Source: Trypanosoma brucei
Taxonomy: Eukaryota
Direction: 5' to 3'
DNA length: 64,000 nt
Assembly (NCBI GenBank): GCA_000002445.1
Contig: CM000208.1
Location: 1,024,001 to 1,088,000, forward strand
Shown: positions 1 through 64,000 of the stretch, one piece after another
Layout: each line of letters opens with the position of its first letter
Position numbering within the stretch: the stretch's first letter is position 1
Translations under genes and position numbers: made by a program
The notes under the pieces: generated by a model
Told to the model about the DNA's origin: nothing
Seen by the model: the letters and a program-made list of their open reading frames with translations, nothing else
Databases searched by the model: none

Positions 1-2271
1 ACACAATAGAAAGTGCTCGCAACAGGCGTGAAAGTACTCTGCCATAGCGCGATGACGAAAGCAGAAACGAAGGAAAGCATCAAATGTGATGTACTCTCCG
101 GAGCGATTAGTTCCCCTACCCACCTCCTCGATCTGTACTGTCTTTTTACCAACAGTCGCTTCCCACTCTTCAGTGGCCCCACTCCGAATATATGAAAAGA
201 GTGAATCTTCCTCTGCCAATTGTACCTGAGACTTTGTGGCCGGGCCACGCCACAAGGTAGAGTGATGTGGTACGAATAACATGTCGAGTAGCGCATCAAA
301 CTCCGCACGTCCAAGGCGGCGCTCCTCGACAGAAAGGGCTGTTGCAGCGAGTGAAGCAGCCACAGGGGCGCATCTGTTAATGTTTTGACAAGGACGAAAG
401 AGGAACCGCACCTTGCAACCGTAAACAGTTGTGTACGAGGAGGGACAGGTACCGGTAGGTAAGGGGCTTTCGGCACAAGATATGACATTAGCATCACCTG
501 CTTCAACATTCTCCCGACCGGCACCTTGTACCTCGCCTACAGTTACAAACGTATCTTTAATGTGTGATCGGTATTTTTCCTGTTGTCGAAGAAGGTCCTC
601 CCCGGCGAGCAACATCATCGCGAAAGTCCTTCGTAGTATAAAATCTAGGGCAACCTCATCATCTGCTTCCCCTTTTCGCAGTTCATCGATAAAAACCATA
701 TGAGCATTGGAAGGGACACTACTCTCACCAGTCTTGTCACTGGCACCATGGCTGTCACTGGATCCCACGATAATGGGCTCTGTATAAAGAGCAGATAGAA
801 AATCACGGAACGAAATATAACAACCTCGCACAGAGGCCCGCCGTGACAAATGCAGTAGCAACCGTTCGTTCAAAGTCGGGTATAACCCTATTGGAGACAA
901 GAACCGTCCAAGGGCTGTCGGTGACATGTAACCTTTAGGTGTAATATTCATTTGCGGCTGAGGGCCACCGTCGCTCCGCTGCAGTAGGGCAGAGAACCGG
1001 TAAAGCATTCTAACCACTCGATCATACGGCATTCCCGCAAAGTGTGGATGCGCGGTTTCCACATTCACTGCATCGACGGGAAGGCTCAGCCGCGCCGCAA
1101 CAAGCGCAAGGTGAACATCTGCTTCGGAGTGCCAGGTTGCTGGAACATTAAGTGTGCTAGCCATGGCACGGCGCACTCTTTCTGCGTAGAGAGAAGGGTT
1201 CAATTTCTCCTCTTTCGATGGTTCACACACGGGGAGGTATATCACTTCTACTTGGTTGAATAACTGCGCTGCAGTCCCTAGAAGAATACTTGTTGGACTC
1301 GCCGCACCGCACCAACTGGTATTGAAGTATTTATGTGAATGCCGGAGAACAACAGGTTGAACGGGAAGTCCTGTGGCGAAGGCGTCGGTGGAAAACCGCA
1401 TCATAACACGACCATTCGTGCAGCACGGTTCAGGGAATACGACATGGGCCACGACTCCTTCCCCTCCCTCACGCACCTCCGTTTCATTACAGTCACTCAT
1501 ATCAGCAGACATTTCAGTCTGGGGATTATTGTTCGTACTTGCTTCGGTACCGTCGATTTCCTCTTGCGTTTTTTGGCGGTGCTTTAGCTCCAGGGATTTC
1601 ACAATGCGCCTATCCTCCCCGTTGTATGTCCGACCACGTAATAACATGCTAGTGAAGTTTGCCTCAGCAAGGTTTCCAGTTACTAGTGAAGCATCACATT
1701 CGAAAAGCAGAAGTAATCCGTCTTGTATCGTAACATGATTAGCAACAATAACAGGACCTACTACCCGCGAGCCGTCTGCACGCCGACCATAGTTACATTT
1801 GTTCCTACGATTAACCCGAAGGTAACCGAGGCCAAGAATAGACCAGCGTGGTAAAGTACCCGCGATGTACCGAAACAGGCAACTTACCTTGCTAAGATTA
1901 TCAACTTCTTTTGCTGCAGTATGGCATCCTCTTTTCTGGATAATCATCTCAAGTAACCAATAAAGTACTATCAGCAGGGTGATGTAAAGTACACGAAGCG
2001 GAACCAGGATAGTGGTATAAGTAATTTTCCTCAACCTCTGTAAAGGTTCATTTGATGCTGCTTCGCTGTAGTAGAATGGGTTGTCTGCTTCACGAGGCAA
2101 TGCCGGACGCGGTTTCCGGAAAGTTGGTTCCAAAGTTGGTGCACCCGTTGCATATTGGGTCCTTCGCCTGTCAGTAGCACTGCTTTGTGCTTCTGCCGCC
2201 GGTTCTTCCCCGAACCTTGTCGTCGCTTCGAGAGCTGTGGCAACATTAGAACCCGTGATAGCCCAAAACAT
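1..2271 (-). CDS. Lysophospholipid acyltransferase (LPCAT/AGPAT-like, PlsC family), partial - 3' end lies beyond window start
   Basis: Absent from the ORF track because the stop is outside the window. Manual minus-strand translation from 2271 down to 1 gives 757 codons with no stop (MFWAITGSNVATALEATTRF...HFLLC). ATG is at 2271-2269, preceded by an in-frame stop at 2286-2284. There is an N-terminal TM helix (ITYTTILVPLRVLYITLLIVLYWLL). Acyltransferase motif I is VANHVTIQD (HxxxxD). A motif III-like VVFPEPCCTNG matches FPEGTCTN of LPCAT1. The downstream half has EF-hand-like acidic segments as in LPCAT1/2. Confidence 0.6.
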   Translation of the reverse strand, partial: MFWAITGSNVATALEATTRFGEEPAAEAQSSATDRRRTQYATGAPTLEPTFRKPRPALPREADNPFYYSEAASNEPLQRLRKITYTTILVPLRVLYITLLIVLYWLLEMIIQKRGCHTAAKEVDNLSKVSCLFRYIAGTLPRWSILGLGYLRVNRRNKCNYGRRADGSRVVGPVIVANHVTIQDGLLLLFECDASLVTGNLAEANFTSMLLRGRTYNGEDRRIVKSLELKHRQKTQEEIDGTEASTNNNPQTEMSADMSDCNETEVREGGEGVVAHVVFPEPCCTNGRVMMRFSTDAFATGLPVQPVVLRHSHKYFNTSWCGAASPTSILLGTAAQLFNQVEVIYLPVCEPSKEEKLNPSLYAERVRRAMASTLNVPATWHSEADVHLALVAARLSLPVDAVNVETAHPHFAGMPYDRVVRMLYRFSALLQRSDGGPQPQMNITPKGYMSPTALGRFLSPIGLYPTLNERLLLHLSRRASVRGCYISFRDFLSALYTEPIIVGSSDSHGASDKTGESSVPSNAHMVFIDELRKGEADDEVALDFILRRTFAMMLLAGEDLLRQQEKYRSHIKDTFVTVGEVQGAGRENVEAGDANVISCAESPLPTGTCPSSYTTVYGCKVRFLFRPCQNINRCAPVAASLAATALSVEERRLGRAEFDALLDMLFVPHHSTLWRGPATKSQVQLAEEDSLFSYIRSGATEEWEATVGKKTVQIEEVGRGTNRSGEYITFDAFLRFCFRHRAMAEYFHACCEHFLLC

Positions 2272-3134
2272 AAAACACAGGATCTATTTAGATGATTGCA
2301 CCCGCAGTTAAATTTGTTACGCTATGCTTGCCAAGTTAGTAATTTTGCAAGAAAATTAAACGTTTAAAAAATAAATATAGATTACTGCAGTTGTGGCATA
2401 CACAAGACTAGGAAGAGTAGCCATTGAATGTGTCGTCAGTGAAATATCATATTCGAATAGATGGAAACGCACTCAAACAAAAGTTTAATGTGAAAAGAAG
2501 TACAAAAACGTGGGCAAACACAAGGTATGATAAAAAAGAAAGCTACGCAGAAAAAAAAAAAGCAGTGCTTCTCCGTAAAATTGAAAGAAAGTAGTAAACA
2601 GCGCTACGCGCACACATTGCAGCTATCAAAACAAATACTGAATCCACTTCAGTGCCTCCGCTCTCCATAAATATCTCACCGTACTAACAAAGAACCAAAA
2701 ACTGAAAAAACTAAAGAGAACAGAGATCACGATAAAAGAAGTCCTTCACCGGGTTTCAAAAAAAAAAAAAGAGCTTGAAACCTAAACTCTTTCGGCAGTT
2801 GGAGAGTAAATAAAATTTAAGGGAGTTCCATGGCATCACGAACGCACACACCATCCTATGGTCTAAACACAAAACCAAAACAGAAGCAACTTGGTAGAAA
2901 TAAGTAATGTGTCACAAAGCCCAATGAGCATCGTGAGGGGGAATAAACAGCAAACTCTCTCTAGTACGATAAACACTGAATAGCCAACCTCCATGAACTT
3001 TTCCCGGTAAGAAATACAACAGCATTTAGGAAAACAACGAGCGACCCAAAGAAGGAAAAGGGGAAATATCAATACTACGTTTACAAAAGACACTAAAGAA
3101 ATACATACAGCCGAAGTCACTCCCCAAAGTAGCT

Positions 3135-5810
3135 CTACATTGTAGCATTGCACAAAACACCTTGCAGCCACTCCGCATATGCCGATGGTTGCATTTCATT
3201 ACCCTCCTGAACGTCCCCAAATAACCCCCTCGTCAGCCGGCCCAATCCCATTCCTGATGTGTACTCGCGCAGCACATCGATGAGGCCAATATAACAAACA
3301 TACCTCCACGGGGTCGTAGCCTCGGCACCCGGCGCCGTCAGTGGTTCCGACAAGAAACCACCATCAAAGTCAAAGATGGAGCCGCCCCCACCTCCTGTTG
3401 CGTGTCCTTCCCCGTTGCATGACGTTGCTTCTGCGTATCCACAGTCAGTAAATGCGGAGTTGTGCATACGCATTCCAATCAAGCAACTGTAACCGACAAT
3501 ATTCATTGAAGCTAGGAAAGAAGTATCGGAAATGAACTGCGCGAGTAATTGTGCCCGCTTTAGTTTGCCACAAGTTAATAGGCGAGGCGGTGGGTCATCA
3601 TCTCTGAATACGTCCTCCCCAAAACGAGTTCGCCACGAAGCAGAAAGTGATTTCGCCTTGGACAACAACCCTACTCGTGCCCCTTTAGCGACATGAATGC
3701 GTTGAATGAAGTGCGGCGTACGAAAGACATTCTGAGTAAGTATGTAGTGCTCGCACGATTCACTTGATACCCACGCAAACGTTACAAGTGCGTAGAAGTG
3801 TGGCAATGTCGTCATACAGTTCCGTTCGCAGTAGTGAATGTATTTAAGCAAAAAACTCTCCTTCAGGAGGTAAAATTCGCTCTCTTTTAGACTCTTCAAC
3901 ACAAAGTTGCCCAAAAAAATAAGTGATTTTCCACTTTCTCCACACGAAGGAACTTCACGCCATACGCACCTGTCAGTGAGGGCCCCACGGAGCTCTGCCA
4001 TGTTCAAATTCAAAATTCCCCGCATGCGATTGAAGAATTGGGGCGCATGTACCGTCACACGCGCCATATCGGTTCGGTGCATCTGCCGCTGTCCTGACCA
4101 CGTGAAAGAATTCCCTGAAAATGCCTCCAGCAACCCGGGGTCGGTGTTTTCACTGGAGAAGGGGGGAAGCTGTCTTGGAAATGGTGCGTCAAACGTTTCG
4201 AGTAGGGGCTTGTTATGGTGGCAGCGAAAGTTTAAGTACATCGCCTCACTAAGTGCAAGTTTAAGAACACTCGGGTTGCTAAGAAACGCATCGGTCAAGG
4301 TCGCTTCAGATTTGTGCACTTTCTCCCATACAGGTTTGAGAGATGGGTGGTCGCAAATCAATTTCTCGAAGACATCACGAAGTATAGTGTGGACATACCA
4401 CGCGCGATTTCTTGATCCACGAGGATCAACCGCGTTGCCAAATTGATTGGGATTGCACAAAGTTTCCGAACAAGACGCAGAACATCCCGAATATGCCGAT
4501 GAAGAGACGTCCTCGCCAGCGGAGAGAAGCTGCGTCGTCAGTGCCAACATTCCCGAGCCGCAAGGGTTTACGGCTTCACAAGACGTACTCTTTTGATCGT
4601 CAGATACATTTTCCGTTTCGCCGACACCATTGATACCAAAAGCAGGAGTGCTAAAGGACAAACTGGTGCAGTAGGGATGCACGCGGGAGTTTTCTGGATT
4701 GTTTAGAGCCGCCTCCCCTCCGTAACACGAAACCGACACTTCCCTTAGTTCTTCCAATTGATGATCTTCCACAATTGGGTTTGCAGAACCTCCAACCTCG
4801 TGTTCATCTGCGCTACTGCACGTAACTGACGGTAAAGAGGGAAACATGTGAACTCCTTGTGGCACACCACCCTCCTCACAGAACAAAATATCTGGAGTCT
4901 GTCCCTCCCTTTCGGAGGTGGAAGGAGAAGCGACGTCCCGTTGTACGGAATGTCCCTTTACTATTTTTGGTGGCGCAGTCGATGTCTCAATGTTTTCGCA
5001 GAAATCCAACAACTCTATTGTATCCTGGGCAAGACCTCCATAGCGTATTGGGCCGGGAGCGCTACCATCCAATTCCTCAGCCTCCAATACCTCATCTCTC
5101 GAGTGGCAATCCTCCGACGTATTGCAAATATCATTATTCCCACACCGATGGCAACCAAATAAATCATTTTTGTGCCGCACCGCCCCCTCCGCGGTCCCTA
5201 AGCATGATTTTAGGAGTTCCAGTCTCACTTGGAAGTTTTCCTCCTGGGATCGGCGTCGTTGGTACTCACGTCGAAGTTGCCCTTCAAGCACGCGTATGCG
5301 TAACTTCAAAGCTTCCTCATTCTCGTGGTGTGGCGCAGTGTTAGCATTTGTCGTGTGAACGGAAACATGTCTCGATACCGTCGCTCCCACACCACAGCAA
5401 GTAAATGAGGAACAACACATTTTACTGCAGCTATCCGGTAGTGAAACTGAGCGACTGTGCGTCCACATGCGATTACCAGAGTGTGTTCCACCTCCATATC
5501 TGCAACAACACGATGAGTGTTGCCCACCTATCTCTCGTGCCGTTACTGATGAGCCTGGCAGTTTATAGAAGGGCGGTGGCTGCCTTACTTCTCCTACGTG
5601 CCACTGTACATCCTCCTCGGGTGGAGCACGTCCAGACACATCGGACTGCAGCATCCGTATCTCGATTCCCAAATTCAAACGGAGGAGGGCGGGAAGAAAA
5701 GAACAAGAAGGATGGGTAGCGGGTGAGATGACCGAAATATCGTTTAAAGCCTTAGTGTAACAAACCTTCACCACTGTTAAGTGAGGATATTGGGGCGGAA
5801 ATGGGCACAT
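3135..5810 (-). CDS. Phosphatidylinositol phosphate kinase (PIPK) with long N-terminal extension
   Basis: 891-aa ORF starting at an ATG (rc of 5808-5810). The C-terminal ~350 aa carry the PIPK catalytic core. The glycine loop is GESGKSLIFLGNFVLKSL. The motifs MNIVGYSCLIGMRMH (cf. MDYSLLVGIH) and YVCYIGLIDVLREY (cf. GIIDILQxY) are present. The N-terminal ~500 aa are low-complexity with a short coiled-coil. The true start may be an internal Met. Confidence 0.7.
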   Translation of the reverse strand: MCPFPPQYPHLTVVKVCYTKALNDISVISPATHPSCSFLPALLRLNLGIEIRMLQSDVSGRAPPEEDVQWHVGEVRQPPPFYKLPGSSVTAREIGGQHSSCCCRYGGGTHSGNRMWTHSRSVSLPDSCSKMCCSSFTCCGVGATVSRHVSVHTTNANTAPHHENEEALKLRIRVLEGQLRREYQRRRSQEENFQVRLELLKSCLGTAEGAVRHKNDLFGCHRCGNNDICNTSEDCHSRDEVLEAEELDGSAPGPIRYGGLAQDTIELLDFCENIETSTAPPKIVKGHSVQRDVASPSTSEREGQTPDILFCEEGGVPQGVHMFPSLPSVTCSSADEHEVGGSANPIVEDHQLEELREVSVSCYGGEAALNNPENSRVHPYCTSLSFSTPAFGINGVGETENVSDDQKSTSCEAVNPCGSGMLALTTQLLSAGEDVSSSAYSGCSASCSETLCNPNQFGNAVDPRGSRNRAWYVHTILRDVFEKLICDHPSLKPVWEKVHKSEATLTDAFLSNPSVLKLALSEAMYLNFRCHHNKPLLETFDAPFPRQLPPFSSENTDPGLLEAFSGNSFTWSGQRQMHRTDMARVTVHAPQFFNRMRGILNLNMAELRGALTDRCVWREVPSCGESGKSLIFLGNFVLKSLKESEFYLLKESFLLKYIHYCERNCMTTLPHFYALVTFAWVSSESCEHYILTQNVFRTPHFIQRIHVAKGARVGLLSKAKSLSASWRTRFGEDVFRDDDPPPRLLTCGKLKRAQLLAQFISDTSFLASMNIVGYSCLIGMRMHNSAFTDCGYAEATSCNGEGHATGGGGGSIFDFDGGFLSEPLTAPGAEATTPWRYVCYIGLIDVLREYTSGMGLGRLTRGLFGDVQEGNEMQPSAYAEWLQGVLCNATM

Positions 5811-7438
5811 GGTTCATGCTACTCTATTCCACCGCATCACTTTATTCATTTAAAGTTGAGGAAATGTTGCCACGTGCACTCAAAAAGTCGACTTCCCTGA
5901 GTATTCCATGCGGAGAGCGAACAATTCATTAAACAACCTCACCCCTCCTCCATGCATAGTGTAAGAATTAACAGTAAGAAAGAAACAAAGACGAAACGTT
6001 GTTCGCCAGCTGATAAGTACCTGTAGCGACCCAAAAAAAAAAATTTGCGCAGAAAAGCAGGGAAGCTACCGGGGGAAAAAAAATCCTCCCACTCCCTGAG
6101 CACAAAAAACACACACCATCACAGCAGCAACTGCCGGCGGTCTCCACGCCTTGGTGTAAAGGACGGAGATACCATTATTACCACTGCGGTAATATTGCAA
6201 GCCACAACTATTACCGCTGTCACGGTTACCTTTCTGACAACGTCACATCAGCGGACACAAAAACAACCATAAGGGGGTGGGAAAAAAGAGCACTGTGGTG
6301 AGCACCCCCCGAAAAAAAGAGGGAAGGTGCTGCACTAAACCCGCTCACCGGAGTCTTTAAACAAATTAACCGCTTCGTTAAGTTCCTCGAAAATGCCATT
6401 TATGAAGTAGAAGATGAAAACTAAACAGGCTTAAATGGGATGAAGTCAGGGGAAACTTACACGATCGGCCCCCTCTACTTCTTCCTTTAACTCTGTCCAT
6501 ACAAAAGCATTCTAAAGACATTGTCCATTTGCTCCCAATCAAGCACCCATACGACTTGACAATACAACTTTACTACAGCTTTCCTTTTTTTTTCTTCACT
6601 CAAATCAACGACACTGCTATTATTGGTTGCGCACATGAAATAGTAGTAGTGGTAACAGTAACAAGCTACTGCTCATAACATCACTATAACATATTTGTTC
6701 TTTCTTTTCTTTTTTTTCGCTGATGAACCCATTACCACCCCACCCATTGCCCCTACAATTTGTCATAGGGAGCATTAGCGTTTCTAATCACCATCAATAT
6801 CTTTGGCTGCCTCATGTTTACCTCATCCTATCACTCAAAATACAATTCGTCTCAACCCCACCCCGCTTTTTCCCTCTTGGTGTCTTCATGTGCACATGCA
6901 ACTGTCTCCCTTTTTTTTTCTCTTTCCCTTCCTCTCACCATACATCCTTTACTCAACCACTCACTCACTCAATCAATTATTACATTTTATTACTCGCCCA
7001 CTTAGCAAGCTTTTTTTTTCCACTTTTCCCGGTGTATACCTCATCAACATCATCTTCTTTCCTCATGTGCAAACAAAAAAGTAATACCCAAATTAAAGTT
7101 TAATTTTGGGGGTTGGCAAAAAAAAAAAGAGAAGAAAACGTTACGACACCGCATTTCAACAAAATTGTGAAGTGTGAAGTGTGTGTGTGTGTGTGTGGAG
7201 AGAGAAAAGGAGAGAACAAGCAGAAGCAAACCAAATCCAACTAAAGAGAGCAAAAGGGGTAGAAAAACATTTTGTCCCATTAGTGGCACATGAAAGAAGG
7301 AAAAAGACATAAAGAAATGTATCTAGAAAGAGGGAGAGAATATGGTGATTTGAATTTAAAGAGAGAGAAAAAAGAAGAGATATGAAGAGGCGAAAACGAA
7401 AAGCCAGTTTATAAATATATAAATACATACGCACAGCT

Positions 7439-7446
<8 letters not shown>

Positions 7447-7470
<24 letters not shown>
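7447..7470. repeat. (AT)n microsatellite
   Basis: Read directly. It is flanked by (TG)8 at 7181-7196. Confidence 0.85.
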
Positions 7471-7471
<1 letters not shown>

Positions 7472-7997
7472 CATTTGTCGCTTCCTTCCTCTCGTTCCTT
7501 TTTTATCAGATCTCCTTCCATTAGATCTTGTTTTGTACCCACTTTATGCCCACATTTTTTTTTCTTTCTTGCCCTTCCTCGACACTCTCTTTTATTATTT
7601 TCGTAAGTTCAAGCTCGTCATTAACATGTGTGCCCAAACATGTGCACTCACAATCTACTGAGCGCAACGGCACAGGGAAAAAATGTTTTCGGTATCAAAA
7701 AAAAGGAGAGGATGATGAGGGCAAAAAAAAGAAAAAAATTAAGTAAGCACAGGAAATAAGGGCGCATTACAGTAAAAAAAAAAAAGAAAAAAGGAAACAA
7801 CGACACAAGCAACAAAGGGATGAACGGCGGAAACAGTAATAACCAATGAAGAAAAAAAGAGTGTAGGGGATGTTGGGAATGAGTAAAAAGACACACGCAG
7901 GCAAGGGCATACAAACAGAGAGGGAGAGAGATACACAGAAGGAACATGGACGGAGGGATGGGAACGATGACAACGCTCACAAGGTACGCATAGACCA

Positions 7998-10220
7998 TTA
8001 TATAAGTACGCTTTCGCCCCTGGGAAGTGTGTCCTCCATTGCTCGCAGTCGCTCAGGTTCCAGAAGTTTGGCAACGTAAGCAACTGCCTCGTGAAAGTCG
8101 TGCGTGCGTCCAGAGATACGGCAAAATCGAACTAGTGTATATTCAAAGGCCCCGGAAGAAAGTAGTACATCAATAGTACATGTGCCAGTCACTTGGTTCT
8201 TTGGGGTTGGGCCACTACCATAAGCGATCGTGCGTTGTGGTGGGGAGACGCTGCCTGCTTTGAGGGATTCCGCCCACCGTGACGATTCCTCGTAGCTTGA
8301 AGCCAAATTACCATGATGAGCATCATTCACATTGGAATACTGGCCAGCATGACCTGTGGAATGGGGTAGCATGGGAATGGATGATGTACAGAAGCTGCTA
8401 CCCAACAGGGCGTTGTGTGAGAGGTCTTTCGGTGTCAAAAAACACCCTTCAGATTCGATAGCTGGTGGCGTCGCCGACATGGTCAATGGAGTGGTTTGCG
8501 CAGCCGATTTTCCAACATAGCAGAAGGAATAAACACGTTCCACATCAGACATGTTCACTACATCACGGATTAAGACAAGACGGTCGGCATGTTTCATCAG
8601 CTTTTTCACGATGTTATCCCAGACACCCGACACAAAGACACCGCGCCGAACACTCTCTCTCAACTCACAGTATCGATACAACGCAGCTAAATTTGTTGCT
8701 GCGGCAAGTTTCCGGCCCATTGGATGCCGAACAAGCATGTCACGGCTCACCACACCTTTGAGGAACATACGGAATGTTATTTCACCACGGTTTCCCACCT
8801 CGTGCTCATCAAAGAAGCGGATTAGACTTCGAATCTCTTCATCGTTTACGTCAGTTTGGCACCGCTCGAAGAGGCGCTTCAATTGATTCATGTCAATAAC
8901 ACCTGTGTGAAGTTCGTCTACGCAATCAAAGGCAGTGCGCACCTGCCGTACTACCTTTCGCTCAACACCATCCATCTCCGTATCAATGATTTTGGGAAGC
9001 TGAAAGTCGTCGCTGTGTTTAAACGAGGAGTGTGCGAGGTCCCTGATGACCCATGCGTCGTGAAACTGTTTGAAGGTAACAAACATGCTATCTTTCTTTC
9101 CAGTAAAGAGGTGAACAAGCTCCGACACTCCCTCCGCACTCACCTTCTTACCGTGTAGGGTGGTTAGCATATCCCGTAGCTGATCTCGTGTTATATCTCC
9201 GTAACCATCAATGTTAATTTTTTTAAACGCCTTTCGTATCGCGGCCTCCTCTTGCTCAGTTGCACGGTGCTGCGTGGAGAAATCCAGAAACGCAGCACCG
9301 CGTTTTAACTCGGGGCGGTGGGGGAAGAGGTCAGCTTTGATATCTACAACAAACCACTCGCTTTCAAGTATTTGCGATATGCTCGGTCGCTCTGTCGGCT
9401 CTAAGGCAAGCATCCCACGCACCAGTGACCGAGCCCCAGGGGTGAGACGCGCCTCCTCCTCCTCCGTGAAGGAAAAGCTACCCATCTGAATGAGGTGCAA
9501 CGTCTCCTCATCATCTCGGCCGGAGAAGGGAAGTCGACCCGTAAGCATGAAGAAGAGAATAATACCCGCACACCAGAGGTCTTGCTGAAACACATCTACA
9601 GCGAGAGAACCGGTGGTGCGTGTCACCATCTCTGGGGAAGTGTAGTGCAGAGTCCCGATGGGTTGCAGGGTCTCATTTGGAGAGCCATCGTCTCCATCTT
9701 CCCCTTCTGTTCGATATTTGCTGCAGAAACCAAAGTCGCATACCAATAACCGATTATCTTTGCCAAGTAACAAATTCTCCGCCTTTAGATCTCTGTGGGC
9801 GACGCCGTTACTGTGGCAGTAGTCTATAGCAGACATGAGTTGCTGAAAGTACAATCGGGCCGTTGCTTCACGGAAATATTTCTCAGCAATGACAAGATCG
9901 AACAACTCCCCGCATTCAGCAAGCTCCATGATTAGGTAGAAAGCGGAGGTACTCTGCAGAAACTTGTATAACTTCACCACGTGCGGGTGCTCTAAAGACT
10001 GCATGACGGTGGCTTCCTGAATGATTAGTGATTCAGAGCCCATCAAGTAATTATTCGGTATTATCTTCATCGCAAAACACTCTCCGGACGGGACATACTT
10101 GACGAGAAATACCGAAGCGTAACCTCCTTCACCAAGTCGCTGACTGGCGACATAATCCTTCAGCACCACCTTCTCGTCCTGCAGGAGCGACGAACCGGTG
10201 AATTCGGTCGTTGAGGTCAT
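7998..10220 (-). CDS. Ser/Thr protein kinase, CAMK/CDPK-like, with C-terminal EF-hand-like pair(s) and Ser-rich tail
   Basis: ATG at rc of 10218-10220 (MTSTTEF...). The kinase subdomains are clear: GEGGYASVFL, AMKII, HRDLKAENLLL, DFGFCS. Downstream EF-hand-like loops are NIDGYGDITRDQL, DCVDELHTGVIDMNQL and FDEHEVGNRGEITF. The ORF-track version adds 17 upstream codons before this ATG. Confidence 0.8.
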   Translation of the reverse strand: MTSTTEFTGSSLLQDEKVVLKDYVASQRLGEGGYASVFLVKYVPSGECFAMKIIPNNYLMGSESLIIQEATVMQSLEHPHVVKLYKFLQSTSAFYLIMELAECGELFDLVIAEKYFREATARLYFQQLMSAIDYCHSNGVAHRDLKAENLLLGKDNRLLVCDFGFCSKYRTEGEDGDDGSPNETLQPIGTLHYTSPEMVTRTTGSLAVDVFQQDLWCAGIILFFMLTGRLPFSGRDDEETLHLIQMGSFSFTEEEEARLTPGARSLVRGMLALEPTERPSISQILESEWFVVDIKADLFPHRPELKRGAAFLDFSTQHRATEQEEAAIRKAFKKINIDGYGDITRDQLRDMLTTLHGKKVSAEGVSELVHLFTGKKDSMFVTFKQFHDAWVIRDLAHSSFKHSDDFQLPKIIDTEMDGVERKVVRQVRTAFDCVDELHTGVIDMNQLKRLFERCQTDVNDEEIRSLIRFFDEHEVGNRGEITFRMFLKGVVSRDMLVRHPMGRKLAAATNLAALYRYCELRESVRRGVFVSGVWDNIVKKLMKHADRLVLIRDVVNMSDVERVYSFCYVGKSAAQTTPLTMSATPPAIESEGCFLTPKDLSHNALLGSSFCTSSIPMLPHSTGHAGQYSNVNDAHHGNLASSYEESSRWAESLKAGSVSPPQRTIAYGSGPTPKNQVTGTCTIDVLLSSGAFEYTLVRFCRISGRTHDFHEAVAYVAKLLEPERLRAMEDTLPRGESVLI

Positions 10221-10410
10221 TCGCCCCCCCCCCCAAAAAAAGAAAGAATTAAAACACCCACAAACAAGCACGCAAGCGATCCGTTAAACTCAGCTAGCCA
10301 ACAACGAATAAATCCTCAAACAAAAACAAAACACGAATTTACGGAAACAAAATAAAAAAGGGAATGATAATAATCGTAACAACAGTCGTACTAGTAGTAA
10401 ACGTAACTGC

Positions 10411-10450
10411 AATTACTATAAAGAAAAGAAAGAAGAGAAAGAGAGGGGAA
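10411..10450 (-). promoter_or_regulatory. Polypyrimidine tract (minus-strand sense), candidate trans-splicing signal upstream of the kinase gene
   Basis: The plus strand aagaaaagaaagaagagaaagagaggggaaac is poly-Y on the minus strand, about 190-230 nt 5' of the ATG at 10220. Inferred. Confidence 0.3.
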
Positions 10451-10684
10451 ACAAATCCCACTAACTTCTTCCGTGTCCCTTTTTGAGTTGCGTATTATAC
10501 TCTCCAGTAAAAATAGGAAAGCGTATGCTTATATAAATATGTATACTCGTTACTGACGTCAATTTATTTTATTTTGTGTGTTCTGCCCTGCTTGTTACAA
10601 TTGGCACCGCACGCCCTCTTCTCCCTCCTTCTCTTCACAAACACAACCGCCGCAGGCACCCACTTCTGGAAAATACGAAATCAA

Positions 10685-10707
10685 TATATATATATATATA
10701 TATATAT
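10685..10707. repeat. (TA)n microsatellite
   Basis: tatatatatatatatatatatat read directly. Confidence 0.9.
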
Positions 10708-12005
10708 GAAATCCTCCGTAGTCCTGTTAATGTGCTTCTCCAGTACTTCCACTGTTTTATTTACAACTATCCTTGTATATTTCCCCCCTTCCCTAATGGT
10801 AATGACACCAAAAATAATGAAAACAACTTTAAATTATTTGTCCACCCCTTTCCCCCCTTTTCCTTTACCTCTTTAAAATATCGCTAATGCCGTGTCAAGT
10901 GATGAAGCTACTGCCTGGCAGACAAACAGCGACAAACACTTCTCACGCCGTAAGCGCGAATGTGCAATCGGCTGACTGCTCCATTTGATAATGTTGTTTA
11001 ATTGCATATGATAAAATTCGACCCCGTATTTCCCAACGAAAAGGGGGTGAAGGGAGATCGCGCAACGAAGAAAATAATAAGAAAATAAAGCAGCAAAAAA
11101 AAAAAAAGAAAGAAGAAGTGAAGAGATATAGGAGACGATAAATCAAGAACATAATCAGTGACTGCAACAACAAACGTTCGCGGAAGCAACCCGCACCGAC
11201 AAATGCAATAAAGCTAATAGTTATAACAGCAATACTATCGCACCACATCATATTACATTTAAAAATAACAAAAGAAGGGACTTTGAAATCGCTCCGCAAT
11301 TAGTGTAGTGTTATGTTTCTTCCCATCCACAGAGGACCAAAGGATAATAAAAGCAAAGACATTTTTTTTCTTATTTATCCCTTTTCCTTTAACTGCTTTC
11401 CTCCTTACATGTCAAGCCGAAAGCGGAAATGGAGTGCGGAGGAGGGAAAGCTATTGGTACATAACAAACTCAAGACATTCATCAGCTCTCACTAAACATC
11501 CCCAACAAGAGAATATCAATTAATACGTTCCCACAACTGCAACGATTCTACAAAGTAAAAAAAAACAAGGTAGAAAGGGGAGGGTGAAATAAGGCAATGA
11601 TGGTTCGAAATAAATAATTAATAAAAAGAAAATGAAATACTCGGCGACGCACAAAAAAAAACGCGAGTGGATACGTGTATATGTGTAAAAAGGAAGTCAA
11701 AGATGTACAAAGTTGTTCAGTGCCCAAAACACACACACACACACACAAAAGAAAAGAGAAAAGCACCAGCGAAACTAACTTGTTCCCAACGCACAATCAA
11801 CACACCAATTCGAAGTTAAAAGACACTAAACGATGATGGCAAGGTAACACCAACAGGACGGCTCGCTCCATTTCTAATGAAAAACTAAGGTTCAAACATG
11901 ACACTACGGAACAAGCCCGTGTCTTCTCTCTTTTCCTCCCACTTCATGCTCAGCTCGCTCAGCTACACAGTCACTCACTCACATGCAAGCAAAGGTGTAT
12001 ACACC

Positions 12006-12009
<4 letters not shown>

Positions 12010-12035
<26 letters not shown>
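12010..12035. repeat. (AT)n microsatellite
   Basis: Read directly. Confidence 0.85.
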
Positions 12036-12039
<4 letters not shown>

Positions 12040-12197
12040 TATATACATGGATGCAAACCACCAACGCAAACAAGAAAAATTACACCGCAACATTTATTGG
12101 TAGTCCTTTTGGGGTAATACAACCGCAACAGTGTCAGTGGTGTCGATATTTACGTTCCACAAAACTCCATACGCACACACTAAAACGCTCAGTGCCC

Positions 12198-13637
12198 TCA
12201 CAATAAGTGACTGCTGAAATTCTTTCGGTACCGTGCCAATAGTCTCTCCCGTTGTTTATGACGATTCATACTTCCTAGGAGGAGCAAAAAAGTGAACAAC
12301 TTTTGCGCATCCAGCAACCCCTGTCCACAAGGATTAACATACCAGCGCATGAGACTCACATGTGTACTGTATAATGCATCATCCTCTTCAAGAAGCATTA
12401 ATACATACAACACCACACACACACCAGAGAAAGTCTGCTGCAACACATAATAGACACCAACACCCCCAACATGCACGGCGCCAGAAAGGGAAAAGAAGCC
12501 CATCAACATTTCTACACGCTCATCATTAGTCGACAGACGCACGGTTCCGTAATATCCACCACCAATAAAGGGAAAGAGCAGCACAGATAACAGGGCACTT
12601 AAACCATAACCAACCATGTGAAGCGTCACACAACTGGCCACATACCCCGCTGCGGTTCCAAGAAAGAAGAGGAGTTGGTATTTCCTCAAAATAACAAGTG
12701 CTGCAACGGAAATTGTGTGAAGTATAGGAAGAATATACCACCGCACCCGAAGTTTGGACAACACACCACCGTCAGCGTGCTTCGGCTTCGAGGCATCATC
12801 AACATTCGACCTCATAAAACCGAGTATCATCAACCGCCATCTATTTCCTCTCGTCTCCAAATGAAGCGAACTCGCTTCCACTCCGAAGGGATAAACAGGA
12901 TCACTACCACCACGCCTTTGTGACTTGTGATCAGCAATGCCCTTCAGGTCATGCAATTCATGTGGAACAGAAGGAATCCGCAATTTCAACCCCCTCCACC
13001 CATCACATAAATCACTATGTGAAACACATTTATCATGTCTGCAATGACTAGTGCCCTCTCCATAGTAGTCACTCATGGCGAAGAGCAACACATCGCAAAA
13101 ACTCATAAGAGTCGCGTAGAGGACCTGAGAGGGTCGAAAGTATTGAGTGAGGCAGTTGGAGACAAGTGAAAGGTAATTTATCAGGGCAGTTGCGGCAAAA
13201 GCATTTACCGGTATGCCGAACAGCTGCCCGAGAGCATCATCTGAACAGTGACCACAAGGTTTACTATCGGTTAGGGATTCACTAACATGTGTCTCACTAC
13301 AACCACCTTTTGCAGCGGATGGAGACGCACTACGGTTCATAGTAACGTCATTGCTTTGAAGAACCTCCGGCATGCTGTTGTGTCTTCCGTCACTCACCGT
13401 ATCTTTTGCTACGGTGCTGTGTCCCACGTAGTTGCCTACAAACGAGGTGCCACAGTTTCCCGTCTTTTTCAGCGAAGGCACGGTGCAGGGACACGCGGAC
13501 TTATTTGCAAACAACTTGATCCGGCAGGCAATAGCCAATAAGCAACTAAGGACAATGGACACATCTAAGGTGAGTGCATAGGTGGGGGAATACATTAGAA
13601 ATGAAGTGAAACCACTGACGTCATCTGATCGCTTCAT
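12198..13637 (-). CDS. Hypothetical multi-pass membrane protein
   Basis: Long ORF with several hydrophobic helices (e.g. WYILPILHTISVAALVIL, GYGLSALLSVLLFPFIGGGYY, VCVVLYVLMLL). The ORF-track start at 13733 is TTG. The first ATG is at rc of 13635-13637 (MKRSDDVSGF...). No recognisable catalytic motif. Confidence 0.5.
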   Translation of the reverse strand: MKRSDDVSGFTSFLMYSPTYALTLDVSIVLSCLLAIACRIKLFANKSACPCTVPSLKKTGNCGTSFVGNYVGHSTVAKDTVSDGRHNSMPEVLQSNDVTMNRSASPSAAKGGCSETHVSESLTDSKPCGHCSDDALGQLFGIPVNAFAATALINYLSLVSNCLTQYFRPSQVLYATLMSFCDVLLFAMSDYYGEGTSHCRHDKCVSHSDLCDGWRGLKLRIPSVPHELHDLKGIADHKSQRRGGSDPVYPFGVEASSLHLETRGNRWRLMILGFMRSNVDDASKPKHADGGVLSKLRVRWYILPILHTISVAALVILRKYQLLFFLGTAAGYVASCVTLHMVGYGLSALLSVLLFPFIGGGYYGTVRLSTNDERVEMLMGFFSLSGAVHVGGVGVYYVLQQTFSGVCVVLYVLMLLEEDDALYSTHVSLMRWYVNPCGQGLLDAQKLFTFLLLLGSMNRHKQRERLLARYRKNFSSHLL

Positions 13638-15158
13638 CTTTTTACACAACGGTGATAGACATACATACCACCAGATGTGGATGCAACACCCACACACACA
13701 CAAAAAGGGGGCATAAAAGTGGGGAGAAGCCAAATTGTATTGGGAAGAATATGAAGATCAAGGTAAGGGGAAAAATATCGAGAGATAAAACATGAACTGA
13801 CAATGAATCAGAGCCACGGGGCGACATAGATGGTTAAAAGGGAAGCACCACACAAATTATCCAGTTACATGCAACAGCTCCTTCGGGTAATCGATACGTT
13901 ATATTGACGACGGGGTAAAACTGCAAAAGAGACAATAATCCAAAGAAAAATAACACACTTACCTGCTTATGATCGTTTCGAACATCAAATAAAAAGGATC
14001 AAAACCGCACTGACGATGAAGCGGGTGCTGTCATATGGGCACACGCCATGGAACGCCCATCCCCTTAGGGCTTCAACGAGGTTAAATCCTCATGCACTTA
14101 CACGCTATAAATTGCTGTCCACACCGGCTACGCCCCCCTTTGACTTATATTATTACTATTCAGTATTGGGAAGTGGGAGATAGTTGCTATACTTCATTCC
14201 TTTACTCACTAATAAGTACGTGTTCCCAGTGACCTACTCAAAACATGCACCCGGGGATTGCTCGGCAACGGGAGAAGGAAGAAGGAAAACAAAAAAAATC
14301 ATATGAAGGAATAGATGAATACAAATTATAAAACGCACCGGAGAGAGAAAGAGAGATATAGAAAGAGGTAGAAAAGAAGCAGTAAAAATGAAACAAGGAG
14401 AAAAGTGGGTTTAATAAATCGTCACCATTACATAAAAATGAACCGCTATCGAAAGAATTCGGGCGATTGAGATTGAAAAGGACTATAACGCCAAAGAGCA
14501 CTCCGTGCACGCAGTTTGCTGCGGTGGTCTTGCAACTTCGCTCTTAGGTTTCCCTTATTCACTCAATCAAGTCCCGCCCTAAAACATATCACCACCATCC
14601 ACGTTACCCGCAAGAAACCAACAACGATATTGCATACATTCACAACCAGCAGCAAAAACAGAGACTGTAGACAAAAAAAGGAAAAATCTGACTATTGCTT
14701 TCCTTTTTAACCCTGCTTCATTTTATCATTTTGCTTTCTCCCCCCCCGTGTATACGTCTGTTTTGCATGGAGGAGCGGTGGTCAAGTTGGAAGAGGGAAG
14801 GATAAAACAAAAGGATATAAGCATGCGTATAATAGTGGGTTTCCTTCCCTCATTTCTTCCTTAACTCATCTTCTCCACCATCAACACTTACTTGATTACT
14901 TCTTCAGGGAGACAAATTTCGTTATATTAAACTATAGCACCACTTTTGTTGTTCTTGCTCTCGTTTAATTCAGTTCAACCCCACCAACCCAAACTCCTTT
15001 TCACACATATACAGATACAATACACTGAACATACCCAAGCTCTCTCATCCCCTAGATGACTTATCCCTTTCGTTACGTTGCCTCGTCATCCCAGCCTTTC
15101 CTCTTTTAAAAACAAAAAAAAAAAAAGAAAAAGCAAAAAGAAAGGAAAGAAAGGAAAG

Positions 15159-15162
<4 letters not shown>

Positions 15163-15190
<28 letters not shown>
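15163..15190. repeat. (CT)n microsatellite followed by (CTTT)n
   Basis: Read directly. Confidence 0.85.
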
Positions 15191-15203
<13 letters not shown>

Positions 15204-16084
15204 CTTTCTTTCTCTTTTTCCCTTCTTTTTCTTTCTTTCTTTTGTTTTGTTTTTTTTTTGCCACCGCCAGTGTCATTTTATTGATGTTGTCCTCCATTTT
15301 TTTTCTTTTCCCTGTTTCACGCGAGTTGATGTACCAACTAAGAGGTGGTGAAACTGACATGAAGGCAAATGTAAACAGAAAAGGGGGAAAAGCCGCTCAG
15401 CAACACTAAAAAATGCGGTATAATAAAACCCACAAACAAATAAATAAATAGGAAGAAAAAAAAAGAAGAAAGTGTTATGATACCTGTGGAAGAAGCAAAG
15501 AGTATCATTACATGCTTATTTATTCCTATGATACATCACATGTTTTCCCCTCTAAGGTATAAGTACAAAATGTAGTAGGAAAACATGGCTCAAGTTGAAT
15601 AATCACGACCACATTTTTTTTTGGCAAACTAAACGAAAACGGCCGACATCTTCCGCCACCTCCATGTTTTTTTTTTACGACTACCACACCCACTTCGCTT
15701 CCAACTCAGTGCCAACAAACACAAAATCTAAAGCAAAATAGTAACGGTAATCAACAACGATTCAAAAAAAAAAAAGAACATACAAAAAGATACAATAAGT
15801 GAGCAGAAATGGGTACACATGAAATGCCGCACATGGGACCAAAACATGAGGAGGTAAAAAGGAAAACACAATTATTTATTTTTGTGGATTTACATATGAT
15901 AGACGGGTTCACTTCAGTGGATGAGAAATGAAGAGAAAAGTGACATGTTCCCCCAGAAAAAAAAGGTGGAAAAAGAAAAAGGGGGTATCATAGCAATAGC
16001 CGCGTAAAACACACTCGCGGGTGTAGTCACTTTATTTTATATGTGAAACACACTCAAACACCACCATCAACACAAATATACGTA

Positions 16085-16118
<34 letters not shown>

Positions 16119-16462
16119 AACATAATCCGCAAACGGAGATTCAATATTTCATACATTCAATTTATGATAAAGAGCAAGGGTACGCAGCCAGAGTATACTT
16201 CCTACAATAAATACGGTGCAACAAGGTTGGGAGAGGCACATTCCTTACCCATATCTGACTGTGTAAAGTTGAGTTTCATCGCTCCACGAAACGCATTTCT
16301 TCGCTTACCACTGCGCCCCAAAAACTAAAGAAGTTGCGTCGATTACAAATACGGACAGTCGGTTGTACACCATGGCGGCAACCATCAACAATACTCTCAC
16401 GTGTGTCCTCTTTTTTTTAAAAAAAAAAAACAACGGTGACTTGGATTATGAGGAGTTCTTTA

Positions 16463-17929
16463 CTACCTTCCGACTAACCACGTCATCTCATCCGCGTAAA
16501 CGCAATTGATGTTAGTCGTTTCATCATACGGCTTGCACACTTGATGAGTAGCGCGAGCGGGGTAGCGGATGCCAAATGTAACGCCTTTGCCTTGCTCCAC
16601 GCCTTCAGCAATGGTACCATTCTTGACATTATACATTAATTTCGAAGACTCTTGCCCCTTAAGATATGCACTTTTGTTGTAATCACCACGATAAAACACC
16701 GTACTTCGACCTGGCGACAGCGGCCTGATGTTGTAGAAGTTGGAACCGGTGCTTGTTTGGTCACAAAACCTCTTAGCCGCTCCGAAACCTGGAATACAGA
16801 AGGATTTGACGGGCTTCACAGCATCAATGTTGGGATTGTACATGGGGCCACCACCGGTGACGGCAACTTCTCGTGATTTCATAAGAGCCTTAGCAGCGGC
16901 ATGCAAATCATACGGATGTTGTGCAAAGCGACCGCCTCTAACTCTGTGTGGCACTTTAGAGAGATCATACGAGCCAGGTCCAACTACATCACTCGTAGAC
17001 GGTACCAACAAAACGAAGGAACGAGGTCCGAAGCTAACTCCTTTACTGTACGTGTAGTCAAAGTCAGATGGCAGGTTACCGTCTGAAACGGGCTCTTCCT
17101 TCACAACTTCGGCCTCACTCTTTGGTGTTCGCACCGTCGGTTCACGGAATATCGGTGTGCGTGTCACCGTCTTCGTCATGATGCGGCTCACATCCCCATA
17201 TTGGGCAGGTCCCGGGCCACGGTGAATAGCAACGGAGGGAGTGGGTGGGCGAACACCGAAGGTGGGTACGTCAACGATGAACCGCTTTGTCCTTGCAATG
17301 CGTGCGGCAATTGTAGTGGGGTCGTCATAACTCCCTGGTCCAGGACCCGTATCCGTTTTATGCTTCCTCTCAATGGCTGTAATTATTTCCCTCCCCTTAG
17401 GCTTTTCGTCGCCAAATCGGGGCACATCATATGTTGCGGGTCCCGGTACGATGTCGCGGGTGGTTAGCAGTTTTGTCCGCTTTCCAAACGTCGGTCCCTT
17501 CCCTGGGGCTCCAAAAGTGGAAGGAAAATCATAGTCACCTGGTCCTGCCAAATTAACCGGCGTGATATCCTTTAATTTCCCGTAAATAGAGAACGCGGGA
17601 GCATCAGCTAAGTATTTCTTCGTTTCGCTTACGCTGCGTATGGCCGCTCTACCCTTTGACGCGCTGCGTGAAGGCCTCTTAGGCGAAACGCGATCGGCAT
17701 TTCCTGGAACAGCTGCAACCGGTGGGCGGAGGATTGTCGAGCGGCAGTCTCCAATAGTTGATGGTATACAGTATTGGCCCGGACCTACCCCAGAACCCGA
17801 CTGCCGTATCGGATATTTTCCAAGAATTGAGCGTTTTGGTGCATCAGAAACGGTTAGGTCGTAATTCATCGGCCCAGGGCGATGGTCGCGTAGCCGAAGG
17901 TGCGCCCACTCAGTGAACCCACCGACCAT
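16463..17929 (-). CDS. STPGR (sperm-tail PG-rich repeat; SHIPPO/ODF3-like) protein, likely flagellar/axonemal
   Basis: At least 8 copies of the PGPGxYD motif: GPGQYCIPS, GPGDYDFPS, GPATYDVPR, GPGPGSYDDP, GPGPAQYGD, GPGSYDL. Start assigned to ATG at rc of 17927-17929 (MVGGFTEW...). The 86 upstream codons in the track translate poly-T UTR-like sequence. Confidence 0.7.
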   Translation of the reverse strand: MVGGFTEWAHLRLRDHRPGPMNYDLTVSDAPKRSILGKYPIRQSGSGVGPGQYCIPSTIGDCRSTILRPPVAAVPGNADRVSPKRPSRSASKGRAAIRSVSETKKYLADAPAFSIYGKLKDITPVNLAGPGDYDFPSTFGAPGKGPTFGKRTKLLTTRDIVPGPATYDVPRFGDEKPKGREIITAIERKHKTDTGPGPGSYDDPTTIAARIARTKRFIVDVPTFGVRPPTPSVAIHRGPGPAQYGDVSRIMTKTVTRTPIFREPTVRTPKSEAEVVKEEPVSDGNLPSDFDYTYSKGVSFGPRSFVLLVPSTSDVVGPGSYDLSKVPHRVRGGRFAQHPYDLHAAAKALMKSREVAVTGGGPMYNPNIDAVKPVKSFCIPGFGAAKRFCDQTSTGSNFYNIRPLSPGRSTVFYRGDYNKSAYLKGQESSKLMYNVKNGTIAEGVEQGKGVTFGIRYPARATHQVCKPYDETTNINCVYADEMTWLVGR

Positions 17930-18186
17930 TGCTACTATCTCCCTTTTTTTCACAAAAAAAAATCTCTTGTCAATCTCCAACTCCTTTCTTCGGCCGTAAT
18001 GGAAACATGAAAGAAAAGGGGGGGAAATTGTGGGACATTGACGCTGAGACCGATACACTAAACAATGACTTAAGGACAGTTCAACAGTAAAGATAAAAAA
18101 GGGGCGCCTTTTCAAACATACAAAAATCAGAACATAAGTAAAATTATTTAAAATTAGCGGGCACAACACACACCAACAGCCAAGCA

Positions 18187-18957
18187 TTAAGCAGTCTCCT
18201 CCTGCGCCTCTTCAACAACGCGTGCCTCGCCCTCAGCGGATGTGGGAACTTCACCGTGAGCGGCAATGAGGGCCTGAGCGTCGAACTTGGGTGTACGAAT
18301 AACCTTCACCTTGCGGATGCGCAGGTCACGCAGCGGAATGATCGGGTTGCAACGTTTCGCCAAACGGTCACGCAGAATGTTGCGGGTCAGCAAAGACACA
18401 GCATCGTTGATGTCCAACTTGGCCAGGCGCCGGCGAATGATGTTGGTAGCGCGCATGCGCACCCACTTCACCAGGCGTGTCTTGGCATAACAGTTCTTCG
18501 ACAGCTGATTCTCCTGCTTCTTGGTGAACGCAATCAAAAAGAGGCGGAGACCATAACCATCGGCAGTTTTCGCCTCTACGGTAGCCTCAATTGTTGTGCA
18601 CCACTTGCGCAGAAGGTAATAAACACGATCAGAGGTCATGTCCATCCCGTGAAACTGGGTCAGTAAGTTGCGACCTTGCACCTCTTGAACAGTGAACTTC
18701 ACCTTGCGGTAAGCATCGTCTTCATTCTGAGTTTTGTTCAGATCAGCCAAGTTACCCTCGTACACACGACCGCGCAGGAAATCTGCGGCAACCTTGGTAC
18801 CCTGCGTTTTGTTGCAAATGGTCTTGGCGAACTGACGCACCTCGAAGTTCTTGGGCGCAACTACGTCATACCATTCCTTGCGGCTCATCGCCTCCTGCGC
18901 CTTCTTCTTGCCGCGCTTCCCGCCCTTGCTGATGCGCTTATTCTTCCCGAGAGTCAT
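18187..18957 (-). CDS. RPS3A: 40S ribosomal protein S3a (eS1), tandem copy 1
   Basis: [19 protein letters not shown]...WYDVVAP matches the eS1/S3Ae N-terminus. 257 aa. ATG at rc of 18955-18957, stop TAA at 18187-18189. Confidence 0.9.
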
Positions 18958-19267
18958 GGCTGCCTCAAAGAGAGTCGAGTGTGTAGGTGCTTCATGTAAC
19001 ACAAAAATTATCGAAAATGTAAAGAAAAAAAGGGGAAAGAAACATAAATTGAACAAAAACATGACATGTCATGACACGACTGGCAAAGACCACAAATATG
19101 AAGGAGAGAGAGCACCCGACACGGGCCTATCGCCCCTAGTCCTGACAACAGTAACGTATTGGTAGAGAAGAAAATGAAAAAGAACAACACATGGCACAAA
19201 AAAGCCAATGAGAGAAAACATATGGATACCAGTGCCAACGCTGGAACTGCATACCGGCAGCCAAGCA

Positions 19268-20038
19268 TTAAGCAGTCTCCTCCTGCGCCTCTTCAACAAC
19301 GCGTGCCTCGCCCTCAGCGGATGTGGGAACTTCACCGTGAGCTGCAATGAGGGCCTGAGCGTCGAACTTGGGTGTACGAATAACCTTCACCTTGCGGATG
19401 CGCAGGTCACGCAGCGGAATGATCGGGTTGCAACGTTTCGCCAAACGGTCACGCAGAATGTTGCGGGTCAGCAAAGACACAGCATCGTTGATGTCCAACT
19501 TGGCCAGGCGCCGGCGAATGATGTTGGTAGCGCGCATGCGCACCCACTTTACCAGGCGTGTCTTGGCATAACAGTTCTTCGACAGCTGATTCTCCTGCTT
19601 CTTGGTGAACGCAATCAAAAAGAGGCGGAGACCATAACCATCGGCAGTTTTCGCCTCTACGGTAGCCTCAATTGTTGTGCACCACTTGCGCAGAAGGTAA
19701 TAAACACGATCAGAGGTCATGTCCATCCCGTGAAACTGGGTCAGTAAGTTGCGACCTTGCACCTCTTGAACAGTGAACTTCACCTTGCGGTAAGCATCGT
19801 CTTCATTCTGAGTTTTGTTCAGATCAGCCAAGTTACCCTCGTACACACGACCGCGCAGGAAATCTGCGGCAATCTTGGTACCCTGCGTTTTGTTGCAAAT
19901 GGTCTTGGCGAACTGACGCACCTCGAAGTTCTTGGGCGCAACTACGTCATACCATTCCTTGCGGCTCATCGCCTCCTGCGCCTTCTTCTTGCCGCGCTTC
20001 CCGCCCTTGCTGATGCGCTTATTCTTCCCAAGAGTCAT
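19268..20038 (-). CDS. RPS3A: 40S ribosomal protein S3a (eS1), tandem copy 2
   Basis: Near-identical to copy 1: one V-to-I change (KVAADFL vs KIAADFL) and a few synonymous changes. ATG at rc of 20036-20038. Confidence 0.9.
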
Positions 20039-20116
20039 GGCTATCCTTCTCTCTCTTTGCAAAGAAATTCGTATTAACGCAAGAGAATGGGTTGTAATTT
20101 GGTAGATGATTGTGTG

Positions 20117-20160
20117 AAGCAAAGAGTGAGGAAAAGAAAAGAAGTGGAGAGAAGTTGTGA
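20117..20160 (-). promoter_or_regulatory. Polypyrimidine tract (minus-strand sense), candidate trans-splicing signal upstream of RPS3A copy 2
   Basis: The plus strand is purine-rich (gcaaagagtgaggaaaagaaaagaagtggagagaag), i.e. poly-Y on the coding strand. It lies 80-120 nt 5' of the ATG at 20038. Function is inferred from the kinetoplastid gene-expression model only. Confidence 0.3.
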
Positions 20161-20412
20161 GTAGGTACCATCTTTCCGTAAACGCGTCGGCGAAAAAGGA
20201 ACATCATCACCAAAATAGTAACGTAAAAAAAAAAGGAACGAGATGTAACGGCAAGATATCCCAACGCTTAGCGTAAAGTAGTTATAACGTTAGTATAGAA
20301 ATAAATGCTGTGGAAAAAAAAAAGAGTGGAATCACAGAAACAACCGCCACCTTTCTTAACTCCCACTGCATCCATCGCCGATTAAATTACCGTCCACTTG
20401 ACACTAACGCAC

Positions 20413-21456
20413 TTAAAAAGCCATGAAAAACTCGTGGTCAGCTGATATGCCTGTGGCGCAAGAAGCATCTACGGATGGTACCCAACCGCCCTGCCATGTG
20501 CTCCGACAGCTGACTACCGAATCGATACGGTTCCTGAATGAAGTCACAGAAGTCAGTTCATCACTTTTTACAGCTGCCCCACCGTTAACGTCCACATCAA
20601 CTTCCTTTTTAGAGCCATTCCCACCACAACAGTTGCCCTCGCCGTGGACAACCGTACCAGTTGTTGATGATGCACCATTTAACTTCTCTGTGAGTAAAAC
20701 AAGACGTACCTCTGCGTCTATTCCGGCGGCAACCACACCTTTTCCACAAGCGAAGGGAGCAATAGAACCGATGTCATATTTCAGCACGCTAGTGGTTATA
20801 CTTACTCGCGTCCACTTTCGGATGTCATGCACACACACCGCACGACCGACAGCTATTGCCACTTCAAATTCATTACACGTCGCGCACACATCCGCCACCC
20901 GTGTTGTGGCGTCGGTAAAGCGGCTCGACACCAGAGGAACAGACCGCTGACCTCCACTCATCGCCTCAGTTTGTTTTGTCATCACAGCACCGGAACAGCG
21001 AGTGTCGTACACACTTGCAACGGGCCCCTCCGCCACAACAACACCATGAGGGAAAATACCTCCACATGTTGCCATACCCGTGGGGGCGTGCAAAGTACCG
21101 TATTGCCGAATCACTGCGCCACAATTGCGCGCGTCCAACAGGCGCAAATCAAAAAAGAACTCCCTGCAGCAGACCACCTGGTCGTCTGCAAGTGGAGTCA
21201 AACCACACCAGCCACGGGCCCCATAAGCTTCAGCTCCACTGGTTGATGCTGCTACAACAGGCTCCCAGAACGGATGTTCATCAACTCCACCACTTGATTG
21301 GTTGTCCACACGCCGACGTTTCGCCGGAGGCTCCGCCTTGTTGGTTTCGCCAACGGAAGATGCAGGGAAAGTGGTGACATACACATTACCCACTACATCA
21401 GCCGTATACAAGCGCGGAGTCGGAAACAGAGCCACATGGTTTCCCTGCTGTACCAT
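20413..21456 (-). CDS. Hypothetical protein (beta-strand-rich, possibly beta-propeller-like); N-terminus uncertain
   Basis: ORF runs 20413-21870 but the residue at 21870 is GTG. The first in-frame ATG is at rc of 21454-21456 (MVQQGNHVALF...). The 138 upstream codons look protein-like. No diagnostic motif identified. Confidence 0.4.
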   Translation of the reverse strand: MVQQGNHVALFPTPRLYTADVVGNVYVTTFPASSVGETNKAEPPAKRRRVDNQSSGGVDEHPFWEPVVAASTSGAEAYGARGWCGLTPLADDQVVCCREFFFDLRLLDARNCGAVIRQYGTLHAPTGMATCGGIFPHGVVVAEGPVASVYDTRCSGAVMTKQTEAMSGGQRSVPLVSSRFTDATTRVADVCATCNEFEVAIAVGRAVCVHDIRKWTRVSITTSVLKYDIGSIAPFACGKGVVAAGIDAEVRLVLLTEKLNGASSTTGTVVHGEGNCCGGNGSKKEVDVDVNGGAAVKSDELTSVTSFRNRIDSVVSCRSTWQGGWVPSVDASCATGISADHEFFMAF

Positions 21457-22509
21457 GAGAGAGCGACTCTCTCTGCAAAGCTCTACACAACAGATGCGTT
21501 GTCCTGATGGCAAAGCAGGTGACCGCCACAATAAATCGTCACCGTCATACACTGTGCGACGTGTAAGGCAAGTTCCAATATCTCCATCTGCCGCGATGAG
21601 GCCGGTCAGTACTACAGGTAATTGATACTCCCGCGGTGATGGATCCCCTGGTTTCTCCTCACTGGAACCTTTTTGATCCTCATTATTCCTCTCATCTTTG
21701 TTGATATCACCATACGACCTCACCAAACGGGCGACGCCGAGTTCCCGAAGCCCCTCTACCTCCAAAGGTGGTGCCGCCGTTAAACTGATATGCGTGCGCG
21801 AACCCTTTGGTAAATATGGGCCGTCGAGGGGCACCAGGCGCCTGCTCAAAAACCTTCCGCAGTGAAGCACAAGCGTGAGGCTTTGATGAAGAGGGAAAAG
21901 AAAGTGCCATCAGAAATTGTGTGATGCAAATAGTGCACCAAGCACCCTCTGAGAAATATACCTGATACGCTAATCAACAAAAAAAAAGCAGCAACAGAAA
22001 AGTATACACGTGTATATACATATCATAAAAATACATGGTGCGTAAACATATCGGTAAGGGTATAGAACTAAATTAGTAACAAGTAGCAGATACCAGAGAA
22101 AAAAAAATTTTCTGTCCAGTACTTTACTTTAAAAGTGGCATAACTTAAGTTCATCTGTGTCAGCTGCGTGAGGAAATAACACTGCATCAACAATCACAAT
22201 TTCTGCAGCAGCATGAACTTTAGGAACGGGGAAAACAACGACGCAAATCCGTTTTTCCTCCATAAATACAAATACAAATAGAAATACATACTTTTCTTTC
22301 TCATCTACCAAGAAATACTCATCATCAAACACCTCAAACGGACTGAAAATAAACCATGAATAAACGGAAAGAAAAAAAAAGGAGTGTGAACCGTTCCGAT
22401 TGCTCCGCCCCGCCCCGCCCCGCACCACCACCACCACCACCACCGGTAACATTAGCAACGAAAAAAAACAACGGAAACTCAAATAACGTCGCTAAATGCA
22501 AATACACGA

Positions 22510-22510
<1 letters not shown>

Positions 22511-22531
<21 letters not shown>
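22511..22531. repeat. (CA)n microsatellite; nearby (CCCCG)3(CCA)6 at 22408-22445
   Basis: Read directly. Confidence 0.85.
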
Positions 22532-22544
<13 letters not shown>

Positions 22545-23608
22545 AACTATGACTAACACACGTGTACCATTACACAAAAAGGAACAAACGCAGATATATA
22601 TGTATATAGCCAGATTTATTTACATGAAACAGCATTATTCTTAGGTAAGTAAGAAGAGACAAACGGGATAAAGAGATAAAGGCAAACCGCCAATTAAAAA
22701 AAAAAATCAGAAAGGGCGGTGCATATTCGAGTACAAGAAAAAAGAGCATAGCACACACTTTTTTCCTTCGCCCGAGGTCAGTTTCATACAAAACCCCTGA
22801 ATGAGATTTGGAAGAATAACCCGCAAAACAAAAATGAAAATTCGTCACGTTATAATTCAAAGTCTTCCCTCCTCCTTATCGTCTTTCAATAATTTTTAGT
22901 ATTCCTTTTTTTTTTTCATCCTTTTCTAAATTTAGTTACTTAACACTCCTTCGCCTCATGCGCATACAACACCGCAATTGAATGCGAAATAGTTATTCGC
23001 TTATTTGCCTCTTCTTTTCTTTTTTCTTTTTTCTTTTTTCTTTTTGCTTATCAAACCCCTCTCTGTGCCAAAACAAGAAGTTAATGGTAAATCCGAATAC
23101 AAAATGAAGGAACGAAGCCAACTCAGTGGATAACAAATGTGTGTAAAATTGTGGCAACACACACCACATATCTCTCATTATTGTACATTCGCCTTCAGCC
23201 ACCAAATGAATATATAAATATATTGCAACATATATGTGCACAACTTACAGACCGGACTTCTGATTGTACCAGTTGCAGCAGTTGTTGCTTCCCTCGAGTA
23301 CTGCAGTACAGAAATTATGAAAATAAGGAAAAATAACGACCACAAATGACACTGACACGGTTAAAAGCAAAGGCAACACAACTGCAACAACAACAACAAC
23401 AGTGAATAATAATTTTTTTATATATATAAAAAGGAAACCGAGGAGGGGGGAAATACATCATCAATGTACGAACAGAAAAAAAAGGATTTTTGTGGAGACG
23501 GCACCGCTCTCAAATAAAAACTTTTAATAACATATAAGTGTAAACTACAAGATTTCCTTCCACTGTCCTCAGGAGGCGGGGCGGCGGGTTTCCGATTGAT
23601 GGTTTCGG

Positions 23609-24076
23609 CTAAGTACATTTTTTCGGATCTCCATTGCTGTTATCCACATTATTATTGTTATTATTATTATAAGTAGTAGTAGCAGTAATAATATTTTTGT
23701 TGCCATCGCTGCCATTCAATACGCGCGCTCTCTCCAACCTCATCCACGAAATAATGAAATCCAGCGGAGCATCGGGTCTCTCCTGCAAAAGTGTTGCAGT
23801 GAGTTTGTCAAAGAGCAGAGGGATTTCGTTCAACTCCAAATAATCTGAAAATTTCAAAGACTCATTACTCGGTTCTTTGCGAAAACTTTTCGCTTTTTCG
23901 TCCTTCTTCTTCTCCTCCTCCTCCTCATTTTCTTTAATCACATCAACATCACAACTGATGGCGTTCAATGATGTATCATCTTGTAAACTTTCATGAGGGT
24001 TTGATTTCTGCTGTTGCTCCTCCAGAACTATTCTTTTCCCACTTTTTAAAGCTGTTCCACGCGACAGCGGCAGCAT
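23609..24076 (-). CDS. Small DPY-30/RIIa-like dimerisation-docking motif protein with poly-Asn tail
   Basis: ATG at rc of 24074-24076. The segment SDYLELNEIPLLFDKLTATLLQERPDAPLDFIISWM fits the DPY-30/RIIa helix-loop-helix pattern (YL...PxL..L..L...RPxDPxxFL). The C-terminal N7 tract is encoded by (TTA)n at 23641-23700. Confidence 0.5.
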   Translation of the reverse strand: MLPLSRGTALKSGKRIVLEEQQQKSNPHESLQDDTSLNAISCDVDVIKENEEEEEKKKDEKAKSFRKEPSNESLKFSDYLELNEIPLLFDKLTATLLQERPDAPLDFIISWMRLERARVLNGSDGNKNIITATTTYNNNNNNNVDNSNGDPKKCT

Positions 24077-25794
24077 TAGAGTTCACTGCTACAGGTATAA
24101 AAGATATATATATATATATAAATGTATATCTGTGTATGTATTTGTATGTGTTCTTTTTTATGTTAATTTGCGGATGTATACAAATATATCTGTAACTTGA
24201 TGCACGTGCAATTGTGGCACTCCGACAATAAGGAAAGTGATACTACAATATATCCTAACTTCACTTACAACCTTCTCTTACCTTTCACTAGGTTTTAGTT
24301 TTCCCTTCTCTTTAAATTTTTCTTTGTTATTCTTTTTTTGTTTGAAAAGTCCTTAAAACTACAGTGTCTGTAACCTCCTAATGTCTCTTTCCTCAGTGCC
24401 TTCGCCCTTCTTTCCGTTCAATCTTTTTTTATTTTTGTTGTTGTTGTTGTTGTTTCTAAAGAAACAAGAATGTGAAATGATTATTTTCTTTCAAAAAAAA
24501 GAACTTGCAAAGGTAAAGAAAAAAAGTTTAATTTGACACAAAGAGTGAATCTACACAATAATTTTTTTATAAAAAACATAATTCATAATTTTGGCACATA
24601 TAAACAAAACAAAAAGGGAATGTAATGAAGAATAGGGTTTAAAGTAGCAGCATCATTTGGTAACTTTGAGAGAACATTAAAAAAAAAGACAGTAAATCTC
24701 ACACGTGTTATATCGCCAAAACAATTCCATTAGTTCTTTCCTTCTTTTTTTTTCAGTCCTTGTGTATCTGTTGTTGCCCTTTGTTTTTCTTTTTTGGTCG
24801 TCGTCGTTGTTGTTGTTTTTCCCACTTACAATTTCGTGAAATTTGCCATGTAAGTTTTTTTTAAAGAAAAAAAAAAGGAATCACTTTGAGATTTGAAACG
24901 GAAAGAGGAGGATAGAGGCGAGCATAAGAAAAAAAAGAAAAAGAAAGTTGCAATGCCGCTCCTTCTGCTAATTTTTAATGAAATATTCAGAAACATCTTC
25001 AAATATTTCGTCATTTCTCTAGAAGAAGAAAAAAAAGGAAAAGGGGGGAAATAGCACACCAATATTAACTGGCGTGTTCTATGGGCACACACACATTAAA
25101 AAAAAAAGAGAGAATTTGTTCAACGCGGCTGCGAAGGTAATTCGCATAAATATATGTCATAACCGTATTCATTTCTCTTTATTTATTTTTGTTTTGTCCA
25201 TCCTTTGACTACTTGGTCGATGGTTTCCTTGTTAACTCTTATTTTTTAAAAAAAAATTTAAAGGAATTTTGTTTTCTCGCCCTTGGTAATTTACTGCTTG
25301 ACTCCTCACAACATATCACACATGTTGGATTGAATAACAAAAGTAACCTCGAGGGTACCAAAAAAAAAAACAGGAAAAAAAACACAGCAGACGACTGAAG
25401 AAAACAAAATCTTCTTTTTTAAAAAACCTTTTTTCTCTCTCTTTTTTTTCTCCCTCTCTCTCTCTCTCTTTCTTTAAAGGAGATAAAAAATAAAATAAAA
25501 CAAAACACCATCACCACCACCACCACTACCCATTTCCATCAAACCGATATTTGATTTATTTTCCCTTTTATATCACCTTTGAGTCATCATCAATTCACTC
25601 ACAATAAGATGAAGTTGTTTTCTCAAAACAAAACAAAAACAAAGAAACACACAAACGCAGAGGTGATTAAACAAAAAGGAGGGTGAAAACAACAGTAAAG
25701 CAAAGCAAAGCAACGCTGAAAACACTGTTAATAATCTATGAATAGCTCACGCCCATTTCACGCGTTGCTCATTTCAAATCAAACAAATGGCAAA

Positions 25795-25832
25795 TCTCTC
25801 TCTCTCTCTCATACACACACACACACACACAT
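25795..25832. repeat. (TC)n(CA)n compound microsatellite
   Basis: Read directly. It lies about 4 nt 3' of the stop of the 25836-27386 gene. Confidence 0.8.
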
Positions 25833-25835
25833 CTT

Positions 25836-27386
25836 CTAAAATTCCTCATCAAAACTAAGTCCTTTCGTGTGATTATCAATGAAGCTTTGTATAAGTGGTA
25901 CCTTCGAATTCTGAATCTGTCCCATTTTACTTCGCCGTAATCCTTCACGCAGTTGTTCAAGACACGTCCCCATGCATTTCCCGCTACCTTTAAGAAATGC
26001 GGACCAATCTCCAGCACCTTTTAACACATCGTTATTAAGTAGAATAAATGTGGGAATTATCTCTACTCCAAAGAACTTATATAATGGTTCCGCAAAGTCC
26101 ATATCAGCCTTTACCACACATGCAAAACTGTGGGGAAATCCCTCCTTCATCATGGTTGGGAGAGAAGCAACAACTCGCATACACGGAGGGCACCATGATG
26201 CACCCATGTAAATAAAAGTGTGAGTTCCAGATGGGGTATCATTCCCCGGAGGGAAAAGCACAGTTTCACCAATTTTACGAAGCAGATGCTCCACCGTATA
26301 CACGGGAGCAAGCAGTGAAAGGGAATGCAACTGGTCAACAGTTTGAAGTTCCTTCACTACTAAGGGTTTCCCATACGGCGGAACCGATCCAACCTCAGAT
26401 TGAATGGCCTCATATGAACCCATTGCAGTAATATCGCCATACTCATCCACCGGACCTCCTGCAACTCGCCACATCACCATGGAGGGAAGTGTTAGTTCAT
26501 GATGACAAATTTCATCTTTTGCGGATGATTGGGCGGATGATGCGACGTTTTCAAATTCCACTTGCGCTCCAGCGCTCGAGTGTTTGATCGAAAGGGATTG
26601 GGAAGGACCCTCCGCGGAGGGTGTTCCATTCAATAAACTGTTAAGATCAAGAATTTTTGTTACTCTTTGAAGGATCACATCTCCGACGCGGTCAACAGAT
26701 GCTGAATTCGGTGTAATTTGGGCGCCAGCACCGGACCGTTCCGCGAGCGGAAGAGCACTAAGATCCAGGCAAAATATACGGCATGCGGAAAGTTTTTTCG
26801 TCACATTTCCCAGCATACCCTCTATTTCCTCTTTGTTGCTGTGAAGCACAACAAAGACAGTTTCGCCTGCACAAAGCTGCAGGAGCGGCGCCTTAGCCTG
26901 AGCCTCTAGTTGCACTGGAGGTGTGTGAAATAATTCCTTCAGTTGCTGTAATGTGTGGAGTGTTGTGATTGCACCATCAACAGACGCGGTACTGTTAGTA
27001 CATTCAGCGTGAAGCAAAGTTTTTTGTCCGTTAGAAACTGGAACGTCAGGTCGACTGTCCACACCGACTTGAAGCTTTCCACCAAGTTGCGCAGGACTTT
27101 TGAAAAGTTCACATACTTCCCCTTCGCATTCATCATTACTATCATCATTTTGACTTCCAACCATGTTGCTGTTGTTGCTGACTGAACGTTTCATAGAACT
27201 TTGGGAGTTGAAGTCCACATCTCTCAGTAATGTAGCGGTAACTCCTAAAGATTTATTGTCAGTTTCCGCCACAACAGTTCCGTTAAAAGATTTTTTTGAT
27301 ACGTTTCCTCCCGAGAAGGAACCTGCTAATATCGGTTCTACGGCTGTTTCATGCTCACGAGGGCGCTTGGAAGAAGCACCTACCAT
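25836..27386 (-). CDS. Protein with C-terminal tryparedoxin/thioredoxin-fold domain (WCPPC active-site motif) and ~360-aa N-terminal extension
   Basis: FIYMGASWCPPCMRVVASL carries the tryparedoxin-type WCPPC motif, followed by a thioredoxin-fold-like tail (FGVEIIPTFILL). The ORF-track start at 27446 is GTG. The first ATG is at rc of 27384-27386 (MVGASSKRP...). Confidence 0.65.
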   Translation of the reverse strand: MVGASSKRPREHETAVEPILAGSFSGGNVSKKSFNGTVVAETDNKSLGVTATLLRDVDFNSQSSMKRSVSNNSNMVGSQNDDSNDECEGEVCELFKSPAQLGGKLQVGVDSRPDVPVSNGQKTLLHAECTNSTASVDGAITTLHTLQQLKELFHTPPVQLEAQAKAPLLQLCAGETVFVVLHSNKEEIEGMLGNVTKKLSACRIFCLDLSALPLAERSGAGAQITPNSASVDRVGDVILQRVTKILDLNSLLNGTPSAEGPSQSLSIKHSSAGAQVEFENVASSAQSSAKDEICHHELTLPSMVMWRVAGGPVDEYGDITAMGSYEAIQSEVGSVPPYGKPLVVKELQTVDQLHSLSLLAPVYTVEHLLRKIGETVLFPPGNDTPSGTHTFIYMGASWCPPCMRVVASLPTMMKEGFPHSFACVVKADMDFAEPLYKFFGVEIIPTFILLNNDVLKGAGDWSAFLKGSGKCMGTCLEQLREGLRRSKMGQIQNSKVPLIQSFIDNHTKGLSFDEEF

Positions 27387-28679
27387 GTTCTCAATGAAAT
27401 AATGGATTTTTTTTAAAAAAAAGACAAAAAATGTGGCGGCACACACAACAGGGAGGGGAAAAAAAAAGAAGTGACAGTTTATAACTCCTTATTTGAGTCC
27501 TAATCTTTACCGAATGTTGCCAACCTTTGTGTTTGCCTTTTCTTACGTGTACAACAAACAGAATATATATATATATATATGTGTGTGTATGATTATATAT
27601 GAATGTAAATTTATGTATTGCGGTTTTTAAAAATATATATATCTATATGATCAATCCACACGAAGAAGAGAATATAAAATATGTGAAGTGTGAAAGTAAA
27701 TGAATACATACACAAATAAAACACACAACAGGCATCTTTCTGCTTTATGATTACCCAAACGCATACAAATACGCGTCAATGAAACAAAGAATAATACAGC
27801 TTTGAAGTAGTCGTTCAGGTACATTAAAATATATATATATATATATATATTGATAGGGGAAAAACATATGGAAATGGGAGAATACCATGAAGTCACGCAA
27901 ATGCTTCAAATCTCACGGTATCATCGTCACTCCATACATGCATCACTTTCTTTTCCCCCCTTTTTTTTTAAACAAGAAACAAGTCAATAAATAATTCAGT
28001 TGATTGTAAGTTAACTCTCCATAACCTTCCACAGAAACTAATATATATATATATATATATATACACGTAGATATATAAAGATGGCGTCTGCTTCGCTCTT
28101 CCTTTCTTCAATTGCCTTCGACTTCGGCGTGTTGTTGGACATTCACGGCATTTGAGTCCTTTACTCCAACACCAGTGCAATAATAATTTTTAAGAAAAAA
28201 ATCAATTAAGTTAAATTAAAGTCACCAAAACGAATTTTTGTCAACAGATGGGGAAAAACAAACACTTTTGCGGCACAAAAAGGCAGAGTTGGTGCTTCAT
28301 TATAATTTTCCGTGCACGGACACTAAGTTCGAGAACACTCTCCAATATTTCTGATAGCTTCCTTTTGTTTAATATAATATATATTAATAAATAAATAATA
28401 TATATATATATATATATATGCATCCTAACTTTCTAAACGTAGGAAACCCACTTGTTTTTTGCTTATTTTTGTGATGTTTATCTTCGATTACAGAACGTTA
28501 GTTGTACTGCCTTAAGTAATGAAAGGGAGAAGAACAAAAAACAAAAAAGAAAAGAATTGAAAATTAAGTTTAATAGTTTAGAGATGTATCAAAATAATTT
28601 TTTTAAAAAAGTTGAGAAGTGTTTGAGAAACCGCCAGTCACGTTATCATTTTTAAGTGATCTGATACGATTTCTTCCTT

Positions 28680-31340
28680 CAGCGTGTTCATCTTTTTTTT
28701 TGTTTTTTTTTGTTTGTGGACGTTTGGGTGTTTGTATTTGTTGTTCTCTCCTCTCCTGTTCTCTCAGGCTACAAATCTCAATACATTCTCAGTCGTAACA
28801 GTAACAAGGCAGGAAAAAAAAAATTCAAAGAAGAGAAATGATTAAAAAAAAAAAAATAAAAACACACACTCACACACACAAGGATTGGAGATGGGGGAAA
28901 AGAAAAAAAAGAGAAGAAGTAATGCGACACGAGATGACATGAAAAGATGAGAGAACAAACAACCACCCGACTCTGCAGGAACAAAATCACAACATCACCT
29001 TACGCTTACTCACTATCCCTTAGCAATTCCTTTTTCACTTTCTTTCCTTCCCTTTTTCTGTGTATTTTTTTCTTTTTTTTTTCCTTCTCGTTCCTATTCT
29101 TTTTTACTTTTCCTCCACATCTTTTTTGTTTTTTTTTAATTTTTCTACACCCACTTTTTTTTTTGTTGTTACCTTCCTTCTCATTTTTGTTCGTATTTTT
29201 TTTTTTAAAAGTATTAAGTAAACCAACCTCCCTCATTTCATCTTCATCATTCCCTTCTTCCCTCATAAAAATAAAAAGCAAAAAAAAAAAAAAAAAGAAA
29301 ACACACACACACAAGAAAAAAAAGAAAGAAAGAAAAAAAAAGAAAAGAAAAAAGAAACAAACACATAAAGAAACACAGGGGTAACACTGGAGGTCCCGTG
29401 TACTTCCTTATTCTTTTTTTTTCTTTACTCTTCTTGTTCTTGTTCTTGTTCTTGTTGTCGTATTTCATTTCGGTTACCGTTTCTTTTTTTTTTCTTTGCA
29501 TGTTTGTGTGGTTTCTCGTTCCCTTTTCTTTCTTTTTTTTCTTTCCTTCTTTTTTTTTCCTTGCTTCATTGTTTCCTTCTTTTTTTTCTTTTCTCTCTCT
29601 CTCTCTCTCTCTGATATTTCTTCTTCTTTTGTTGTTGTTTTCCTCCTTTTTGTATGTTTTCTTCTTCCTCTTTTTTTTCTTCCCCCTTTTTAGAAAGAAA
29701 AAAACACACACACACATATACACACTCACGTACACACACACAAAAAGAAAAAAGAAAAAAAACAACTTCTTTTTCCCTTTTTTTTTTCGCCTTCTCCTCC
29801 ACCTTTTCATGTACTCATTTCTCTACTGATGCGCATGCGCTTGTACACACACACACAAAAATATATATAAATATATATAAATATATATGTATGTGTGTAT
29901 GTAAATATATGTGTGTATGTGTTTTCAATAATGTTATTAGTGGCGTGTTGGTGTTAGTGTTGGTGCTGCTGATAGAATGTCTCCTCTTCTTTTATTCCTT
30001 TTTTTTTCTTCTTTTCGTTTCTTATTTTATTTTTTTTTTCTTTCTCCCTCGCCATCTTTATGTACTTTTTTCTTTTCCTTTTCCTGAACATCGCTCTTTT
30101 TCAATTTGAATTTCACTTGTTCAGGTATTTGGTCACTGAAACACTTTTTTTTTCCTATTTTACTCTTTTTTTTTTCTTCTTCTTCGCATGTTGATATATT
30201 TTTATATTATTCTCCTTTCGTACTCCTAATTTTTATTTTGTTTATCACAGAACCGGACTTTCCCTTTTTGTGTGCGTGTGATTTTTTCTTTTTTTTTCTT
30301 ATTTATTTATTTATTTCCTTTCCCTTTTTCGCTTTTTCTCCTTGCTTTGTTTTTACATTTTTTTCCTTTTTTTTTTAGTTTTCTCAAACCCCCTCTTCCG
30401 TCCTCACTTTTGCTCTCAATACATTTGGCTCGTTTCTTTGTTTTTTTGGGGGGGAAATTATTTTTTAAATTCCTTTTTTTTTTTTACTGTTTTGTTTTGT
30501 GTTATTTCGGCAGGATTATTCTTTCCCTTTTTCTTTTTTGCCTCACTCTCTTTTTTTTTCTTTTATCCCCTTAAATCCTATTACCTCTTTTTTCTTTTTT
30601 TAAATGCGAATGTACAAAAAATATTCCACACCCATCTTCTATGAGGGGAAAGAAAAAAAAATTAACTCTTCATTGATTTCCTCACGTATTCCCGTTTGTT
30701 GAGAGCGTCGTTCCCTTTTCTTTTCTTTTTTTAAATTATTTATTTCCTTTTATTTATTTATTTCCCCACACCCTCCCTCCCTCCCTCCCTCCCTCTTTTA
30801 TTCGTTCCTCTCTAATCCACTTTTTCCTCTTTCTCTTCTTTGCTCCGCTGCTTCATCCTTCCCATTCACTCGCAAATTCCGACACGACACTCATAAAGTT
30901 AAAAAGCATGTGAGTGGGTTTTTAAAGAGAAATTAAAAAAGAAAAACGTAGAAAAGAGAAAAAAGAAAAAACGATCCAACCAAATACTCAAACGGAAATT
31001 TTAAAGAAAAAAATACACAAGCGGAGACAACAATGACGACATAAAGAGGAAATGAAGTAGAAGGAGGCACGAAGTAAAGCATGAGAGCGGGGAAGGGGAA
31101 GGGGGGAAAGAAAAAAAAACAAAACAGTATGAAACAAACAACTTTAACACCAAGACACGTAGACCGAAACACAAACAGACAAGCACAAACACAAACACAC
31201 ATATAAACATAAACATACACATACACAAACATATATATATATATATATATATACAGACAGGCGGAAAAAGAAAAACAAAACACATAAGATAGGCACAAAC
31301 ACGTACACCGGAAGCACATGAAATGAGTCCATACAGGAAA
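28680..31340. repeat. Low-complexity mosaic of alternating homopyrimidine (CT-rich) and homopurine (GA-rich) blocks with embedded (TA)n, (TG)n, (CT)n, (CCCT)n
   Basis: Approximate block map: 28990-29260 T/C-rich, 29265-29390 A/G-rich, 29400-29690 T/C-rich, 29960-30660 T/C-rich, 30770-30795 (CCCT)n, 30930-31340 A/G- and (AC)-rich. ORFs called here are translation artefacts of these blocks. Confidence 0.85.
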
Positions 31341-31377
31341 AGGGGATGAGAATGTGTGCGTGTGTGTGTGTGTGGTA

Positions 31378-32598
31378 TTACGCGGTGTACAGCTCAGGAT
31401 CGACTTCAGCAGGGATCGGTTTGATTTCCGTGTCGAGTTCCTGCTCAATGCGATAGACATTATGGCGGTCTTCATAAGTCACGAAGTTAATGGCGAGTCC
31501 CAAGTGACCGAAACGGCCAGATCGGCCAATGCGGTGAAGGTAAGTCTCCGCGTATTTGGGGAAGTCGAAGTTGATCACCACATTCACAGCCTGAATGTCG
31601 ATACCGCGAGTAATCAAATCAGAGCAAACCAGGTTACGGCAGTGGCCCTCACGAAAGTCGTGAAAGACACGGTTTCGATGTTGCTGCTGCATGCGCGCAT
31701 GAATGTAGTAGCAGCTATACCCAAGCTGAGTGATTTTCTTTGCCAGTAATTCCACACGGTTGACGCTATTGCAGAAAATAATAGATTGATTGATCTGCAG
31801 ACGGTTGAAAAGTGTGTTAAGGCAGTGAATTTTTTGTCGCTCTTCGACGAATGCGTAGTACTGTGTCACACCACGCAGCGTCAGCTCCTCCATGAGATTG
31901 ATTTCGTAAGGGTTGCGCAGATACTTGTCCGCAAAGTCCTTGACTGTGACGGGGAACGTAGCTGAAAAGAGCAACGACTGACGACCTTTGGGTAAGAAAC
32001 CGTAGAGATCCCTCATAAGACTCGTGAACTCCTGCGACAACAGCTTGTCAGCCTCGTCAAGAACAATAATACGGCAGTGATCGAGTTTCGCCGTCCCTTT
32101 ACTAGCGAGATCCACCGCACGCCCAGGTGTGGCCACAAGCACGTGCACCACACTCTGCAGGCGCAAAATATCATCACGGAGTGTTGTTCCACCAGTTGTG
32201 ACCATAACCTCCAACCCGGTGATGTGCTTGCCAAGCTCTTTTGTCACCTGAGCCGTCTGTAGCGCGAGTTCGCGAGTGGGAACCATGAGGAGCGCCTGGA
32301 TATGAGGCAACTGCGTGTCGACCTTCTCCAATACGGGAATGACGAAGGAAGCCGTTTTTCCCGTGCCGTTTTTGGCACGTGCTAGCACATCTTTTCCCTG
32401 CAGGGCCACAGGAATGGCCTCCTCCTGCACCGGACTGGGCCGTTCGAAGCCCTTCTCGAAGATACCCATCTGGAGCTCACGTCGGAGCCCATACTCCTCA
32501 AAGGTAACATTACGCCGAGACTCCACGTCTTCTGTCTTCTTTCGCACATCTTTAGTTGGCGCTTTCAAACCTTCCCTCCAATCATCATCGGTTACCAT
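31378..32598 (-). CDS. DHH1: ATP-dependent DEAD-box RNA helicase DHH1 (DDX6/Me31B/RCK family)
   Basis: Complete helicase motif set: Q-motif region [43 protein letters not shown] as [22 protein letters not shown]. The DDX6-specific C-terminus is present: [54 protein letters not shown]. The ORF-track start at 32808 is GTG. The first ATG is at rc of 32596-32598 ([21 protein letters not shown], cf. the yeast Dhh1 N-terminus). Confidence 0.9.
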
Positions 32599-33207
32599 CG
32601 TATTCGTTGCTGTTGTTAGGTTGGGATGTATTATTCTCTGTGGGGGTGTATACGCGACTGTGGGCGTATGTTGTGTGATATTCTTGTATGGAGACTGCTT
32701 CACTTCCCCACACTTTTCACTTTTTGTTGCCGATTGTTTGTTTCGGTATGCAAATCCTTCTTCGCAGTGTATGCTTTTGCTTCCCTTACTTGTACTCTTC
32801 CCTGTCACTTTCCTGCTTTTACCCCTTTGTATATATCTGCTGTCTACAACTATTTTTCTTCCCTTCTTATAGTAGACCTAGTGATGCACACCATAGGAAG
32901 CAAAAAGGGGGAAGAAAACAACAGTAGGATCATAAATATTGATGCAGTTCATCAGCTACAAGGTGAAACGCGCCGTGTGAGTGAGTGGCACTTTAAAATT
33001 AATAGTTATGTATGTGTGCCCGCACGTACACATGGGGAAAAGCTAAACAAACTGGTCGGAAGACGAGATGACAAAAAAAAATAAGGAACTTCGCTCCATA
33101 GTAAATGAATAGGTTAGAAAACATACGAACACAAATAGCATTACAGGTAACATAAAATACCCTAAAAAAACGCCGGTAGCGCACACAATTGCCCTTCCCC
33201 GAGTTCA

Positions 33208-34041
33208 TCATTTACCAACATATCTGGGTGGTCGCTTCTCCGCAAAAGCCTGCAGTCCCTCCATGCGGTCTTGTGTCTCCATCAGCGATTGGCTTAATCT
33301 CAACTCACCGTCCAATGCCTCGTCACGTGGCCGCCCAAACCCACCGCGCACCGCCGCCTTTGCAGCTGCTACGGCAACCGGGCCGTTGCGTGCTATTCGG
33401 CCAGCTACCGCCAGTGCAGCTTCCGAGGCACCACCAGCAGGCACTAATTCAGTAACGAGACCAAGGCGCTGCGCCCGCTCCGCAGGTACGACATCAGCTG
33501 TTAAAATCAACTGCAAGGCATTACTAAGCCCCATCACAAGTGGTGCCCGGTACGTTCCACCAGCTCCAGGAATAATGGCGAGGCCCGTTTCCGGTAACCC
33601 GAAACGTGCACCCGCTCCAGCAATGCGAATGTCTGTACACAATGCCAACTCGCAGCCACCACCCAGAGCCGCTCCTTCAATTGCACTTATTGTTGGCTGA
33701 GATAGGTCCTCCAGTGCAGTAAGGGTGTCACGCTGCTCCTCCACATACGCACGGGACTCCACTAAAGTCATACCACGTCGCTCCTTAAGATCAGCCCCTG
33801 CGCAGAAAACCCCGTCAACACGGCTCTCCACAATGACACAGCGAATCAGGTTTTCAGGGTTGCGGCAGTAACAAATACACTCCTTTAGCTCACTCAGAAG
33901 CTGTCGACCAATGGCGTTCTTACGAGCGGGTCTGTTGAGTCCAATGAGACCGATATGCTCACCTACACGCGTGAGGGAACACTCACCATCACGAACAACC
34001 TGTGCGACTGCACCCGCAAGCAAAACCGGACAACGGCGCAT
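33208..34041 (-). CDS. Enoyl-CoA hydratase/isomerase (crotonase) family protein, probable mitochondrial
   Basis: GLIGLNRPARKNA, VFCAGADLKER, AIEGAALGGGCELALCTDIRIAGAGARFGLPETGLAIIPGAGGT carry the oxyanion-hole and catalytic Glu motifs of ECH. ATG at rc of 34039-34041. The N-terminus MRRCPVLLAG is presequence-like. Confidence 0.8.
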   Translation of the reverse strand: MRRCPVLLAGAVAQVVRDGECSLTRVGEHIGLIGLNRPARKNAIGRQLLSELKECICYCRNPENLIRCVIVESRVDGVFCAGADLKERRGMTLVESRAYVEEQRDTLTALEDLSQPTISAIEGAALGGGCELALCTDIRIAGAGARFGLPETGLAIIPGAGGTYRAPLVMGLSNALQLILTADVVPAERAQRLGLVTELVPAGGASEAALAVAGRIARNGPVAVAAAKAAVRGGFGRPRDEALDGELRLSQSLMETQDRMEGLQAFAEKRPPRYVGK

Positions 34042-34548
34042 GGCTCCGAAGTTTCGACAAACAAAAGTGGATATCGTTTCGTCACTTAACTTTCTTTTAT
34101 AATTTTATTCAAAGGACAAATGAACCACACACTACTCCAAGAAATCTCCACTAAACCCGTCTCTCCAACTCTCCTCTCCCTTCCTTGAATCACTGCCTAT
34201 AGGTCGACGTATTATCGATGTTCCTCACTTCCCTCACAGTCAGATGTTGTCTACCTAGTCCTAACGGTAAAAGCGCAGGCAAACAAGGAAAACAGGAAAG
34301 GGGGAGAAACCTGTTGAAAACACAACGAGCACGGGGGACTATATAGGAGCGACGAGCACGCCTTCCAGCTCATGTGCCGCTAGTCCGCACCGTTAATGAA
34401 CCAGAGTTTTTTTTTGGGGGGGGGGGAGGAAGAGAGAATATGTGCTATTCTTCCAACTCCCCCCCCCATTTAGTGTAATCTCCTCAACGGGAAACGGGAT
34501 TGTGACAGCAGTTCGTTAAAATTACACCGTCAAAACACTTAGATCGCA

Positions 34549-36597
34549 TTATCCAGCAAATGCAGCCGGTGCCGCCGAGCTGCTTACAAGACCTTTGGTG
34601 AAGTCCACGGTAAAGTCACCCATCTCAAGTCGAGCTGCGTCCAAGAACACATCAATATGGTACTTCCCCGCTCTTCGCTTCAACACTGGCCCATCCACAC
34701 TAACAGCCACACTACCGTCCGCATTCCTCTTTGATGATTGCTTCACGAAAAGTGGATGGCGCTGGCCAAGCGAGAGATGCACACCGAACTGGCGCTCGAA
34801 GGCCGTCACATCACTCACCACACGATCTCTCCCAAGGTAGGGGCTAAGGCCGATACCCAACTCACGCACATAACAACTTCCCTCCGTCTGACGCACAAGT
34901 TCAATAAGTTCAACCAACTCGTCAGGGGCATCGGGAGAAATATCGGTGACGACACCTTTCACAATCGTCAGTGTCGCGGGTTTCGGTTGAGCCATCGTCA
35001 CTGCCTTGGATAAACTAGGGTATGCAAAGACATCGCAGGTACCGTTTAGTTTACTAAGGTCAAACGATTCACTTATAACCTCACCAACAGGAAACGTCCC
35101 ACCAATGCTACTGCCAACACACGCACCTGCGACGTTACTTCCATCAGTGCCACTAGCGCGAACAACATCCTCCTCACATGAATGAGAGAGACCACACTTT
35201 GTCGAGTCTTTCGCGCCCTTCAACTTTAGCATTGCCAAATACTCCTTTTTCTTTAAGCGTCCATGTCTCCCAGTATCACCCACGCCATCCATTGGAAGCA
35301 GGGTAGCAGCAGCGGCTTCCTCCGCCCCCGCGGTGGCCGCATTCTCCCCTTGGTTTGAAGGTTCTGCATGGTGCACAGCAAAGCGTAGACGATGATTTTG
35401 TACCATGTTACGCTCCGACGCGTGAGCGGCAGCATAATAACCGGTATTTAGCAAGCAATCCTCCATCCCCCCATCGTAGGTGAGTACCTGGCCAGTACAA
35501 CAAATAATGCGAAGTGGGGCTCCGGGGCCAGTGATGAAACTTGTTTCCGGGACAACGGATCCGTCAGTACCGCCGTCTCCTTCACCATCGAGTGCTCTCC
35601 CCTTCCACGTGAGTACACCTGAACTGTACAAAGACCAAAGACCTTCATTCGACAACGCCGACTGAAATGATGCTGGTGGCACCACCTGCAGTGGCCGGCA
35701 GTCATTCCCTTCCCCATTCTCTTCCTTCCTGCTAATCTTCCGGGACCAGCTCCAGACGTCAATGGAATCAGCTATGGCCCGACCAATAGCCTCAGCCACA
35801 TCCGGTTTGAAGGAACATGACCGCATGTAATGCACAAGTTCGTCGTTATCCAAGCAACAATTTGTGTCATCCGAGATGCTATCGCCGTCGCACTTGCTGG
35901 CTAAGACATCATCTGCCGAGGCACTCATTATCTCCAAGTGATTATGCTCAGCCACACGTAGGCCCATGTTGAAAAGATCAAGCCGCAGACGGTATTTATC
36001 CAGTTCATTTTGGAAGGCGTTGCGCTGAATAAGAATACAACCAAGTAACTCACGATCCGATCCGTTGCACAACCTCTCAAAGAGTGGATCCTCCCACTCC
36101 ATTTCGCCCCGCTCCTCAGGTGTCAACAACCATGACAGAGAGTCAAACATTTGCCTCATCTTCTCCCGCGCCTTCACACTGCCGTCAGCATCACCAGTCA
36201 CACTTTCAGAAGAAGCTTTATCAGATGGGTGACCACACAGTCTAAGAAAAGCCTGCAAGGTTCGCACATCATCCAAAAAACGGTCAGCTTTGAAAGGTAA
36301 CACGCCATACGTAACCCTCCAGTTGCTTTTGAACCCCTTAGAAAAGCACGGAGTTTTAGCTGAAGAATGGAGACCGACGCGAAGTGGCCCAACAACATTC
36401 GGTGCCTCAGGCGCCTCTCCGTTGAAGCGATTCAGTTCCTGAATGTACCCCTCCAGTAGAACTTTCTGTAGAGTACATGGAGTGTGGTCCACTACAAGTA
36501 GCACATGTGGGGTAGCACCCTGAAATGCGTCTATGCGGAGACTCTGCCACAGAATTGTATTAGCACAGCTTCGTGCCGCCTGAAGTGCTGATGACAT
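34549..36597 (-). CDS. Hypothetical conserved protein (682 aa)
   Basis: Uninterrupted ORF from ATG (rc of 36595-36597, MSSALQAARS...). No motif I can name with confidence. Confidence 0.5.
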   Translation of the reverse strand: MSSALQAARSCANTILWQSLRIDAFQGATPHVLLVVDHTPCTLQKVLLEGYIQELNRFNGEAPEAPNVVGPLRVGLHSSAKTPCFSKGFKSNWRVTYGVLPFKADRFLDDVRTLQAFLRLCGHPSDKASSESVTGDADGSVKAREKMRQMFDSLSWLLTPEERGEMEWEDPLFERLCNGSDRELLGCILIQRNAFQNELDKYRLRLDLFNMGLRVAEHNHLEIMSASADDVLASKCDGDSISDDTNCCLDNDELVHYMRSCSFKPDVAEAIGRAIADSIDVWSWSRKISRKEENGEGNDCRPLQVVPPASFQSALSNEGLWSLYSSGVLTWKGRALDGEGDGGTDGSVVPETSFITGPGAPLRIICCTGQVLTYDGGMEDCLLNTGYYAAAHASERNMVQNHRLRFAVHHAEPSNQGENAATAGAEEAAAATLLPMDGVGDTGRHGRLKKKEYLAMLKLKGAKDSTKCGLSHSCEEDVVRASGTDGSNVAGACVGSSIGGTFPVGEVISESFDLSKLNGTCDVFAYPSLSKAVTMAQPKPATLTIVKGVVTDISPDAPDELVELIELVRQTEGSCYVRELGIGLSPYLGRDRVVSDVTAFERQFGVHLSLGQRHPLFVKQSSKRNADGSVAVSVDGPVLKRRAGKYHIDVFLDAARLEMGDFTVDFTKGLVSSSAAPAAFAG

Positions 36598-36913
36598 GTG
36601 ACTTTACCTCACCTTTTTCACCCTTCACCAAACTTATCAATTAAAAATGTGTTCTCCCCACCTCACTTAATGCTAAATACTTCAGTGTATTAGAAAGGAA
36701 CAGCAGTGAGAATATCGATCGCGTCGTCGAGAGCAACCGTCTAAATCAGTTAACTAACAGTAACATGCATAGGCGAGAGGTAAGTTGATTGGGTGACGTT
36801 AGCGTAAACACCGCAGCAGTTGTACAACACCCCGGTGCGTAATCCCCAAACCCCCATACAACAGCGTATGCATGCGGGGGGAGGGGAACCAAGAAAAAAA
36901 AAACACAACTTCC

Positions 36914-37603
36914 TCACCATAGACGCCACCATATCGGATAATGACTGGATAAGTCGTATGGGAGTCCATGAGACTTCTGTAACTGTTGTGCACGCCTATA
37001 GAAGTGGCGGTGTGCCACATGACTTCGCTCCTCGTAAATGGTGTGACCAACACCCGCCCCAGCGGCACACCGGGCTAAAACAACGATATTTGCCGAGGCC
37101 GGGACCGGTACCTGATAAACGTTCTGAGAACCAAAGACCCGTTGGCACATCTGCACAAAGTCGGGATCGGATTTGGGAAGGTTAAACGCTGCAACGCCGA
37201 TCGAGGAGAGTGCCTCGCGGCACAACTGAAGAAAAATAAGGGACGACATGAAGGCGGGTGGATCGCTCCCGACAAAAAGATCCACAAAAAGCACGTCGTA
37301 ACACGTCGCCGGTTGTACTTGGTATCGGGACAGCGGCTTATGCTGGTTTCCGTTAGTGGGATAATCACCACCTTTGAAACTCACAGAAGTTCCAGAATGC
37401 GTGCGGCTAGAAACCAATTCATCAAAGGTACTATTACTCTCCCCAGTGCCAGTTGAAGATCCAACAACATCCTGAAGGAAGGCGGCACCGTCCTGAACAT
37501 GACAGGTGACACTCCCGCCTTGCATTTTCCTTCCCCATCCCATGTCTTCAACTGCAGCCCGAAAGCACTGTTGCTCAGCATCAACTAAGTCGCATAATGT
37601 CAT
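36914..37603 (-). CDS. C-terminal half of the same SAM-MTase/PABS-like protein (separate ORF in the -1 frame, ATGA overlap)
   Basis: Begins MTLCDLVDAEQQCFRAAVEDMGW. The acidic LVDAE sits ~20 aa after the upstream GxGxG, where the motif-II acidic residue of Rossmann MTases/spermidine synthases is expected. Later, YDVLFVDLF resembles the post-II strand. This frame is open for 33 codons upstream of its ATG. Confidence 0.45.
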   Translation of the reverse strand: MTLCDLVDAEQQCFRAAVEDMGWGRKMQGGSVTCHVQDGAAFLQDVVGSSTGTGESNSTFDELVSSRTHSGTSVSFKGGDYPTNGNQHKPLSRYQVQPATCYDVLFVDLFVGSDPPAFMSSLIFLQLCREALSSIGVAAFNLPKSDPDFVQMCQRVFGSQNVYQVPVPASANIVVLARCAAGAGVGHTIYEERSHVAHRHFYRRAQQLQKSHGLPYDLSSHYPIWWRLW

Positions 37604-38463
37604 GTGAGAAATGCTGCTGCGATGAAAGAAGGAGAGAACCCTCCACCAACACCGAGGACAGCGACCCGCAGCCGAGGTAGCGGAGAGGGAAGTAGCAGCA
37701 GAGCACTAAGCATGATGCGCAGATATGGCGCACCTAAATAACTGGCGTCAGCGAGGCAGTTCATTGAGGCCGGTGCCAAGGGGTCGCAGCGAACAAGCGA
37801 TTGTTGCGTGACTCGGTTGCTCCAGCGTCGCAACAAAGCGTCACTGTCATTTCGTACCTCATTATGTGACGTCTCAATAGTCATGGAGGTATATTTAACT
37901 GTACCCGGGGGCCAAGAGGAGGAAGCGATGAACATTGAAGAGCCCACACGATTACCGACGGTATCTTCAACAGCGTCATCATCATCACCGTTGAAGCCCT
38001 TGACGCTACGGGTGGAGACGTCACCGCGAGGTGCGTGTGCATCACCCACAACTTCCCTCACAAGATACAACTCGTTGACCTCTGATACTGAATCACTGTG
38101 GCCAGCAGTGGTGTATGTTTCATTTGAAAAACATGCAAACAGCTTTTTCATGACCCCTCCTCTATCACTGCGTCCACAATTTCCATTTTCGGCATCACTA
38201 CCGCGTGGCAGCAATGATTGTTCCCCTCGCCCCTTTTCCCGGACATAATGATTTGTTACAACAACATCATAACCCAAGAAGGTTTTGCAGGGGTACCGCG
38301 CATGCTCCTCCGAGTGCACAACATCCGCCTCATTAAAGAGTGGAATTTCTCTCTGCCGCAGCAGCGCAATTTCCCGGAAAATACCGATAGCAAATGTACC
38401 ACCAACGCTCGCTGCAATAAACCCCCATGCACGAGCTCCCAGTGGTTTAAAAAAATAGGGCAT
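37600..38463 (-). CDS. N-terminal half of a SAM-methyltransferase/spermidine-synthase-like (PABS-fold) protein; ends 17 aa after a GxGxG motif
   Basis: ATG at rc of 38461-38463. The C-terminal end ...LRVAVLGVGGGFSPSFIAAAFLT* places a Rossmann motif I (VLGVGGG) just before the stop. Stop TGA at 37602-37600 overlaps the next ORF's ATG. Confidence 0.45.
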   Translation of the reverse strand: MPYFFKPLGARAWGFIAASVGGTFAIGIFREIALLRQREIPLFNEADVVHSEEHARYPCKTFLGYDVVVTNHYVREKGRGEQSLLPRGSDAENGNCGRSDRGGVMKKLFACFSNETYTTAGHSDSVSEVNELYLVREVVGDAHAPRGDVSTRSVKGFNGDDDDAVEDTVGNRVGSSMFIASSSWPPGTVKYTSMTIETSHNEVRNDSDALLRRWSNRVTQQSLVRCDPLAPASMNCLADASYLGAPYLRIMLSALLLLPSPLPRLRVAVLGVGGGFSPSFIAAAFLT

Positions 38464-38895
38464 ATTGCCCTCCGGGAGATGTCGCCTAACTTTTCAAAAG
38501 AAAAAAATAGAGGAGCGGAAGTAAATATATGACGGCGCATGTGCAGAGGAAGTTGTACGTAATTCAACTGATGCGGATAACACAAGAGAAAAACATAGGT
38601 TAGTAACACCAACAGAAGCTTACAAACAACACGGCGATAGATGAAGAAGAGATGGAAGAAGGGAAGAAGGGAAGGAGGAAAAACAAAAACAAAAACGCCG
38701 CCGCACCGGCGTCAACAAAACCTAAATAAACAAGGGGGAAAACGTTTTAGCACCGACTGCACCAAATCCAAAACACATCAGTCGCCTTGTCCACTTCCAA
38801 CAAGGCCTTCCACCGAGTAAATCAATTTACGTTCCTTAGACTGAAATGCATGGTTTCTCTTCTCACTACTTTTGGTCACTGTTGCATTTAACCAA

Positions 38896-39942
38896 TTACA
38901 TGACTTTTTTACCCCTCTCTGATTCCTTTGTCGACGTTTCGTTCGGCTTCTCGTCATCCTTACGGACTCGCCACACGATGTTGTAATGCAGTTTTGAGAG
39001 CACCGCCATGGCTAAACGTAGCCAACCGTTAAGAAGAACTTGCAGAAGAAGCTCCAGCACATCAGTGGCCGGTTCCACACCCGCAACCATCCAACAAAGC
39101 AATTGCTTGTCAACACCCAAGCTTACGTCAAAACGATAGTGTTTGATGCTGTCGACAATTTGTTTTGCCATATCCAATGCGGTAACAGGTTCATCGCCAC
39201 CGAAGGAAGAAAGCGCAGTGCATTCCGGACTTTTTCGAATATTCTCCTGCTCGAAGCCGGGCGTGTAGACATCAGGTGGACTAATCACCTGGAACCGGAC
39301 GCCACGGCAGCTGTTTTCCATATCCATGCTGTGGGCAAAGGCCCGAATAGCAGCCTTTGATGCGGCATAAACGGAATACCCGGCAAGTGGGCAGCGGGCC
39401 GCAAGGCTGCTCACAAATACAACGCGTCCGGCACGTTGCTCAAGCATGGAGGGCAGAACCATGCGCAAAACATTTACACAACCGAAAAAATTGACATCCA
39501 TCATCCTTCGTGCCTCTGCAGGAGTAATGTCCACAAACCGAGCGGGAATAGAGAAACCTGCATTGCATACGAGAAGATCAAGACATTTCCCCCCAGCAGC
39601 AGTAACATCCTTCGACACTTTATCCATCGCTTGCTCCACTGAAACCTCATCGGCGACGTCCATAACGACGTATTCCACTTTCGTACCGGTTACTTTGGCC
39701 TCTACTCGAAGTGCCTCAACACCGGCCCTCAGCGACTGTTCATTTCTCGCGGCAATTATTACAACTCGTGCGCCCAGTTTGACGAGTTGCTTCGCCGTTT
39801 CCAAACCGATGCCCAAACTCCCACCAGTTACCAACGCACAGCAACCCTTTATGTGGAAGAAAGGCACTCGATGTACACTCCACCAGGCAGCAGCAAACAC
39901 CAGCGCAATCAGCAGCGCACACACAAGAAATATAACTCCCAT
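38896..39942 (-). CDS. KDSR: 3-ketodihydrosphingosine (3-dehydrosphinganine) reductase, SDR family
   Basis: N-terminal TM anchor then ALVTGGSLGIG (TGxxxGxG). The SDR fold is present with the YxxxK catalytic pair (YAASKAAIR). Close resemblance to KDSR/FVT1 over GRVVFVSSLAA, YSVYAASKAAIRAFAHSMDMEN, VISPPDVYTPGFEQEN, and to its C-terminal membrane-segment region. ATG at rc of 39940-39942. Confidence 0.8.
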   Translation of the reverse strand: MGVIFLVCALLIALVFAAAWWSVHRVPFFHIKGCCALVTGGSLGIGLETAKQLVKLGARVVIIAARNEQSLRAGVEALRVEAKVTGTKVEYVVMDVADEVSVEQAMDKVSKDVTAAGGKCLDLLVCNAGFSIPARFVDITPAEARRMMDVNFFGCVNVLRMVLPSMLEQRAGRVVFVSSLAARCPLAGYSVYAASKAAIRAFAHSMDMENSCRGVRFQVISPPDVYTPGFEQENIRKSPECTALSSFGGDEPVTALDMAKQIVDSIKHYRFDVSLGVDKQLLCWMVAGVEPATDVLELLLQVLLNGWLRLAMAVLSKLHYNIVWRVRKDDEKPNETSTKESERGKKVM

Positions 39943-42900
39943 GGCAGCGACTCAAATAGGCGATGATGCTGGAAGTGGGAAGTACTAGGAAAAAAGGAAA
40001 ATAAAATAAAATAAACTTGGAACAGATAATAAATGCAAGCCTCCTAATAACCTAAATGGAATGCGCAATAGTTTCTTCGTTGGGTTTTAACCCGGCTCCT
40101 AATCTATGGGTATACAAAGGAAGCATGGTAGAAGGCAAACGGTGCAGGGCACACTCGACAAGAGAAATATATATATTTCTTTAAAAAAAAGAAAAGAGGA
40201 GGTGCGTACGTCTCTCTGATCAGAAAATAAAGTCAAAGTCGTGAGAAGATGTGAAAGATGAGTGGGTAAACACCTCCATCACATTCGCTTCGATGAGGAA
40301 TAAACAAGGAAGCAGTAAGGGGTGCAAAAGAGGGAGCAAAAACTAAAAGGGAGAAAGTGATGAAAGAAATGATGGAAGTTGTCCAGAAACACTGGCTGAG
40401 CTACAAAACAGTGGTTTCCAGATGATTAAATCCGGCTCGTATTTATTTATTTTTTTTCCTTGGTTCCGTTTCGTTTCGTTTGGTTTTGTTCCCTTTTCTC
40501 TTTTCTTTCTCTTTTCTTTTCTTTTCTTCAATTTCCCTCCTTTACTCTCTCCCCCCCCCATACTCCTTCAACTCAGTTATTTCCTCTCTACCATTCTCTT
40601 CACTTACGTGCTAATGCCGAACTAAATACAGGCATACACTGAGAGAAGAAAAGGAACGGAGTAATGAAGGGGCCGTGAAAGAAAGGAAGAAATAAAAGAA
40701 AAATAAAAGAAAGAAAGAACAAAAACTTTGCCTTCGCTCCGAGTAAAACAAAAACGTAATGGCAAAAGTTATCGAACAAAAAAAAAAACTCCCCTACACT
40801 CCTCTACAGCAGTGGTGAATAAGATACGCACCACACAAACACACAAAAAAAAACCATATATACTCATTTGTGCGAATCGTTACATCATGCAAACACTTCC
40901 TCATTGTATTTTGTACTTGTGCATTTGCTGTTATTGTCTCTTGTTTTTTCCTCTCGTTTTTCTGCTTTTCTTTTTCTTTTCCTTTTGTTTTGTTTTGTTC
41001 CTTTTCTTTTTTTTTTATTTTCTCAACCTGTCACCTTTCTACCAGTCTGCAGTCATCGATGATGTTAACAATTTCTGTCTCCCCATTGCGTTGGTCATCT
41101 CCCACGCACAAGTAACATCACCAACACATTTTTTCAGATGTGTACACCATTGAGTTTCACGACAAATTTGAAAAAAAAAATTGGAAAGAAGTCAAACATA
41201 AATAAGGTCAGAACTTTTTTTAAAAAAAAAAGCTAAAAAGAATAAAAAGAAAAGTATGAAGGAAGCCACAATACATACAACCTCGCACAAAACACGCACG
41301 AAGAAGGGAAAAGAAATAATCAAAAAAAAAAGAAGGGCGCAGGCAAAAACAAACGTTGTCAAACCTCCAGAGGCAGGTAGGAAAATATACGGTGGTAGCC
41401 GAATTAACGAAACCAGTAAAACAATACTGGTCCTCAATTTTAAAAAAAAATTATAATGATAATGATAAAAACAGTAGATATAACATCAAAACCAAGAGAA
41501 AGGAAGAAAAAAAAAAGAAGAATAAACATGTAAAACTCTCATTACACAAAATACGGCGGGTCCCAAGAGTTCCTGCCCTAATAGCCTGCTTAATTGTAAC
41601 ACCACATTCATTCCTCTCATTTGTGTACGTGCATCTGCTTTCACTTAAGTCAGGCAATCGCTTCTCTGCCAGTGTGAAGATGATAATTAATAATAATAAA
41701 TAATAATAACTGGAATCAGTATTAGCACTATTGGTAATAGAATATGCGTGACATCATATTCCTATTTCACGCTAGCGCCCCAATATCTCATACTACTTTA
41801 TATAGTTGCCGCTACTAGTCACTACTAATTATTATCATTATTATTGTAGCACTTCACTCTTATACTGACTCTTTCCTCCTTTTTCCCGCTCTCTTTCTTC
41901 AATACGTCCCTCTAGCTTCTCCTCTTCTTTTTGGGTTTTCATTCATTTTTTTTATTTTTTCGTTTTGATGGGGATGATTTTAAACCTTTAAAACATACAC
42001 ACACACACACCACAAACTACTTGTTCGTCACCAACCATTTATATTTTTTTTTTCCAACCATTGGACAAATCACTATGCGCTGCTGCCATTATGCTAATAA
42101 ATGCTTTACCTTTTACTCATTGCTCAGTTTGTTCGCTTGTTTCTTTGTTTGTACTCATTTTACTTTTGTTGTTGTTATTTTATTTTCATTTTTTTTTTCC
42201 TCCACTCGAGGTCTACCTTCACTTTTCACCCTTTTTGTTAATCCCTAAACACAAATAAAAGGCAAGGAGAGCAGAAATCAACACCAAATATTTTCTTTTC
42301 AAAAAAAAAACAAAAAAGAAAGACCTCCTTTACTCCTACATAATATTTTCTCTTCACATTCATTTGGATCTCCTTTCATTTTCTCTTCTGTCACCGCACT
42401 TCCTTTTTTTCTTTTCCTTCTTCTAACATTGAATTGTTTCGATCCAGTTTTTTTTTTTTAAATATTTTCATGAGATAATACAACACGATATATCTCTTTT
42501 AATATACGAATATGAAATTGCTCACTTTTTGTGCTTTTCCCCATTCTATGCACTTCATTTTTATTACGCATTCATAAATGCACACACAAAAGTGTCGTAT
42601 TCCGCCCTCAGCGACACATGCGGTTACAACAGCGGCGGTCAAAAGGAAGAAAAAGTAAAAGTAAAGTAAAAAAAAAAAACGAAATCACACAAAAACAAAT
42701 GCCAGCATAAACCCCCGCAGATATAAATTTATACAAGTTAAGAAAAAAAAAAGAATGCAGACGACCTGGAAAGTTTAAAAAAAAAACATTCCTTCAGATG
42801 CGGTTCAGAACACGAGAGGAAAAGGAGAAAGGGAGGAATGAGACACACACAAACAGCAACAAAAGAGAAAATAATAGAGTAAAAGAATAAATTGAAAAGT

Positions 42901-44219
42901 CCTACTGCCGTCCACACAAAGTAATGTGGTGAAAGGATCCCTAAAAGCAAACAAGTGTTTTGTAAAGTCACCCATGGAAAAGTGATACAACAACAAGTGA
43001 AGGTAACAAACCTTCACAGCCCCAACACAACATGGAACTCAGGAACAGTAGAGCAAAAAAAAGAAAAAGAAAAAAGAAAAAAGAAAGAAAATGCCTTAAA
43101 GCGTCGGAACAAACAAACTAAAGTGTGGTATCACCTCACCGTTCAAGTTGTTGCTGTGGCCGTACGCTCCCAACATGTCTTTCCTTTCCCCTTCTCTCTA
43201 ATGTGATCCATCTATCCCCATTCTCCGTTCCACACACACACAAGAAAAAAAAGAAAAAAACGCCACCAAAAAAAAGCCTCCCACCCCTTCCCCCCCCCCC
43301 GCCTCCGGGAACTTCATCGCTAAATAATAAAATACCGCTGCGGACTCTACTGACAAAGTGGGGAACCGGCTGCTTAAGAACTGCACCATTTCTTGACCAT
43401 TTTTTTTTTCCTTTGAACTCTGTTGTTTTGTTTCCATCTCCTGGGATTGTCGAAAAAACGGGAGCGAATACATGGCATATGAAATATTGAAGCGAATATA
43501 TTTATATATTTTATATATGGCAAGAGCATTGAGGTAATGTAAGAAGGTGATTAATTAGAAGGAAAAAGAAAACAAAGAAACAAACACACGTGTACGAAGC
43601 ACCACAGTCGCGCCTTCCTATAGCCCCAGATCCCAGTCCCCACCCAATTCACACAGTTCCTTCTTATCGTACTCTACATTAAATGAAATAAATAAACAAA
43701 TAAAACGAACCGCATACATCCCTTTGTCCTTTTTGAGGCCGTTTATTTAAATCCATACCCCCGAGTACCTCCAAAACAGGGTGTCCTCATATCCCCCTCA
43801 CAGCAAGCGAACATATATAAAGATAGATGAAGGTAAATACATTATTGATATAGCGCTTACGTAACTCGGGACGGCACTTTTGTCCAAATGCACCTCCCTC
43901 TCGTATGGTGTCGGAGATGGAAAGTGTTTGAGAAGGAGAGAAGAAAAAAAAAAGAAAAAAAAGATCCCGCATTACATTTAAGGATTTTAATGTGCTACTA
44001 CCACCGCGTTCACCAGGGAGAGGAAGGGAAAACGGTGTAAAATCGTACAACAAGGGGAGGAATACACAAAAACGGTACAAATCAAACAAATGGGAGACGG
44101 AAGGGAGTGGGAAGTCTAAGGGGATAAATTATATATATATATATATACCCTCGCAACCACGCCATAACTAATACGGAAAGAAAAAAGGAGGAAGAGCGCA
44201 ACGCATGCTGCTATTATTA

Positions 44220-45893
44220 TTACTCCTCGCCCTGCGGGGGCACGGTGCTGGGCAAAAACTGTATGTTGGTTTCCTTCTTTATTTGATCCATAACGTCCAA
44301 CGCGAACTGCAAATCAGCGCGGGTGTGAGCAGCAGAAACACAGAAACGAATGCGGCACCCCAGTAGTGGAGTAGCGGGGTATCCAACAATCACAATAGCA
44401 AGACCACGGCGCATGCATTTCCTCCACACGGCAATTGCTCTCCCAAGATGGTAAAGCATTACGGGAACGACGGGGGAGGCGTCATTACCAAGGACAGAGA
44501 AACCACGATCGATCAAGCCCTGGCGGAAAAATCGTGAATTTTCCATCAGTTGCTGTATGTGCTTGGGTCCAATGTCGGTGCCATCATTACCGTTTAGGAC
44601 GTCAAGCACAGAGAGAGCCTGCTGAGCACAGGGAGGAGAAAGCGTATCGCAGTGAAGCGCTAGAGAGCTGTGAGTTCGGATGTGGTCAATTACGCTCTGG
44701 TCCCCAGCAAGATAACCGCCAATAGCCCCGAAGCTCTTGGTGAAAGTCCCCATGAGAATATCCACGTCACGCGGGTCCACACCGAAGTGCTCCGTTACGC
44801 CACGCCCCGTACGACCAGTTGCACCAATAGAGTGAGCCTCATCGACAAAGAGCAGGGCACCGTACTTTTTCTTAAGTTCAACAACACGAGGAAGATTAAC
44901 AAACTCTCCCTCCATACTATAGACACCCTCAACGACGATGACAATGCGGGTCCATGGCACGTATGCGCCCTTTGGATTCTGCCCGAGCACAACCGCCTCA
45001 CGGAGCACCTTCTCCAGGCTGTTCATGTCAGCATTCTTGAATACCTTGGCGCGGGCACCAGATAACCGTATGCCGTTAACGAGCGAAGAGTGGTTCAAGC
45101 TATCGCTGACCACAAGTGTATCCTCACCAAACAATGCAGGAAGACCACGAAAGTTTGTGCCGAAGCCCATCCCACACACAACAGCGTCCTCCTTCTTTAA
45201 AAAGTCTGCTATGGCACGCTCAAGTTTAGAAACTGGACCATGCTGACCAGCGTGTTGGGCGGCGCTGCATGAAGCAAGACCATAGCGATCTAAGCTGTTA
45301 AGCACCTCACGAGTAATATGGGGTATATCATCCGCAAACCCAAGGTAGTTGTATGACGAAAGGTTAACGCATGGTTTGATATTTCCAGTGAAGGAAAAAG
45401 TTCTATTGGAGTCCGTCGAAACCCGCTCCATCACACCAATCACACGAGACGGACGTGAGTCAATCGCATGGTTGAAGCAGTCACGCGCACGGCGGTAGAA
45501 ATGATTCTGCCAGAAATATTCGAGGAAAGTAAGCAGAGATGCATATCCCTCACGCTGCTTCCTTTTTGCGCCAAATAACTTCCGGCGAAGCTCGGCAATG
45601 CATCCAAAAGTGAATAAAAGTAAAAACGTGAAGTATGTCATTACCACAGAAATAAATGGAATGCTTTTGTGCTCCTCCTCCTGGTGCGTCACCCGCTTCG
45701 GCTGAGTATGCGTCCCCACACTTTCCTTTTGACATATCGTGTCCGTTGCACCATTTGCTGCAAAACTCGCCCGAACCGAACCTTGTTTATTGTACGCCTC
45801 GTCACAAGACTCGGCTTCAGTTACTGCCTTGTTCGCAACAACGGCACCCCGAGGTGCGTCTAAGAAATTCTCCGCCTCCACGTAAGTAGGCAT
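44220..45893 (-). CDS. SPT2: Serine palmitoyltransferase subunit 2 (LCB2), class-II alpha-oxoamine synthase aminotransferase
   Basis: The PLP-lysine motif GTFTKSFGAIGGY is diagnostic of LCB2. Also present: DEAHSIGATGRTGRG, a TM segment (FISVVMTYFTFLLLF) upstream of the catalytic domain, and the NYLGF motif. ATG at rc of 45891-45893. Confidence 0.9.
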   Translation of the reverse strand: MPTYVEAENFLDAPRGAVVANKAVTEAESCDEAYNKQGSVRASFAANGATDTICQKESVGTHTQPKRVTHQEEEHKSIPFISVVMTYFTFLLLFTFGCIAELRRKLFGAKRKQREGYASLLTFLEYFWQNHFYRRARDCFNHAIDSRPSRVIGVMERVSTDSNRTFSFTGNIKPCVNLSSYNYLGFADDIPHITREVLNSLDRYGLASCSAAQHAGQHGPVSKLERAIADFLKKEDAVVCGMGFGTNFRGLPALFGEDTLVVSDSLNHSSLVNGIRLSGARAKVFKNADMNSLEKVLREAVVLGQNPKGAYVPWTRIVIVVEGVYSMEGEFVNLPRVVELKKKYGALLFVDEAHSIGATGRTGRGVTEHFGVDPRDVDILMGTFTKSFGAIGGYLAGDQSVIDHIRTHSSLALHCDTLSPPCAQQALSVLDVLNGNDGTDIGPKHIQQLMENSRFFRQGLIDRGFSVLGNDASPVVPVMLYHLGRAIAVWRKCMRRGLAIVIVGYPATPLLGCRIRFCVSAAHTRADLQFALDVMDQIKKETNIQFLPSTVPPQGEE

Positions 45894-46511
45894 TACTGAT
45901 CCTTACCCCTAACAAAGAGCGATAGCTAAAACTGAATTATACTCGTCAGTTCCTATCGATAGGTGTCTCGTAATATGGCGGACAATAGCGTCTCTCTTGT
46001 AGCTCCTCTTTATATTATCTCTGTGGTTCTTCCTGCTTCTTAGACAATGTTTTTTTGACCGCGTGGAAAATTTTTTAGTAGAAAAAAGGAGTTGGAAAAC
46101 AAATAGACAACAGCTGCTACGAAGAAAGAAAACTGCGGTGGGCACGGGGGGTGCAAAAAAAATGTGGGAGCATCATCAAGCCTAGACGCAAACTGTGAAA
46201 GGAGAAATCAGAGGCGCCAACCACATGTACGGTTGCGCGCGTACGCACCTGGTAACTGCAACCATCACCCGGGACCCGAAATCCACGGCATGATTAGACC
46301 CGTGCGCGCCCCAGCAGGTATCCTGAACTATACGAAGGCGGTTGGTAAAAGCTGGAAGAAATAAAGGGAGTACCACCTCGAAGTCACCCCTTCCGCTTTT
46401 CAGAACTGTAAAGGCTCCTTCCGCCCTTGACTGTAATAAACAATGTATCTCCTACTTCCAAGACTAAATTACGTGTGCGTCCTCTTCCTTATAACAGTCG
46501 ACATGTGCTCA

Positions 46512-47618
46512 CTAGGCCGCCTTCGGTCGTTTTGAAGCCTTTGACGGGTGGGCCGCAGATGTCTCGGTGAAAGTTATCCCTGGTTGCCAGCGCGAGTGTA
46601 GGCGATCGTAGGACCATCGAAGGAACATGTCATCTATGCAACCGCAGTATCCCTTCGGCAACCCTGACCAACAATGGCACAATGCGGCCTTCTCTGTATC
46701 TCCCTCTTTCATGTCTACAATCTTTGCTTCGTCGTTCCCGGGTAAACCAACCTGGTGGCCAATGCTCAGTTTAGGACGGGGGTTTAGCGCGAGGTTTACT
46801 GGAGACAAATCAGGGCACATCGTGACGCCCTGCAGCACAGGAGCGGTATTGCCAAGGCAACGTGGAGCTCCCTTTTCTACCAGCCACTGGATCACTTCCC
46901 TGTCAGCAAGTGCCAAAGCAGCATGCAGGGGCGTGCGACCCCAGCGGTCGTACACAATGAGGCTTCCACCTGCGCTATGTAGTAAATTCATCATAGCAAT
47001 ATTACCTGTTATGATGGCAACAAACATGGGGCTGTAGCCATGCCGCATCTGATCCAGAGTAGCAAAGGGTTCGCTGAGGAAGCTCATTTCATTTGGGTTC
47101 GCCCCCCACTCAAGACACCGTTCGGCGAGGGCAATATTCCCTGTCAAGACCCCCAAGAGCAGAAATGTAGCACCACGATAAAGTGAATCACCTCGTTTAT
47201 CGCATAACCCAGGCAGCTGATCCTCCAAGAACTTGCCGATAGACTTCACCGGTAGGTTAATGTCGTTACCGCGTGCACCCGAGGGATTATTCGAATTGGT
47301 ATTAGTACTAGTAGGGCCGTCGGTTTTGTTGTAGATGTTGGATAGTTTGGCGAGGTCCTCTGCGATTGCTCCCTCATGTGCCCCGCCCAGTACAACCTTC
47401 CCTTTACGAATGACTTGAAAAGACTCCCATGATATGGCAGGGGCAGTTCTGAATGAACGCAGAACGCAAGGACCCGAATACTCGCATGCGGCGCCAGTGG
47501 AAACAATGTTACTGTCCATGGAGCTGTGTACCCCTTCTGTTCTGTACCACTTACACCCCTGGTAGTCGTTTGATCCACGTAACTCTTCACTGGGAAATGG
47601 TTCACCAACTTGTTGCAT
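46512..47618 (-). CDS. Ankyrin-repeat protein
   Basis: At least 3 ankyrin repeats: GANPNEMS...YSPMFVAIITGNIAMMNLLHSAGGSL, GRTPLHAALALADREVIQWLVEKGAP. The ORF-track start at 47660 is GTG. The first ATG is at rc of 47616-47618 (MQQVGEPF...). Confidence 0.6.
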   Translation of the reverse strand: MQQVGEPFPSEELRGSNDYQGCKWYRTEGVHSSMDSNIVSTGAACEYSGPCVLRSFRTAPAISWESFQVIRKGKVVLGGAHEGAIAEDLAKLSNIYNKTDGPTSTNTNSNNPSGARGNDINLPVKSIGKFLEDQLPGLCDKRGDSLYRGATFLLLGVLTGNIALAERCLEWGANPNEMSFLSEPFATLDQMRHGYSPMFVAIITGNIAMMNLLHSAGGSLIVYDRWGRTPLHAALALADREVIQWLVEKGAPRCLGNTAPVLQGVTMCPDLSPVNLALNPRPKLSIGHQVGLPGNDEAKIVDMKEGDTEKAALCHCWSGLPKGYCGCIDDMFLRWSYDRLHSRWQPGITFTETSAAHPSKASKRPKAA

Positions 47619-48100
47619 CAAACAATTTATGTAGTCCCCTGCAACGCGAAGTAAGCGCACACTATATTTAAAGTGGACTTATCCGCTTTGCTTGCAGGTT
47701 CACGTTCCGATTTTATTCCTTCTTGATCGAAAGAACTTTTAACAGTGGTGCAACAGCTAACTTCTAAACAGTTTGTTATTACCCTTAAACCAACTGAATA
47801 GCTTGCCAATAAAACGGAAGAGGTAGAAGTGAATCAAGTGTACTGATGACCAACGAAACGCAATTCACCCCGCCGTGCATCACCCTGACAAGGATTTGAA
47901 AAGGGGGGGAAAGAAGTGAAAAAAAAACTAATTGGCGGTATTCACAAATTCATACAAATAAAACGAAAATTAAAATATCAACACACAAAAAAGTGATGTT
48001 CGCAACTCGGTACGGAAGGCGGCGCAGTGGCTCTTAAAACCAGAACAAACAAGACCGCTTGGGAGTTTACCACCTACATGACCTCCACCACTCATCTTTG

Positions 48101-49093
48101 TTACCCGCCAGCAACCGACGGCATGCGCCTAATTATTTCGTTCTTCAACTCCCCGTACCGTATGTATTCGTAAGAGTGCGCCTGCCGATCATTCCTCGTT
48201 GGTGCAAATCCGTTACGCTGTTCAAAATCGCTCTCAAAACGGTGGAGAATCCGCTTCAAGTACCGCTTTTCAGCGGCGAGCTCCTCATTTGACATCTGTG
48301 ACACGCGGATACCACTGCCGATCGTCGGTTGCGTGGAGCCCGGCCCCTCGTTTGCGGACAGTCCTGACGATGTGGATGACCTGACCACCTGACGCTGCAA
48401 ACCACTGGGCTGAGTTGTAGACCCGACAACTCTACGAGCCGGGTTATCCACCTGACTGCCGGAGGGGGAGGGAGTCCGTACTCTCACTCCTGATGTCACC
48501 GTCCCCGCACTGTTCGCACGTTCACTACTGGATCGTGCACCCTGAGGCTGTTGTGTCTGCGATTGAGAGTTTGTGAGATTGTTATTGTCTTCGCCACCGC
48601 CATTGGTGGGTGACTCCTCTCCCCGTAAGCGGTTCTTTGCCAGTTTATATAGTTCATACACCTGTCGCAGCATGGCCTTATCACGAGTGGTCACTGCAAC
48701 CCCACGCTCTTCACAAAACACCCGCTCCCACTCGTGAATACGCTGTTTCATCTCTTTTTTAAAGGAAAGGCACTGTCCGTGCGTTAGAGATGTTACTACA
48801 CCGGCCGCTGCCGAGGGGGAAGTTCGCCCATCCCTCCCCCGCGAGTGGTCTAGGAATGTTATCTCACCACGGTAACTTGATAGAAGTTGCAGCGCCAGCA
48901 CATCTGCGGAGGGTGATTGGGGTCCATAGGTTTGCTCTATGCGGCTGCGCTGCTCACGCTGCAGCGAACGTACCGACTCAATAGTTGCTCTATTGTGCGC
49001 CCGGAAATCTTCGTCAATCACATGAGTTTGTGTGAAACTGAGTGCGTCGACAGTTTGCGCAGCCGCTTGCATCAACTGATCTCTCACGTCCAT
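48101..49093 (-). CDS. Hypothetical protein with internally duplicated ~45-aa helical motif and Ser/Thr/Gln-rich linker
   Basis: ATG at rc of 49091-49093. Motif copy A is KQRIHEWERVFCEERGVAVTTRDKAMLRQVYELYKLAKNRL. Copy B is KRILHRFESDFEQRNGFAPTRNDRQAHSYEYIRYGELKNEI. Conserved positions are FE..F....G.A.T..D+.....YE.Y..LKN. Confidence 0.5.
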   Translation of the reverse strand: MDVRDQLMQAAAQTVDALSFTQTHVIDEDFRAHNRATIESVRSLQREQRSRIEQTYGPQSPSADVLALQLLSSYRGEITFLDHSRGRDGRTSPSAAAGVVTSLTHGQCLSFKKEMKQRIHEWERVFCEERGVAVTTRDKAMLRQVYELYKLAKNRLRGEESPTNGGGEDNNNLTNSQSQTQQPQGARSSSERANSAGTVTSGVRVRTPSPSGSQVDNPARRVVGSTTQPSGLQRQVVRSSTSSGLSANEGPGSTQPTIGSGIRVSQMSNEELAAEKRYLKRILHRFESDFEQRNGFAPTRNDRQAHSYEYIRYGELKNEIIRRMPSVAGG

Positions 49094-49685
49094 TAAGGGA
49101 GATCCGTCACCGCCACTATACCTTCTCTACTCTAGCTACTGGTATATACTTGTAACAGGGTTTTGCGTTCTCCCTTTTGCGGCCTGTTCCTTCAATTCTT
49201 AGGCGACAAAGGTTCCTCTGCGCACACACACACCACGAAGATATCCTCACTCTATAGGGTTGCGCTCCCCCTCTGCCTTGATTGTTTGCTTTCTCCACCT
49301 TAAATCCCCGGTTACTAGTGTACTATGGTGCTGCGAAACACTGCAGCGTTTATGCACCTCCACTGCTAATTCCGAAGAGTAGAAAGGGTCGAAACATTAT
49401 AGTGATGATAATAATTTATAGAATAGCTACAGCAAACCCCAAATCACACGCGGATGACAGTTATTTGCTATGCGAGCACGTTTGCGCAAAGCGTGCTTTA
49501 ACTCCTTTGATGACAACAAGGGAAATCACCGCCCGGACGGCGGTACCCTTGTCATGTGAAACAACAACGAAACAGGTCCGAAGAGCCTTCAACTGCGCTA
49601 AAAAAAAACAAGTGATGACGGTAACGAAAATAATTCCTTTTGTAAAGAAAAAACAAAGGGGGAAGGACGCGAACGGTGCTACCTG

Positions 49686-52600
49686 TCACATGCGTGCGGA
49701 CTGAATAACCGCCTCTGAGAGGTTGGCGAACGACACTCTAGAATGCGCCATGCACTTAAGTAGTGGCGACGGCTGCAAGTGCGCCCCGTGCCACACCGCC
49801 AACTCTTCCATTTTTTGCAACATCAAACCAGCACCCATGGCGTCAGCCAGTGTTAGCGCTCCGCCAGTGGTTTCACTGAACCCCAATGTCGCTATAGTCA
49901 GCGCGTTTGCATCTGCCGCAGTAAGCAGATGCCCTGACAGCAGTAACTCGCAGCATTCATTCACAACAACAGAGAGCAAACGGTCAGACAGCTCTGTATC
50001 TGTAAGATGACGACGTAAGTATTGCTTTTGAACCACCGTATTTAGTGCAACTGAAGAACCATCCGCTCCATATGTGTAGAAACCACCACGTCTTGTTCGA
50101 ATACCACCGAATCCGTCATTGCTCATACTACGAAGCACCTGGTATCCGATAGAAGGGAGCCAATCGTGTATCAGCGGATTGCGGTGGTCGTTCATGTGAC
50201 TCGTTTCCTCAATCAAACGCGAAACGGTAGAGGTACCCAAATGATCAGCGAGTCGGAATGGTCCACCCAGAAGCCGGAGCACACCTGTAGAGACACGTTC
50301 AACTTTCTCGATGTCGCAATGCATCGCAATCCGACACGCCTCTGTCACGAAAGCCGCGATGAGGCGGCCGCTACAGGAATGCCGGCAAACAACATATGGC
50401 CGATATTCTTGCTGCAAGTAAGCCAGTGCTGCGGAAAGTGTACTTGCCCGCAGGTGTTCAGGGCACCCTTCCCGACCAAAGAGACGAACCTCCTGTAGAT
50501 CTCGAAGGGGAGATACCGCATACGCTGAAACGGGTGATATAGTTGCAACGCAGTTAAATTCAGGTATGAGCGGGCGCGCAACATATTCATCGCCAATTAA
50601 TACCACGTTTGCCTTTGTTAGAACACCGGATTGGTCCTTCACCAAGCTCTTTATCGCTTCAATGTTCGATTTCCCGCAATCAAGCAAGACAGTTACTTGG
50701 TTGCAGCTCTCGGCAGACAACGCCCTTACTTTCCTCGGCCACAGCTCCGCTTCATCGGCCTTAAACCTCAAATACCCTCCATCCGGTGGGGACGAAAGCA
50801 CCCTACGTTGAATCTCACACCCATGCCCATAAATGCGAGCTGCGTTAAGTGCAGAGGGGGAAAAAAGAAATTCACTATAAATACCCTCGCTACGCAGTGT
50901 CCCTGTTTCCACTGCTGCGGACGCGTTCCCACTCTCTCCAACGTTGTGAGTACATCCCCCGCTCGCCATTGCAGCCAGACAATACCGACGCCAAGCCTGT
51001 GTAATGGGATTTGAGTACACCTCGACGCTGCTTCCCCCTGTGGAACGAGTAAGGAAAAATCTGCGTAGAACAAAATCCCGCAGCGCAGGTCGGTTTAAAA
51101 GGGCGAGCAAGGCGTTTTCCAGACGTAACAGCAAAGAGGTAGGTGGTGACGCTTTGCTGTGGTCGACGTAACTGAGGCGAAGGGCCGTGAGCCCCTCACG
51201 AGTATCGCGTGCGTGGCGGGCAACACCAGCATCCAGCAATGTCGCAGCAGTGAATCTGTACTGTTGCTGTGATGCAGCAAGAGTGCGCTGCGCACCGAAG
51301 TAGCGGCACAGCTGCCGCACAGCATGCGAAGTAGGGAAATCACCCAGCATGCACGACGGAAATCCAAAAGTAGTGTGGGTTGCGTCAAGGAACACGCGGT
51401 AATGACAAGCAAGGAACAACTCCGCCGCAAAATCATCAAGAGAACCTCCGTTTACGATCGCCACGAAATTAAGAGGAGGCGTCTTGGCCATGCGCAGAAA
51501 TAGCCGTTCCTTCTCCCGTATTAACTCAATACGCTCGGAGCACGAAAGCTCCAATGGACTATGCTTTGGCTGAAAGAATGCAATACCAGGCAGTGAGGTG
51601 AGCACTACATGGGTGACCGGCCCACTCATCGTAACGGAGTGATTTTCAATGGCCGTTATAGCCTCATTAAGCGCACCTACAGCCGAGATGGTACTTACCA
51701 GTGGCTCCCAAAGGGTGATGGTAACAATATGCTGCGATGACTCATCAAAGGACAACTTCAACAGCGCTGAACCACTTTGTGCAGTAAACGCTCCACAAGT
51801 CCACGGAGCCAACGGAGGGTGCTCAGTGATACAACTCGAGACAGTTGAAGACAAGTTGCTCCTTCCATCCGATTCTTTGGGTTGCTGCTCTTCCATTCCA
51901 TACAGTGAGGTTTCCAAGCTGGCGGCTGTCACAGTGTTGTTGATGCTCAATTCTGATAACTCCTTTTCTCCGACAACGTCATGGGTCACCCCCGTGTGCT
52001 TTTGCATAAATGCCCCTCCACTAAAGTCGTCAGGCACCATATGGTTGTCAATCAATGTCGCCTCCTTTTCGGACAACTCTTTAAGACCGCCTTTATCCGC
52101 AAGTTCCACAATTGGCTCAGATTTTTCGCAGTGTTCAAAGTTTAAACTGAGGCCTTCGATTTCTCGACCCACAATGACCGGAGAACGCACAAGGGGTCTC
52201 GTTGCTCGCGCCCGCTCAATCTCCTCATCCAGAGAGAGGGCAGAACTTTTCGCCCAAACAGTGTCTTGGGGGTCACCACTAGCGGTCGGTGGTGCGATAG
52301 TGGTTCGTGTGCCATTCCGAGAACCACTCACCGGCTTCGATGAAGCTACGAAGTCGCTTGGCATCGAAGGAGCCGCAGGTGGTGCCAACGGTGCTTTTGG
52401 TGGGTCCGGAGCTCTAGGTGCCGCCTTCGGAGCGAAAGGCACCTGCCGTTTCGACGGTGATGGATTATGTGACGCGAAAACTATTTTGATGTCTTGTATA
52501 TCCTCCACAACGTTTGAAAGGGACATGTCCCTATTTCCTTTATATGTATCTCCCCGGCTACGTATTTTTTCTTTCTTCGAGTAACCCACCTCTCTCCTTG

Positions 52601-53237
52601 AATTCCGGCCCTCCTTAGCACCCCCACTTCTCTGCAAACGGCCCCTTTCCTCATCCAACCCAGATGCACGATCATCTCCCGTAAAACGACCACGTGATCT
52701 CCTTGTAGAGGTCATAAAATTCACAGGAGCTGCTTTCTGTAGTTCCGGTGCTGCGGGAGCTGCTTTCTGTAGTTCCGGTGCTGCGGGAGCTGCTTTCTGT
52801 AGTTCCGGTGCTGCGGGAGCTGCTTTCTGTAGTTCCGGTGCTGCGGGAGCTGCTTTCTGTAGTTCCGGTGCTGCGGGAGCTGCTTTCTGTAGTTCCGGTG
52901 CTGCGGGAGCTGCTTTCTGTAGTTCCGGTGCTGCGGGAGCTGCTTTCTGTAGTTCCGGTGCTGCGGGAGCTGCTTTCTGTAGTTCCGGTGCTGCGGGAGC
53001 TGCTTTCTGTAGTTCCGGTGCTGCAGGAGCTGCTTTCTGTAGTTCCGGTGCTGCGGGAGCTGCTTTCTGTAGTTCCGGTGCTGCGGGAGCTGCTTTCTGT
53101 AGTTCCGGTGCTGCAGGAGCTGCTTTCTTGAGTGGTTCAGTTTGGTATCTTCTCACAGCATTCCCTGTTACCGCAAATAGGCAGCCGGTTGGGGGACCGC
53201 TGAGCGCCGAAGCGACTGTAGGTGCAAATCGCCGCAT
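49686..53237 (-). CDS. Repeat-containing trifunctional-enzyme-alpha-like protein: 13 x AAPELQKAAP repeats + Pro/Ala-rich linker + enoyl-CoA hydratase-like + 3-hydroxyacyl-CoA dehydrogenase-like (HADH_N + 2 x HADH_C) domains
   Basis: The ORF-track start at 53285 is TTG. The first ATG is at rc of 53235-53237 (MRRFAPTVASALSG, presequence-like). The ECH-like segment is NFVAIVNGGSLDDFAAELFLACHYRVFLDATHTTFGFPSCMLGDFP; the second catalytic Glu position is not Glu. HADH-like segments are PYVVCRHSCSGRLIAAFVTEACRIAMHCDIEKVERV, GPFRLADHLGTSTV, RRGGFYTYG and ADANALTIATLGFSETTGGALTLADAMGAGLM. The Gly-rich NAD motif is degenerate (VTVLLDCGKSN). Confidence 0.7.
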   Translation of the reverse strand: MRRFAPTVASALSGPPTGCLFAVTGNAVRRYQTEPLKKAAPAAPELQKAAPAAPELQKAAPAAPELQKAAPAAPELQKAAPAAPELQKAAPAAPELQKAAPAAPELQKAAPAAPELQKAAPAAPELQKAAPAAPELQKAAPAAPELQKAAPAAPELQKAAPAAPELQKAAPVNFMTSTRRSRGRFTGDDRASGLDEERGRLQRSGGAKEGRNSRREVGYSKKEKIRSRGDTYKGNRDMSLSNVVEDIQDIKIVFASHNPSPSKRQVPFAPKAAPRAPDPPKAPLAPPAAPSMPSDFVASSKPVSGSRNGTRTTIAPPTASGDPQDTVWAKSSALSLDEEIERARATRPLVRSPVIVGREIEGLSLNFEHCEKSEPIVELADKGGLKELSEKEATLIDNHMVPDDFSGGAFMQKHTGVTHDVVGEKELSELSINNTVTAASLETSLYGMEEQQPKESDGRSNLSSTVSSCITEHPPLAPWTCGAFTAQSGSALLKLSFDESSQHIVTITLWEPLVSTISAVGALNEAITAIENHSVTMSGPVTHVVLTSLPGIAFFQPKHSPLELSCSERIELIREKERLFLRMAKTPPLNFVAIVNGGSLDDFAAELFLACHYRVFLDATHTTFGFPSCMLGDFPTSHAVRQLCRYFGAQRTLAASQQQYRFTAATLLDAGVARHARDTREGLTALRLSYVDHSKASPPTSLLLRLENALLALLNRPALRDFVLRRFFLTRSTGGSSVEVYSNPITQAWRRYCLAAMASGGCTHNVGESGNASAAVETGTLRSEGIYSEFLFSPSALNAARIYGHGCEIQRRVLSSPPDGGYLRFKADEAELWPRKVRALSAESCNQVTVLLDCGKSNIEAIKSLVKDQSGVLTKANVVLIGDEYVARPLIPEFNCVATISPVSAYAVSPLRDLQEVRLFGREGCPEHLRASTLSAALAYLQQEYRPYVVCRHSCSGRLIAAFVTEACRIAMHCDIEKVERVSTGVLRLLGGPFRLADHLGTSTVSRLIEETSHMNDHRNPLIHDWLPSIGYQVLRSMSNDGFGGIRTRRGGFYTYGADGSSVALNTVVQKQYLRRHLTDTELSDRLLSVVVNECCELLLSGHLLTAADANALTIATLGFSETTGGALTLADAMGAGLMLQKMEELAVWHGAHLQPSPLLKCMAHSRVSFANLSEAVIQSARM
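52726..53131 (-). repeat. Tandem array, 30-bp unit x ~13.5, in-frame coding (AAPELQKAAP)n
   Basis: Plus-strand unit gagctgctttctgtagttccggtgctgcgg repeated head-to-tail. Only two units differ (cgggag vs caggag), synonymous in the minus-strand frame. Confidence 0.9.
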
Positions 53238-54769
53238 TAGTGACGACAAACAATGTTGACAGCGGTGGATGTACTTATTCGGCAATACGTTATATTTACA
53301 CTCGTTGTGACAACCGGTTACTTATCCAACTTTCCCCTCTGCCGCCTTTGCAGGTGTGCAATTTGTTCTCCCCCTTCGCTTCGCACCAATGATTTCGTGA
53401 TAGGTTTGGTGTGCAGATTAGTTTTCTATGGCTCCAGTGACACTCTCCCTTGAAAAGTTAATATATTTTGGATTAACATACGCGAAGAAATAATTGTGAG
53501 AGGAGGAGGAGGAGTGCCACACCACCACGTAACAGCCGCAAGAAGAAAAAGTTGTGCCAGCACCTTTAGCGCATTCAGTCGTGGTCCCATGATATTTTAT
53601 CCCAATCTTTGGCCCTCTTTAGTATTCGGAAAATAATAACGGCACCCTACCGTTCCAGATAGCTTCCTCATACATGGAACTCACCTCGATACTCCACCTC
53701 CTAGAGTGGCAGTGGAGTATCACTTACACGGTCACCGTCCAAGGTCCCTCCAGCACCACCGAATGAGGAAATAACTTCAAACAGCATATCGACTGTGGGG
53801 AGCGTAAACAGCAACGGCAAGTTACAACAATCACTGACAGTAATAAAAGGGAATGGACGACATACGCCTCAATCGTATACTTTGAGCGCAACTTTTGAGC
53901 CTGCAGGCGCCATGAGCATGATTGCCTCGTAACATAACCACACGCAAACCGGTACCAGCGGGAACAACCACACGACCTGGGGTGGCAGGCCGTATACCTT
54001 TTCCCGATGTGCTCCCACGTCTACCGGATCAAGTGCACGCAGAACGAAAAACGTCGCAACGGTAACAAACAATACCCAAAGAGGAAGCGCGATAGGTCGC
54101 AAAAACATGCTTCTGTCTCTACAGTCGGCTTTCACTTGTGTAAGTGTAGCGGCTGTGGAGTAAACGTTCCGACTCCGTTTTTGTATATGACGTCGCAGTA
54201 AATGGTGCGTAATTAACGGCGGTAAACGAATGTTTTCTTTTTTCTTTTACCGTCTATACCTTACTGGCATGTAGGCGTCCAATCTTTATCGACACTGATA
54301 TCTCTCCTACCTTTCTAAGTGAGTTAGATAATATATTTGAAAGAGAAGAGAAAACAAATAAACTCACCGTCCCCCGGTACGATCAGTTTCAGGGTTGTAC
54401 CAATAGGCTGCGTTTTGTTCGGTCACTGTAAGTCATTTGATGTTGCCATTCTTTCACGTTTATCCTTCACCCACACCCATTTTCGGCCAAACAATCCAAA
54501 CTTTTAGGCAAAGTTAACTGGCATTAAGACACCATGACCAAAGGGGAATCAAAAACTAACTCCTCGATACAAGCCGTGACATTTCTTCCGACTCGCGCCG
54601 ATGACGGCAAGGGCGTGCCGGTTAACTGACTTGAGCAGCTTCGAGCTGGCTTCGAGGGCCCGATCACAGAGACTCGGGACGGCGCATAACCGTCCTACCA
54701 ACGTAATGCAACATTTGCATACTTCCACCTGGTCACATCCTGCGCGCTTTCAGCACCCTGCCTGGGCAC

Positions 54770-56845
54770 CTACACCCCAGGTGAACGCTGCCGTTTTTGC
54801 CCGACCTCATCAAGGACCTCCGCTTTTGCATTTGACTGCCCAGACTTGCAACCTGCAAGTGCCTCAGCCAAAATACGTTGAACCCGCTTTTCCTGTTCGG
54901 ACTCGACCTGCGACTGTACAGTGCGACGCTCCTCCTGCTGCTGGCGATAGGTGGGTTCCTCCACAGCCACAGCGTAGTAACCCCGGCATGGTTCATGCAC
55001 CACCTCGGAGACAACGAGGGTGCTCATCACCGCGTCCACTGCAGATGCATGAGTGCTGCCGGAGGTTGGACATGTTTCATGCATAAATATAGATAGTGTG
55101 AATAACTGTGGTGGTGATGTAGAGGCGGGGAGCACGATGTAGACAGGATCATCTGTGCTCGGTGTACTCGGCAGCCAAACCACTCGAGTGCCGCTGAACG
55201 ACGTACCGGGCAACAAAAGTGATTCGTTAGTGTGTTGTCCACTTCGCCGCCGTTGCTCTTCCTCATCTGGAAACGCTCCGTGAGAAAGAGTAAACGATGC
55301 CCGACGCATCTCCGCATCGCGTTTGGAGGCCACAAGTCGCAAAGCCGCCTCGCTTCCACCAATGGAAGTGGCATACAACACAGCAACACTCATACGCTCG
55401 CCAGGAACGGCAAACTCGCGCCAGTGACTGCCACCCTCACTAGGGACAAACATTGAGGGAATAAACACAGGCCACTCGACGGAAGAAGCCGCCGGTATTG
55501 TTGATGTTGTAACGTGCGGCGGCGCTGCAATACGCGCATGTAGTCCATCATCGTCAACACGCAGGATACAAACTGAGATGGTGGAGAGGGTGTGAATTCC
55601 GGTTGGGAACGCATGTACACGCTCCGCCGTGGACGACCAGTGCCGCTGCCGCCGTGAAGAATCCGATCCACCCTCAGCCGCGGCCTTCCGCTCTTGCAGC
55701 GCCTTGAAAAGCCGGCCGGCCAGTTCCTTTTTGGATGAACTGGGCGCATCGCTCTTAGTGAGAACGTCACAACTGGAGCTGCTAACAAGTGACGAAGGAC
55801 CTCCCCGACGCGCCAGACAGTGGAGTAAGTCGGAATTATTACCTGTACCACTCAGCCCACAGTTCACTGCATTCAAAGTGGCACACAGATCTGCCTCGAC
55901 GAAGTTCCCCTCCCGCGCTGTTTCTAATGAAGTAAGTTTTACTTCCACAAAGTCCCACGGGAAAACTTTCGTGAAATTTGTCTTTGCACGCACGACGATT
56001 GTTCGGCCCTTCCTAGCCAGTCCTACGTCAACGTCACAAGAGGTCACTGTGTTACCAACACCGCCTTCAGACGACTGTGGGAGAACGACGCCGCGCAGCA
56101 CAGAACCCACCTTGACTTCCTTTAGAGCCCATCGTGTTAATAAAATATCTTTTAGAGCATGTATCAGTTCGTCGTTAGGTCCAATGTGTGTTACGTATAC
56201 TGCATTATTCGTCGCTAAAGTCGCCTGGTTGTTTGTAAGGTATGCATTTGCACTGTGAACATCCTTGAACGACATAACCGCTGCATATTTTCCGATTGTG
56301 CGGGCTTTCACACGTGATAGCGCTTGCAGAAACATGCGGACGACACCCTCGTTCCTACTGCTGGGCGGCTTGACCTTGGCAGCCCCTCGGTTGCCCACAT
56401 GACCGCCAATAACGGCGGGAGTTGCACTCGTCGCAGCGATCTCTGCTGCTTCACTGCTCAATGTGTGTGGTACCTGCAAAACTTTCTCCTCGATCGCTAC
56501 ATCCTCCACATCCTGAGAAATGAGCGAACGTAAAAGGGAGATATCGAGGCTTGATAATGACGTTGCCAACAGTTTCTCGCCCACATGAACAATTGGTGGG
56601 AGGTAGCTAACAATCCAACGACGCCCAGACGAGGATAGATCATTCTGCAAACGCTCTGCGGAAGAAAGGCGTTGGAATTGAATGGTAACAGAACCGCTAT
56701 GAAAGTCACGATCCTCTTCAAAGAGCACCTCCTCAATTACGCCATATTTTGAAAACGTGTTGAAGAGCTCTCCGTGCACTGCAACATCCTCTGCGTCTAT
56801 GCCTGCCACACGCACACGCCGCGTGATAGATACCGGCGTTTGCAT
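54770..56845 (-). CDS. Hypothetical protein, possible RNA-binding (RRM-like N-terminal segment)
   Basis: The ORF-track start at 56899 is TTG. The first ATG is at rc of 56843-56845 (MQTPVSITRRVRVAGIDAEDVAVHGELFNTFSKYGVIEEVLF, RNP-like beta-alpha-beta pattern). The remainder is Ser/Ala-rich without recognisable motifs. Confidence 0.45.
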   Translation of the reverse strand: MQTPVSITRRVRVAGIDAEDVAVHGELFNTFSKYGVIEEVLFEEDRDFHSGSVTIQFQRLSSAERLQNDLSSSGRRWIVSYLPPIVHVGEKLLATSLSSLDISLLRSLISQDVEDVAIEEKVLQVPHTLSSEAAEIAATSATPAVIGGHVGNRGAAKVKPPSSRNEGVVRMFLQALSRVKARTIGKYAAVMSFKDVHSANAYLTNNQATLATNNAVYVTHIGPNDELIHALKDILLTRWALKEVKVGSVLRGVVLPQSSEGGVGNTVTSCDVDVGLARKGRTIVVRAKTNFTKVFPWDFVEVKLTSLETAREGNFVEADLCATLNAVNCGLSGTGNNSDLLHCLARRGGPSSLVSSSSCDVLTKSDAPSSSKKELAGRLFKALQERKAAAEGGSDSSRRQRHWSSTAERVHAFPTGIHTLSTISVCILRVDDDGLHARIAAPPHVTTSTIPAASSVEWPVFIPSMFVPSEGGSHWREFAVPGERMSVAVLYATSIGGSEAALRLVASKRDAEMRRASFTLSHGAFPDEEEQRRRSGQHTNESLLLPGTSFSGTRVVWLPSTPSTDDPVYIVLPASTSPPQLFTLSIFMHETCPTSGSTHASAVDAVMSTLVVSEVVHEPCRGYYAVAVEEPTYRQQQEERRTVQSQVESEQEKRVQRILAEALAGCKSGQSNAKAEVLDEVGQKRQRSPGV

Positions 56846-57275
56846 CACCGAAGTAGGAGGGGAGGTGAAGAATGTGGGATTGGGTGTCCCCTGTTTCAAA
56901 GACTAATAAGAGGTATGTGTAAGGCGCCTTGAAATAAAAAGCAGATATCAAAGCAGCAGAATATGAAACCCGGGATTCAATGCAAAGTAAGATACATCCG
57001 CAACGTCCGTTCCTTATACCCACCCTCCCTCGGAGCATTGCAGCCGTCGAACAGCAACGGAAAGGCTATGGGTAGCACTCGCCCGCGTATTCCTCACAAT
57101 GACCGCTTTGGGGGGGGACGGTGGCGGTACGTAAACCAAATGACCATTAAAAGTAATAAACAACAAAAAGAAGAATGATTGGGGTGACAGACCAACTCAG
57201 CACCGGTAAGCCTCATCAAATCACTTGAACGACTCTCGGAAAGGAACATGACGGCACACACCTACACCGTTGCGA

Positions 57276-57593
57276 TTATGCAGAAGTGATGTCAGAGTCA
57301 CCAACATCCGTAATGGAAAGTACGCAAGCACGGAAATGCCTTCCGCATGCCGTTCCAAGGTCAAGGTTGTTGCCGCTGTAGTGGTGAATTGGCGTCTTGC
57401 TTAAAGTGCAGTAGTACTCAATCTCCGCCTTGCGAATCGGCGGGCAGTTCGCGGAAATGACGACGAGTTTGCTGCGGCCCTGACGAAGTGTCTTGAGTGA
57501 CTGCTGCGTCCCGAGAACGTATTTGCCGGATTTCATCACCAGTTGGATCTTGGTGTTGATGGTGTCCACCTTCGACTTGACCTTCTTCGCCAT
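57276..57593 (-). CDS. RPL30: 60S ribosomal protein L30 (eL30), tandem copy 1
   Basis: [84 protein letters not shown] matches eL30 throughout. ATG at rc of 57591-57593. Confidence 0.9.
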
Positions 57594-57903
57594 TGTGCCA
57601 GCACCGGTCCCTGTGTTTCGAAGCGGTAGTCCAACAAACAGTAAAAATAAAGAGAGGAGAGAGGGGAAAGGTATTCAATAGGATAATAGCAGATGTGGAC
57701 GCAAATATTAGGTAGACACAGTACAGTCTCGCCAGATTACGAGTGGCTGAAAAATTTTAAGCTGGTTTGAATCCAAAGGGAACAAAATTTGTGGCAAAAA
57801 AAAAATAATAATAATAATGCCTACAGTACCCCATTCCTTTGCATCAAATCACTTGAACGACTCTCGGAAAGGAACATGACGGCACACACCTACACCGTTG
57901 CGA

Positions 57904-58221
57904 TTATGCAGAAGTGATGTCAGAGTCACCAACATCCGTAATGGAAAGTACGCAAGCACGGAAATGCCTTCCGCATGCCGTTCCAAGGTCAAGGTTGTTG
58001 CCGCTGTAGTGGTGAATTGGCGTCTTGCTTAAAGTGCAGTAGTACTCAATCTCCGCCTTGCGAATCGGCGGGCAGTTCGCGGAAATGACGACGAGTTTGC
58101 TGCGGCCCTGACGAAGTGTCTTGAGTGACTGCTGCGTCCCGAGAACGTATTTGCCGGATTTCATCACCAGTTGGATCTTGGTGTTGATGGTGTCCACCTT
58201 CGACTTGACCTTCTTCGCCAT
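57904..58221 (-). CDS. RPL30: 60S ribosomal protein L30 (eL30), tandem copy 2
   Basis: Protein identical to copy 1. ATG at rc of 58219-58221. The ORF-track version carries 23 extra upstream codons. Confidence 0.9.
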
Positions 58222-59835
58222 TGTGCTACTGGAAAGGGAGGCTGCCATCGAGTATTGGAAAAGACGAAACAGAAGAAGGAATGAAAGCAAATTATGGTCA
58301 GAGAGGTTTCAAAAGAGTCCCCAAATAGAAAATGGAAAGTCTACAGAAGCGACACAACCCCCGACGACAATGTGGAAACAGTTATCTCAGTTGGCAAGGA
58401 GGAGAAGTCCATCCAGCCACACAAACAAGTGGACACAGTACCACCACCAACATTACCACCATCCAGCACTTCACGAGCAGTTTGGGTAGCGTCTCCACCT
58501 TCTCGTTTATTGCGCTAGTCAGGGGACGAAGAACAAAATCGGGTCCCGCTCTTTGAGTAAGCATGTATAAAGCAACATTACCGTTCCAGAGAAAACTGTT
58601 ACCGTTGGTGTGTGGACAAGACGGGACGAACAGGGAAAAGATAAGCTCAACTCTACGTGACTCCTCACGCACTAGCAAGACACATCACGATATATATATA
58701 TTATTTATTTATTGATTTATTTATATATTCTGAAACATAACCAGTTGGTCAGCACCGTTAAAACATACCCCATTTGTTTGTTCCCCCGGTCGCAACTAGT
58801 TACAAACACCACAACATTGCAGCACACCTCACATTACACCGAGTTGCAGTGGCGTGCCGATACGTGCCACATTTCACTTCATGGAATCACTACTTTCGGG
58901 AGCAAAGCCACTGAAGAAGGTCGTCACGTCCAACCAGCCGACGGCTTTGTGAGGCACAGTACAGACGGATGTCGACAAACCAAACGTATCTTTTTTTTTT
59001 CAGAAACAAACAAAATTTCACCTGGGTGCCGCCGGATCGAGCAGCCTGCACGTTGATTAAACAATTCAATAGCTCCTAAAGGGGCAGTGGCCAAAAACAT
59101 TACCATTTGCCCACATACTAAAATACTTGGGCACTTCCCCTTTCCTATAGCGCCCTCGGGGCGTGGTTCGGCAGACGGTAAAACTTTTAAAAAATCCTTA
59201 AGTAATGAAGAGAAATCCAATGAGGGGAGGAAACGGTGTATGAAACGTATTGCTCTTCTCACTTTGCCCCTTGCTCACTTTCTTCCCATATCCGCGGAGA
59301 GCACCAACGAACATAGAGGCGCGAAAATACAAGTCAGCGAAAGTGATTTGCAACAACATACCACATCATTCTTCTTCGCACGTTAATACCACAAGAACAC
59401 AAACATGGGGGAGCGAGTTATATCGCTCAGGAGGTAGACGGCTGCGACGACATCGCAGTACAAAGAGTTGGACGGCAAACCAAGGTTGAAAAATGAGAGC
59501 GAGAAAGGGCATGCGTACTTACATTTTTTCCAACACCAACCAACCTCCTATTTTTCCTATCCCTGAACCCCAGCCGTCATTCCCAGTAACAAAAACTTGC
59601 CGATACTTAACCGCAGACTCCCTACCTCTGCATTCCCCCAACAACACACACCACACTAGCCCTGTTGCAGTGCTACGCAGCAGTTGCCAAGGAGAGACCA
59701 CGTAAACATACTCACTACCCACATCACGATAAAAAAGAAAACAACTAAACTTTATACCTCACTCTAACCACCCAACCCCCGGCTGGCTTGCAACTCCAGT
59801 GATGCAATCATCCACTGCCACAGTGCAGTTGATAG

Positions 59836-59858
59836 CACACACACACACACACACACAC
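59836..59858. repeat. (CA)n microsatellite
   Basis: Read directly. Confidence 0.85.
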
Positions 59859-60404
59859 ATCAACTTCCTCTTTTCCACCGCTTCTTTCCCTGTCGTCGCG
59901 GTTTCTCATACGATGAATCCCGTCCACATTCCAACACTTTCACGAAGTGTCACTCAGTCAACACTGTCAACCCTGCAGGTTCCGTTTTGAGCAGCGTCAA
60001 CTGCAGGCGGTTGTGGCGAACAGTTCTTGACGCCGTTAGTTCCCTCATGAGAAACAACACAGCGGCTCGTGCTGCAACACGCTGTCACTTTCGGTGAAAG
60101 TATATGACAAACGGAGAATCTACGCAACGAAAACCATATGCGGGAAGACGAAGATCCGGTGGTTGGCAAAGAAGCACCTGCCGACAGGTGGGCACAGGAA
60201 ACAAATAGCAAGTAATGCAAAGCAAGACTAAGGCTTGCGGTGCACTAAAACAATGAATCGGAACTTAAAATGTGGGGCGCGCTCACGTACAGAAGCACAG
60301 TCGAGGCACGGACCCACTATCTATACTTAACAAACTGTCCCCTTCCTTCAACTCTTCTCTGCACTTCCCCTGATCGTTCACCGAACAGTAGCTTCCCTAC
60401 ACCC

Positions 60405-61202
60405 TCACTTGCCCAGGTCTGACTTCTGCGGGTTATTCTCAACAGAAGACTTCAACTCAGCAATGAGGTCGTCGGCAGTCTTTCCACTATACCGCTTGCC
60501 AGGTTGCATGCGCTGTAGATCCTTGTCAACTGCGAACCGCTTGTTAAGGAACTTTTTCAACATATCCCCGCGCGCTTTTTCAAGATCGTCCCGAATGCGG
60601 TCCTTTCTCTCCTTATATGCCGCTGTCTCCCGGGCCATGCGCTCCGTATCCATACGCTTCAGCTCTGCCATTTCCTCCTGTGTAAGAGCCTTCTTTCGCT
60701 TATCAAAGTCTTCACGCACCACCTGTTCCCACGGGCTATTGTACCCGAGGCCCTCCCTTCCAATGTTTTGGTCCTCACGTGCAACTTTCTTTACCTGTTC
60801 CGGATCCAACTCCCAGAAACGCCACTCATTCCACTTCTGTGCCGTCTCCAACTCACGCCAGGTGACTTGCAGGATGTATTCAACAGGCCAACCCCAAAAA
60901 TATCGCTTCTCAAGGGTGCACCAGTCATCCTGGCATTCCTTAATGCCATGGTTTACACGCTTCACCAGAGTCATGGCTATGTTGTAGTAAGTGGACTCTG
61001 GGGGAATGTCAGAGCTTGTCAGAAAGGCTTGCAGTTCACTCGCAGCAGCAAGCAACTTCGGCTTCCAAAGCGGCTCCACAGCTATGCCAGCTAAACCTGT
61101 CGTGGATTTGACAGGAAATGCACGGGGGATGTACTCATCGCTAATTGTCATCAAAATAGCTGTGCGCCTCAGTCCTGAAAGCAAAAATTGGGAGGAACGC
61201 AT
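60405..61202 (-). CDS. NADH dehydrogenase (ubiquinone) 1 alpha subcomplex subunit 5 (NDUFA5/B13)-like protein with long charged C-terminal extension
   Basis: ATG at rc of 61200-61202. The N-terminus MRSSQFLLSGLRRTAIL is presequence-like. KSTTGLAGIAVEPLWKPKLLAAASELQAFL matches the ETC_C1_NDUFA5 signature (TTGLxGLxV...L..LY). The C-terminal ~120 aa are Lys/Glu/Arg-rich and helical. Confidence 0.6.
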   Translation of the reverse strand: MRSSQFLLSGLRRTAILMTISDEYIPRAFPVKSTTGLAGIAVEPLWKPKLLAAASELQAFLTSSDIPPESTYYNIAMTLVKRVNHGIKECQDDWCTLEKRYFWGWPVEYILQVTWRELETAQKWNEWRFWELDPEQVKKVAREDQNIGREGLGYNSPWEQVVREDFDKRKKALTQEEMAELKRMDTERMARETAAYKERKDRIRDDLEKARGDMLKKFLNKRFAVDKDLQRMQPGKRYSGKTADDLIAELKSSVENNPQKSDLGK

Positions 61203-64000
61203 GGGGCCGCTACTAATAATTGATCCGCTACACTTCTACGGTGTTGGAAAAAAAAATCCCCCTAATTCTTCTGATCCGACTAATCCCTCAACTAACTTTT
61301 CGCACTGTTGCCGTTTAGGGTCCGATTTATTTTTTTTCTTCCGCCCACAACTTTTTTACGCGCAAACAACTCCCCGCAAACGTTATTCCTTTATTCTTAC
61401 TACAAAAAAAAACTGAGGACCAAAGCAGTAAGGCAATGCACACTGACCCCGCTGCTTCCCAGAACTCAGTCGTCCCTAAAAGAAAATACTACTATTTATT
61501 AGACAGTCGAGGTAAATACGAAAGATCGATCGTGGTGACGGGCAGCAGAGCGCAAAGAATATGCAGACAAGACACCGAGCTGTGACCCTTTAAGCCACAT
61601 CGACACATCACTCAGGCACCGTTGACAAAAATAAAAAAAACTAAACAAGCACAAATATGTAAATAACCGGATTCCACAACAAAAAAAAATCCAGAAAATA
61701 CAAAGGAAGGGAAAACGACGACAACAAGCCTAAAAAAGAAGAGTGCTTTTGCGACACGGTGTTTTAGACCATTTCGACCACCCGAGTTGGAGCAGGAGAA
61801 AAAGGAAGAAGCACTTCGAGCAGCAAACATTGCAATGTTATTCCCACCATCAATACACAAACAGCATTCGCACAGCCACAACAATGCAGCCTGTCGCAAC
61901 CCACAAGGAGAGGCGGTCTCCGACAACACTGCACTTGTAAAGAAACTTACGGTGTAACTCTGTGTGATCACGATGAAACAAAGTAGGGCTGTACTGCCGC
62001 AAATATGTTGCCGTGCATATAATTAGAAGCAAGACATACGCGGCTGCCTCGATGTCGAAGAATACGCTCATGGAGTGACTCCCTTCAGGTGCAAAGGTGC
62101 TTCTATCTTTCTTTTTAGAGCACTGCAGACCTTGCTACCCTTGCTACACGTACCACCACAGTGCTTCACACACACACACACACACACGTGCGTTTGTATG
62201 TATGTTCTGTTGGTGCCAAATTAAAAATGGTGATTCTCAGGACAATGATTTCTTGCACCTCAGCTCCCGTAATGCGGTACACCTATCAAACAGTGATCGT
62301 CGCTCTGATAAAAGTGAGTTGCTCTCATGTACGCAGAAAGTGAAGATAAACAGGAAAGTGAATGAACATTTTCGGCTACTAGTAACAAAATTTATAATGA
62401 CGGGGCCACCGCAGGATTACAGAATGAGTAATGCGGCCATGACGCAGAACCCGATCCCGGGAAACAAGTGAAAAGATAAGGAAAACACTGCTACAGGTAA
62501 GTCGAATGGGGGGAAAAAATAGGGTTCCAAGCACACAACACATAAGCGTACCAAGGTCCCCCAGCGTAGATATGCAATCACGTTGCTTCTACATGAAGGA
62601 GATAAGCGCCACACCAACTTTCCACAGGGACACCGAACTCCGTGCACGCAACGCAAATTAGACACGGAAACGCTGCTGAAGATCATAATTTTGGTGCTAT
62701 GAGAATCTGCTGGAGCAGGTTGATTGGTTGACGGCTTCAAGTCACTCAGCACCAGGACGGTCTGTTCGGAAAAAAAAGGGGGGGAAGAAAAACCGGCGTT
62801 GTAACATCGGGGCATCTCCAAAGTCGTAGCGAACGAGATACAGGGAGCAGCTTCAACGTGACTGCTGCGAGTTTGCGTTATCCACCGAAACGGTTTGCCC
62901 TTCAAGACGCTGCTCTGTTCATAAAAATCACCCACAAAAAAACCCTGGTAAAGATAAGACCACTCAGCATATCCAAAGGAACAAGAAGAATGGATGAAAA
63001 CCCTCTTACCCGTGGTGAATGGAACCACAGTGCTCTTCTTGTTTTACCAACTACAGGCGTTACGCTGCGCAAACATACTCGCAGGTTTCACCTTCCCTCC
63101 CTCCCCTTCTCAGGTTGTACTCGCACAACACAAAGACAGTTTACACCTCTCTTACTTGCATCTACCGACCTCTTATCTGCCAAACTCCTCCTCCATCTTA
63201 TCAACAGCACACACCGTGTCCGATAAACTGCCGCCACCGTTTGCTCTCACGTACGCGCGACGAATGGAGTCATACTACGATTTACTGTATTCCCTAATTT
63301 TGGCACAAAATTTTTCAGCAATAACAAAACAACGGGAACCTCAGGTGAAGCTCTTAAAGATCTCCCAAATGGTGTTCGATCAGAAAAATGAACGCGCAGA
63401 CACACAGTGGATATTCCAAGCAAAAAAAAAAACGGAAATAACGTGGAACATTCCACAGCAAAACGTCTTCTGATTAACAAAATCCCTACGGAGAATAAAC
63501 ATCCATATGCACGGAAGGCACCCGCACTTGCAAGCAGACACAGGGAAAAACATTTTGCTCTCTTTGTTATTTATTTCAATAATAGAAGGTTAGAAGCTAT
63601 CAAAAGAAAGCAAGCTACATGGGAGAACTTGGCGCCATCTCAATATCGTTCCCATACTTTGTATTGCAGTGATGACTGCTGCTGCAACCAAAAAAAAAAA
63701 GGTACTCCTTGAACTGCTGGGTCGACGTTGTTATATTGGTGGGAAAGACGCTTGTAAAATAAATGCGTCTAATCAGCTGCCCACACTCAGGCTTTTATCC
63801 TACAGTACCACCGCAAAGGACACAGGCACATCGTCCCTGCTAACGCAAGGATGGTGCGAGAAACGAAAGCAGTGACACATCCGGGTAATCACCGTTTTTT
63901 CAGTCGTGGGATTTCATAACGACATGTGGGACAGCAGTTGCTGCGTCTGAGCCACGGTATTATGCAACTGTGGTGAGACACATGCCCACATGCAATCTCA

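What the first reader, a model, noticed from the sequence alone, without database searches (positions are those of the whole stretch)
36914..38463. Two ORFs sharing an ATGA junction look like one methyltransferase-fold gene broken by a frameshift
The upstream ORF (37600-38463) ends ...LRVAVLGVGGGFSPSFIAAAFLT*, with a Rossmann GxGxG motif I 17 residues before the stop. The downstream ORF starts on the overlapping ATG with MTLCDLVDAEQQ.... This places an acidic LVD exactly where the SAM ribose-binding residue (motif II) follows motif I in spermidine-synthase/Rossmann methyltransferases. The second frame is already open 33 codons upstream of its ATG. A 4-nt overlap of independent genes is not expected in a trans-spliced polycistronic eukaryote. 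A single indel in the 37600-37710 interval would fuse the two into a ~515-aa PABS-like protein. This is either a sequencing error in an intact gene or a genuine pseudogenisation of a polyamine-pathway paralogue.
Basis: partly seen in the sequence, partly recalled or inferred. Interest (0 to 1): 0.6.

Follow-up and report, generated by a model that had tools for sequence, protein, structure and literature searches.

The report
One methyltransferase gene split by reference errors
The two overlapping reading frames are the halves of one conserved trypanosome methyltransferase gene, broken in this reference sequence by a dense 108-base cluster of small insertions, deletions and substitutions that every sister strain lacks, so it is most likely a sequencing error and not new biology.

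Summary
ORF1 (37600-38463, minus strand, 287 aa) and ORF2 (36914-37603, 229 aa) share an ATGA. The window is Trypanosoma brucei brucei TREU927 chromosome 10, and the ORFs are Tb927.10.4030 and Tb927.10.4020. In T. b. gambiense, T. equiperdum, T. b. equiperdum and all other kinetoplastids found, the orthologue is one protein of 450-630 aa (517 aa in the T. brucei group). T. evansi reads carry the same corrections.

The break is not a single indel. About ten edits lie within 37530-37637, while the rest of the gene differs from T. equiperdum by one SNP. Two of them shift the frame: a +1 insertion and a 5-nt deletion. All three frames carry genuine protein sequence across about 60 nt. Swapping in the 112 nt of T. 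equiperdum restores a 517-codon ORF.

The intact protein has an N-terminal membrane helix and a class I SAM-methyltransferase domain. Its closest solved relative is the C-terminal domain of human METTL13; spermidine synthases are more distant. The break falls between motif I and the Post I acidic residue.

I rate a reference sequence error at about 0.75 and a genuine TREU927 lesion at about 0.2. Interest is low.

The parts
36914..38463 (-). The whole gene: TREU927 copy of a pan-kinetoplastid gene (517 aa when intact), membrane-anchored METTL13-C/spermidine-synthase-fold methyltransferase
   Evidence: The fused query covers 100% of single orthologous proteins. After repair it translates to 517 aa, equal to the T. 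equiperdum protein except H122Y.
37600..38463 (-). ORF1 = Tb927.10.4030 / Tb10.70.3250 (287 aa): N-terminal membrane helix, beta-rich N-domain, beta1 and motif I. The last 12 residues are largely frameshift products.
   Evidence: Identical to XP_822651.1. The gene ID comes from Carnes 2015 S4.
36914..37603 (-). ORF2 (mechanical, 229 aa). The annotated Tb927.10.4020 is the 209-aa version starting at the second ATG (36914-37543). It carries beta2 to the C-terminus of the methyltransferase domain.
   Evidence: Location Tb927_10_v5:1061818-1062447(-) from Carnes 2015 S2.
37530..37637 (-). Lesion cluster: 17 differing alignment positions (about 10 edits) relative to T. equiperdum; 108 nt here against 112 nt in intact strains
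   Evidence: Binomial p = 3.6e-19 counting positions and 2.8e-11 counting events.
37616..37637 (-). Block 1: +1 (extra T after GGG), -1, A>T, +1, T>C. It turns GGGSLPSFLQQ into GGGFSPSFIAA and leaves a net +1 shift.
   Evidence: Alignment. The same three 1-nt indels are homozygous in T. evansi reads at chr10 1062525, 1062537 and 1062541.
37588..37589 (-). Site of the 5-nt deletion (GGACC is present in all other strains). This is the second frame-shifting event, and it moves the reading into the ORF2 frame.
37530..37537 (-). Block 3: frame-neutral block (either -1, two C>G and +1, or 5 substitutions) that turns MGMRKK into MGWGRK
37590..37619 (-). Third-frame stretch that encodes the genuine peptide QQHFSHDIMR. 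Neither ORF1 nor ORF2 reads it.
   Evidence: translation, compared with the orthologues
37639..37653 (-). Motif I GVGGG (G271-G275). G273 aligns with METTL13 Gly503.
37580..37588 (-). Post I / motif II LVD. D296 aligns with METTL13 Glu524, which is required for activity.
37490..37492 (-). D326 codon, the DG motif after beta3. It aligns with METTL13 Asp551 (adenine amine contact).
37280..37282 (-). D396 codon, Post II. It aligns with METTL13 Asp575, which is required for activity.
38353..38436 (-). Predicted N-terminal hydrophobic helix (residues 10-37), read as a membrane anchor
   Evidence: AlphaFold2 model
38654..38683 (-). 30-nt polypyrimidine tract upstream of the ORF1 ATG, the likely trans-splice acceptor region of the single gene
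   Evidence: assigning it a splicing function is inference
36876..36903 (-). Polypyrimidine tracts just after the ORF2 stop, in the intergenic region before the next gene. No such intergenic region exists between ORF1 and ORF2.

Best explanation
Window 36914-38463 (minus strand) is one gene of Trypanosoma brucei brucei TREU927 chromosome 10, annotated as two genes, Tb927.10.4030 and Tb927.10.4020. When intact it encodes a 517-aa protein conserved in all kinetoplastids. The protein has an N-terminal membrane helix, a beta-rich N-domain, and a seven-beta-strand SAM-dependent methyltransferase domain. The closest solved relative of that domain is the C-terminal domain of human METTL13 (MT13-C, which methylates the alpha-amino group of eEF1A); spermidine synthases are more distant relatives.

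In this reference sequence, about ten small edits within 108 nt (37530-37637) disrupt the frame exactly between motif I (beta1, glycine loop) and the Post I acidic residue (beta2). A net +1 insertion sends the ORF1 frame into a TGA. A 5-nt deletion 30 nt further on moves the reading into the ORF2 frame. The ATGA overlap is an accident of these shifts.

Shown: it is a single gene; the lesions are as described; the ancestral state is intact; the fold and catalytic residues are as stated. Inferred: the cluster is most probably an error of the 2005 Sanger reference (low-quality base calls) and not a mutation carried by the parasite. Also inferred: the real TREU927 protein is an active amine-directed methyltransferase whose substrate is unknown.
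For: Single gene:
- Orthologues are single proteins of 450-630 aa in 30 or more kinetoplastid lineages. They are 517 aa in T. equiperdum, T. b. gambiense and T. b. equiperdum.
- DNA of DAL972, three independent gambiense-type read assemblies and T. equiperdum OVI is identical and intact across the junction.
- T. evansi Illumina reads carry the same three 1-nt corrections in 88-96% of reads.

Lesion anatomy:
- 17 of the 18 differing positions against T. equiperdum fall within 108 of 1550 nt. The 4 kb around the gene has only about 3 other SNPs.
- Replacing the 108 nt with the 112 nt of T. equiperdum gives a 517-aa ORF. Two edits alone are enough to restore the frame.
- The disrupted segment is the most conserved part of the family: G271, G273-275, L277, F280, L294, V295 and E298 are invariant.

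Family:
- The profile hits 5WCJ at E = 4.6e-9 and spermidine synthases at about 0.05.
- The AlphaFold2 model has pTM 0.71. The top Foldseek hit is 5WCJ with TM 0.75 and rmsd 3.0.
- G273, D296, D326 and D396 align with METTL13 Gly503, Glu524, Asp551 and Asp575.

Artefact reading:
- Ten events on a haplotype that is otherwise almost identical cannot have accumulated stepwise.
- Several are +/-1 indels a few bases apart that cancel each other, as happens with mis-spaced base calls.
- The rest of the gene shows no decay.
- TREU927's own Illumina reads are reported to disagree homozygously with the reference at 58 CDS indels.
- Another TREU927 gene pair, Tb927.2.5860/5870, has already been shown to be one gene.
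Against: - No TREU927 read data could be inspected. The table that holds the answer (Carnes 2015 S5) is stored truncated within chromosome 1.
- The split survived into assembly version 5 of a heavily curated reference.
- A clean 5-nt deletion is not the most typical base-calling error.
- The gene-position index does not contain TREU927, so the absence of the truncated ORFs there is uninformative.
- Methyltransferase activity, substrate and localisation are untested.
- No Pfam model reaches E <= 1 on the protein.
Confidence: 0.75

Rival explanations
1. Genuine lesion in TREU927. A single complex mutational event (error-prone repair or a template switch) on one or both alleles destroyed the SAM-binding core, making this a very recent strain-specific or allele-specific pseudogene.
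For: The sequence is what the reference says, and it persisted through assembly versions. The reference represents only one allele at heterozygous loci. Allele-specific premature stops are tolerated in T. brucei.
Against: - Ten edits lie in 108 nt, against 1 SNP in the other 1.44 kb.
- No donor or template sequence for the variant stretch exists in the 64-kb window.
- All five other Trypanozoon lineages examined are intact.
- The target is the invariant core of a gene conserved from Trypanosoma to Leishmania and beyond.
- The pairs of cancelling +/-1 indels look like base-calling noise.
Confidence: 0.2
2. Two independent genes that truly overlap by ATGA and are each expressed.
For: They are annotated as two genes in TREU927. 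A 15-nt pyrimidine run followed by AG lies at 37624-37638, 20 nt upstream of the ORF2 ATG.
Against: - Every orthologue is a single protein.
- There is no intergenic region between the ORFs.
- Neither half holds a complete SAM-binding site.
- The residues flanking the junction are frameshift artefacts, while the conserved peptide sits in a third frame.
Confidence: 0.02
3. Programmed ribosomal frameshifting or RNA-level correction restores a full-length protein from the sequence as written.
For: None beyond the fact that the frames overlap.
Against: - Two shifts of different size (+1 and -5) would be needed within 35 nt.
- Sister strains encode the protein in a plain ORF.
- Kinetoplastid U-insertion/deletion editing is mitochondrial (established knowledge), and the differences include changes that do not involve U.
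Confidence: 0.01

Closest known systems
Human METTL13 C-terminal domain (MT13-C, PDB 5WCJ), the N-terminal methyltransferase of eEF1A
   Same: Best sequence-profile hit (E = 4.6e-9) and best fold hit (TM 0.75, rmsd 3.0). Both share the GGGSLPxF motif I. Counterparts exist for Gly503, Glu524, Asp551 and Asp575.
   Different: There is no MT13-N lysine-methyltransferase domain. Instead the protein has an N-terminal membrane helix and a roughly 220-residue beta-rich, partly disordered N-region with no Pfam match. The Post II motif is DLF, not DVD. Identity is only about 19%. The substrate is unknown.
Spermidine synthases / PABS aminopropyltransferases (Pfam PF01564)
   Same: Same fold: many Foldseek hits at E around 1e-8. 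The D of the DG motif and the Post II Asp are shared. More distant relatives of the family do match PF01564.
   Different: The Asp of GGGDGG aligns with a Gly (G274) in the kinetoplastid protein. In spermidine synthases that Asp accompanies use of decarboxylated SAM (established knowledge). No Pfam hit reaches E <= 1, and TM scores are only about 0.5. T. brucei has a separate bona fide spermidine synthase (own knowledge). This protein is therefore not a polyamine-pathway enzyme on present evidence.
Tb927.2.5860/Tb927.2.5870, a TREU927 gene pair shown to be one gene (Cosentino et al. 2021, PMC8445201)
   Same: Adjacent TREU927 gene models that are a single gene in another T. brucei assembly.
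   Different: That case was supported by a long-read assembly of Lister 427 and by TrypTag localisation. For the present pair no such published support was found.

Membership tests
Class I (seven-beta-strand) SAM-dependent methyltransferase, spermidine-synthase-like branch | Motif I glycine-rich loop after beta1 | tested here: met
   GVGGG at 37639-37653. G271 and G273-275 are invariant in 29 homologues, and G273 aligns with METTL13 Gly503.
Class I (seven-beta-strand) SAM-dependent methyltransferase, spermidine-synthase-like branch | Post I acidic residue at the end of beta2, about 20 residues after motif I | tested here: met
   D296 (LVD, 37580-37588) aligns with METTL13 Glu524 and is conserved in at least 90% of the family.
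Class I (seven-beta-strand) SAM-dependent methyltransferase, spermidine-synthase-like branch | Asp of the DG motif after beta3, and Post II Asp after beta4 | tested here: met
   D326 aligns with Asp551 and D396 with Asp575. Both are invariant.
Class I (seven-beta-strand) SAM-dependent methyltransferase, spermidine-synthase-like branch | Rossmann-like fold | tested here: met
   The AlphaFold2 core has pLDDT 85-95. Foldseek finds 5WCJ at TM 0.75 and spermidine synthases at about 0.5.
Class I (seven-beta-strand) SAM-dependent methyltransferase, spermidine-synthase-like branch | Match to a curated Pfam methyltransferase or Spermine_synth model | tested here: not met
   No Pfam family at E <= 1 for either half or for four full-length orthologues. 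More distant relatives do match PF01564.
Bona fide spermidine synthase (aminopropyltransferase) | Asp within motif I (GGGDGG), linked to use of decarboxylated SAM | tested here: not met
   The family has GGGSLP. In the alignment to 6QMM the synthase Asp aligns with G274. The role of the Asp is established knowledge and was not tested here.
Bona fide spermidine synthase (aminopropyltransferase) | Aminopropyl transfer to putrescine | not testable with these tools
   Needs an enzyme assay.
METTL13 orthologue | Dual-domain architecture: MT13-N lysine methyltransferase plus MT13-C | tested here: not met
   The N-terminal 260 residues are a membrane helix plus a beta-rich region without any methyltransferase match. 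True METTL13-like proteins in the search show Methyltransf_11 plus Spermine_synth (P0098).
METTL13 orthologue | Methylates the N-terminus of eEF1A | not testable with these tools
   Needs biochemistry.
Genuine pseudogene | The disruption is present in independent reads of the same strain | not testable with these tools
   The stored copy of Carnes 2015 S5 Table is truncated. TREU927 is absent from the gene-position index.
Genuine pseudogene | Signs of relaxed constraint elsewhere in the gene | tested here: not met
   Only one SNP (38100, H122Y) lies outside the 108-nt cluster relative to T. equiperdum.
Reference-sequence error | Sister strains are intact and agree with one another at the site | tested here: met
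   DAL972, three read assemblies and T. equiperdum OVI (DNA), T. b. equiperdum (protein) and T. evansi (reads).
Reference-sequence error | Dense cluster of small mixed edits, including +/-1 indels that cancel locally | tested here: met

The most novel reading that the evidence does not exclude
The 108-nt lesion cluster is real in TREU927, on one or both alleles. The genome reference strain, which completes the whole life cycle (own knowledge), would then be a natural loss-of-function mutant for a pan-kinetoplastid, membrane-anchored METTL13-C-like methyltransferase. The lesion would have been created in one step by a complex clustered mutation, and the enzyme would be dispensable.
Probability: 0.2. 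Interest if true: 0.4.

Novelty: new member of a known kind. Interest (0 to 1): 0.15.

Why it matters
The main value is practical. Tb927.10.4020 and Tb927.10.4030 should be treated as one gene in TREU927-based proteomics databases, RNAi and tagging designs, and orthology tables. Peptides from the SAM-binding core (GGGSLPSFLQQHFSHDIMRLDLVD) cannot be identified with the current gene models.

A secondary point concerns the gene itself. It belongs to an uncharacterised, kinetoplastid-wide family of membrane-anchored methyltransferases related to the METTL13 N-terminal methyltransferase domain. No Pfam model captures this family, so it may deserve functional study.

If the lesion were real, it would show that the enzyme is dispensable in a strain that can complete the life cycle.

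Tried and rejected
- Exact-product look-ups for ORF1, ORF2 (229 aa and 209 aa) and the 682-aa neighbour found nothing. The control with the neighbouring dehydrogenase returned only T. equiperdum. The index therefore lacks TREU927, and these negatives say nothing.
- The three Logan assemblies carrying the intact gene turned out to be gambiense-type, 100% identical to DAL972, and not TREU927.
- Full-text searches for Tb10.70.3250, Tb927.10.4020 and Tb927.10.4030 returned no paper.
- The gene IDs were not found in the stored supplements of Cosentino 2021, TrypTag 2023, Jackson 2010 or Nilsson 2010.
- Parsons 2015 (the ribosome-profiling re-annotation) is not held in the library.
- Carnes 2015 S5 Table, which compares TREU927 Illumina reads with the reference, is truncated within chromosome 1 in the stored copy.
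- A search for a donor copy of the variant stretch within the window, testing gene conversion or template switching, gave only chance matches of 10-15 nt.
- Rfam gave no hit anywhere in the window.
- A second apparent ORF junction at 18187 was checked and dismissed as mechanical read-through after a ribosomal protein gene.

Full report
**Observation.** On the minus strand, ORF1 (37600-38463, 287 aa) ends ...RLRVAVLGVGGGFSPSFIAAAFLT*. ORF2 (36914-37603, 229 aa) begins MTLCDLVDAEQQ on the ATG of a shared ATGA. The GVGGG motif starts 17 residues before the stop. Neither half matches any Pfam model at E <= 1.

**Identity of the locus.**
- A fusion of the two ORFs retrieves a 517-aa T. equiperdum protein at 97% identity and 100% coverage. 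It also retrieves single proteins of 450-630 aa from T. congolense, T. vivax, T. cruzi, T. rangeli, T. theileri, Leishmania, Leptomonas, Phytomonas and others.
- The 90% cluster of the best hit holds three 517-aa proteins: T. equiperdum OVI, T. b. gambiense DAL972 and T. b. equiperdum. It also holds two fragments from T. b. brucei TREU927: XP_822651.1 (Tb10.70.3250, 287 aa, identical to ORF1) and XP_822650.1 (209 aa, ORF2 read from its second ATG).
- Supplementary tables of Carnes et al. 2015 (PMC4288722) give Tb927.10.4020 = Tb927_10_v5:1061818-1062447(-) and assign the upstream ORF to Tb927.10.4030. This places the window at about chr10:1,024,905-1,088,904.

**Anatomy of the break.**
- I fetched DNA for DAL972, for three independent read-set assemblies (ERR7929157, ERR7929162 and ERR7929163; these are gambiense-type) and for T. 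equiperdum OVI. All five are identical to each other and uninterrupted across the junction.
- Against T. equiperdum, the window differs at 17 alignment positions inside 37530-37637 and at only one position (38100) in the remaining 1.44 kb of the gene. No other coding-region cluster occurs in 21.6 kb of aligned sequence. The other clusters there are intergenic microsatellite or homopolymer length changes.
- The concentration is far beyond chance: p = 3.6e-19 counting positions and 2.8e-11 counting about 10 events.
- Block 1 (37616-37637) reads GGG-T-TCTCT-CC-T-TCTTTC-A-TC-GCAG where the other strains read GGG-TCTCT-T-CC-A-TCTTTC-TT-GCAG. That is +1, -1, a substitution, +1 and a substitution.
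- Between 37588 and 37589, five bases (GGACC) are missing.
- Block 3 (37530-37537) reads TGGGGAAGG where the others read ATGCGCAAG. This change does not alter the frame.
- The net difference is 108 nt against 112 nt.
- As a result, genuine protein sequence runs in the ORF1 frame up to GGG, in a third frame for QQHFSHDIMR (37590-37619), and in the ORF2 frame from LVD onwards.
- The ORF1 tail FSPSFIAAAFLT is largely an artefact of the shifts; only P278, S279 and F280 coincide with the intact protein. The ORF2 head MTLCD and the ATGA overlap itself are artefacts as well.
- Replacing the 108 nt with the T. equiperdum sequence yields a 517-codon ORF equal to that protein except H122Y. Deleting one base at 37623 and re-inserting GGACC is already enough to restore the frame.

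**Independent confirmation from the literature.** Carnes et al. mapped T. evansi STIB805 Illumina reads to the TREU927 reference. They list three single-variant 1-nt indels in Tb927.10.4030:
- 1062525 G>-, 44 of 49 reads, Ile281fs
- 1062537 ->A, 46 of 48 reads, Pro278fs
- 1062541 A>-, 44 of 50 reads, Phe276fs

These correspond to window positions 37621, 37633 and 37637, which are the block 1 edits. Five Trypanozoon lineages therefore carry the intact form.

**What the gene encodes.**
- In a 29-sequence alignment, the segment hit by the lesions is the best-conserved part of the protein: LRVAVLGVGGGSLPxFLQ...DLVDxEP.
- Sequence searches against solved structures find only the C-terminal domain of human METTL13 (5WCJ), at E = 2.5e-5 with one sequence and 4.6e-9 with the profile. 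Spermidine synthases score about 0.05.
- An AlphaFold2 model of the intact protein (mean pLDDT 71.6, pTM 0.71, core above 85) shows a helix at residues 10-37, a beta-rich N-region and a Rossmann core with beta1 at 265-270, a helix at 276-284 and beta2 at 289-296.
- The top Foldseek hit against the PDB is 5WCJ (TM 0.75 on the target, rmsd 3.0), followed by many spermidine synthases at TM about 0.5.
- Jakobsson et al. 2018 (PMC6109062) describe MT13-C as a new type of N-terminal methyltransferase distantly related to spermidine synthase. [quoted passage not shown]
- By the alignment, these residues correspond to G273, D296, D326 and D396. All are invariant or nearly so.
- The break therefore separates motif I (in ORF1) from Post I, the DG motif and Post II (in ORF2). 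Neither fragment could bind SAM on its own.
- An exhaustive profile search finds 31 representatives at E <= 1e-30, most of them close to full length. Below them lies a long tail of shorter proteins that match Pfam Spermine_synth, including proteins with METTL13-like architecture.
- The family lacks the Asp of the synthase GGGDGG motif. I therefore file it as a divergent METTL13-C-like methyltransferase and not as a polyamine enzyme. Substrate and location are unknown. The membrane anchor is inferred from the model.

**Error or real?** I could not inspect TREU927 reads. The table that compares TREU927 Illumina reads with the reference is truncated in the stored copy. The gene-position index does not contain TREU927, as a neighbour-gene control showed.

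The indirect evidence favours an error in the 2005 Sanger reference:
- Ten events sit in 108 nt on a haplotype that otherwise differs from T. equiperdum by about 3 SNPs in 4 kb. They cannot have accumulated stepwise.
- Several are pairs of +/-1 indels that cancel locally, typical of mis-spaced base calls.
- There is no decay elsewhere in the gene.
- The target is the invariant core of a gene kept throughout the kinetoplastids.
- No donor sequence for a conversion event exists in the window.
- TREU927's own reads are reported to disagree homozygously with the reference at 58 CDS indels and 814 non-synonymous SNPs.
- One other TREU927 gene pair has already been shown to be a single gene.

Against an error: the split persists in assembly version 5, and a clean 5-nt deletion is a less typical base-calling error. 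I put the error reading at about 0.75, a genuine (possibly allele-specific) lesion at about 0.2, and two real genes or recoding at 0.03 or less together.

**Verdict.**
- It needs correcting in its details. There are multiple lesions, not one indel. The affinity is to METTL13-C and not to the polyamine pathway.
- This is an ordinary annotation and sequence-quality issue in a reference genome and of low scientific interest.
- Its practical consequence is that Tb927.10.4020 and Tb927.10.4030 should be merged.
- As a side note, the gene family itself is uncharacterised.

Noticed in passing
window 36914-38463 and homologues P0001-P0059: The intact protein belongs to an uncharacterised family found across the kinetoplastids. 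It combines an N-terminal membrane helix, a beta-rich N-domain and a METTL13-C-like methyltransferase domain. No Pfam model matches it and no member has a solved structure. The key catalytic residues are conserved, so it is probably an active enzyme with an unknown substrate.
   Followed up: partly
window 16463-19062 (-): Two long ORFs abut with a 1-nt overlap at 18187. The upstream one is a 40S ribosomal protein S3a-like gene. The start of the downstream ORF is a read-through of low-complexity intergenic sequence. This is a mechanical ORF artefact, not a second split gene.
   Followed up: yes
window 39943-44219: A 4.3-kb stretch with no ORF of 150 aa or more lies between the short-chain dehydrogenase gene and a 557-aa class I/II aminotransferase gene (serine palmitoyltransferase-like, by my own recollection). 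(TG)n tracts near 42011 and 43243 differ in length from T. equiperdum. There is no Rfam match.
   Followed up: partly
window 29247-29810 (-): This 187-aa ORF corresponds by coordinates to Tb927.10.3980. It is a pure low-complexity (K/R/F-rich) translation of a purine/pyrimidine tract and is not called as a gene in T. equiperdum. T. evansi reads show heterozygous indels in it, and T. equiperdum shows large length differences nearby (29250-29353). It is probably a spurious gene model.
   Followed up: partly
TREU927 chr10 1104552 and 1104627 (Tb927.10.4190, outside the window): Carnes 2015 S4 lists two indels in this gene, each with a single variant allele at about 87% of T. evansi reads (Pro64fs and Gly89fs) and 75 nt apart. 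This may be another compensated frameshift or reference error of the same kind.
   Followed up: no
window 37624-37638 (-): The block 1 edits create an uninterrupted 15-nt polypyrimidine run followed by AG, 20 nt upstream of the ORF2 ATG. It superficially resembles a trans-splice acceptor. In the intact strains an A interrupts the run. No evidence of its use was available.
   Followed up: no

What the first reader, a model, noticed from the sequence alone, without database searches (positions are those of the whole stretch)
38896..45893. First two enzymes of de novo sphingolipid synthesis are adjacent, separated by the longest ORF-free gap in the window
Serine palmitoyltransferase LCB2 (44220-45893) and 3-ketodihydrosphingosine reductase (38896-39942) are consecutive genes in the same transcription unit. 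Functional clustering is not expected in polycistronic eukaryotes, so the adjacency of sequential pathway steps is notable. The 4.2 kb between them (39943-44219) has no ORF over 85 aa on the coding strand and is rich in poly-T/poly-A and CT tracts. This suggests an unusually long 3'UTR or 5'UTR that could carry post-transcriptional control of sphingolipid synthesis, or an unannotated ncRNA.
Basis: partly seen in the sequence, partly recalled or inferred. Interest (0 to 1): 0.55.

Follow-up and report, generated by a model that had tools for sequence, protein, structure and literature searches.

The report
Adjacent trypanosome sphingolipid genes, long spacer
Two already-annotated Trypanosoma brucei genes for the first two steps of sphingolipid synthesis sit side by side, an arrangement that dates back to free-living relatives, and the 4.3 kb between them looks like ordinary fast-evolving untranslated sequence, not a hidden gene or RNA.

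Summary
The window is T. brucei TREU927 chromosome 10 (window coordinate + 1,024,000 = v4 coordinate). ORF 44220-45893(-) is SPT2/LCB2 (Tb927.10.4050). ORF 38896-39942(-) is the KDSR-family reductase (Tb927.10.4040). They are consecutive genes on one strand, and the 4,277 bp between them is the longest ORF-free interval in the window.

The adjacency is visible in public annotation and was mentioned for Leishmania major. It is conserved in T. vivax, T. cruzi, Leishmania, an unidentified trypanosomatid, Bodo saltans and two bodonid-like contigs, as a three-gene block (ankyrin protein, SPT2, KDSR). Published Bodo comparisons report 2-5-gene collinear patches as typical, so this conservation does not show selection for clustering.

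The spacer gave no Rfam or tRNA hit, no cross-species conservation at DNA or protein level, and no repeats. It varies among T. brucei strains like other intergenic DNA. Published procyclic RNA-seq lists no independent transcript there. The best reading is a long, T. brucei-expanded SPT2 3'UTR plus a short KDSR 5'UTR, but the SPT2 poly(A) site was not found. The spacer is the longest in its local block in every trypanosomatid examined. The two mRNAs appear not to be co-regulated. This is ordinary and largely known.

The parts
44220..45893 (-). SPT2/LCB2, the catalytic subunit of serine palmitoyltransferase (Tb927.10.4050, old ID Tb10.70.3220)
   Evidence: Pfam Aminotran_1_2, E = 1e-44. Human SPTLC2 E = 9e-135, against SPTLC1 at 1e-44. 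100% identical to the T. equiperdum SPT. PLP-lysine motif TFTKSFG at residues 383-389 and one N-terminal hydrophobic segment at 76-102. The 1674-nt CDS matches the Tb927.10.4050 row in the Mugo & Clayton tables. Named as Tb10.70.3220 in Kolev Table S6.
39943..44219 (-). 4,277-bp non-coding spacer. Inferred to be mostly SPT2 3'UTR, with the last ~40-50 nt forming the KDSR 5'UTR
   Evidence: No Rfam hit at E<=1, and no tRNA. No nucleotide or six-frame similarity to the syntenic spacers of T. vivax, T. cruzi, Leishmania, L009 or Bodo. No repeats shared with the rest of the window. 1.9% variable sites and 8 indel events per kb among three T. brucei assemblies, like other intergenic regions and unlike SPT2/KDSR at 0.3-0.5% with no indels. 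No novel transcript listed on chr10 between 964 kb and 1,082 kb in Kolev 2010 Table S7. Role as a 3'UTR is inferred, not mapped.
39984..40015 (-). Predicted polypyrimidine tract (39987-40015) and first AG, taken as the KDSR trans-splice acceptor
   Evidence: A 29-nt tract, 76% T, is immediately followed by AG. The predicted splice site is ~42 nt upstream of the ATG (sequence). Prediction only. The rule for tract and AG follows Kolev 2010.
38896..39942 (-). 3-ketosphinganine (3-dehydrosphinganine) reductase, a KDSR-family SDR (Tb927.10.4040, old ID Tb10.70.3240)
   Evidence: Pfam adh_short, E = 3e-49. 99% identical to the T. b. gambiense protein. Full-length hits at E of about 1e-40 to proteins named 3-dehydrosphinganine reductase or KDSR-like. 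TGGSLGIG, YAASK and an N-terminal hydrophobic anchor at 1-26. The 1047-nt CDS matches the row labelled '3-Ketosphinganine reductase'.
38602..38895 (-). KDSR 3'UTR (294 nt), experimentally mapped
   Evidence: Kolev 2010 Table S13 gives the Tb10.70.3240 major poly(A) site at 1,062,602 and a 3'UTR of 294 nt. That puts the stop at 1,062,896, which is window 38896.
46512..47618 (-). Ankyrin-repeat protein gene, the upstream member of the conserved three-gene block Ank-SPT2-KDSR
   Evidence: Pfam Ank repeats. The orthologue lies immediately upstream of SPT2 in all trypanosomatid loci and in Bodo saltans, L017 and L018. Bodo versus window tblastn gives E = 5e-43.
43198..43473 (-). 91-aa ATG ORF inside the spacer, judged spurious
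   Evidence: Its reading frame is broken by indels in the T. b. gambiense assembly and altered in the other T. brucei assembly. No six-frame conservation in other species.

Best explanation
This is the annotated locus Tb927.10.4050 / Tb927.10.4040 on T. brucei chromosome 10. SPT2 makes 3-ketodihydrosphingosine together with SPT1. The next gene downstream in the same Pol II polycistron encodes the KDSR-family reductase that is expected to reduce that product.

The adjacency is ancestral. It was already present in the common ancestor of eubodonids and trypanosomatids, as part of an Ank-SPT2-KDSR block. It has most likely persisted through the low rate of rearrangement inside polycistrons, not through selection for an operon-like unit.

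The 4.3-kb spacer is non-coding and evolves freely in sequence. It is most likely transcribed as part of the polycistron and kept mainly as a long SPT2 3'UTR of about 4.1 kb. On this reading, SPT2 polyadenylation occurs roughly 100-180 nt upstream of the KDSR trans-splice site, which is predicted about 42 nt before the KDSR ATG.

Each mRNA is then controlled separately after transcription. The long, T. brucei-expanded 3'UTR is the likely platform for SPT2-specific control.

Shown: gene identities, adjacency, depth of synteny, non-coding and unconserved nature of the spacer, absence of a listed independent transcript in procyclic RNA-seq, and the KDSR 3'UTR.

Inferred: that the spacer is SPT2 3'UTR, the position of the KDSR splice site, and any regulatory role.
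For: - Identity and genome position.
- Synteny in T. brucei (x3), T. vivax, T. cruzi, Leishmania and L009, with the whole neighbourhood collinear.
- Ank-SPT2-KDSR kept in Bodo saltans, L018 and L017 while the flanks differ.
- Collinear patches of 2-5 genes are typical between Bodo and trypanosomatids.
- The spacer is non-coding and unconserved.
- No novel transcript on chr10 between 964 and 1,082 kb in Kolev 2010 Table S7.
- T. brucei 3'UTRs range up to ~6 kb, and poly(A) sites lie a median 142 nt upstream of the next splice site.
- A 2.2-kb 3'UTR is experimentally mapped for DHH1 in this same window.
- The SPT2-KDSR spacer is the longest in its local block in all six trypanosomatid loci, at 2.1-8.5 times the local median.
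- Normalised read counts of the two genes run in opposite directions across eight samples (SPT2 38 to 4, KDSR 44 to 188).
Against: - The SPT2 poly(A) site was not found in any table I could read. It is absent from Kolev Table S13, so the 3'UTR length is unmeasured.
- The spacer holds 27 sense-strand polypyrimidine tracts of at least 18 nt, each followed by an AG. Any of these could drive internal processing, a shorter SPT2 3'UTR and separate non-coding transcripts.
- The Kolev list covers procyclic forms only. Later lncRNA catalogues could not be queried.
- I could not read the column headings of the expression table, so 'opposite regulation' is a pattern across unnamed samples.
- KDSR activity has not, to my knowledge, been shown biochemically for any kinetoplastid protein.
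Confidence: 0.6

Rival explanations
1. The spacer carries one or more independent, T. brucei-specific long non-coding RNAs, each trans-spliced and polyadenylated, between a short SPT2 3'UTR and the KDSR gene.
For: There are 27 strong polypyrimidine tract plus AG combinations on the sense strand. T. brucei is reported to have many intergenic lncRNAs (abstracts of PMC9200285 and PMC10048164). The SPT2 poly(A) site is absent from Kolev Table S13. T. b. gambiense annotators placed a 104-aa 'gene' in the spacer.
Against: No novel transcript is listed in this interval for procyclic cells. No Rfam family matches. There is no sequence conservation with even T. vivax. Strain-level divergence and indel rate match neutral intergenic DNA. 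The one nanopore lncRNA supplement I could search does not name the flanking genes.
Confidence: 0.22
2. The adjacency is kept by selection as a functional two-gene unit. Keeping KDSR immediately downstream of SPT2 would tie their copy number, or tie SPT2 3'-end formation to KDSR 5'-end formation, so that the toxic intermediate 3-ketodihydrosphingosine never outruns its reductase.
For: The adjacency survives in Bodo saltans and two bodonid-like contigs whose flanks are otherwise rearranged. In L017 a duplication produced SPT2-KDSR-SPT2, keeping the reductase between two SPT2 copies. 3-KDS toxicity and dependence on KDSR are reported for cancer cells (abstract of PMC9552870). Trans-splicing and upstream polyadenylation are coupled in trypanosomes.
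Against: Three-gene collinear patches are the norm between Bodo and trypanosomatids, and the unrelated Ank gene is retained equally well. Steady-state mRNA levels of the two genes diverge. SPT1, the obligate partner subunit, has a chromosome 4 gene ID (Tb927.4.1020). Two other polycistron-style contigs, L014 and L016, have SPT2 followed by unrelated genes. One adjacent pathway pair found after scanning a genome is weak statistical evidence.
Confidence: 0.12
3. The spacer is mainly a long or alternative KDSR 5'UTR, produced from distal splice acceptors and carrying upstream ORFs that control KDSR translation.
For: Several tract-plus-AG candidates lie 236-700 nt upstream of the KDSR ATG. T. brucei 5'UTRs can reach about 2.5 kb, and splice-site heterogeneity is common.
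Against: The median 5'UTR is 130 nt and the reported maximum of about 2.5 kb is well below 4.2 kb. The strongest tract sits directly in front of the ATG. No alternative-5'UTR entry for Tb10.70.3240 appeared in the Kolev tables I could search.
Confidence: 0.06

Closest known systems
Leishmania major LmjF.35.0320 (LCB2) / LmjF.35.0330 (3-dehydrosphinganine reductase)
   Same: These are orthologous genes in the same order and strand, with consecutive gene IDs. Both were named as sphingolipid-pathway genes in PMC9539739. A Leishmania locus fetched here (assembly GCA_040363505.1, species name not shown) has the same neighbourhood and a 3.8-kb spacer, also the longest in its block.
   Different: The spacer sequence is unrelated and GC-richer (0.52 against about 0.37). 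LCB2 is dispensable in L. major promastigotes but reported essential in T. brucei procyclics (text of PMC5964470 and PMC9539739).
Long regulatory 3'UTRs of T. brucei mRNAs, for example DHH1 in this same window
   Same: Non-coding, AT-rich and low-complexity sequence downstream of a CDS inside a polycistron. It contains spurious ORFs. The length falls within the published range of 10 to ~6,000 nt.
   Different: The DHH1 3'UTR of 2,169 nt is mapped experimentally. The SPT2 3'UTR is only inferred and would sit in the extreme upper tail at about 4.1 kb.
Bacterial sphingolipid operons and fungal SPT-like/KDSR-like pairs in toxin clusters (recalled from my own knowledge, not tested here)
   Same: The condensing enzyme and the ketoreductase of a sphingoid-base pathway are encoded side by side.
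   Different: Those are co-regulated operons or clusters. Here each gene yields its own trans-spliced mRNA, mRNA levels diverge, and SPT2 is a typical eukaryotic LCB2 matching human SPTLC2 at E = 9e-135, not a bacterial import.
Human KDSR/FVT1 and fungal TSC10
   Same: SDR fold with TGxxxGxG and YxxxK, and a membrane-anchored protein of about 330-350 aa. Full-length matches at E of about 1e-40 to proteins named KDSR. Cryptococcus TSC10 (8jat) matches at E = 4e-20.
   Different: Against solved structures, generic SDRs score slightly better than TSC10. Assignment rests on full-length best hits and annotation, not on kinetoplastid biochemistry.

Membership tests
Serine palmitoyltransferase subunit 2 (LCB2/SPTLC2), alpha-oxoamine synthase family | PLP-dependent class I/II aminotransferase fold | tested here: met
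   Pfam PF00155, E = 1e-44, residues 174-533.
Serine palmitoyltransferase subunit 2 (LCB2/SPTLC2), alpha-oxoamine synthase family | Catalytic PLP-binding lysine in the motif T[FL][GTS]K[SAG][FLV]G, which is present in LCB2 and absent in LCB1 | tested here: met
   TFTKSFG at residues 383-389. The motif is quoted from PMC5964470.
Serine palmitoyltransferase subunit 2 (LCB2/SPTLC2), alpha-oxoamine synthase family | Closer to LCB2 than to LCB1 or other alpha-oxoamine synthases | tested here: met
   Human SPTLC2 9e-135, Arabidopsis LCB2a 3e-129 and yeast SPT2 5e-117, against KBL 5e-57 and SPTLC1 1e-44.
Serine palmitoyltransferase subunit 2 (LCB2/SPTLC2), alpha-oxoamine synthase family | Enzyme activity and requirement for sphingolipid synthesis | not testable with these tools
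   The literature reports that reducing SPT expression is lethal in T. brucei procyclics (Fridberg 2008, as cited in PMC5964470).
3-ketodihydrosphingosine reductase (KDSR/FVT1/TSC10), classical SDR | Rossmann NAD(P)H motif TGxxxGxG and catalytic YxxxK | tested here: met
   VTGGSLGIG at 38-46 and YAASK at 192-196. Pfam adh_short, E = 3e-49. These features are shared by all classical SDRs.
3-ketodihydrosphingosine reductase (KDSR/FVT1/TSC10), classical SDR | Closest relatives outside the clade are KDSRs, aligned over the full length | tested here: met
   An exhaustive HMMER search gives non-kinetoplastid hits of about 320-345 aa covering residues ~5-330 at E of 1e-40 to 1e-47. Of the 10 looked up, every one carrying a functional name is a 3-dehydrosphinganine reductase (JGI, two proteins) or 3-ketodihydrosphingosine reductase-like (Schistocerca). 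This is annotation-level evidence.
3-ketodihydrosphingosine reductase (KDSR/FVT1/TSC10), classical SDR | Best match among solved structures is a KDSR | tested here: not met
   TSC10 (8jat) scores E = 4e-20 and ranks 7th. Generic SDRs score up to 6e-25. Few KDSR structures exist, so this is weak negative evidence.
3-ketodihydrosphingosine reductase (KDSR/FVT1/TSC10), classical SDR | Membrane anchoring (ER) | tested here: inconclusive
   Hydrophobic N-terminus at 1-26 (Kyte-Doolittle 2.9) and a weaker segment at 298-316. No dedicated transmembrane predictor was run.
3-ketodihydrosphingosine reductase (KDSR/FVT1/TSC10), classical SDR | Reduction of 3-KDS to sphinganine | not testable with these tools
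   No kinetoplastid biochemical study turned up in the searches.
Operon-like, co-regulated functional gene cluster | Pathway neighbours adjacent and co-transcribed | tested here: met
   Consecutive genes on the same strand in a unidirectional cluster. Co-transcription follows from the established polycistronic model.
Operon-like, co-regulated functional gene cluster | Adjacency conserved beyond what background synteny explains | tested here: inconclusive
   Kept in Bodo, L017 and L018 with rearranged flanks. However, 2-5-gene patches are typical and the unrelated Ank gene is kept too. Absent in L014 and L016.
Operon-like, co-regulated functional gene cluster | Coordinated expression of the members | tested here: not met
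   Normalised counts across eight samples: SPT2 38, 22, 17, 12, 15, 9, 11, 4; KDSR 44, 56, 96, 90, 143, 138, 119, 188. Sample labels were not read.
Known structured ncRNA (Rfam families, tRNA, conserved snoRNA) | Match to a covariance model or a tRNA model | tested here: not met
   0 hits at E<=1 in 38000-46500. 0 hits at gathering score in the whole window. No tRNA.
Known structured ncRNA (Rfam families, tRNA, conserved snoRNA) | Sequence block conserved in the syntenic spacers of other species | tested here: not met
   blastn (word size 7), nhmmer and tblastx against five other spacers give only low-complexity matches with E >= 0.003.
Long 3'UTR of the upstream gene | No coding potential and no independent transcript in the interval | tested here: met
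   for coding potential. Kolev Table S7 has no chr10 novel transcript between 964 and 1,082 kb (procyclic forms only).
Long 3'UTR of the upstream gene | Mapped poly(A) site of SPT2 close to the KDSR splice acceptor | not tested
   SPT2 is absent from the poly(A) table I could read. Other datasets were not held.

The most novel reading that the evidence does not exclude
The SPT2-KDSR pair is a selected two-gene unit. In kinetoplastids, which cannot regulate transcription gene by gene, keeping the reductase immediately downstream of the condensing enzyme would lock their DNA dosage together. It would also couple SPT2 3'-end formation to KDSR trans-splicing across a long, lineage-expanded spacer, protecting the cell from the toxic intermediate 3-ketodihydrosphingosine. 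The consistently oversized spacer would then be the control element of this unit, possibly through a T. brucei-specific non-coding transcript.
Probability: 0.1. Interest if true: 0.5.

Novelty: already known. Interest (0 to 1): 0.2.

Why it matters
If the ordinary reading is right, this matters little. It confirms existing annotation and adds one more example of a very long trypanosome 3'UTR.

Two modest points may be useful to specialists:
- The SPT2-KDSR adjacency, together with an ankyrin-repeat gene, predates parasitism, because it is present in Bodo saltans and bodonid-like contigs.
- The spacer between the two genes is the largest in its neighbourhood in every trypanosomatid examined, even though its sequence is completely unconserved. 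This fits SPT2, the rate-limiting and stage-regulated step, being controlled through an unusually long 3'UTR.

That idea is directly testable with reporter constructs. Sphingolipid synthesis has been discussed as a drug target in these parasites.

Tried and rejected
1. Hidden ncRNA. Rfam at E<=1 on the region, Rfam at gathering score on the whole window, and ARAGORN all returned nothing.

2. Hidden conserved gene or small ORF. tblastx, blastn and nhmmer against the syntenic spacers of five other species returned nothing. The only ATG ORF above 85 aa is frameshifted between strains.

3. Transposon or repeat remnant. There is no similarity between the spacer and the rest of the window, and no internal repeats. 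I had no T. brucei repeat library, so degenerate RIME/ingi/SIDER relics are not formally excluded.

4. Regulatory motif enrichment. UA(U)6, UGUA, AUUUA, the PUF9 motif and CAUAGAA show nothing beyond about 2 SD, and UA(U)6 is absent.

5. Finding the SPT2 poly(A) site and KDSR splice site in published tables. Only the KDSR 3'UTR, SPT2 abundance and the novel-transcript list could be recovered. The Siegel 2010, Nilsson 2010, Guegan 2022 and nanopore supplements were not held or had no entry.

6. Deeper outgroups. L014 and L016 lack the adjacency, but their organisms are unidentified. L019 was too short to tell.

7. A literature precedent for pathway clustering in trypanosomatids (the pyrimidine genes) could not be retrieved and remains my own recollection.
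Full report
**What the window is.** All large ORFs lie on the minus strand. The 348-aa ORF is 99% identical to a T. brucei gambiense protein, and the 557-aa ORF is 100% identical to the T. equiperdum serine palmitoyltransferase.

Supplementary tables of Kolev et al. 2010 (PMC2936537) fix the position exactly:
- Tb10.70.3440 lies at 1,027,135-1,029,810(-), which equals ORF 3135-5810.
- Tb10.70.3240 has its major poly(A) site at 1,062,602 and a 3'UTR of 294 nt. Its stop codon is therefore at 1,062,896, which is window 38896.
- Tb10.70.3290 (DHH1) has a 3'UTR of 2,169 nt, which puts its stop at window 31378.

The window is therefore T. brucei TREU927 chromosome 10, v4 coordinates 1,024,001-1,088,000. 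Tables from Mugo & Clayton 2017 list Tb927.10.4040 as '3-Ketosphinganine reductase' with a CDS of 1047 nt, and Tb927.10.4050 as 'serine palmitoyltransferase, putative' with a CDS of 1674 nt. Both lengths match the two ORFs. Kolev Table S6 names Tb10.70.3220 as serine palmitoyltransferase.

**The observation.** The spacer is the longest between ORFs of at least 150 aa. The next longest is 3,505 bp and the median is 870 bp. That second-longest interval actually contains two RPL30 genes and a published novel transcript. GC falls to 0.32-0.40 in the spacer, and low-complexity T, A and CT tracts abound.

Two small corrections apply:
- A 91-aa ATG ORF exists on the coding strand at 43198-43473. It is frameshifted among T. 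brucei strains and is not a gene.
- The interval downstream of DHH1 (27447-31377) is almost as long, if the 187-aa ORF inside the mapped DHH1 3'UTR is discounted.

**Gene identities.**
- SPT2 has the aminotransferase fold. It matches human SPTLC2 at E = 9e-135, against 1e-44 for SPTLC1. It carries the LCB2-specific PLP-lysine motif TFTKSFG (motif from PMC5964470).
- The reductase is a classical SDR with TGGSLGIG, YAASK and an N-terminal hydrophobic anchor.
- Against solved structures, generic SDRs slightly outscore TSC10.
- An exhaustive HMMER search finds full-length relatives of 320-345 aa at E of about 1e-40. Of the 10 I looked up, those carrying a functional name are 3-dehydrosphinganine or 3-ketodihydrosphingosine reductases.
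- I accept the KDSR assignment at annotation level. I found no kinetoplastid biochemistry for it.

**Synteny.** SPT2 followed by KDSR on the same strand occurs in two further T. brucei assemblies, T. vivax, T. cruzi, a Leishmania species and an unidentified trypanosomatid. In these, the whole neighbourhood of up to nine genes is collinear, so the pair is simply part of general trypanosomatid synteny.

The outgroups are more informative. In Bodo saltans the order Ank-SPT2-KDSR is kept, with the KDSR orthologue about 44-46% identical. Of the other eight genes called in that 21-kb locus, seven have no counterpart in the 64-kb window and one, a 76-aa product, has only a weak match (E = 2e-6). The same triad occurs in two bodonid-like contigs, L018 and L017.

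Two other dense, unidirectional contigs, L014 and L016, carry SPT2 followed by a CFAP46-like gene and an LRR gene. Their organisms are unknown.

Jackson et al. 2008 reported that Bodo and trypanosomatid collinearity typically persists over '2 or 3 genes' or '3-5 genes'. A retained three-gene patch that includes an unrelated ankyrin gene is therefore what background synteny predicts.

The adjacency is also already visible in gene numbering. It was mentioned for L. major LmjF.35.0320/0330 in PMC9539739.

**The spacer.**
- It gave no Rfam hit at E<=1 and no tRNA.
- It showed no significant nucleotide or six-frame similarity to the syntenic spacers of T. vivax, T. cruzi, Leishmania, L009 or Bodo.
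- It shares no repeats with the rest of the window.
- It showed no clear motif enrichment.
- Among three T. brucei assemblies it has 1.9% variable sites and 8 indel events per kb. That is like neighbouring intergenic regions and unlike SPT2 and KDSR, which have 0.3-0.5% and no indels.
- Kolev's list of novel procyclic transcripts jumps from 964 kb to 1,082 kb on chromosome 10, so no independent transcript was called in the spacer.
- A strong 29-nt polypyrimidine tract followed by AG sits 42 nt before the KDSR ATG.

Poly(A) sites lie a median 142 nt upstream of the next splice site, and 3'UTRs reach ~6 kb. The simplest model is therefore an SPT2 3'UTR of about 4.1 kb. This is inferred. The SPT2 poly(A) site is not in the table I could read. 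The spacer also holds 27 candidate tracts that could support internal processing.

**Two comparative points.** First, the SPT2-KDSR spacer is the longest in its local block in all six trypanosomatid loci examined, at 2.1-8.5 times the local median. It is above the local median in the bodonid contigs too. This holds even though the sequence is entirely unconserved. T. brucei has the largest version.

Second, in one RNA-seq table the normalised counts of the two neighbours move in opposite directions across eight samples: SPT2 from 38 to 4, KDSR from 44 to 188. I could not read the sample labels. Both points fit gene-specific post-transcriptional control, with SPT2 carrying the large regulatory 3'UTR. 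They argue against an operon-like co-regulated unit.

**Verdict.** However, the genes and their adjacency are already annotated. The conservation is explained by background microsynteny, and no ncRNA or hidden gene is detectable. The spacer is best read as a long, unconstrained, probably regulatory 3'UTR.

The residual novel possibility is selection for dosage or processing coupling of SPT2 and KDSR, or a T. brucei-specific lncRNA. It is not excluded but has little positive support.

Noticed in passing
window 36914-38463 (-): The gene downstream of KDSR is a single 517-aa ORF in two other T. brucei assemblies (L001, L002). In this window it is split into 287-aa and 229-aa ORFs by a +1 insertion at 37623 and a 5-bp deletion at 37588. 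Kolev 2010 lists the downstream piece (Tb10.70.3260) among ORFs without a distinct transcript. This is either a reference-strain pseudogene or an assembly error.
   Followed up: partly
window 29209-31377 (-), ORF 29247-29810: The DHH1 helicase gene (31378-32598) has an experimentally mapped 2,169-nt 3'UTR. That UTR swallows the annotated 187-aa 'hypothetical protein' ORF Tb10.70.3310, which has only sub-threshold Pfam matches. The ORF is probably spurious, which would make this a second spacer of about 3.9 kb in the window.
   Followed up: partly
window 57276-57593 and 57904-58221 (-); 58372-59196 (-): Two identical 105-aa RPL30 genes in tandem, plus the published novel transcript Tb10.NT.46, lie inside the window's second-longest 'ORF-free' interval. 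An ORF-length cutoff of 150 aa hides them.
   Followed up: partly
L017 3367-7954: An environmental bodonid-like scaffold has SPT2 - KDSR - SPT2. The two SPT2 copies are 88% identical in protein and 93% identical over about 1.3 kb of DNA. This is either a recent local duplication that keeps the reductase between two condensing-enzyme genes, or a metagenome assembly artefact.
   Followed up: partly
window 53878-54048 (-); L012 1633-1863: A 76-aa Bodo saltans gene product matches the translated T. brucei spacer between ORFs 49686-53285 and 54770-56899, with 33% identity over 57 aa and E = 2e-6. This may be a small conserved protein gene missed by ORF-length filters.
   Followed up: no
window 38896-39942 and 44220-45893: In supplementary tables of Mugo & Clayton 2017, SPT2 counts fall about 10-fold while KDSR counts rise about 4-fold across the same eight samples. 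SPT1 (Tb927.4.1020) falls about 3-fold. The sample identities were not read.
   Followed up: partly
window 46512-47618 (-): An ankyrin-repeat protein of unknown function lies immediately upstream of SPT2 in every kinetoplastid locus that keeps the SPT2-KDSR pair, including Bodo saltans. Whether it has any link to sphingolipid synthesis is unknown.
   Followed up: no

What the first reader, a model, noticed from the sequence alone, without database searches (positions are those of the whole stretch)
49686..53237. Repeat-bearing, probably catalytically degenerate trifunctional-enzyme-alpha homologue
A 1183-aa protein begins with a presequence-like MRRFAPTVASALS. It then carries 13 identical AAPELQKAAP decapeptides and a Pro/Ala-rich linker. 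The C-terminal body has the full FadB/TFP-alpha architecture: crotonase fold, HADH N-domain and two HADH C-domains. The second crotonase catalytic Glu position is not Glu (FGFPSCMLG). The NAD GxGxxG is degenerate (VLLDCGKSN). This looks like a beta-oxidation enzyme scaffold repurposed as a pseudo-enzyme, possibly structural or antigenic given the repeats. A separate bona fide enoyl-CoA hydratase sits 15 kb away at 33208-34041.
Basis: partly seen in the sequence, partly recalled or inferred. Interest (0 to 1): 0.65.

Follow-up and report, generated by a model that had tools for sequence, protein, structure and literature searches.

The report
Dead trifunctional-enzyme homologue in trypanosome mitochondria
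This Trypanosoma brucei gene (Tb927.10.4080) encodes a mitochondrial protein that keeps the shape of a fat-burning enzyme but has lost its catalytic residues and gained a long Pro/Ala-rich repeat; all kinetoplastid parasites have it and its job is unknown.

Summary
The minus-strand ORF 49686-53237 is T. brucei TREU927 Tb927.10.4080 (XP_822656.1/Q38BJ2, 1183 aa, "hypothetical protein, conserved"). It has an MRR presequence-like start, 13 near-identical 30-bp/10-aa repeats, a basic R/G/S patch, a linker with conserved short motifs, and a about 700-aa body. The body is homologous over its full length to FadB/FadJ/TFP-alpha (Foldseek E 3e-20; profile-profile E 1e-75).

Both active sites are degenerate in all 26 family members examined:
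- second hydratase Glu is Ser/Leu/Asn;
- the GGG loop is x-D-F;
- there is no GxGxxG anywhere;
- the His strand is absent;
- Asn is lost;
- the Rossmann domain carries two deletions.

The family spans kinetoplastids (Trypanosoma, Leishmania, Phytomonas, Bodo), usually with Pro/Ala arrays. Trypanosoma also has a shorter dead paralogue.

Published proteomics detect the protein in both life stages. It is TbTim17-dependent and is classified as mitochondrial inner membrane.

I found no paper that discusses it. Verdict: an undescribed, conserved pseudoenzyme of moderate interest; its mechanism is inferred only.

The parts
49686..53237 (-). Complete CDS of Tb927.10.4080 (1183 aa plus stop at 49686-49688)
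   Evidence: Peptides were detected in published proteomes.
53133..53237 (-). Residues 1-35: presequence-like N-terminus (MRRFAPTVASALS...). Net charge is +3 and the first acidic residue is E34.
   Evidence: Orthologues and the paralogue also start with MRR. Protein level falls 2.4-fold on TbTim17 RNAi. Cleavage was not tested.
52725..53132 (-). Residues 36-171: Pro/Ala-rich decapeptide array, a partial unit LKKAAP followed by 13 x AAPELQKAAP
   Evidence: TRF; unit listing. AF2 finds no secondary structure and pLDDT is below 52. Copy number is about 49 in T. b. gambiense, about 40 in T. b. equiperdum and about 43 in T. cruzi.
52518..52721 (-). Residues 173-240: basic R/G/S-rich segment (R 21%, G 15%, S 12%; net +9)
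   Evidence: A basic stretch follows the repeats in T. cruzi and Leishmania as well. Function is inferred only.
51798..52517 (-). Residues 241-480: mostly disordered linker carrying conserved short motifs (LSLSxVVEDxxxIK, TIAPP, WxKSxxxSLDEEIExARATRPL, LKxLxxKEAxxIDxHxxPD) and a PPxP-rich patch
   Evidence: Invariant columns in A2. The motifs recur in Leishmania, Leptomonas and Bodo. AF2 predicts helices only at 333-346 and 390-397.
51138..51797 (-). Residues 481-700: crotonase-fold domain, catalytically degenerate
   Evidence: phmmer/hmmsearch to FadJ, Mtb FadB and TFP-alpha; AF2 pLDDT 65-84; hhalign.
51420..51422 (-). Glu606, equivalent to the first ECH catalytic Glu (FadJ E118); conserved
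   Evidence: E in 25 of 26 family members.
51354..51356 (-). Ser628 at the position of the second ECH catalytic Glu (FadJ E140, Mtb E141)
   Evidence: Family counts are S 22, L 3, N 1 and E 0.
50793..51137 (-). Residues 701-815: helical linker region, low model confidence, longer than in FadB-type enzymes
50388..50792 (-). Residues 816-950: shortened Rossmann-like unit, the remnant of the HAD NAD-binding domain, with two deletions
   Evidence: AF2 beta-alpha-beta elements at 822-950. hhalign shows gaps of about 27 and about 21 columns. No PF02737 hit.
50739..50762 (-). Residues 826-833, KADEAELW: the position equivalent to the GxGxxG NAD loop, with no glycine
   Evidence: hhalign; family columns; no G.G..[GA] motif anywhere in the protein.
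50664..50690 (-). It aligns with beta2 (V.L.D, Asp853) and the following loop.
   Evidence: hhalign; AF2 strand 849-853 and helix 856-868.
49689..50387 (-). Residues 951-1183: two HAD C-terminal helical domains. This is the best-conserved and best-modelled part. It ends in -QSARM.
   Evidence: PF00725 above its cut-off with 2 stretches; alignment to FadJ 449-699; pLDDT about 85.

Best explanation
Tb927.10.4080 is a nuclear gene for a mitochondrial, non-catalytic descendant of the FadB/FadJ/TFP-alpha multifunctional beta-oxidation enzyme.

Shown:
- The about 700-aa C-terminal body keeps the whole fold order: crotonase, helical linker, Rossmann remnant and two HAD C-domains.
- The hydratase site has lost its second Glu and its GGG oxyanion loop.
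- The dehydrogenase site has lost the glycine-rich NAD loop, the His-bearing strand and the Asn, and the Rossmann domain is shortened.
- The same losses occur in orthologues from Trypanosoma, Leishmania, Leptomonas, Strigomonas, Phytomonas and Bodo. The family has therefore been kept as a pseudoenzyme since early kinetoplastid evolution.
- The protein is made in both life stages.
- Its level depends on the TbTim17 import translocase.
- It co-fractionates with inner-membrane proteins, not with mitoribosomes or with RNA-editing/kDNA enzymes.
- It has no transmembrane segment.

Inferred:
- The body sits peripherally on the matrix face of the inner membrane, as genuine TFP-alpha does, and serves as a binding platform rather than an enzyme.
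- The strictly conserved DFGAE(L/V)FFAC and GFPS motifs in the old hydratase pocket may still bind a ligand or partner.
- The N-terminal Pro/Ala array is a disordered, extended spacer of variable length.
- The basic R/G/S patch and the conserved linker motifs are docking sites for partners or for acidic lipid or nucleic acid.
For: Identity and expression.

Homology and fold: phmmer to FadJ 3.9e-14; profile to PDB 2.6e-17; Foldseek gives only TFE/MFE1 alpha chains, best E 3.2e-20 over 787 columns; hhalign E 1.1e-75 over 632 columns.

Lost catalytic residues. Family counts for n=26 are. No GxGxxG. No 3HCDH_N hit in seven proteins.

Conservation across kinetoplastids: the exhaustive search shows a tier of relatives at E 0 to 1e-36, separate from genuine enzymes at 3e-27 and weaker. 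Synteny with T. cruzi is.

Mitochondrial import: presequence-like N-termini. TbTim17 RNAi lowers the protein 2.44-fold, p 0.0014 (PMC5187411 Supplementary Data 1).

Inner-membrane behaviour: hyperLOPIT TAGM-MAP gives 'mitochondrion - IM' with p=1 in bloodstream forms and 0.999998 in procyclic forms, and MCMC gives 0.9997. Mitoribosome and RNA-editing/TOP2 proteins fall in separate classes (PMC10361982). No transmembrane segment: maximum 19-aa Kyte-Doolittle mean is 1.5.

Disordered repeats.

No canonical partner: T. brucei has only an SCP2-type thiolase according to PMC9512073.
Against: - No experiment on activity or function exists for this protein.
- The first hydratase Glu and the surrounding motif are almost invariant (25/26). 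This could mean residual or different chemistry rather than mere scaffolding.
- The HAD Glu and Ser positions depend on the alignment (R918, Q915 or E916; S904).
- The AF2 model is only moderate in the crotonase part (pLDDT 65-84) and poor for residues 715-790. It was built from 12 sequences.
- One single-iteration hyperLOPIT run placed the protein nearest ER (0.984, below threshold).
- The database GO terms include 'kinetoplast'. That may point to a more specific site, or to the tagging artefact that others describe.
- Peripheral membrane binding and the roles of the repeats and the basic patch are inference.
Confidence: 0.7

Rival explanations
1. It is still an enzyme. The crotonase pocket, with its conserved Glu606 and the new DFGAE(L/V)FFAC and GFPS motifs, would catalyse a different single-acid CoA-thioester reaction (for example isomerase-, hydrolase- or decarboxylase-like), or would bind acyl-CoA as a sensor.
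For: Glu1 is E in 25 of 26 members. D at GGG-2 occurs in 22/26, F at GGG-3 in 21/26 and S at Glu2 in 22/26. This conservation is stronger than a mere fold core needs. From my own knowledge, the crotonase superfamily is known for varied chemistry with one acid or none.
Against: The glycine oxyanion loop is replaced by bulky or acidic residues with a one-residue insertion. ECH_1 scores below its cut-off in all orthologues. No activity data exist.
Confidence: 0.12
2. It is a kinetoplast (kDNA)-associated structural tether. The globular body would anchor at the inner membrane. The 40-240 nm Pro/Ala arm and the basic patch would reach or bind the kDNA region, as part of or beside the tripartite attachment complex or nucleoid.
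For: The GO component terms listed for the gene include 'kinetoplast'. Very long extended arrays occur in all major lineages. A basic R/G/S patch lies next to the array.
Against: hyperLOPIT groups the protein with ETC/TIM/MICOS proteins, whereas kDNA TOP2 falls in 'matrix 2'. The gene is absent from the stored supplements of a genome-wide kDNA-maintenance screen. Tagged mitochondrial proteins can show an artificial kinetoplast-proximal enrichment. Repeat charge is not conserved (neutral in T. brucei and T. cruzi, +1 in L. braziliensis, about 0 in L. tarentolae), which argues against DNA binding by the array. The array is N-terminal with nothing distal to it once the presequence is removed.
Confidence: 0.12
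3. It is an accessory factor of the trypanosomal TIM translocase. This would parallel the acyl-CoA dehydrogenase homologue (ACAD) and the inactive rhomboids already found in that complex.
For: In a SILAC-IP of a TIM subunit (PMC5187411 Supplementary Data 2/3) the protein is enriched 4.37-fold, p 0.038. It ranks beside TimRhom I (4.36) and cytochrome c1 (4.39).
Against: That value rests on only 1-2 peptides in 2 of 3 replicates. The protein is not enriched with the stalled presequence intermediate (1.12-fold, 12-16 peptides) or in the MCP12 IP (0.70). The authors do not list it among the ten TIM subunits. An import substrate or an abundant inner-membrane neighbour would behave the same way.
Confidence: 0.06
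4. The repeat array folds into a DotG-like or pentapeptide-type beta-solenoid rather than a disordered spacer.
For: phmmer hits to Legionella IcmE/DotG repeats at E 4e-14. Pfam 'Decapeptide' PF25296 scores 24 bits here and 54 bits (above the cut-off of 45) for the longer T. b. gambiense allele.
Against: There are two prolines per 10 residues here and four or five in T. cruzi and T. congolense-type units. The Leu is not conserved between species. AF2 gives no strands and pLDDT below 52. The hits are between low-complexity A/E/L/K-rich repeats.
Confidence: 0.04
5. The gene model is an artefact: a fusion of a repeat protein with a decayed TFP-alpha pseudogene, or a non-expressed ORF.
For: TREU927 has far fewer repeats than other strains. 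The T. b. gambiense and T. b. equiperdum models carry frameshift-like stretches.
Against: The same architecture and synteny occur in T. cruzi and the same architecture in Leishmania. Peptides cover up to 24.8% of the protein in published mass spectrometry. The body is 43-53% identical across Trypanosoma, with many invariant columns.
Confidence: 0.01

Closest known systems
E. coli anaerobic trifunctional enzyme alpha subunit FadJ (PDB 6YSV, 8BNR) and other bacterial FadB/FadJ enzymes (P. fragi 1WDK, M. tuberculosis 4B3H)
   Same: The domain order and fold match over about 700 residues. These are the best sequence hits (E 3.9e-14; profile 2.6e-17) and the best fold hits (E 3e-20). The first hydratase Glu and the LACHYR motif are shared.
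   Different: Identity is only about 15-16%. The second Glu, the GGG loop, GxGxxG, the His strand and the Asn are lost. The Rossmann domain is shortened. There is a 480-residue N-terminal extension with presequence, repeats and linker. T. brucei has no TFE-beta-type thiolase partner.
Human mitochondrial trifunctional protein alpha subunit HADHA (PDB 6DV2, 5ZQZ)
   Same: It is a homologue (E 2e-9; profile 6e-13; Foldseek 3e-17). It is mitochondrial, presequence-imported and associated with the inner membrane (HADHA membrane association is from my own knowledge; for Tb927.10.4080).
   Different: HADHA is an active hydratase/dehydrogenase in an alpha2beta2 complex. The trypanosome protein lacks the catalytic set and the partner.
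The genuine kinetoplastid trifunctional enzyme (enoyl-CoA hydratase/isomerase/3-hydroxyacyl-CoA dehydrogenase), predicted glycosomal with a PTS2
   Same: Same superfamily, present in the same organisms (PMC9512073).
   Different: The genuine enzyme has measured activities and peroxisomal targeting signals. Tb927.10.4080 is mitochondrial and degenerate. I did not retrieve the T. brucei enzyme sequence, so their exact relationship was not tested.
Repurposed or inactive enzyme homologues in trypanosome inner-membrane machinery (ACAD and the inactive rhomboids TimRhom I/II in the TIM complex)
   Same: These are precedents for beta-oxidation-type or dead enzyme folds serving non-metabolic roles at the T. 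brucei inner membrane (PMC5187411).
   Different: They belong to different protein families. Membership of Tb927.10.4080 in any such complex is not shown.
Ala/Pro-rich flexible linkers (2-oxo-acid dehydrogenase E2 inter-domain linkers) and the Pro/Ala/Lys-rich extension of T. brucei Pol beta-PAK (own knowledge)
   Same: The composition is similar (A 39%, P 20%, with K/E/Q), and an extended, flexible character is expected.
   Different: Here the region is a perfect tandem decapeptide array of 13 to about 50 copies at the mature N-terminus, not a short inter-domain linker. No experimental data exist.

Membership tests
FadB/FadJ/TFP-alpha/MFE1 multifunctional enzyme family (as homologue) | N-terminal crotonase-fold domain | tested here: met
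   Domain alignments to FadJ 81-190 and Mtb FadB 22-207; hhalign; AF2 and Foldseek. Pfam ECH_1 reaches only E 0.033, below its cut-off.
FadB/FadJ/TFP-alpha/MFE1 multifunctional enzyme family (as homologue) | Two tandem 3-hydroxyacyl-CoA dehydrogenase C-terminal domains | tested here: met
   PF00725 at 25.1 bits against a cut-off of 22.1, with 2 stretches. Alignment of residues 909-1164 to FadJ 449-699. pLDDT about 85.
FadB/FadJ/TFP-alpha/MFE1 multifunctional enzyme family (as homologue) | Collinear full-length domain order: crotonase, linker, NAD domain, then the two C-terminal domains | tested here: met
   Foldseek aligns 787-825 columns to about 700-residue TFE/MFE1 alpha chains. Global hhalign aligns 632 columns at E 1.1e-75.
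FadB/TFP-alpha as an active enoyl-CoA hydratase | Pair of catalytic glutamates (FadJ E118/E140; Mtb E119/E141) | tested here: not met
   E606 is kept. The second position is Ser628, and it is never Glu in 26 family members.
FadB/TFP-alpha as an active enoyl-CoA hydratase | Glycine-rich oxyanion-hole loop (GGG before the first Glu) | tested here: not met
   The loop is replaced by D601-F602-A603 with a one-residue insertion. D occurs in 22/26 and F in 21/26 members.
FadB/TFP-alpha as an active 3-hydroxyacyl-CoA dehydrogenase | Rossmann NAD-binding domain with a GxGxxG loop | tested here: not met
   No G.G..[GA] motif in the protein. The equivalent loop is KADEAELW. No PF02737 hit. Two deletions in the domain.
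FadB/TFP-alpha as an active 3-hydroxyacyl-CoA dehydrogenase | Catalytic His (E. coli FadB H450, Mtb H462) | tested here: not met
   The position is Tyr906 by HMMER and MAFFT, and the strand is deleted by hhalign. His occurs in 1 of 26 members.
FadB/TFP-alpha as an active 3-hydroxyacyl-CoA dehydrogenase | Catalytic Glu partner of the His, and the substrate-binding Ser | tested here: inconclusive
   The Glu position maps to R918 (HMMER, MAFFT) or Q915 (hhalign). The neighbouring E916 is Glu in 18 of 26 members. Ser904 may align with the NTS Ser.
FadB/TFP-alpha as an active 3-hydroxyacyl-CoA dehydrogenase | Substrate-binding Asn (GFxxNR motif) | tested here: not met
   The position is Gly957. Asn occurs in 2 of 26 members.
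Trifunctional protein complex | Association with a thiolase beta subunit | not testable with these tools
   The literature states that an SCP2-type thiolase is the only thiolase isoform detected in T. brucei (PMC9512073). No interaction data are available.
DotG-type 'Decapeptide' repeat (Pfam PF25296) | Score above the Pfam gathering threshold | tested here: not met
   24.3 bits against a cut-off of 45 for this protein. The longer T. b. gambiense allele reaches 54 bits. I judge the match to be compositional.
DotG-type 'Decapeptide' repeat (Pfam PF25296) | Ordered repeat fold | tested here: not met
   The AF2 single-sequence model has no secondary structure over residues 36-172 and pLDDT below 52. 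This is weak evidence, because only a single sequence was used.
Presequence-imported mitochondrial proteins | Basic N-terminus free of acidic residues, and dependence on the inner-membrane translocase | tested here: met
   N-terminal composition. Published TbTim17 RNAi SILAC shows a 2.44-fold decrease, p 0.0014. Spatial proteomics is mitochondrial. The cleavage site was not tested.

The most novel reading that the evidence does not exclude
The family is a kinetoplastid-specific architectural element of the inner membrane. A dead TFP-alpha body would dock on the membrane, perhaps still reading acyl-CoA or cardiolipin through the conserved former hydratase pocket. From it a Pro/Ala 'ruler' tens to hundreds of nanometres long would project, setting spacing or organisation between the inner membrane and the kinetoplast/nucleoid region. 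It might act together with the shorter Trypanosoma paralogue.
Probability: 0.1. Interest if true: 0.7.

Novelty: new variant of a known kind. Interest (0 to 1): 0.42.

Why it matters
Databases carry this gene as 'hypothetical protein' with transferred GO terms for fatty-acid beta-oxidation and the mitochondrial beta-oxidation multienzyme complex. The residue mapping shows those terms are almost certainly wrong. That matters for metabolic reconstructions of trypanosomatids, where the existence of mitochondrial beta-oxidation is debated.

The work also defines a family that has not been described in the literature I could search. It is a pseudoenzyme conserved across kinetoplastids, expressed in both life stages, and associated with the mitochondrial inner membrane. 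Other dead or borrowed enzymes are already known to have been recruited into machinery at this membrane, such as ACAD and the inactive rhomboids in TIM. The family has no close counterpart in the host, so if it proves essential it would be parasite-specific.

The strongly conserved replacement motifs in the former hydratase pocket, and the highly variable Pro/Ala array, give clear handles for experiments.

Tried and rejected
- Mitoribosome or assembly-factor hypothesis. This came from my memory of crotonase-like mitoribosomal proteins in trypanosomes. No solved T. brucei chain matches this protein or its paralogue beyond FadJ-type enzymes. hyperLOPIT separates the protein from the mitoribosome class. 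Rejected.
- Gene-ID and accession literature searches. The ID was first guessed by counting from DHH1 (Tb927.10.3990) and SPT2 (Tb927.10.4050). Neither the ID nor the accessions gave a full-text hit. The ID was then confirmed through supplement tables.
- TrypTag supplement. The stored text is cut and lacks this gene, so the 'kinetoplast' term could only be read second-hand.
- kDNA-related sources. Nothing was found in the stored supplements of the genetic screen. The KAP preprint has no stored supplements and no relevant mention in its main text; the nabelschnur preprint has none either.
- kDNA-loss proteomics. Only the kDNA-positive comparison sheet is stored, so it shows detection only.
- Complex I, trifunctional-enzyme and pseudoenzyme topic searches gave nothing specific.
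- Repeat peptides as published antigens: no hits.
- Paralogue gene ID by molecular weight in the hyperLOPIT tables: not found.
- PTS1 idea for the invariant -QSARM tail. It is not family-wide, since Leishmania ends in -SGLL and T. vivax in -SART. The protein is experimentally mitochondrial. Kept only as a side note.
Both were superseded by the profile-profile alignment, which fits the AF2 secondary structure and the canonical spacing.
- dN/dS was not attempted. T. b. brucei versus T. b. gambiense is too close, and T. cruzi is saturated.

Full report
**What is there**

The window is Trypanosoma brucei brucei TREU927 chromosomal DNA. Long ORFs all lie on the minus strand, as in a polycistronic unit. 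The flagged ORF (49686-53237, minus strand) encodes 1183 aa. It is 100% identical to XP_822656.1 / EAN77828.1 / UniProt Q38BJ2, annotated 'hypothetical protein, conserved'.

I first guessed the gene ID by counting genes from two remembered anchors: DHH1 = Tb927.10.3990 at 31378-32808 and SPT2 = Tb927.10.4050 at 44220-45893. Both IDs occur in papers. I then confirmed the ID. The hyperLOPIT annotation table lists Tb927.10.4080 at 127,097 Da and pI 8.113, and I calculate 127,095 Da and pI 8.10. Neighbours are functionally unrelated: a DEAD-box helicase, a genuine enoyl-CoA hydratase, an SDR, an aminotransferase and an ankyrin protein. The same gene order flanks the T. cruzi orthologue, which confirms orthology.

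**Checking the observation**

Tandem Repeats Finder reports one array at 52726-53128: period 30 bp, 13.4 copies, 99% matches, score 792. Translation gives 13 AAPELQKAAP units (residues 42-171) with only two synonymous differences at the DNA level.

The protein is laid out as follows:
- Residues 1-35: a presequence-like N-terminus, net +3, with no acidic residue before E34.
- Residues 36-171: the repeat array.
- Residues 173-240: a basic R/G/S-rich stretch, net +9.
- Residues 241-480: a linker with a PPxP patch and short motifs that are invariant across Trypanosoma.
- Residues 481-1183: the body.

Two plus-strand ORFs inside the gene (51649-52584 and 52748-53131) are antisense by-products. The second is simply the mirror image of the repeat.

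**Is the body a TFP-alpha homologue?**

Yes. The evidence is:
- Pfam passes only the 3HCDH C-terminal domain (25.1 bits against a cut-off of 22.1). ECH_1 is sub-threshold and 3HCDH_N is absent. The same is true for six orthologues.
- phmmer against PDB sequences gives E. coli FadJ at 3.9e-14, M. tuberculosis FadB at 1e-11 and human TFP-alpha at 2e-9.
- A Trypanosoma profile improves the FadJ score to 2.6e-17.
- An AlphaFold2 model of residues 236-1183 has mean pLDDT 61.6. It is about 85 for residues 805-1183 and 65-84 for the crotonase core, and the linker is disordered.
- Foldseek on that model finds only TFE/MFE1 alpha chains, with best E 3.2e-20 and 787-825 aligned columns at about 15% identity.
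- A global profile-profile alignment of 26 family members against 87 genuine FadB-type proteins gives probability 100%, E 1.1e-75 and 632 aligned columns.

**Active-site mapping**

*Hydratase site*
- FadJ E118 aligns with Glu606, which is conserved (E in 25/26 members).
- FadJ E140 aligns with Ser628. This position equals Mtb E141, the residue mutated in PDB 7O1K. Across the family it is S 22, L 3, N 1 and never Glu.
- The GGG oxyanion loop is D601-F602-A603, with a one-residue insertion. D occurs in 22/26 and F in 21/26 members.

*Dehydrogenase site*
- No G.G..[GA] motif exists anywhere in the protein.
- The profile-profile alignment and the AF2 secondary structure agree on the following assignments:
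  - beta1 is YLRF (822-825).
  - The glycine-loop equivalent is KADEAELW (826-833).
- Two deletions of about 27 and about 21 columns shorten the Rossmann domain. The second removes the HFFxP strand that carries the catalytic His.
- HMMER and MAFFT instead put Tyr906 at the His position. Either way His is absent (1/26).
- The Asn of the GFxxNR motif is Gly957 (Asn in 2/26).
- The catalytic Glu is alignment-dependent: R918, Q915 or the neighbouring E916, which is Glu in 18/26 members. Ser904 may match the NTS serine. I therefore call those two positions inconclusive.

Without NAD-loop glycines and without the His, dehydrogenase activity is very unlikely. Hydratase activity of the canonical kind is also very unlikely.

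**Spread of the family**

The word-indexed search found only Trypanosoma orthologues: brucei subspecies, a T. congolense-like entry, cruzi, conorhini, grayi, theileri and vivax.

The exhaustive HMM search showed a separate tier of relatives at E 0 to 1e-36, ahead of genuine about 700-aa FadB-type enzymes at 3e-27 and weaker. The named members of that tier are Leishmania braziliensis, L. panamensis and L. tarentolae, Leptomonas, Strigomonas, Phytomonas, Bodo saltans and T. rangeli.

Leishmania orthologues keep the same plan: an MRR start, a huge Pro/Ala array, the linker motifs and a dead body. The array is KAAPAAPVAP in L. braziliensis and about 780 residues of PQAAPAA-type units in L. tarentolae.

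Repeat number varies widely: 13 in TREU927, about 49 in T. b. gambiense, about 40 in T. b. equiperdum and about 43 in T. cruzi. The reference array may therefore be collapsed.

A shorter, repeat-less and equally degenerate paralogue exists in Trypanosoma. In T. brucei it is XP_823087.1/Q38AB1, 885 aa, on the same chromosome. A rough neighbour-joining tree places all of these in one clade apart from the active enzymes.

**What published data say about the protein**

No searchable paper names the gene, its accessions or its repeat. Supplementary tables do contain it.

*hyperLOPIT (PMC10361982)*
- It classifies the protein as 'mitochondrion - IM' with p=1 in bloodstream forms and 0.999998 in procyclic forms. 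TAGM-MCMC gives 0.9997.
- This map puts mitoribosomes in 'matrix 1' and RNA editing, Fe-S assembly and TOP2 in 'matrix 2'.
- One single-iteration run placed it nearest ER, below threshold.
- The listed GO components are kinetoplast, mitochondrion and the domain-transferred beta-oxidation complex.

*Harsman et al. 2016 (PMC5187411)*
- TbTim17 RNAi lowers the protein 2.44-fold (p 0.0014).
- A TIM-subunit SILAC-IP enriches it 4.37-fold (p 0.038, few peptides), beside TimRhom I and cytochrome c1.
- It is not enriched with the stalled presequence intermediate (1.12-fold, 12-16 peptides).

*Other sources*
- It is detected at low abundance in a bloodstream-form proteome.
- It is absent from the stored supplements of a kDNA-maintenance screen.
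- A preprint warns that tagged mitochondrial proteins can show an artificial kinetoplast-proximal enrichment.

The protein has no hydrophobic segment of transmembrane strength.

**Interpretation**

*Shown*
- The protein is a mitochondrial, TbTim17-dependent member of the FadB/TFP-alpha lineage.
- It co-fractionates with the inner membrane.
- It is catalytically degenerate and conserved across kinetoplastids.

*Inferred*
- It acts as a peripheral inner-membrane scaffold or adaptor.
- The Pro/Ala array is an extended, disordered spacer. AF2 gives no structure for it. Two to five prolines per unit, and the non-conservation of both the Leu and the charge, argue against a DotG-like solenoid and against DNA binding by the array itself.
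- The basic patch and the linker motifs are docking sites.
- T. brucei has only an SCP2-type thiolase (PMC9512073), so a canonical alpha2beta2 trifunctional complex is not expected.

*Unexplained*

The near-invariance of Glu606 and of the replacement motifs DFGAE(L/V)FFAC and GFPS in the former hydratase pocket. This keeps open a ligand-binding role or a non-canonical catalytic role.

**Comparison and novelty**

By descent the protein belongs to the FadB/FadJ/TFP-alpha/MFE1 family. It fails the defining features of both enzyme activities, so it should not be filed as a trifunctional enzyme. The database GO terms for beta-oxidation are likely over-annotation.

The nearest functional precedents are other borrowed or dead enzyme folds in trypanosome inner-membrane machinery (ACAD and the inactive rhomboids in TIM).

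I rate it a new variant of a known kind: a pseudoenzyme derived from a well-known enzyme, with a distinctive N-terminal extension. It is of moderate interest. It is real, conserved and undescribed in the literature I could search, but it has no demonstrated function so far.

Noticed in passing
not in window; T. brucei XP_823087.1/Q38AB1 (P0171), same chromosome: A second, shorter (885 aa) TFP-alpha-like protein without repeats. It has an MRR start and the same degenerate motifs (ALDFGAELLFTC, VGFPSLQF, no His). Orthologues exist in T. congolense, T. vivax, T. grayi and T. rangeli. It is a possible partner of Tb927.10.4080.
   Followed up: partly
window 49689-49703 (C-terminal residues QSARM): The last five residues, -QSARM, are invariant in most Trypanosoma orthologues and fit a PTS1-like tripeptide pattern (A-R-M). 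T. vivax ends in -SART and Leishmania in -SGLL, and the protein is experimentally mitochondrial. The tail is probably a relic or has another role.
   Followed up: partly
window 51402-51431 and 51342-51368: The former hydratase pocket carries new motifs that are strongly conserved across kinetoplastids: DFGAE(L/V)FFAC and GFPSxxxGxFPS. This is more conserved than expected for a dead site.
   Followed up: partly
window 52726-53128 versus P0001, P0010, P0004: Repeat copy number differs 3- to 4-fold between the TREU927 reference (13) and T. b. gambiense (about 49), T. b. equiperdum (about 40) and T. cruzi (about 43). The gambiense and equiperdum models contain frameshift-like stretches. The reference array may be collapsed.
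   Followed up: no
window 51649-52584 (+) and 52748-53131 (+): Two long antisense ORFs lie inside the gene. The second is a perfect LRELLSVVPV repeat that mirrors the sense-strand array. Both are mechanical by-products, not genes.
   Followed up: yes
window 33208-34041 (-): The neighbouring 277-aa enoyl-CoA hydratase has an MRR start and intact GGGCE and LPE catalytic motifs. By gene count it is probably Tb927.10.4000. It is unrelated to the target except by superfamily.
   Followed up: yes
window 48101-49093 (-): The downstream neighbour Tb927.10.4070 (330 aa) has only a weak sub-threshold Drc1-Sld2 match. Its T. cruzi counterpart is flagged FAM13A-like. Its listed localisations are basal body, pro-basal body, bilobe structure, cell tip, cytoplasm and nucleus.
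   Followed up: no
window 18187-19062 (-) and 19268-20122 (-): Tandem duplicate ribosomal protein S3a genes. The adjacent 574-aa SHIPPO-repeat ORF (16463-18187) abuts the first copy by one base in the mechanical ORF list, so its true start is probably further downstream.
   Followed up: no
window 36914-37603 (-) and 37600-38463 (-): Two ORFs without Pfam hits overlap by 4 bases (ATGA). By gene count they are Tb927.10.4020 and Tb927.10.4030. This is unusual spacing for trypanosome genes, or a start-codon artefact of the ORF caller.
   Followed up: no
P0023 (EukProt 'Colponema vietnamica' transcriptome): A family member at E 3e-86 is attributed to a non-kinetoplastid predator. Contamination from kinetoplastid prey is the likely cause (inference).
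   Followed up: no
window 22000-31000 and 40000-44000: Long stretches of low GC (0.31-0.41) lie between coding regions of about 0.50 GC. This is typical of long trypanosome intergenic and UTR regions.
   Followed up: no
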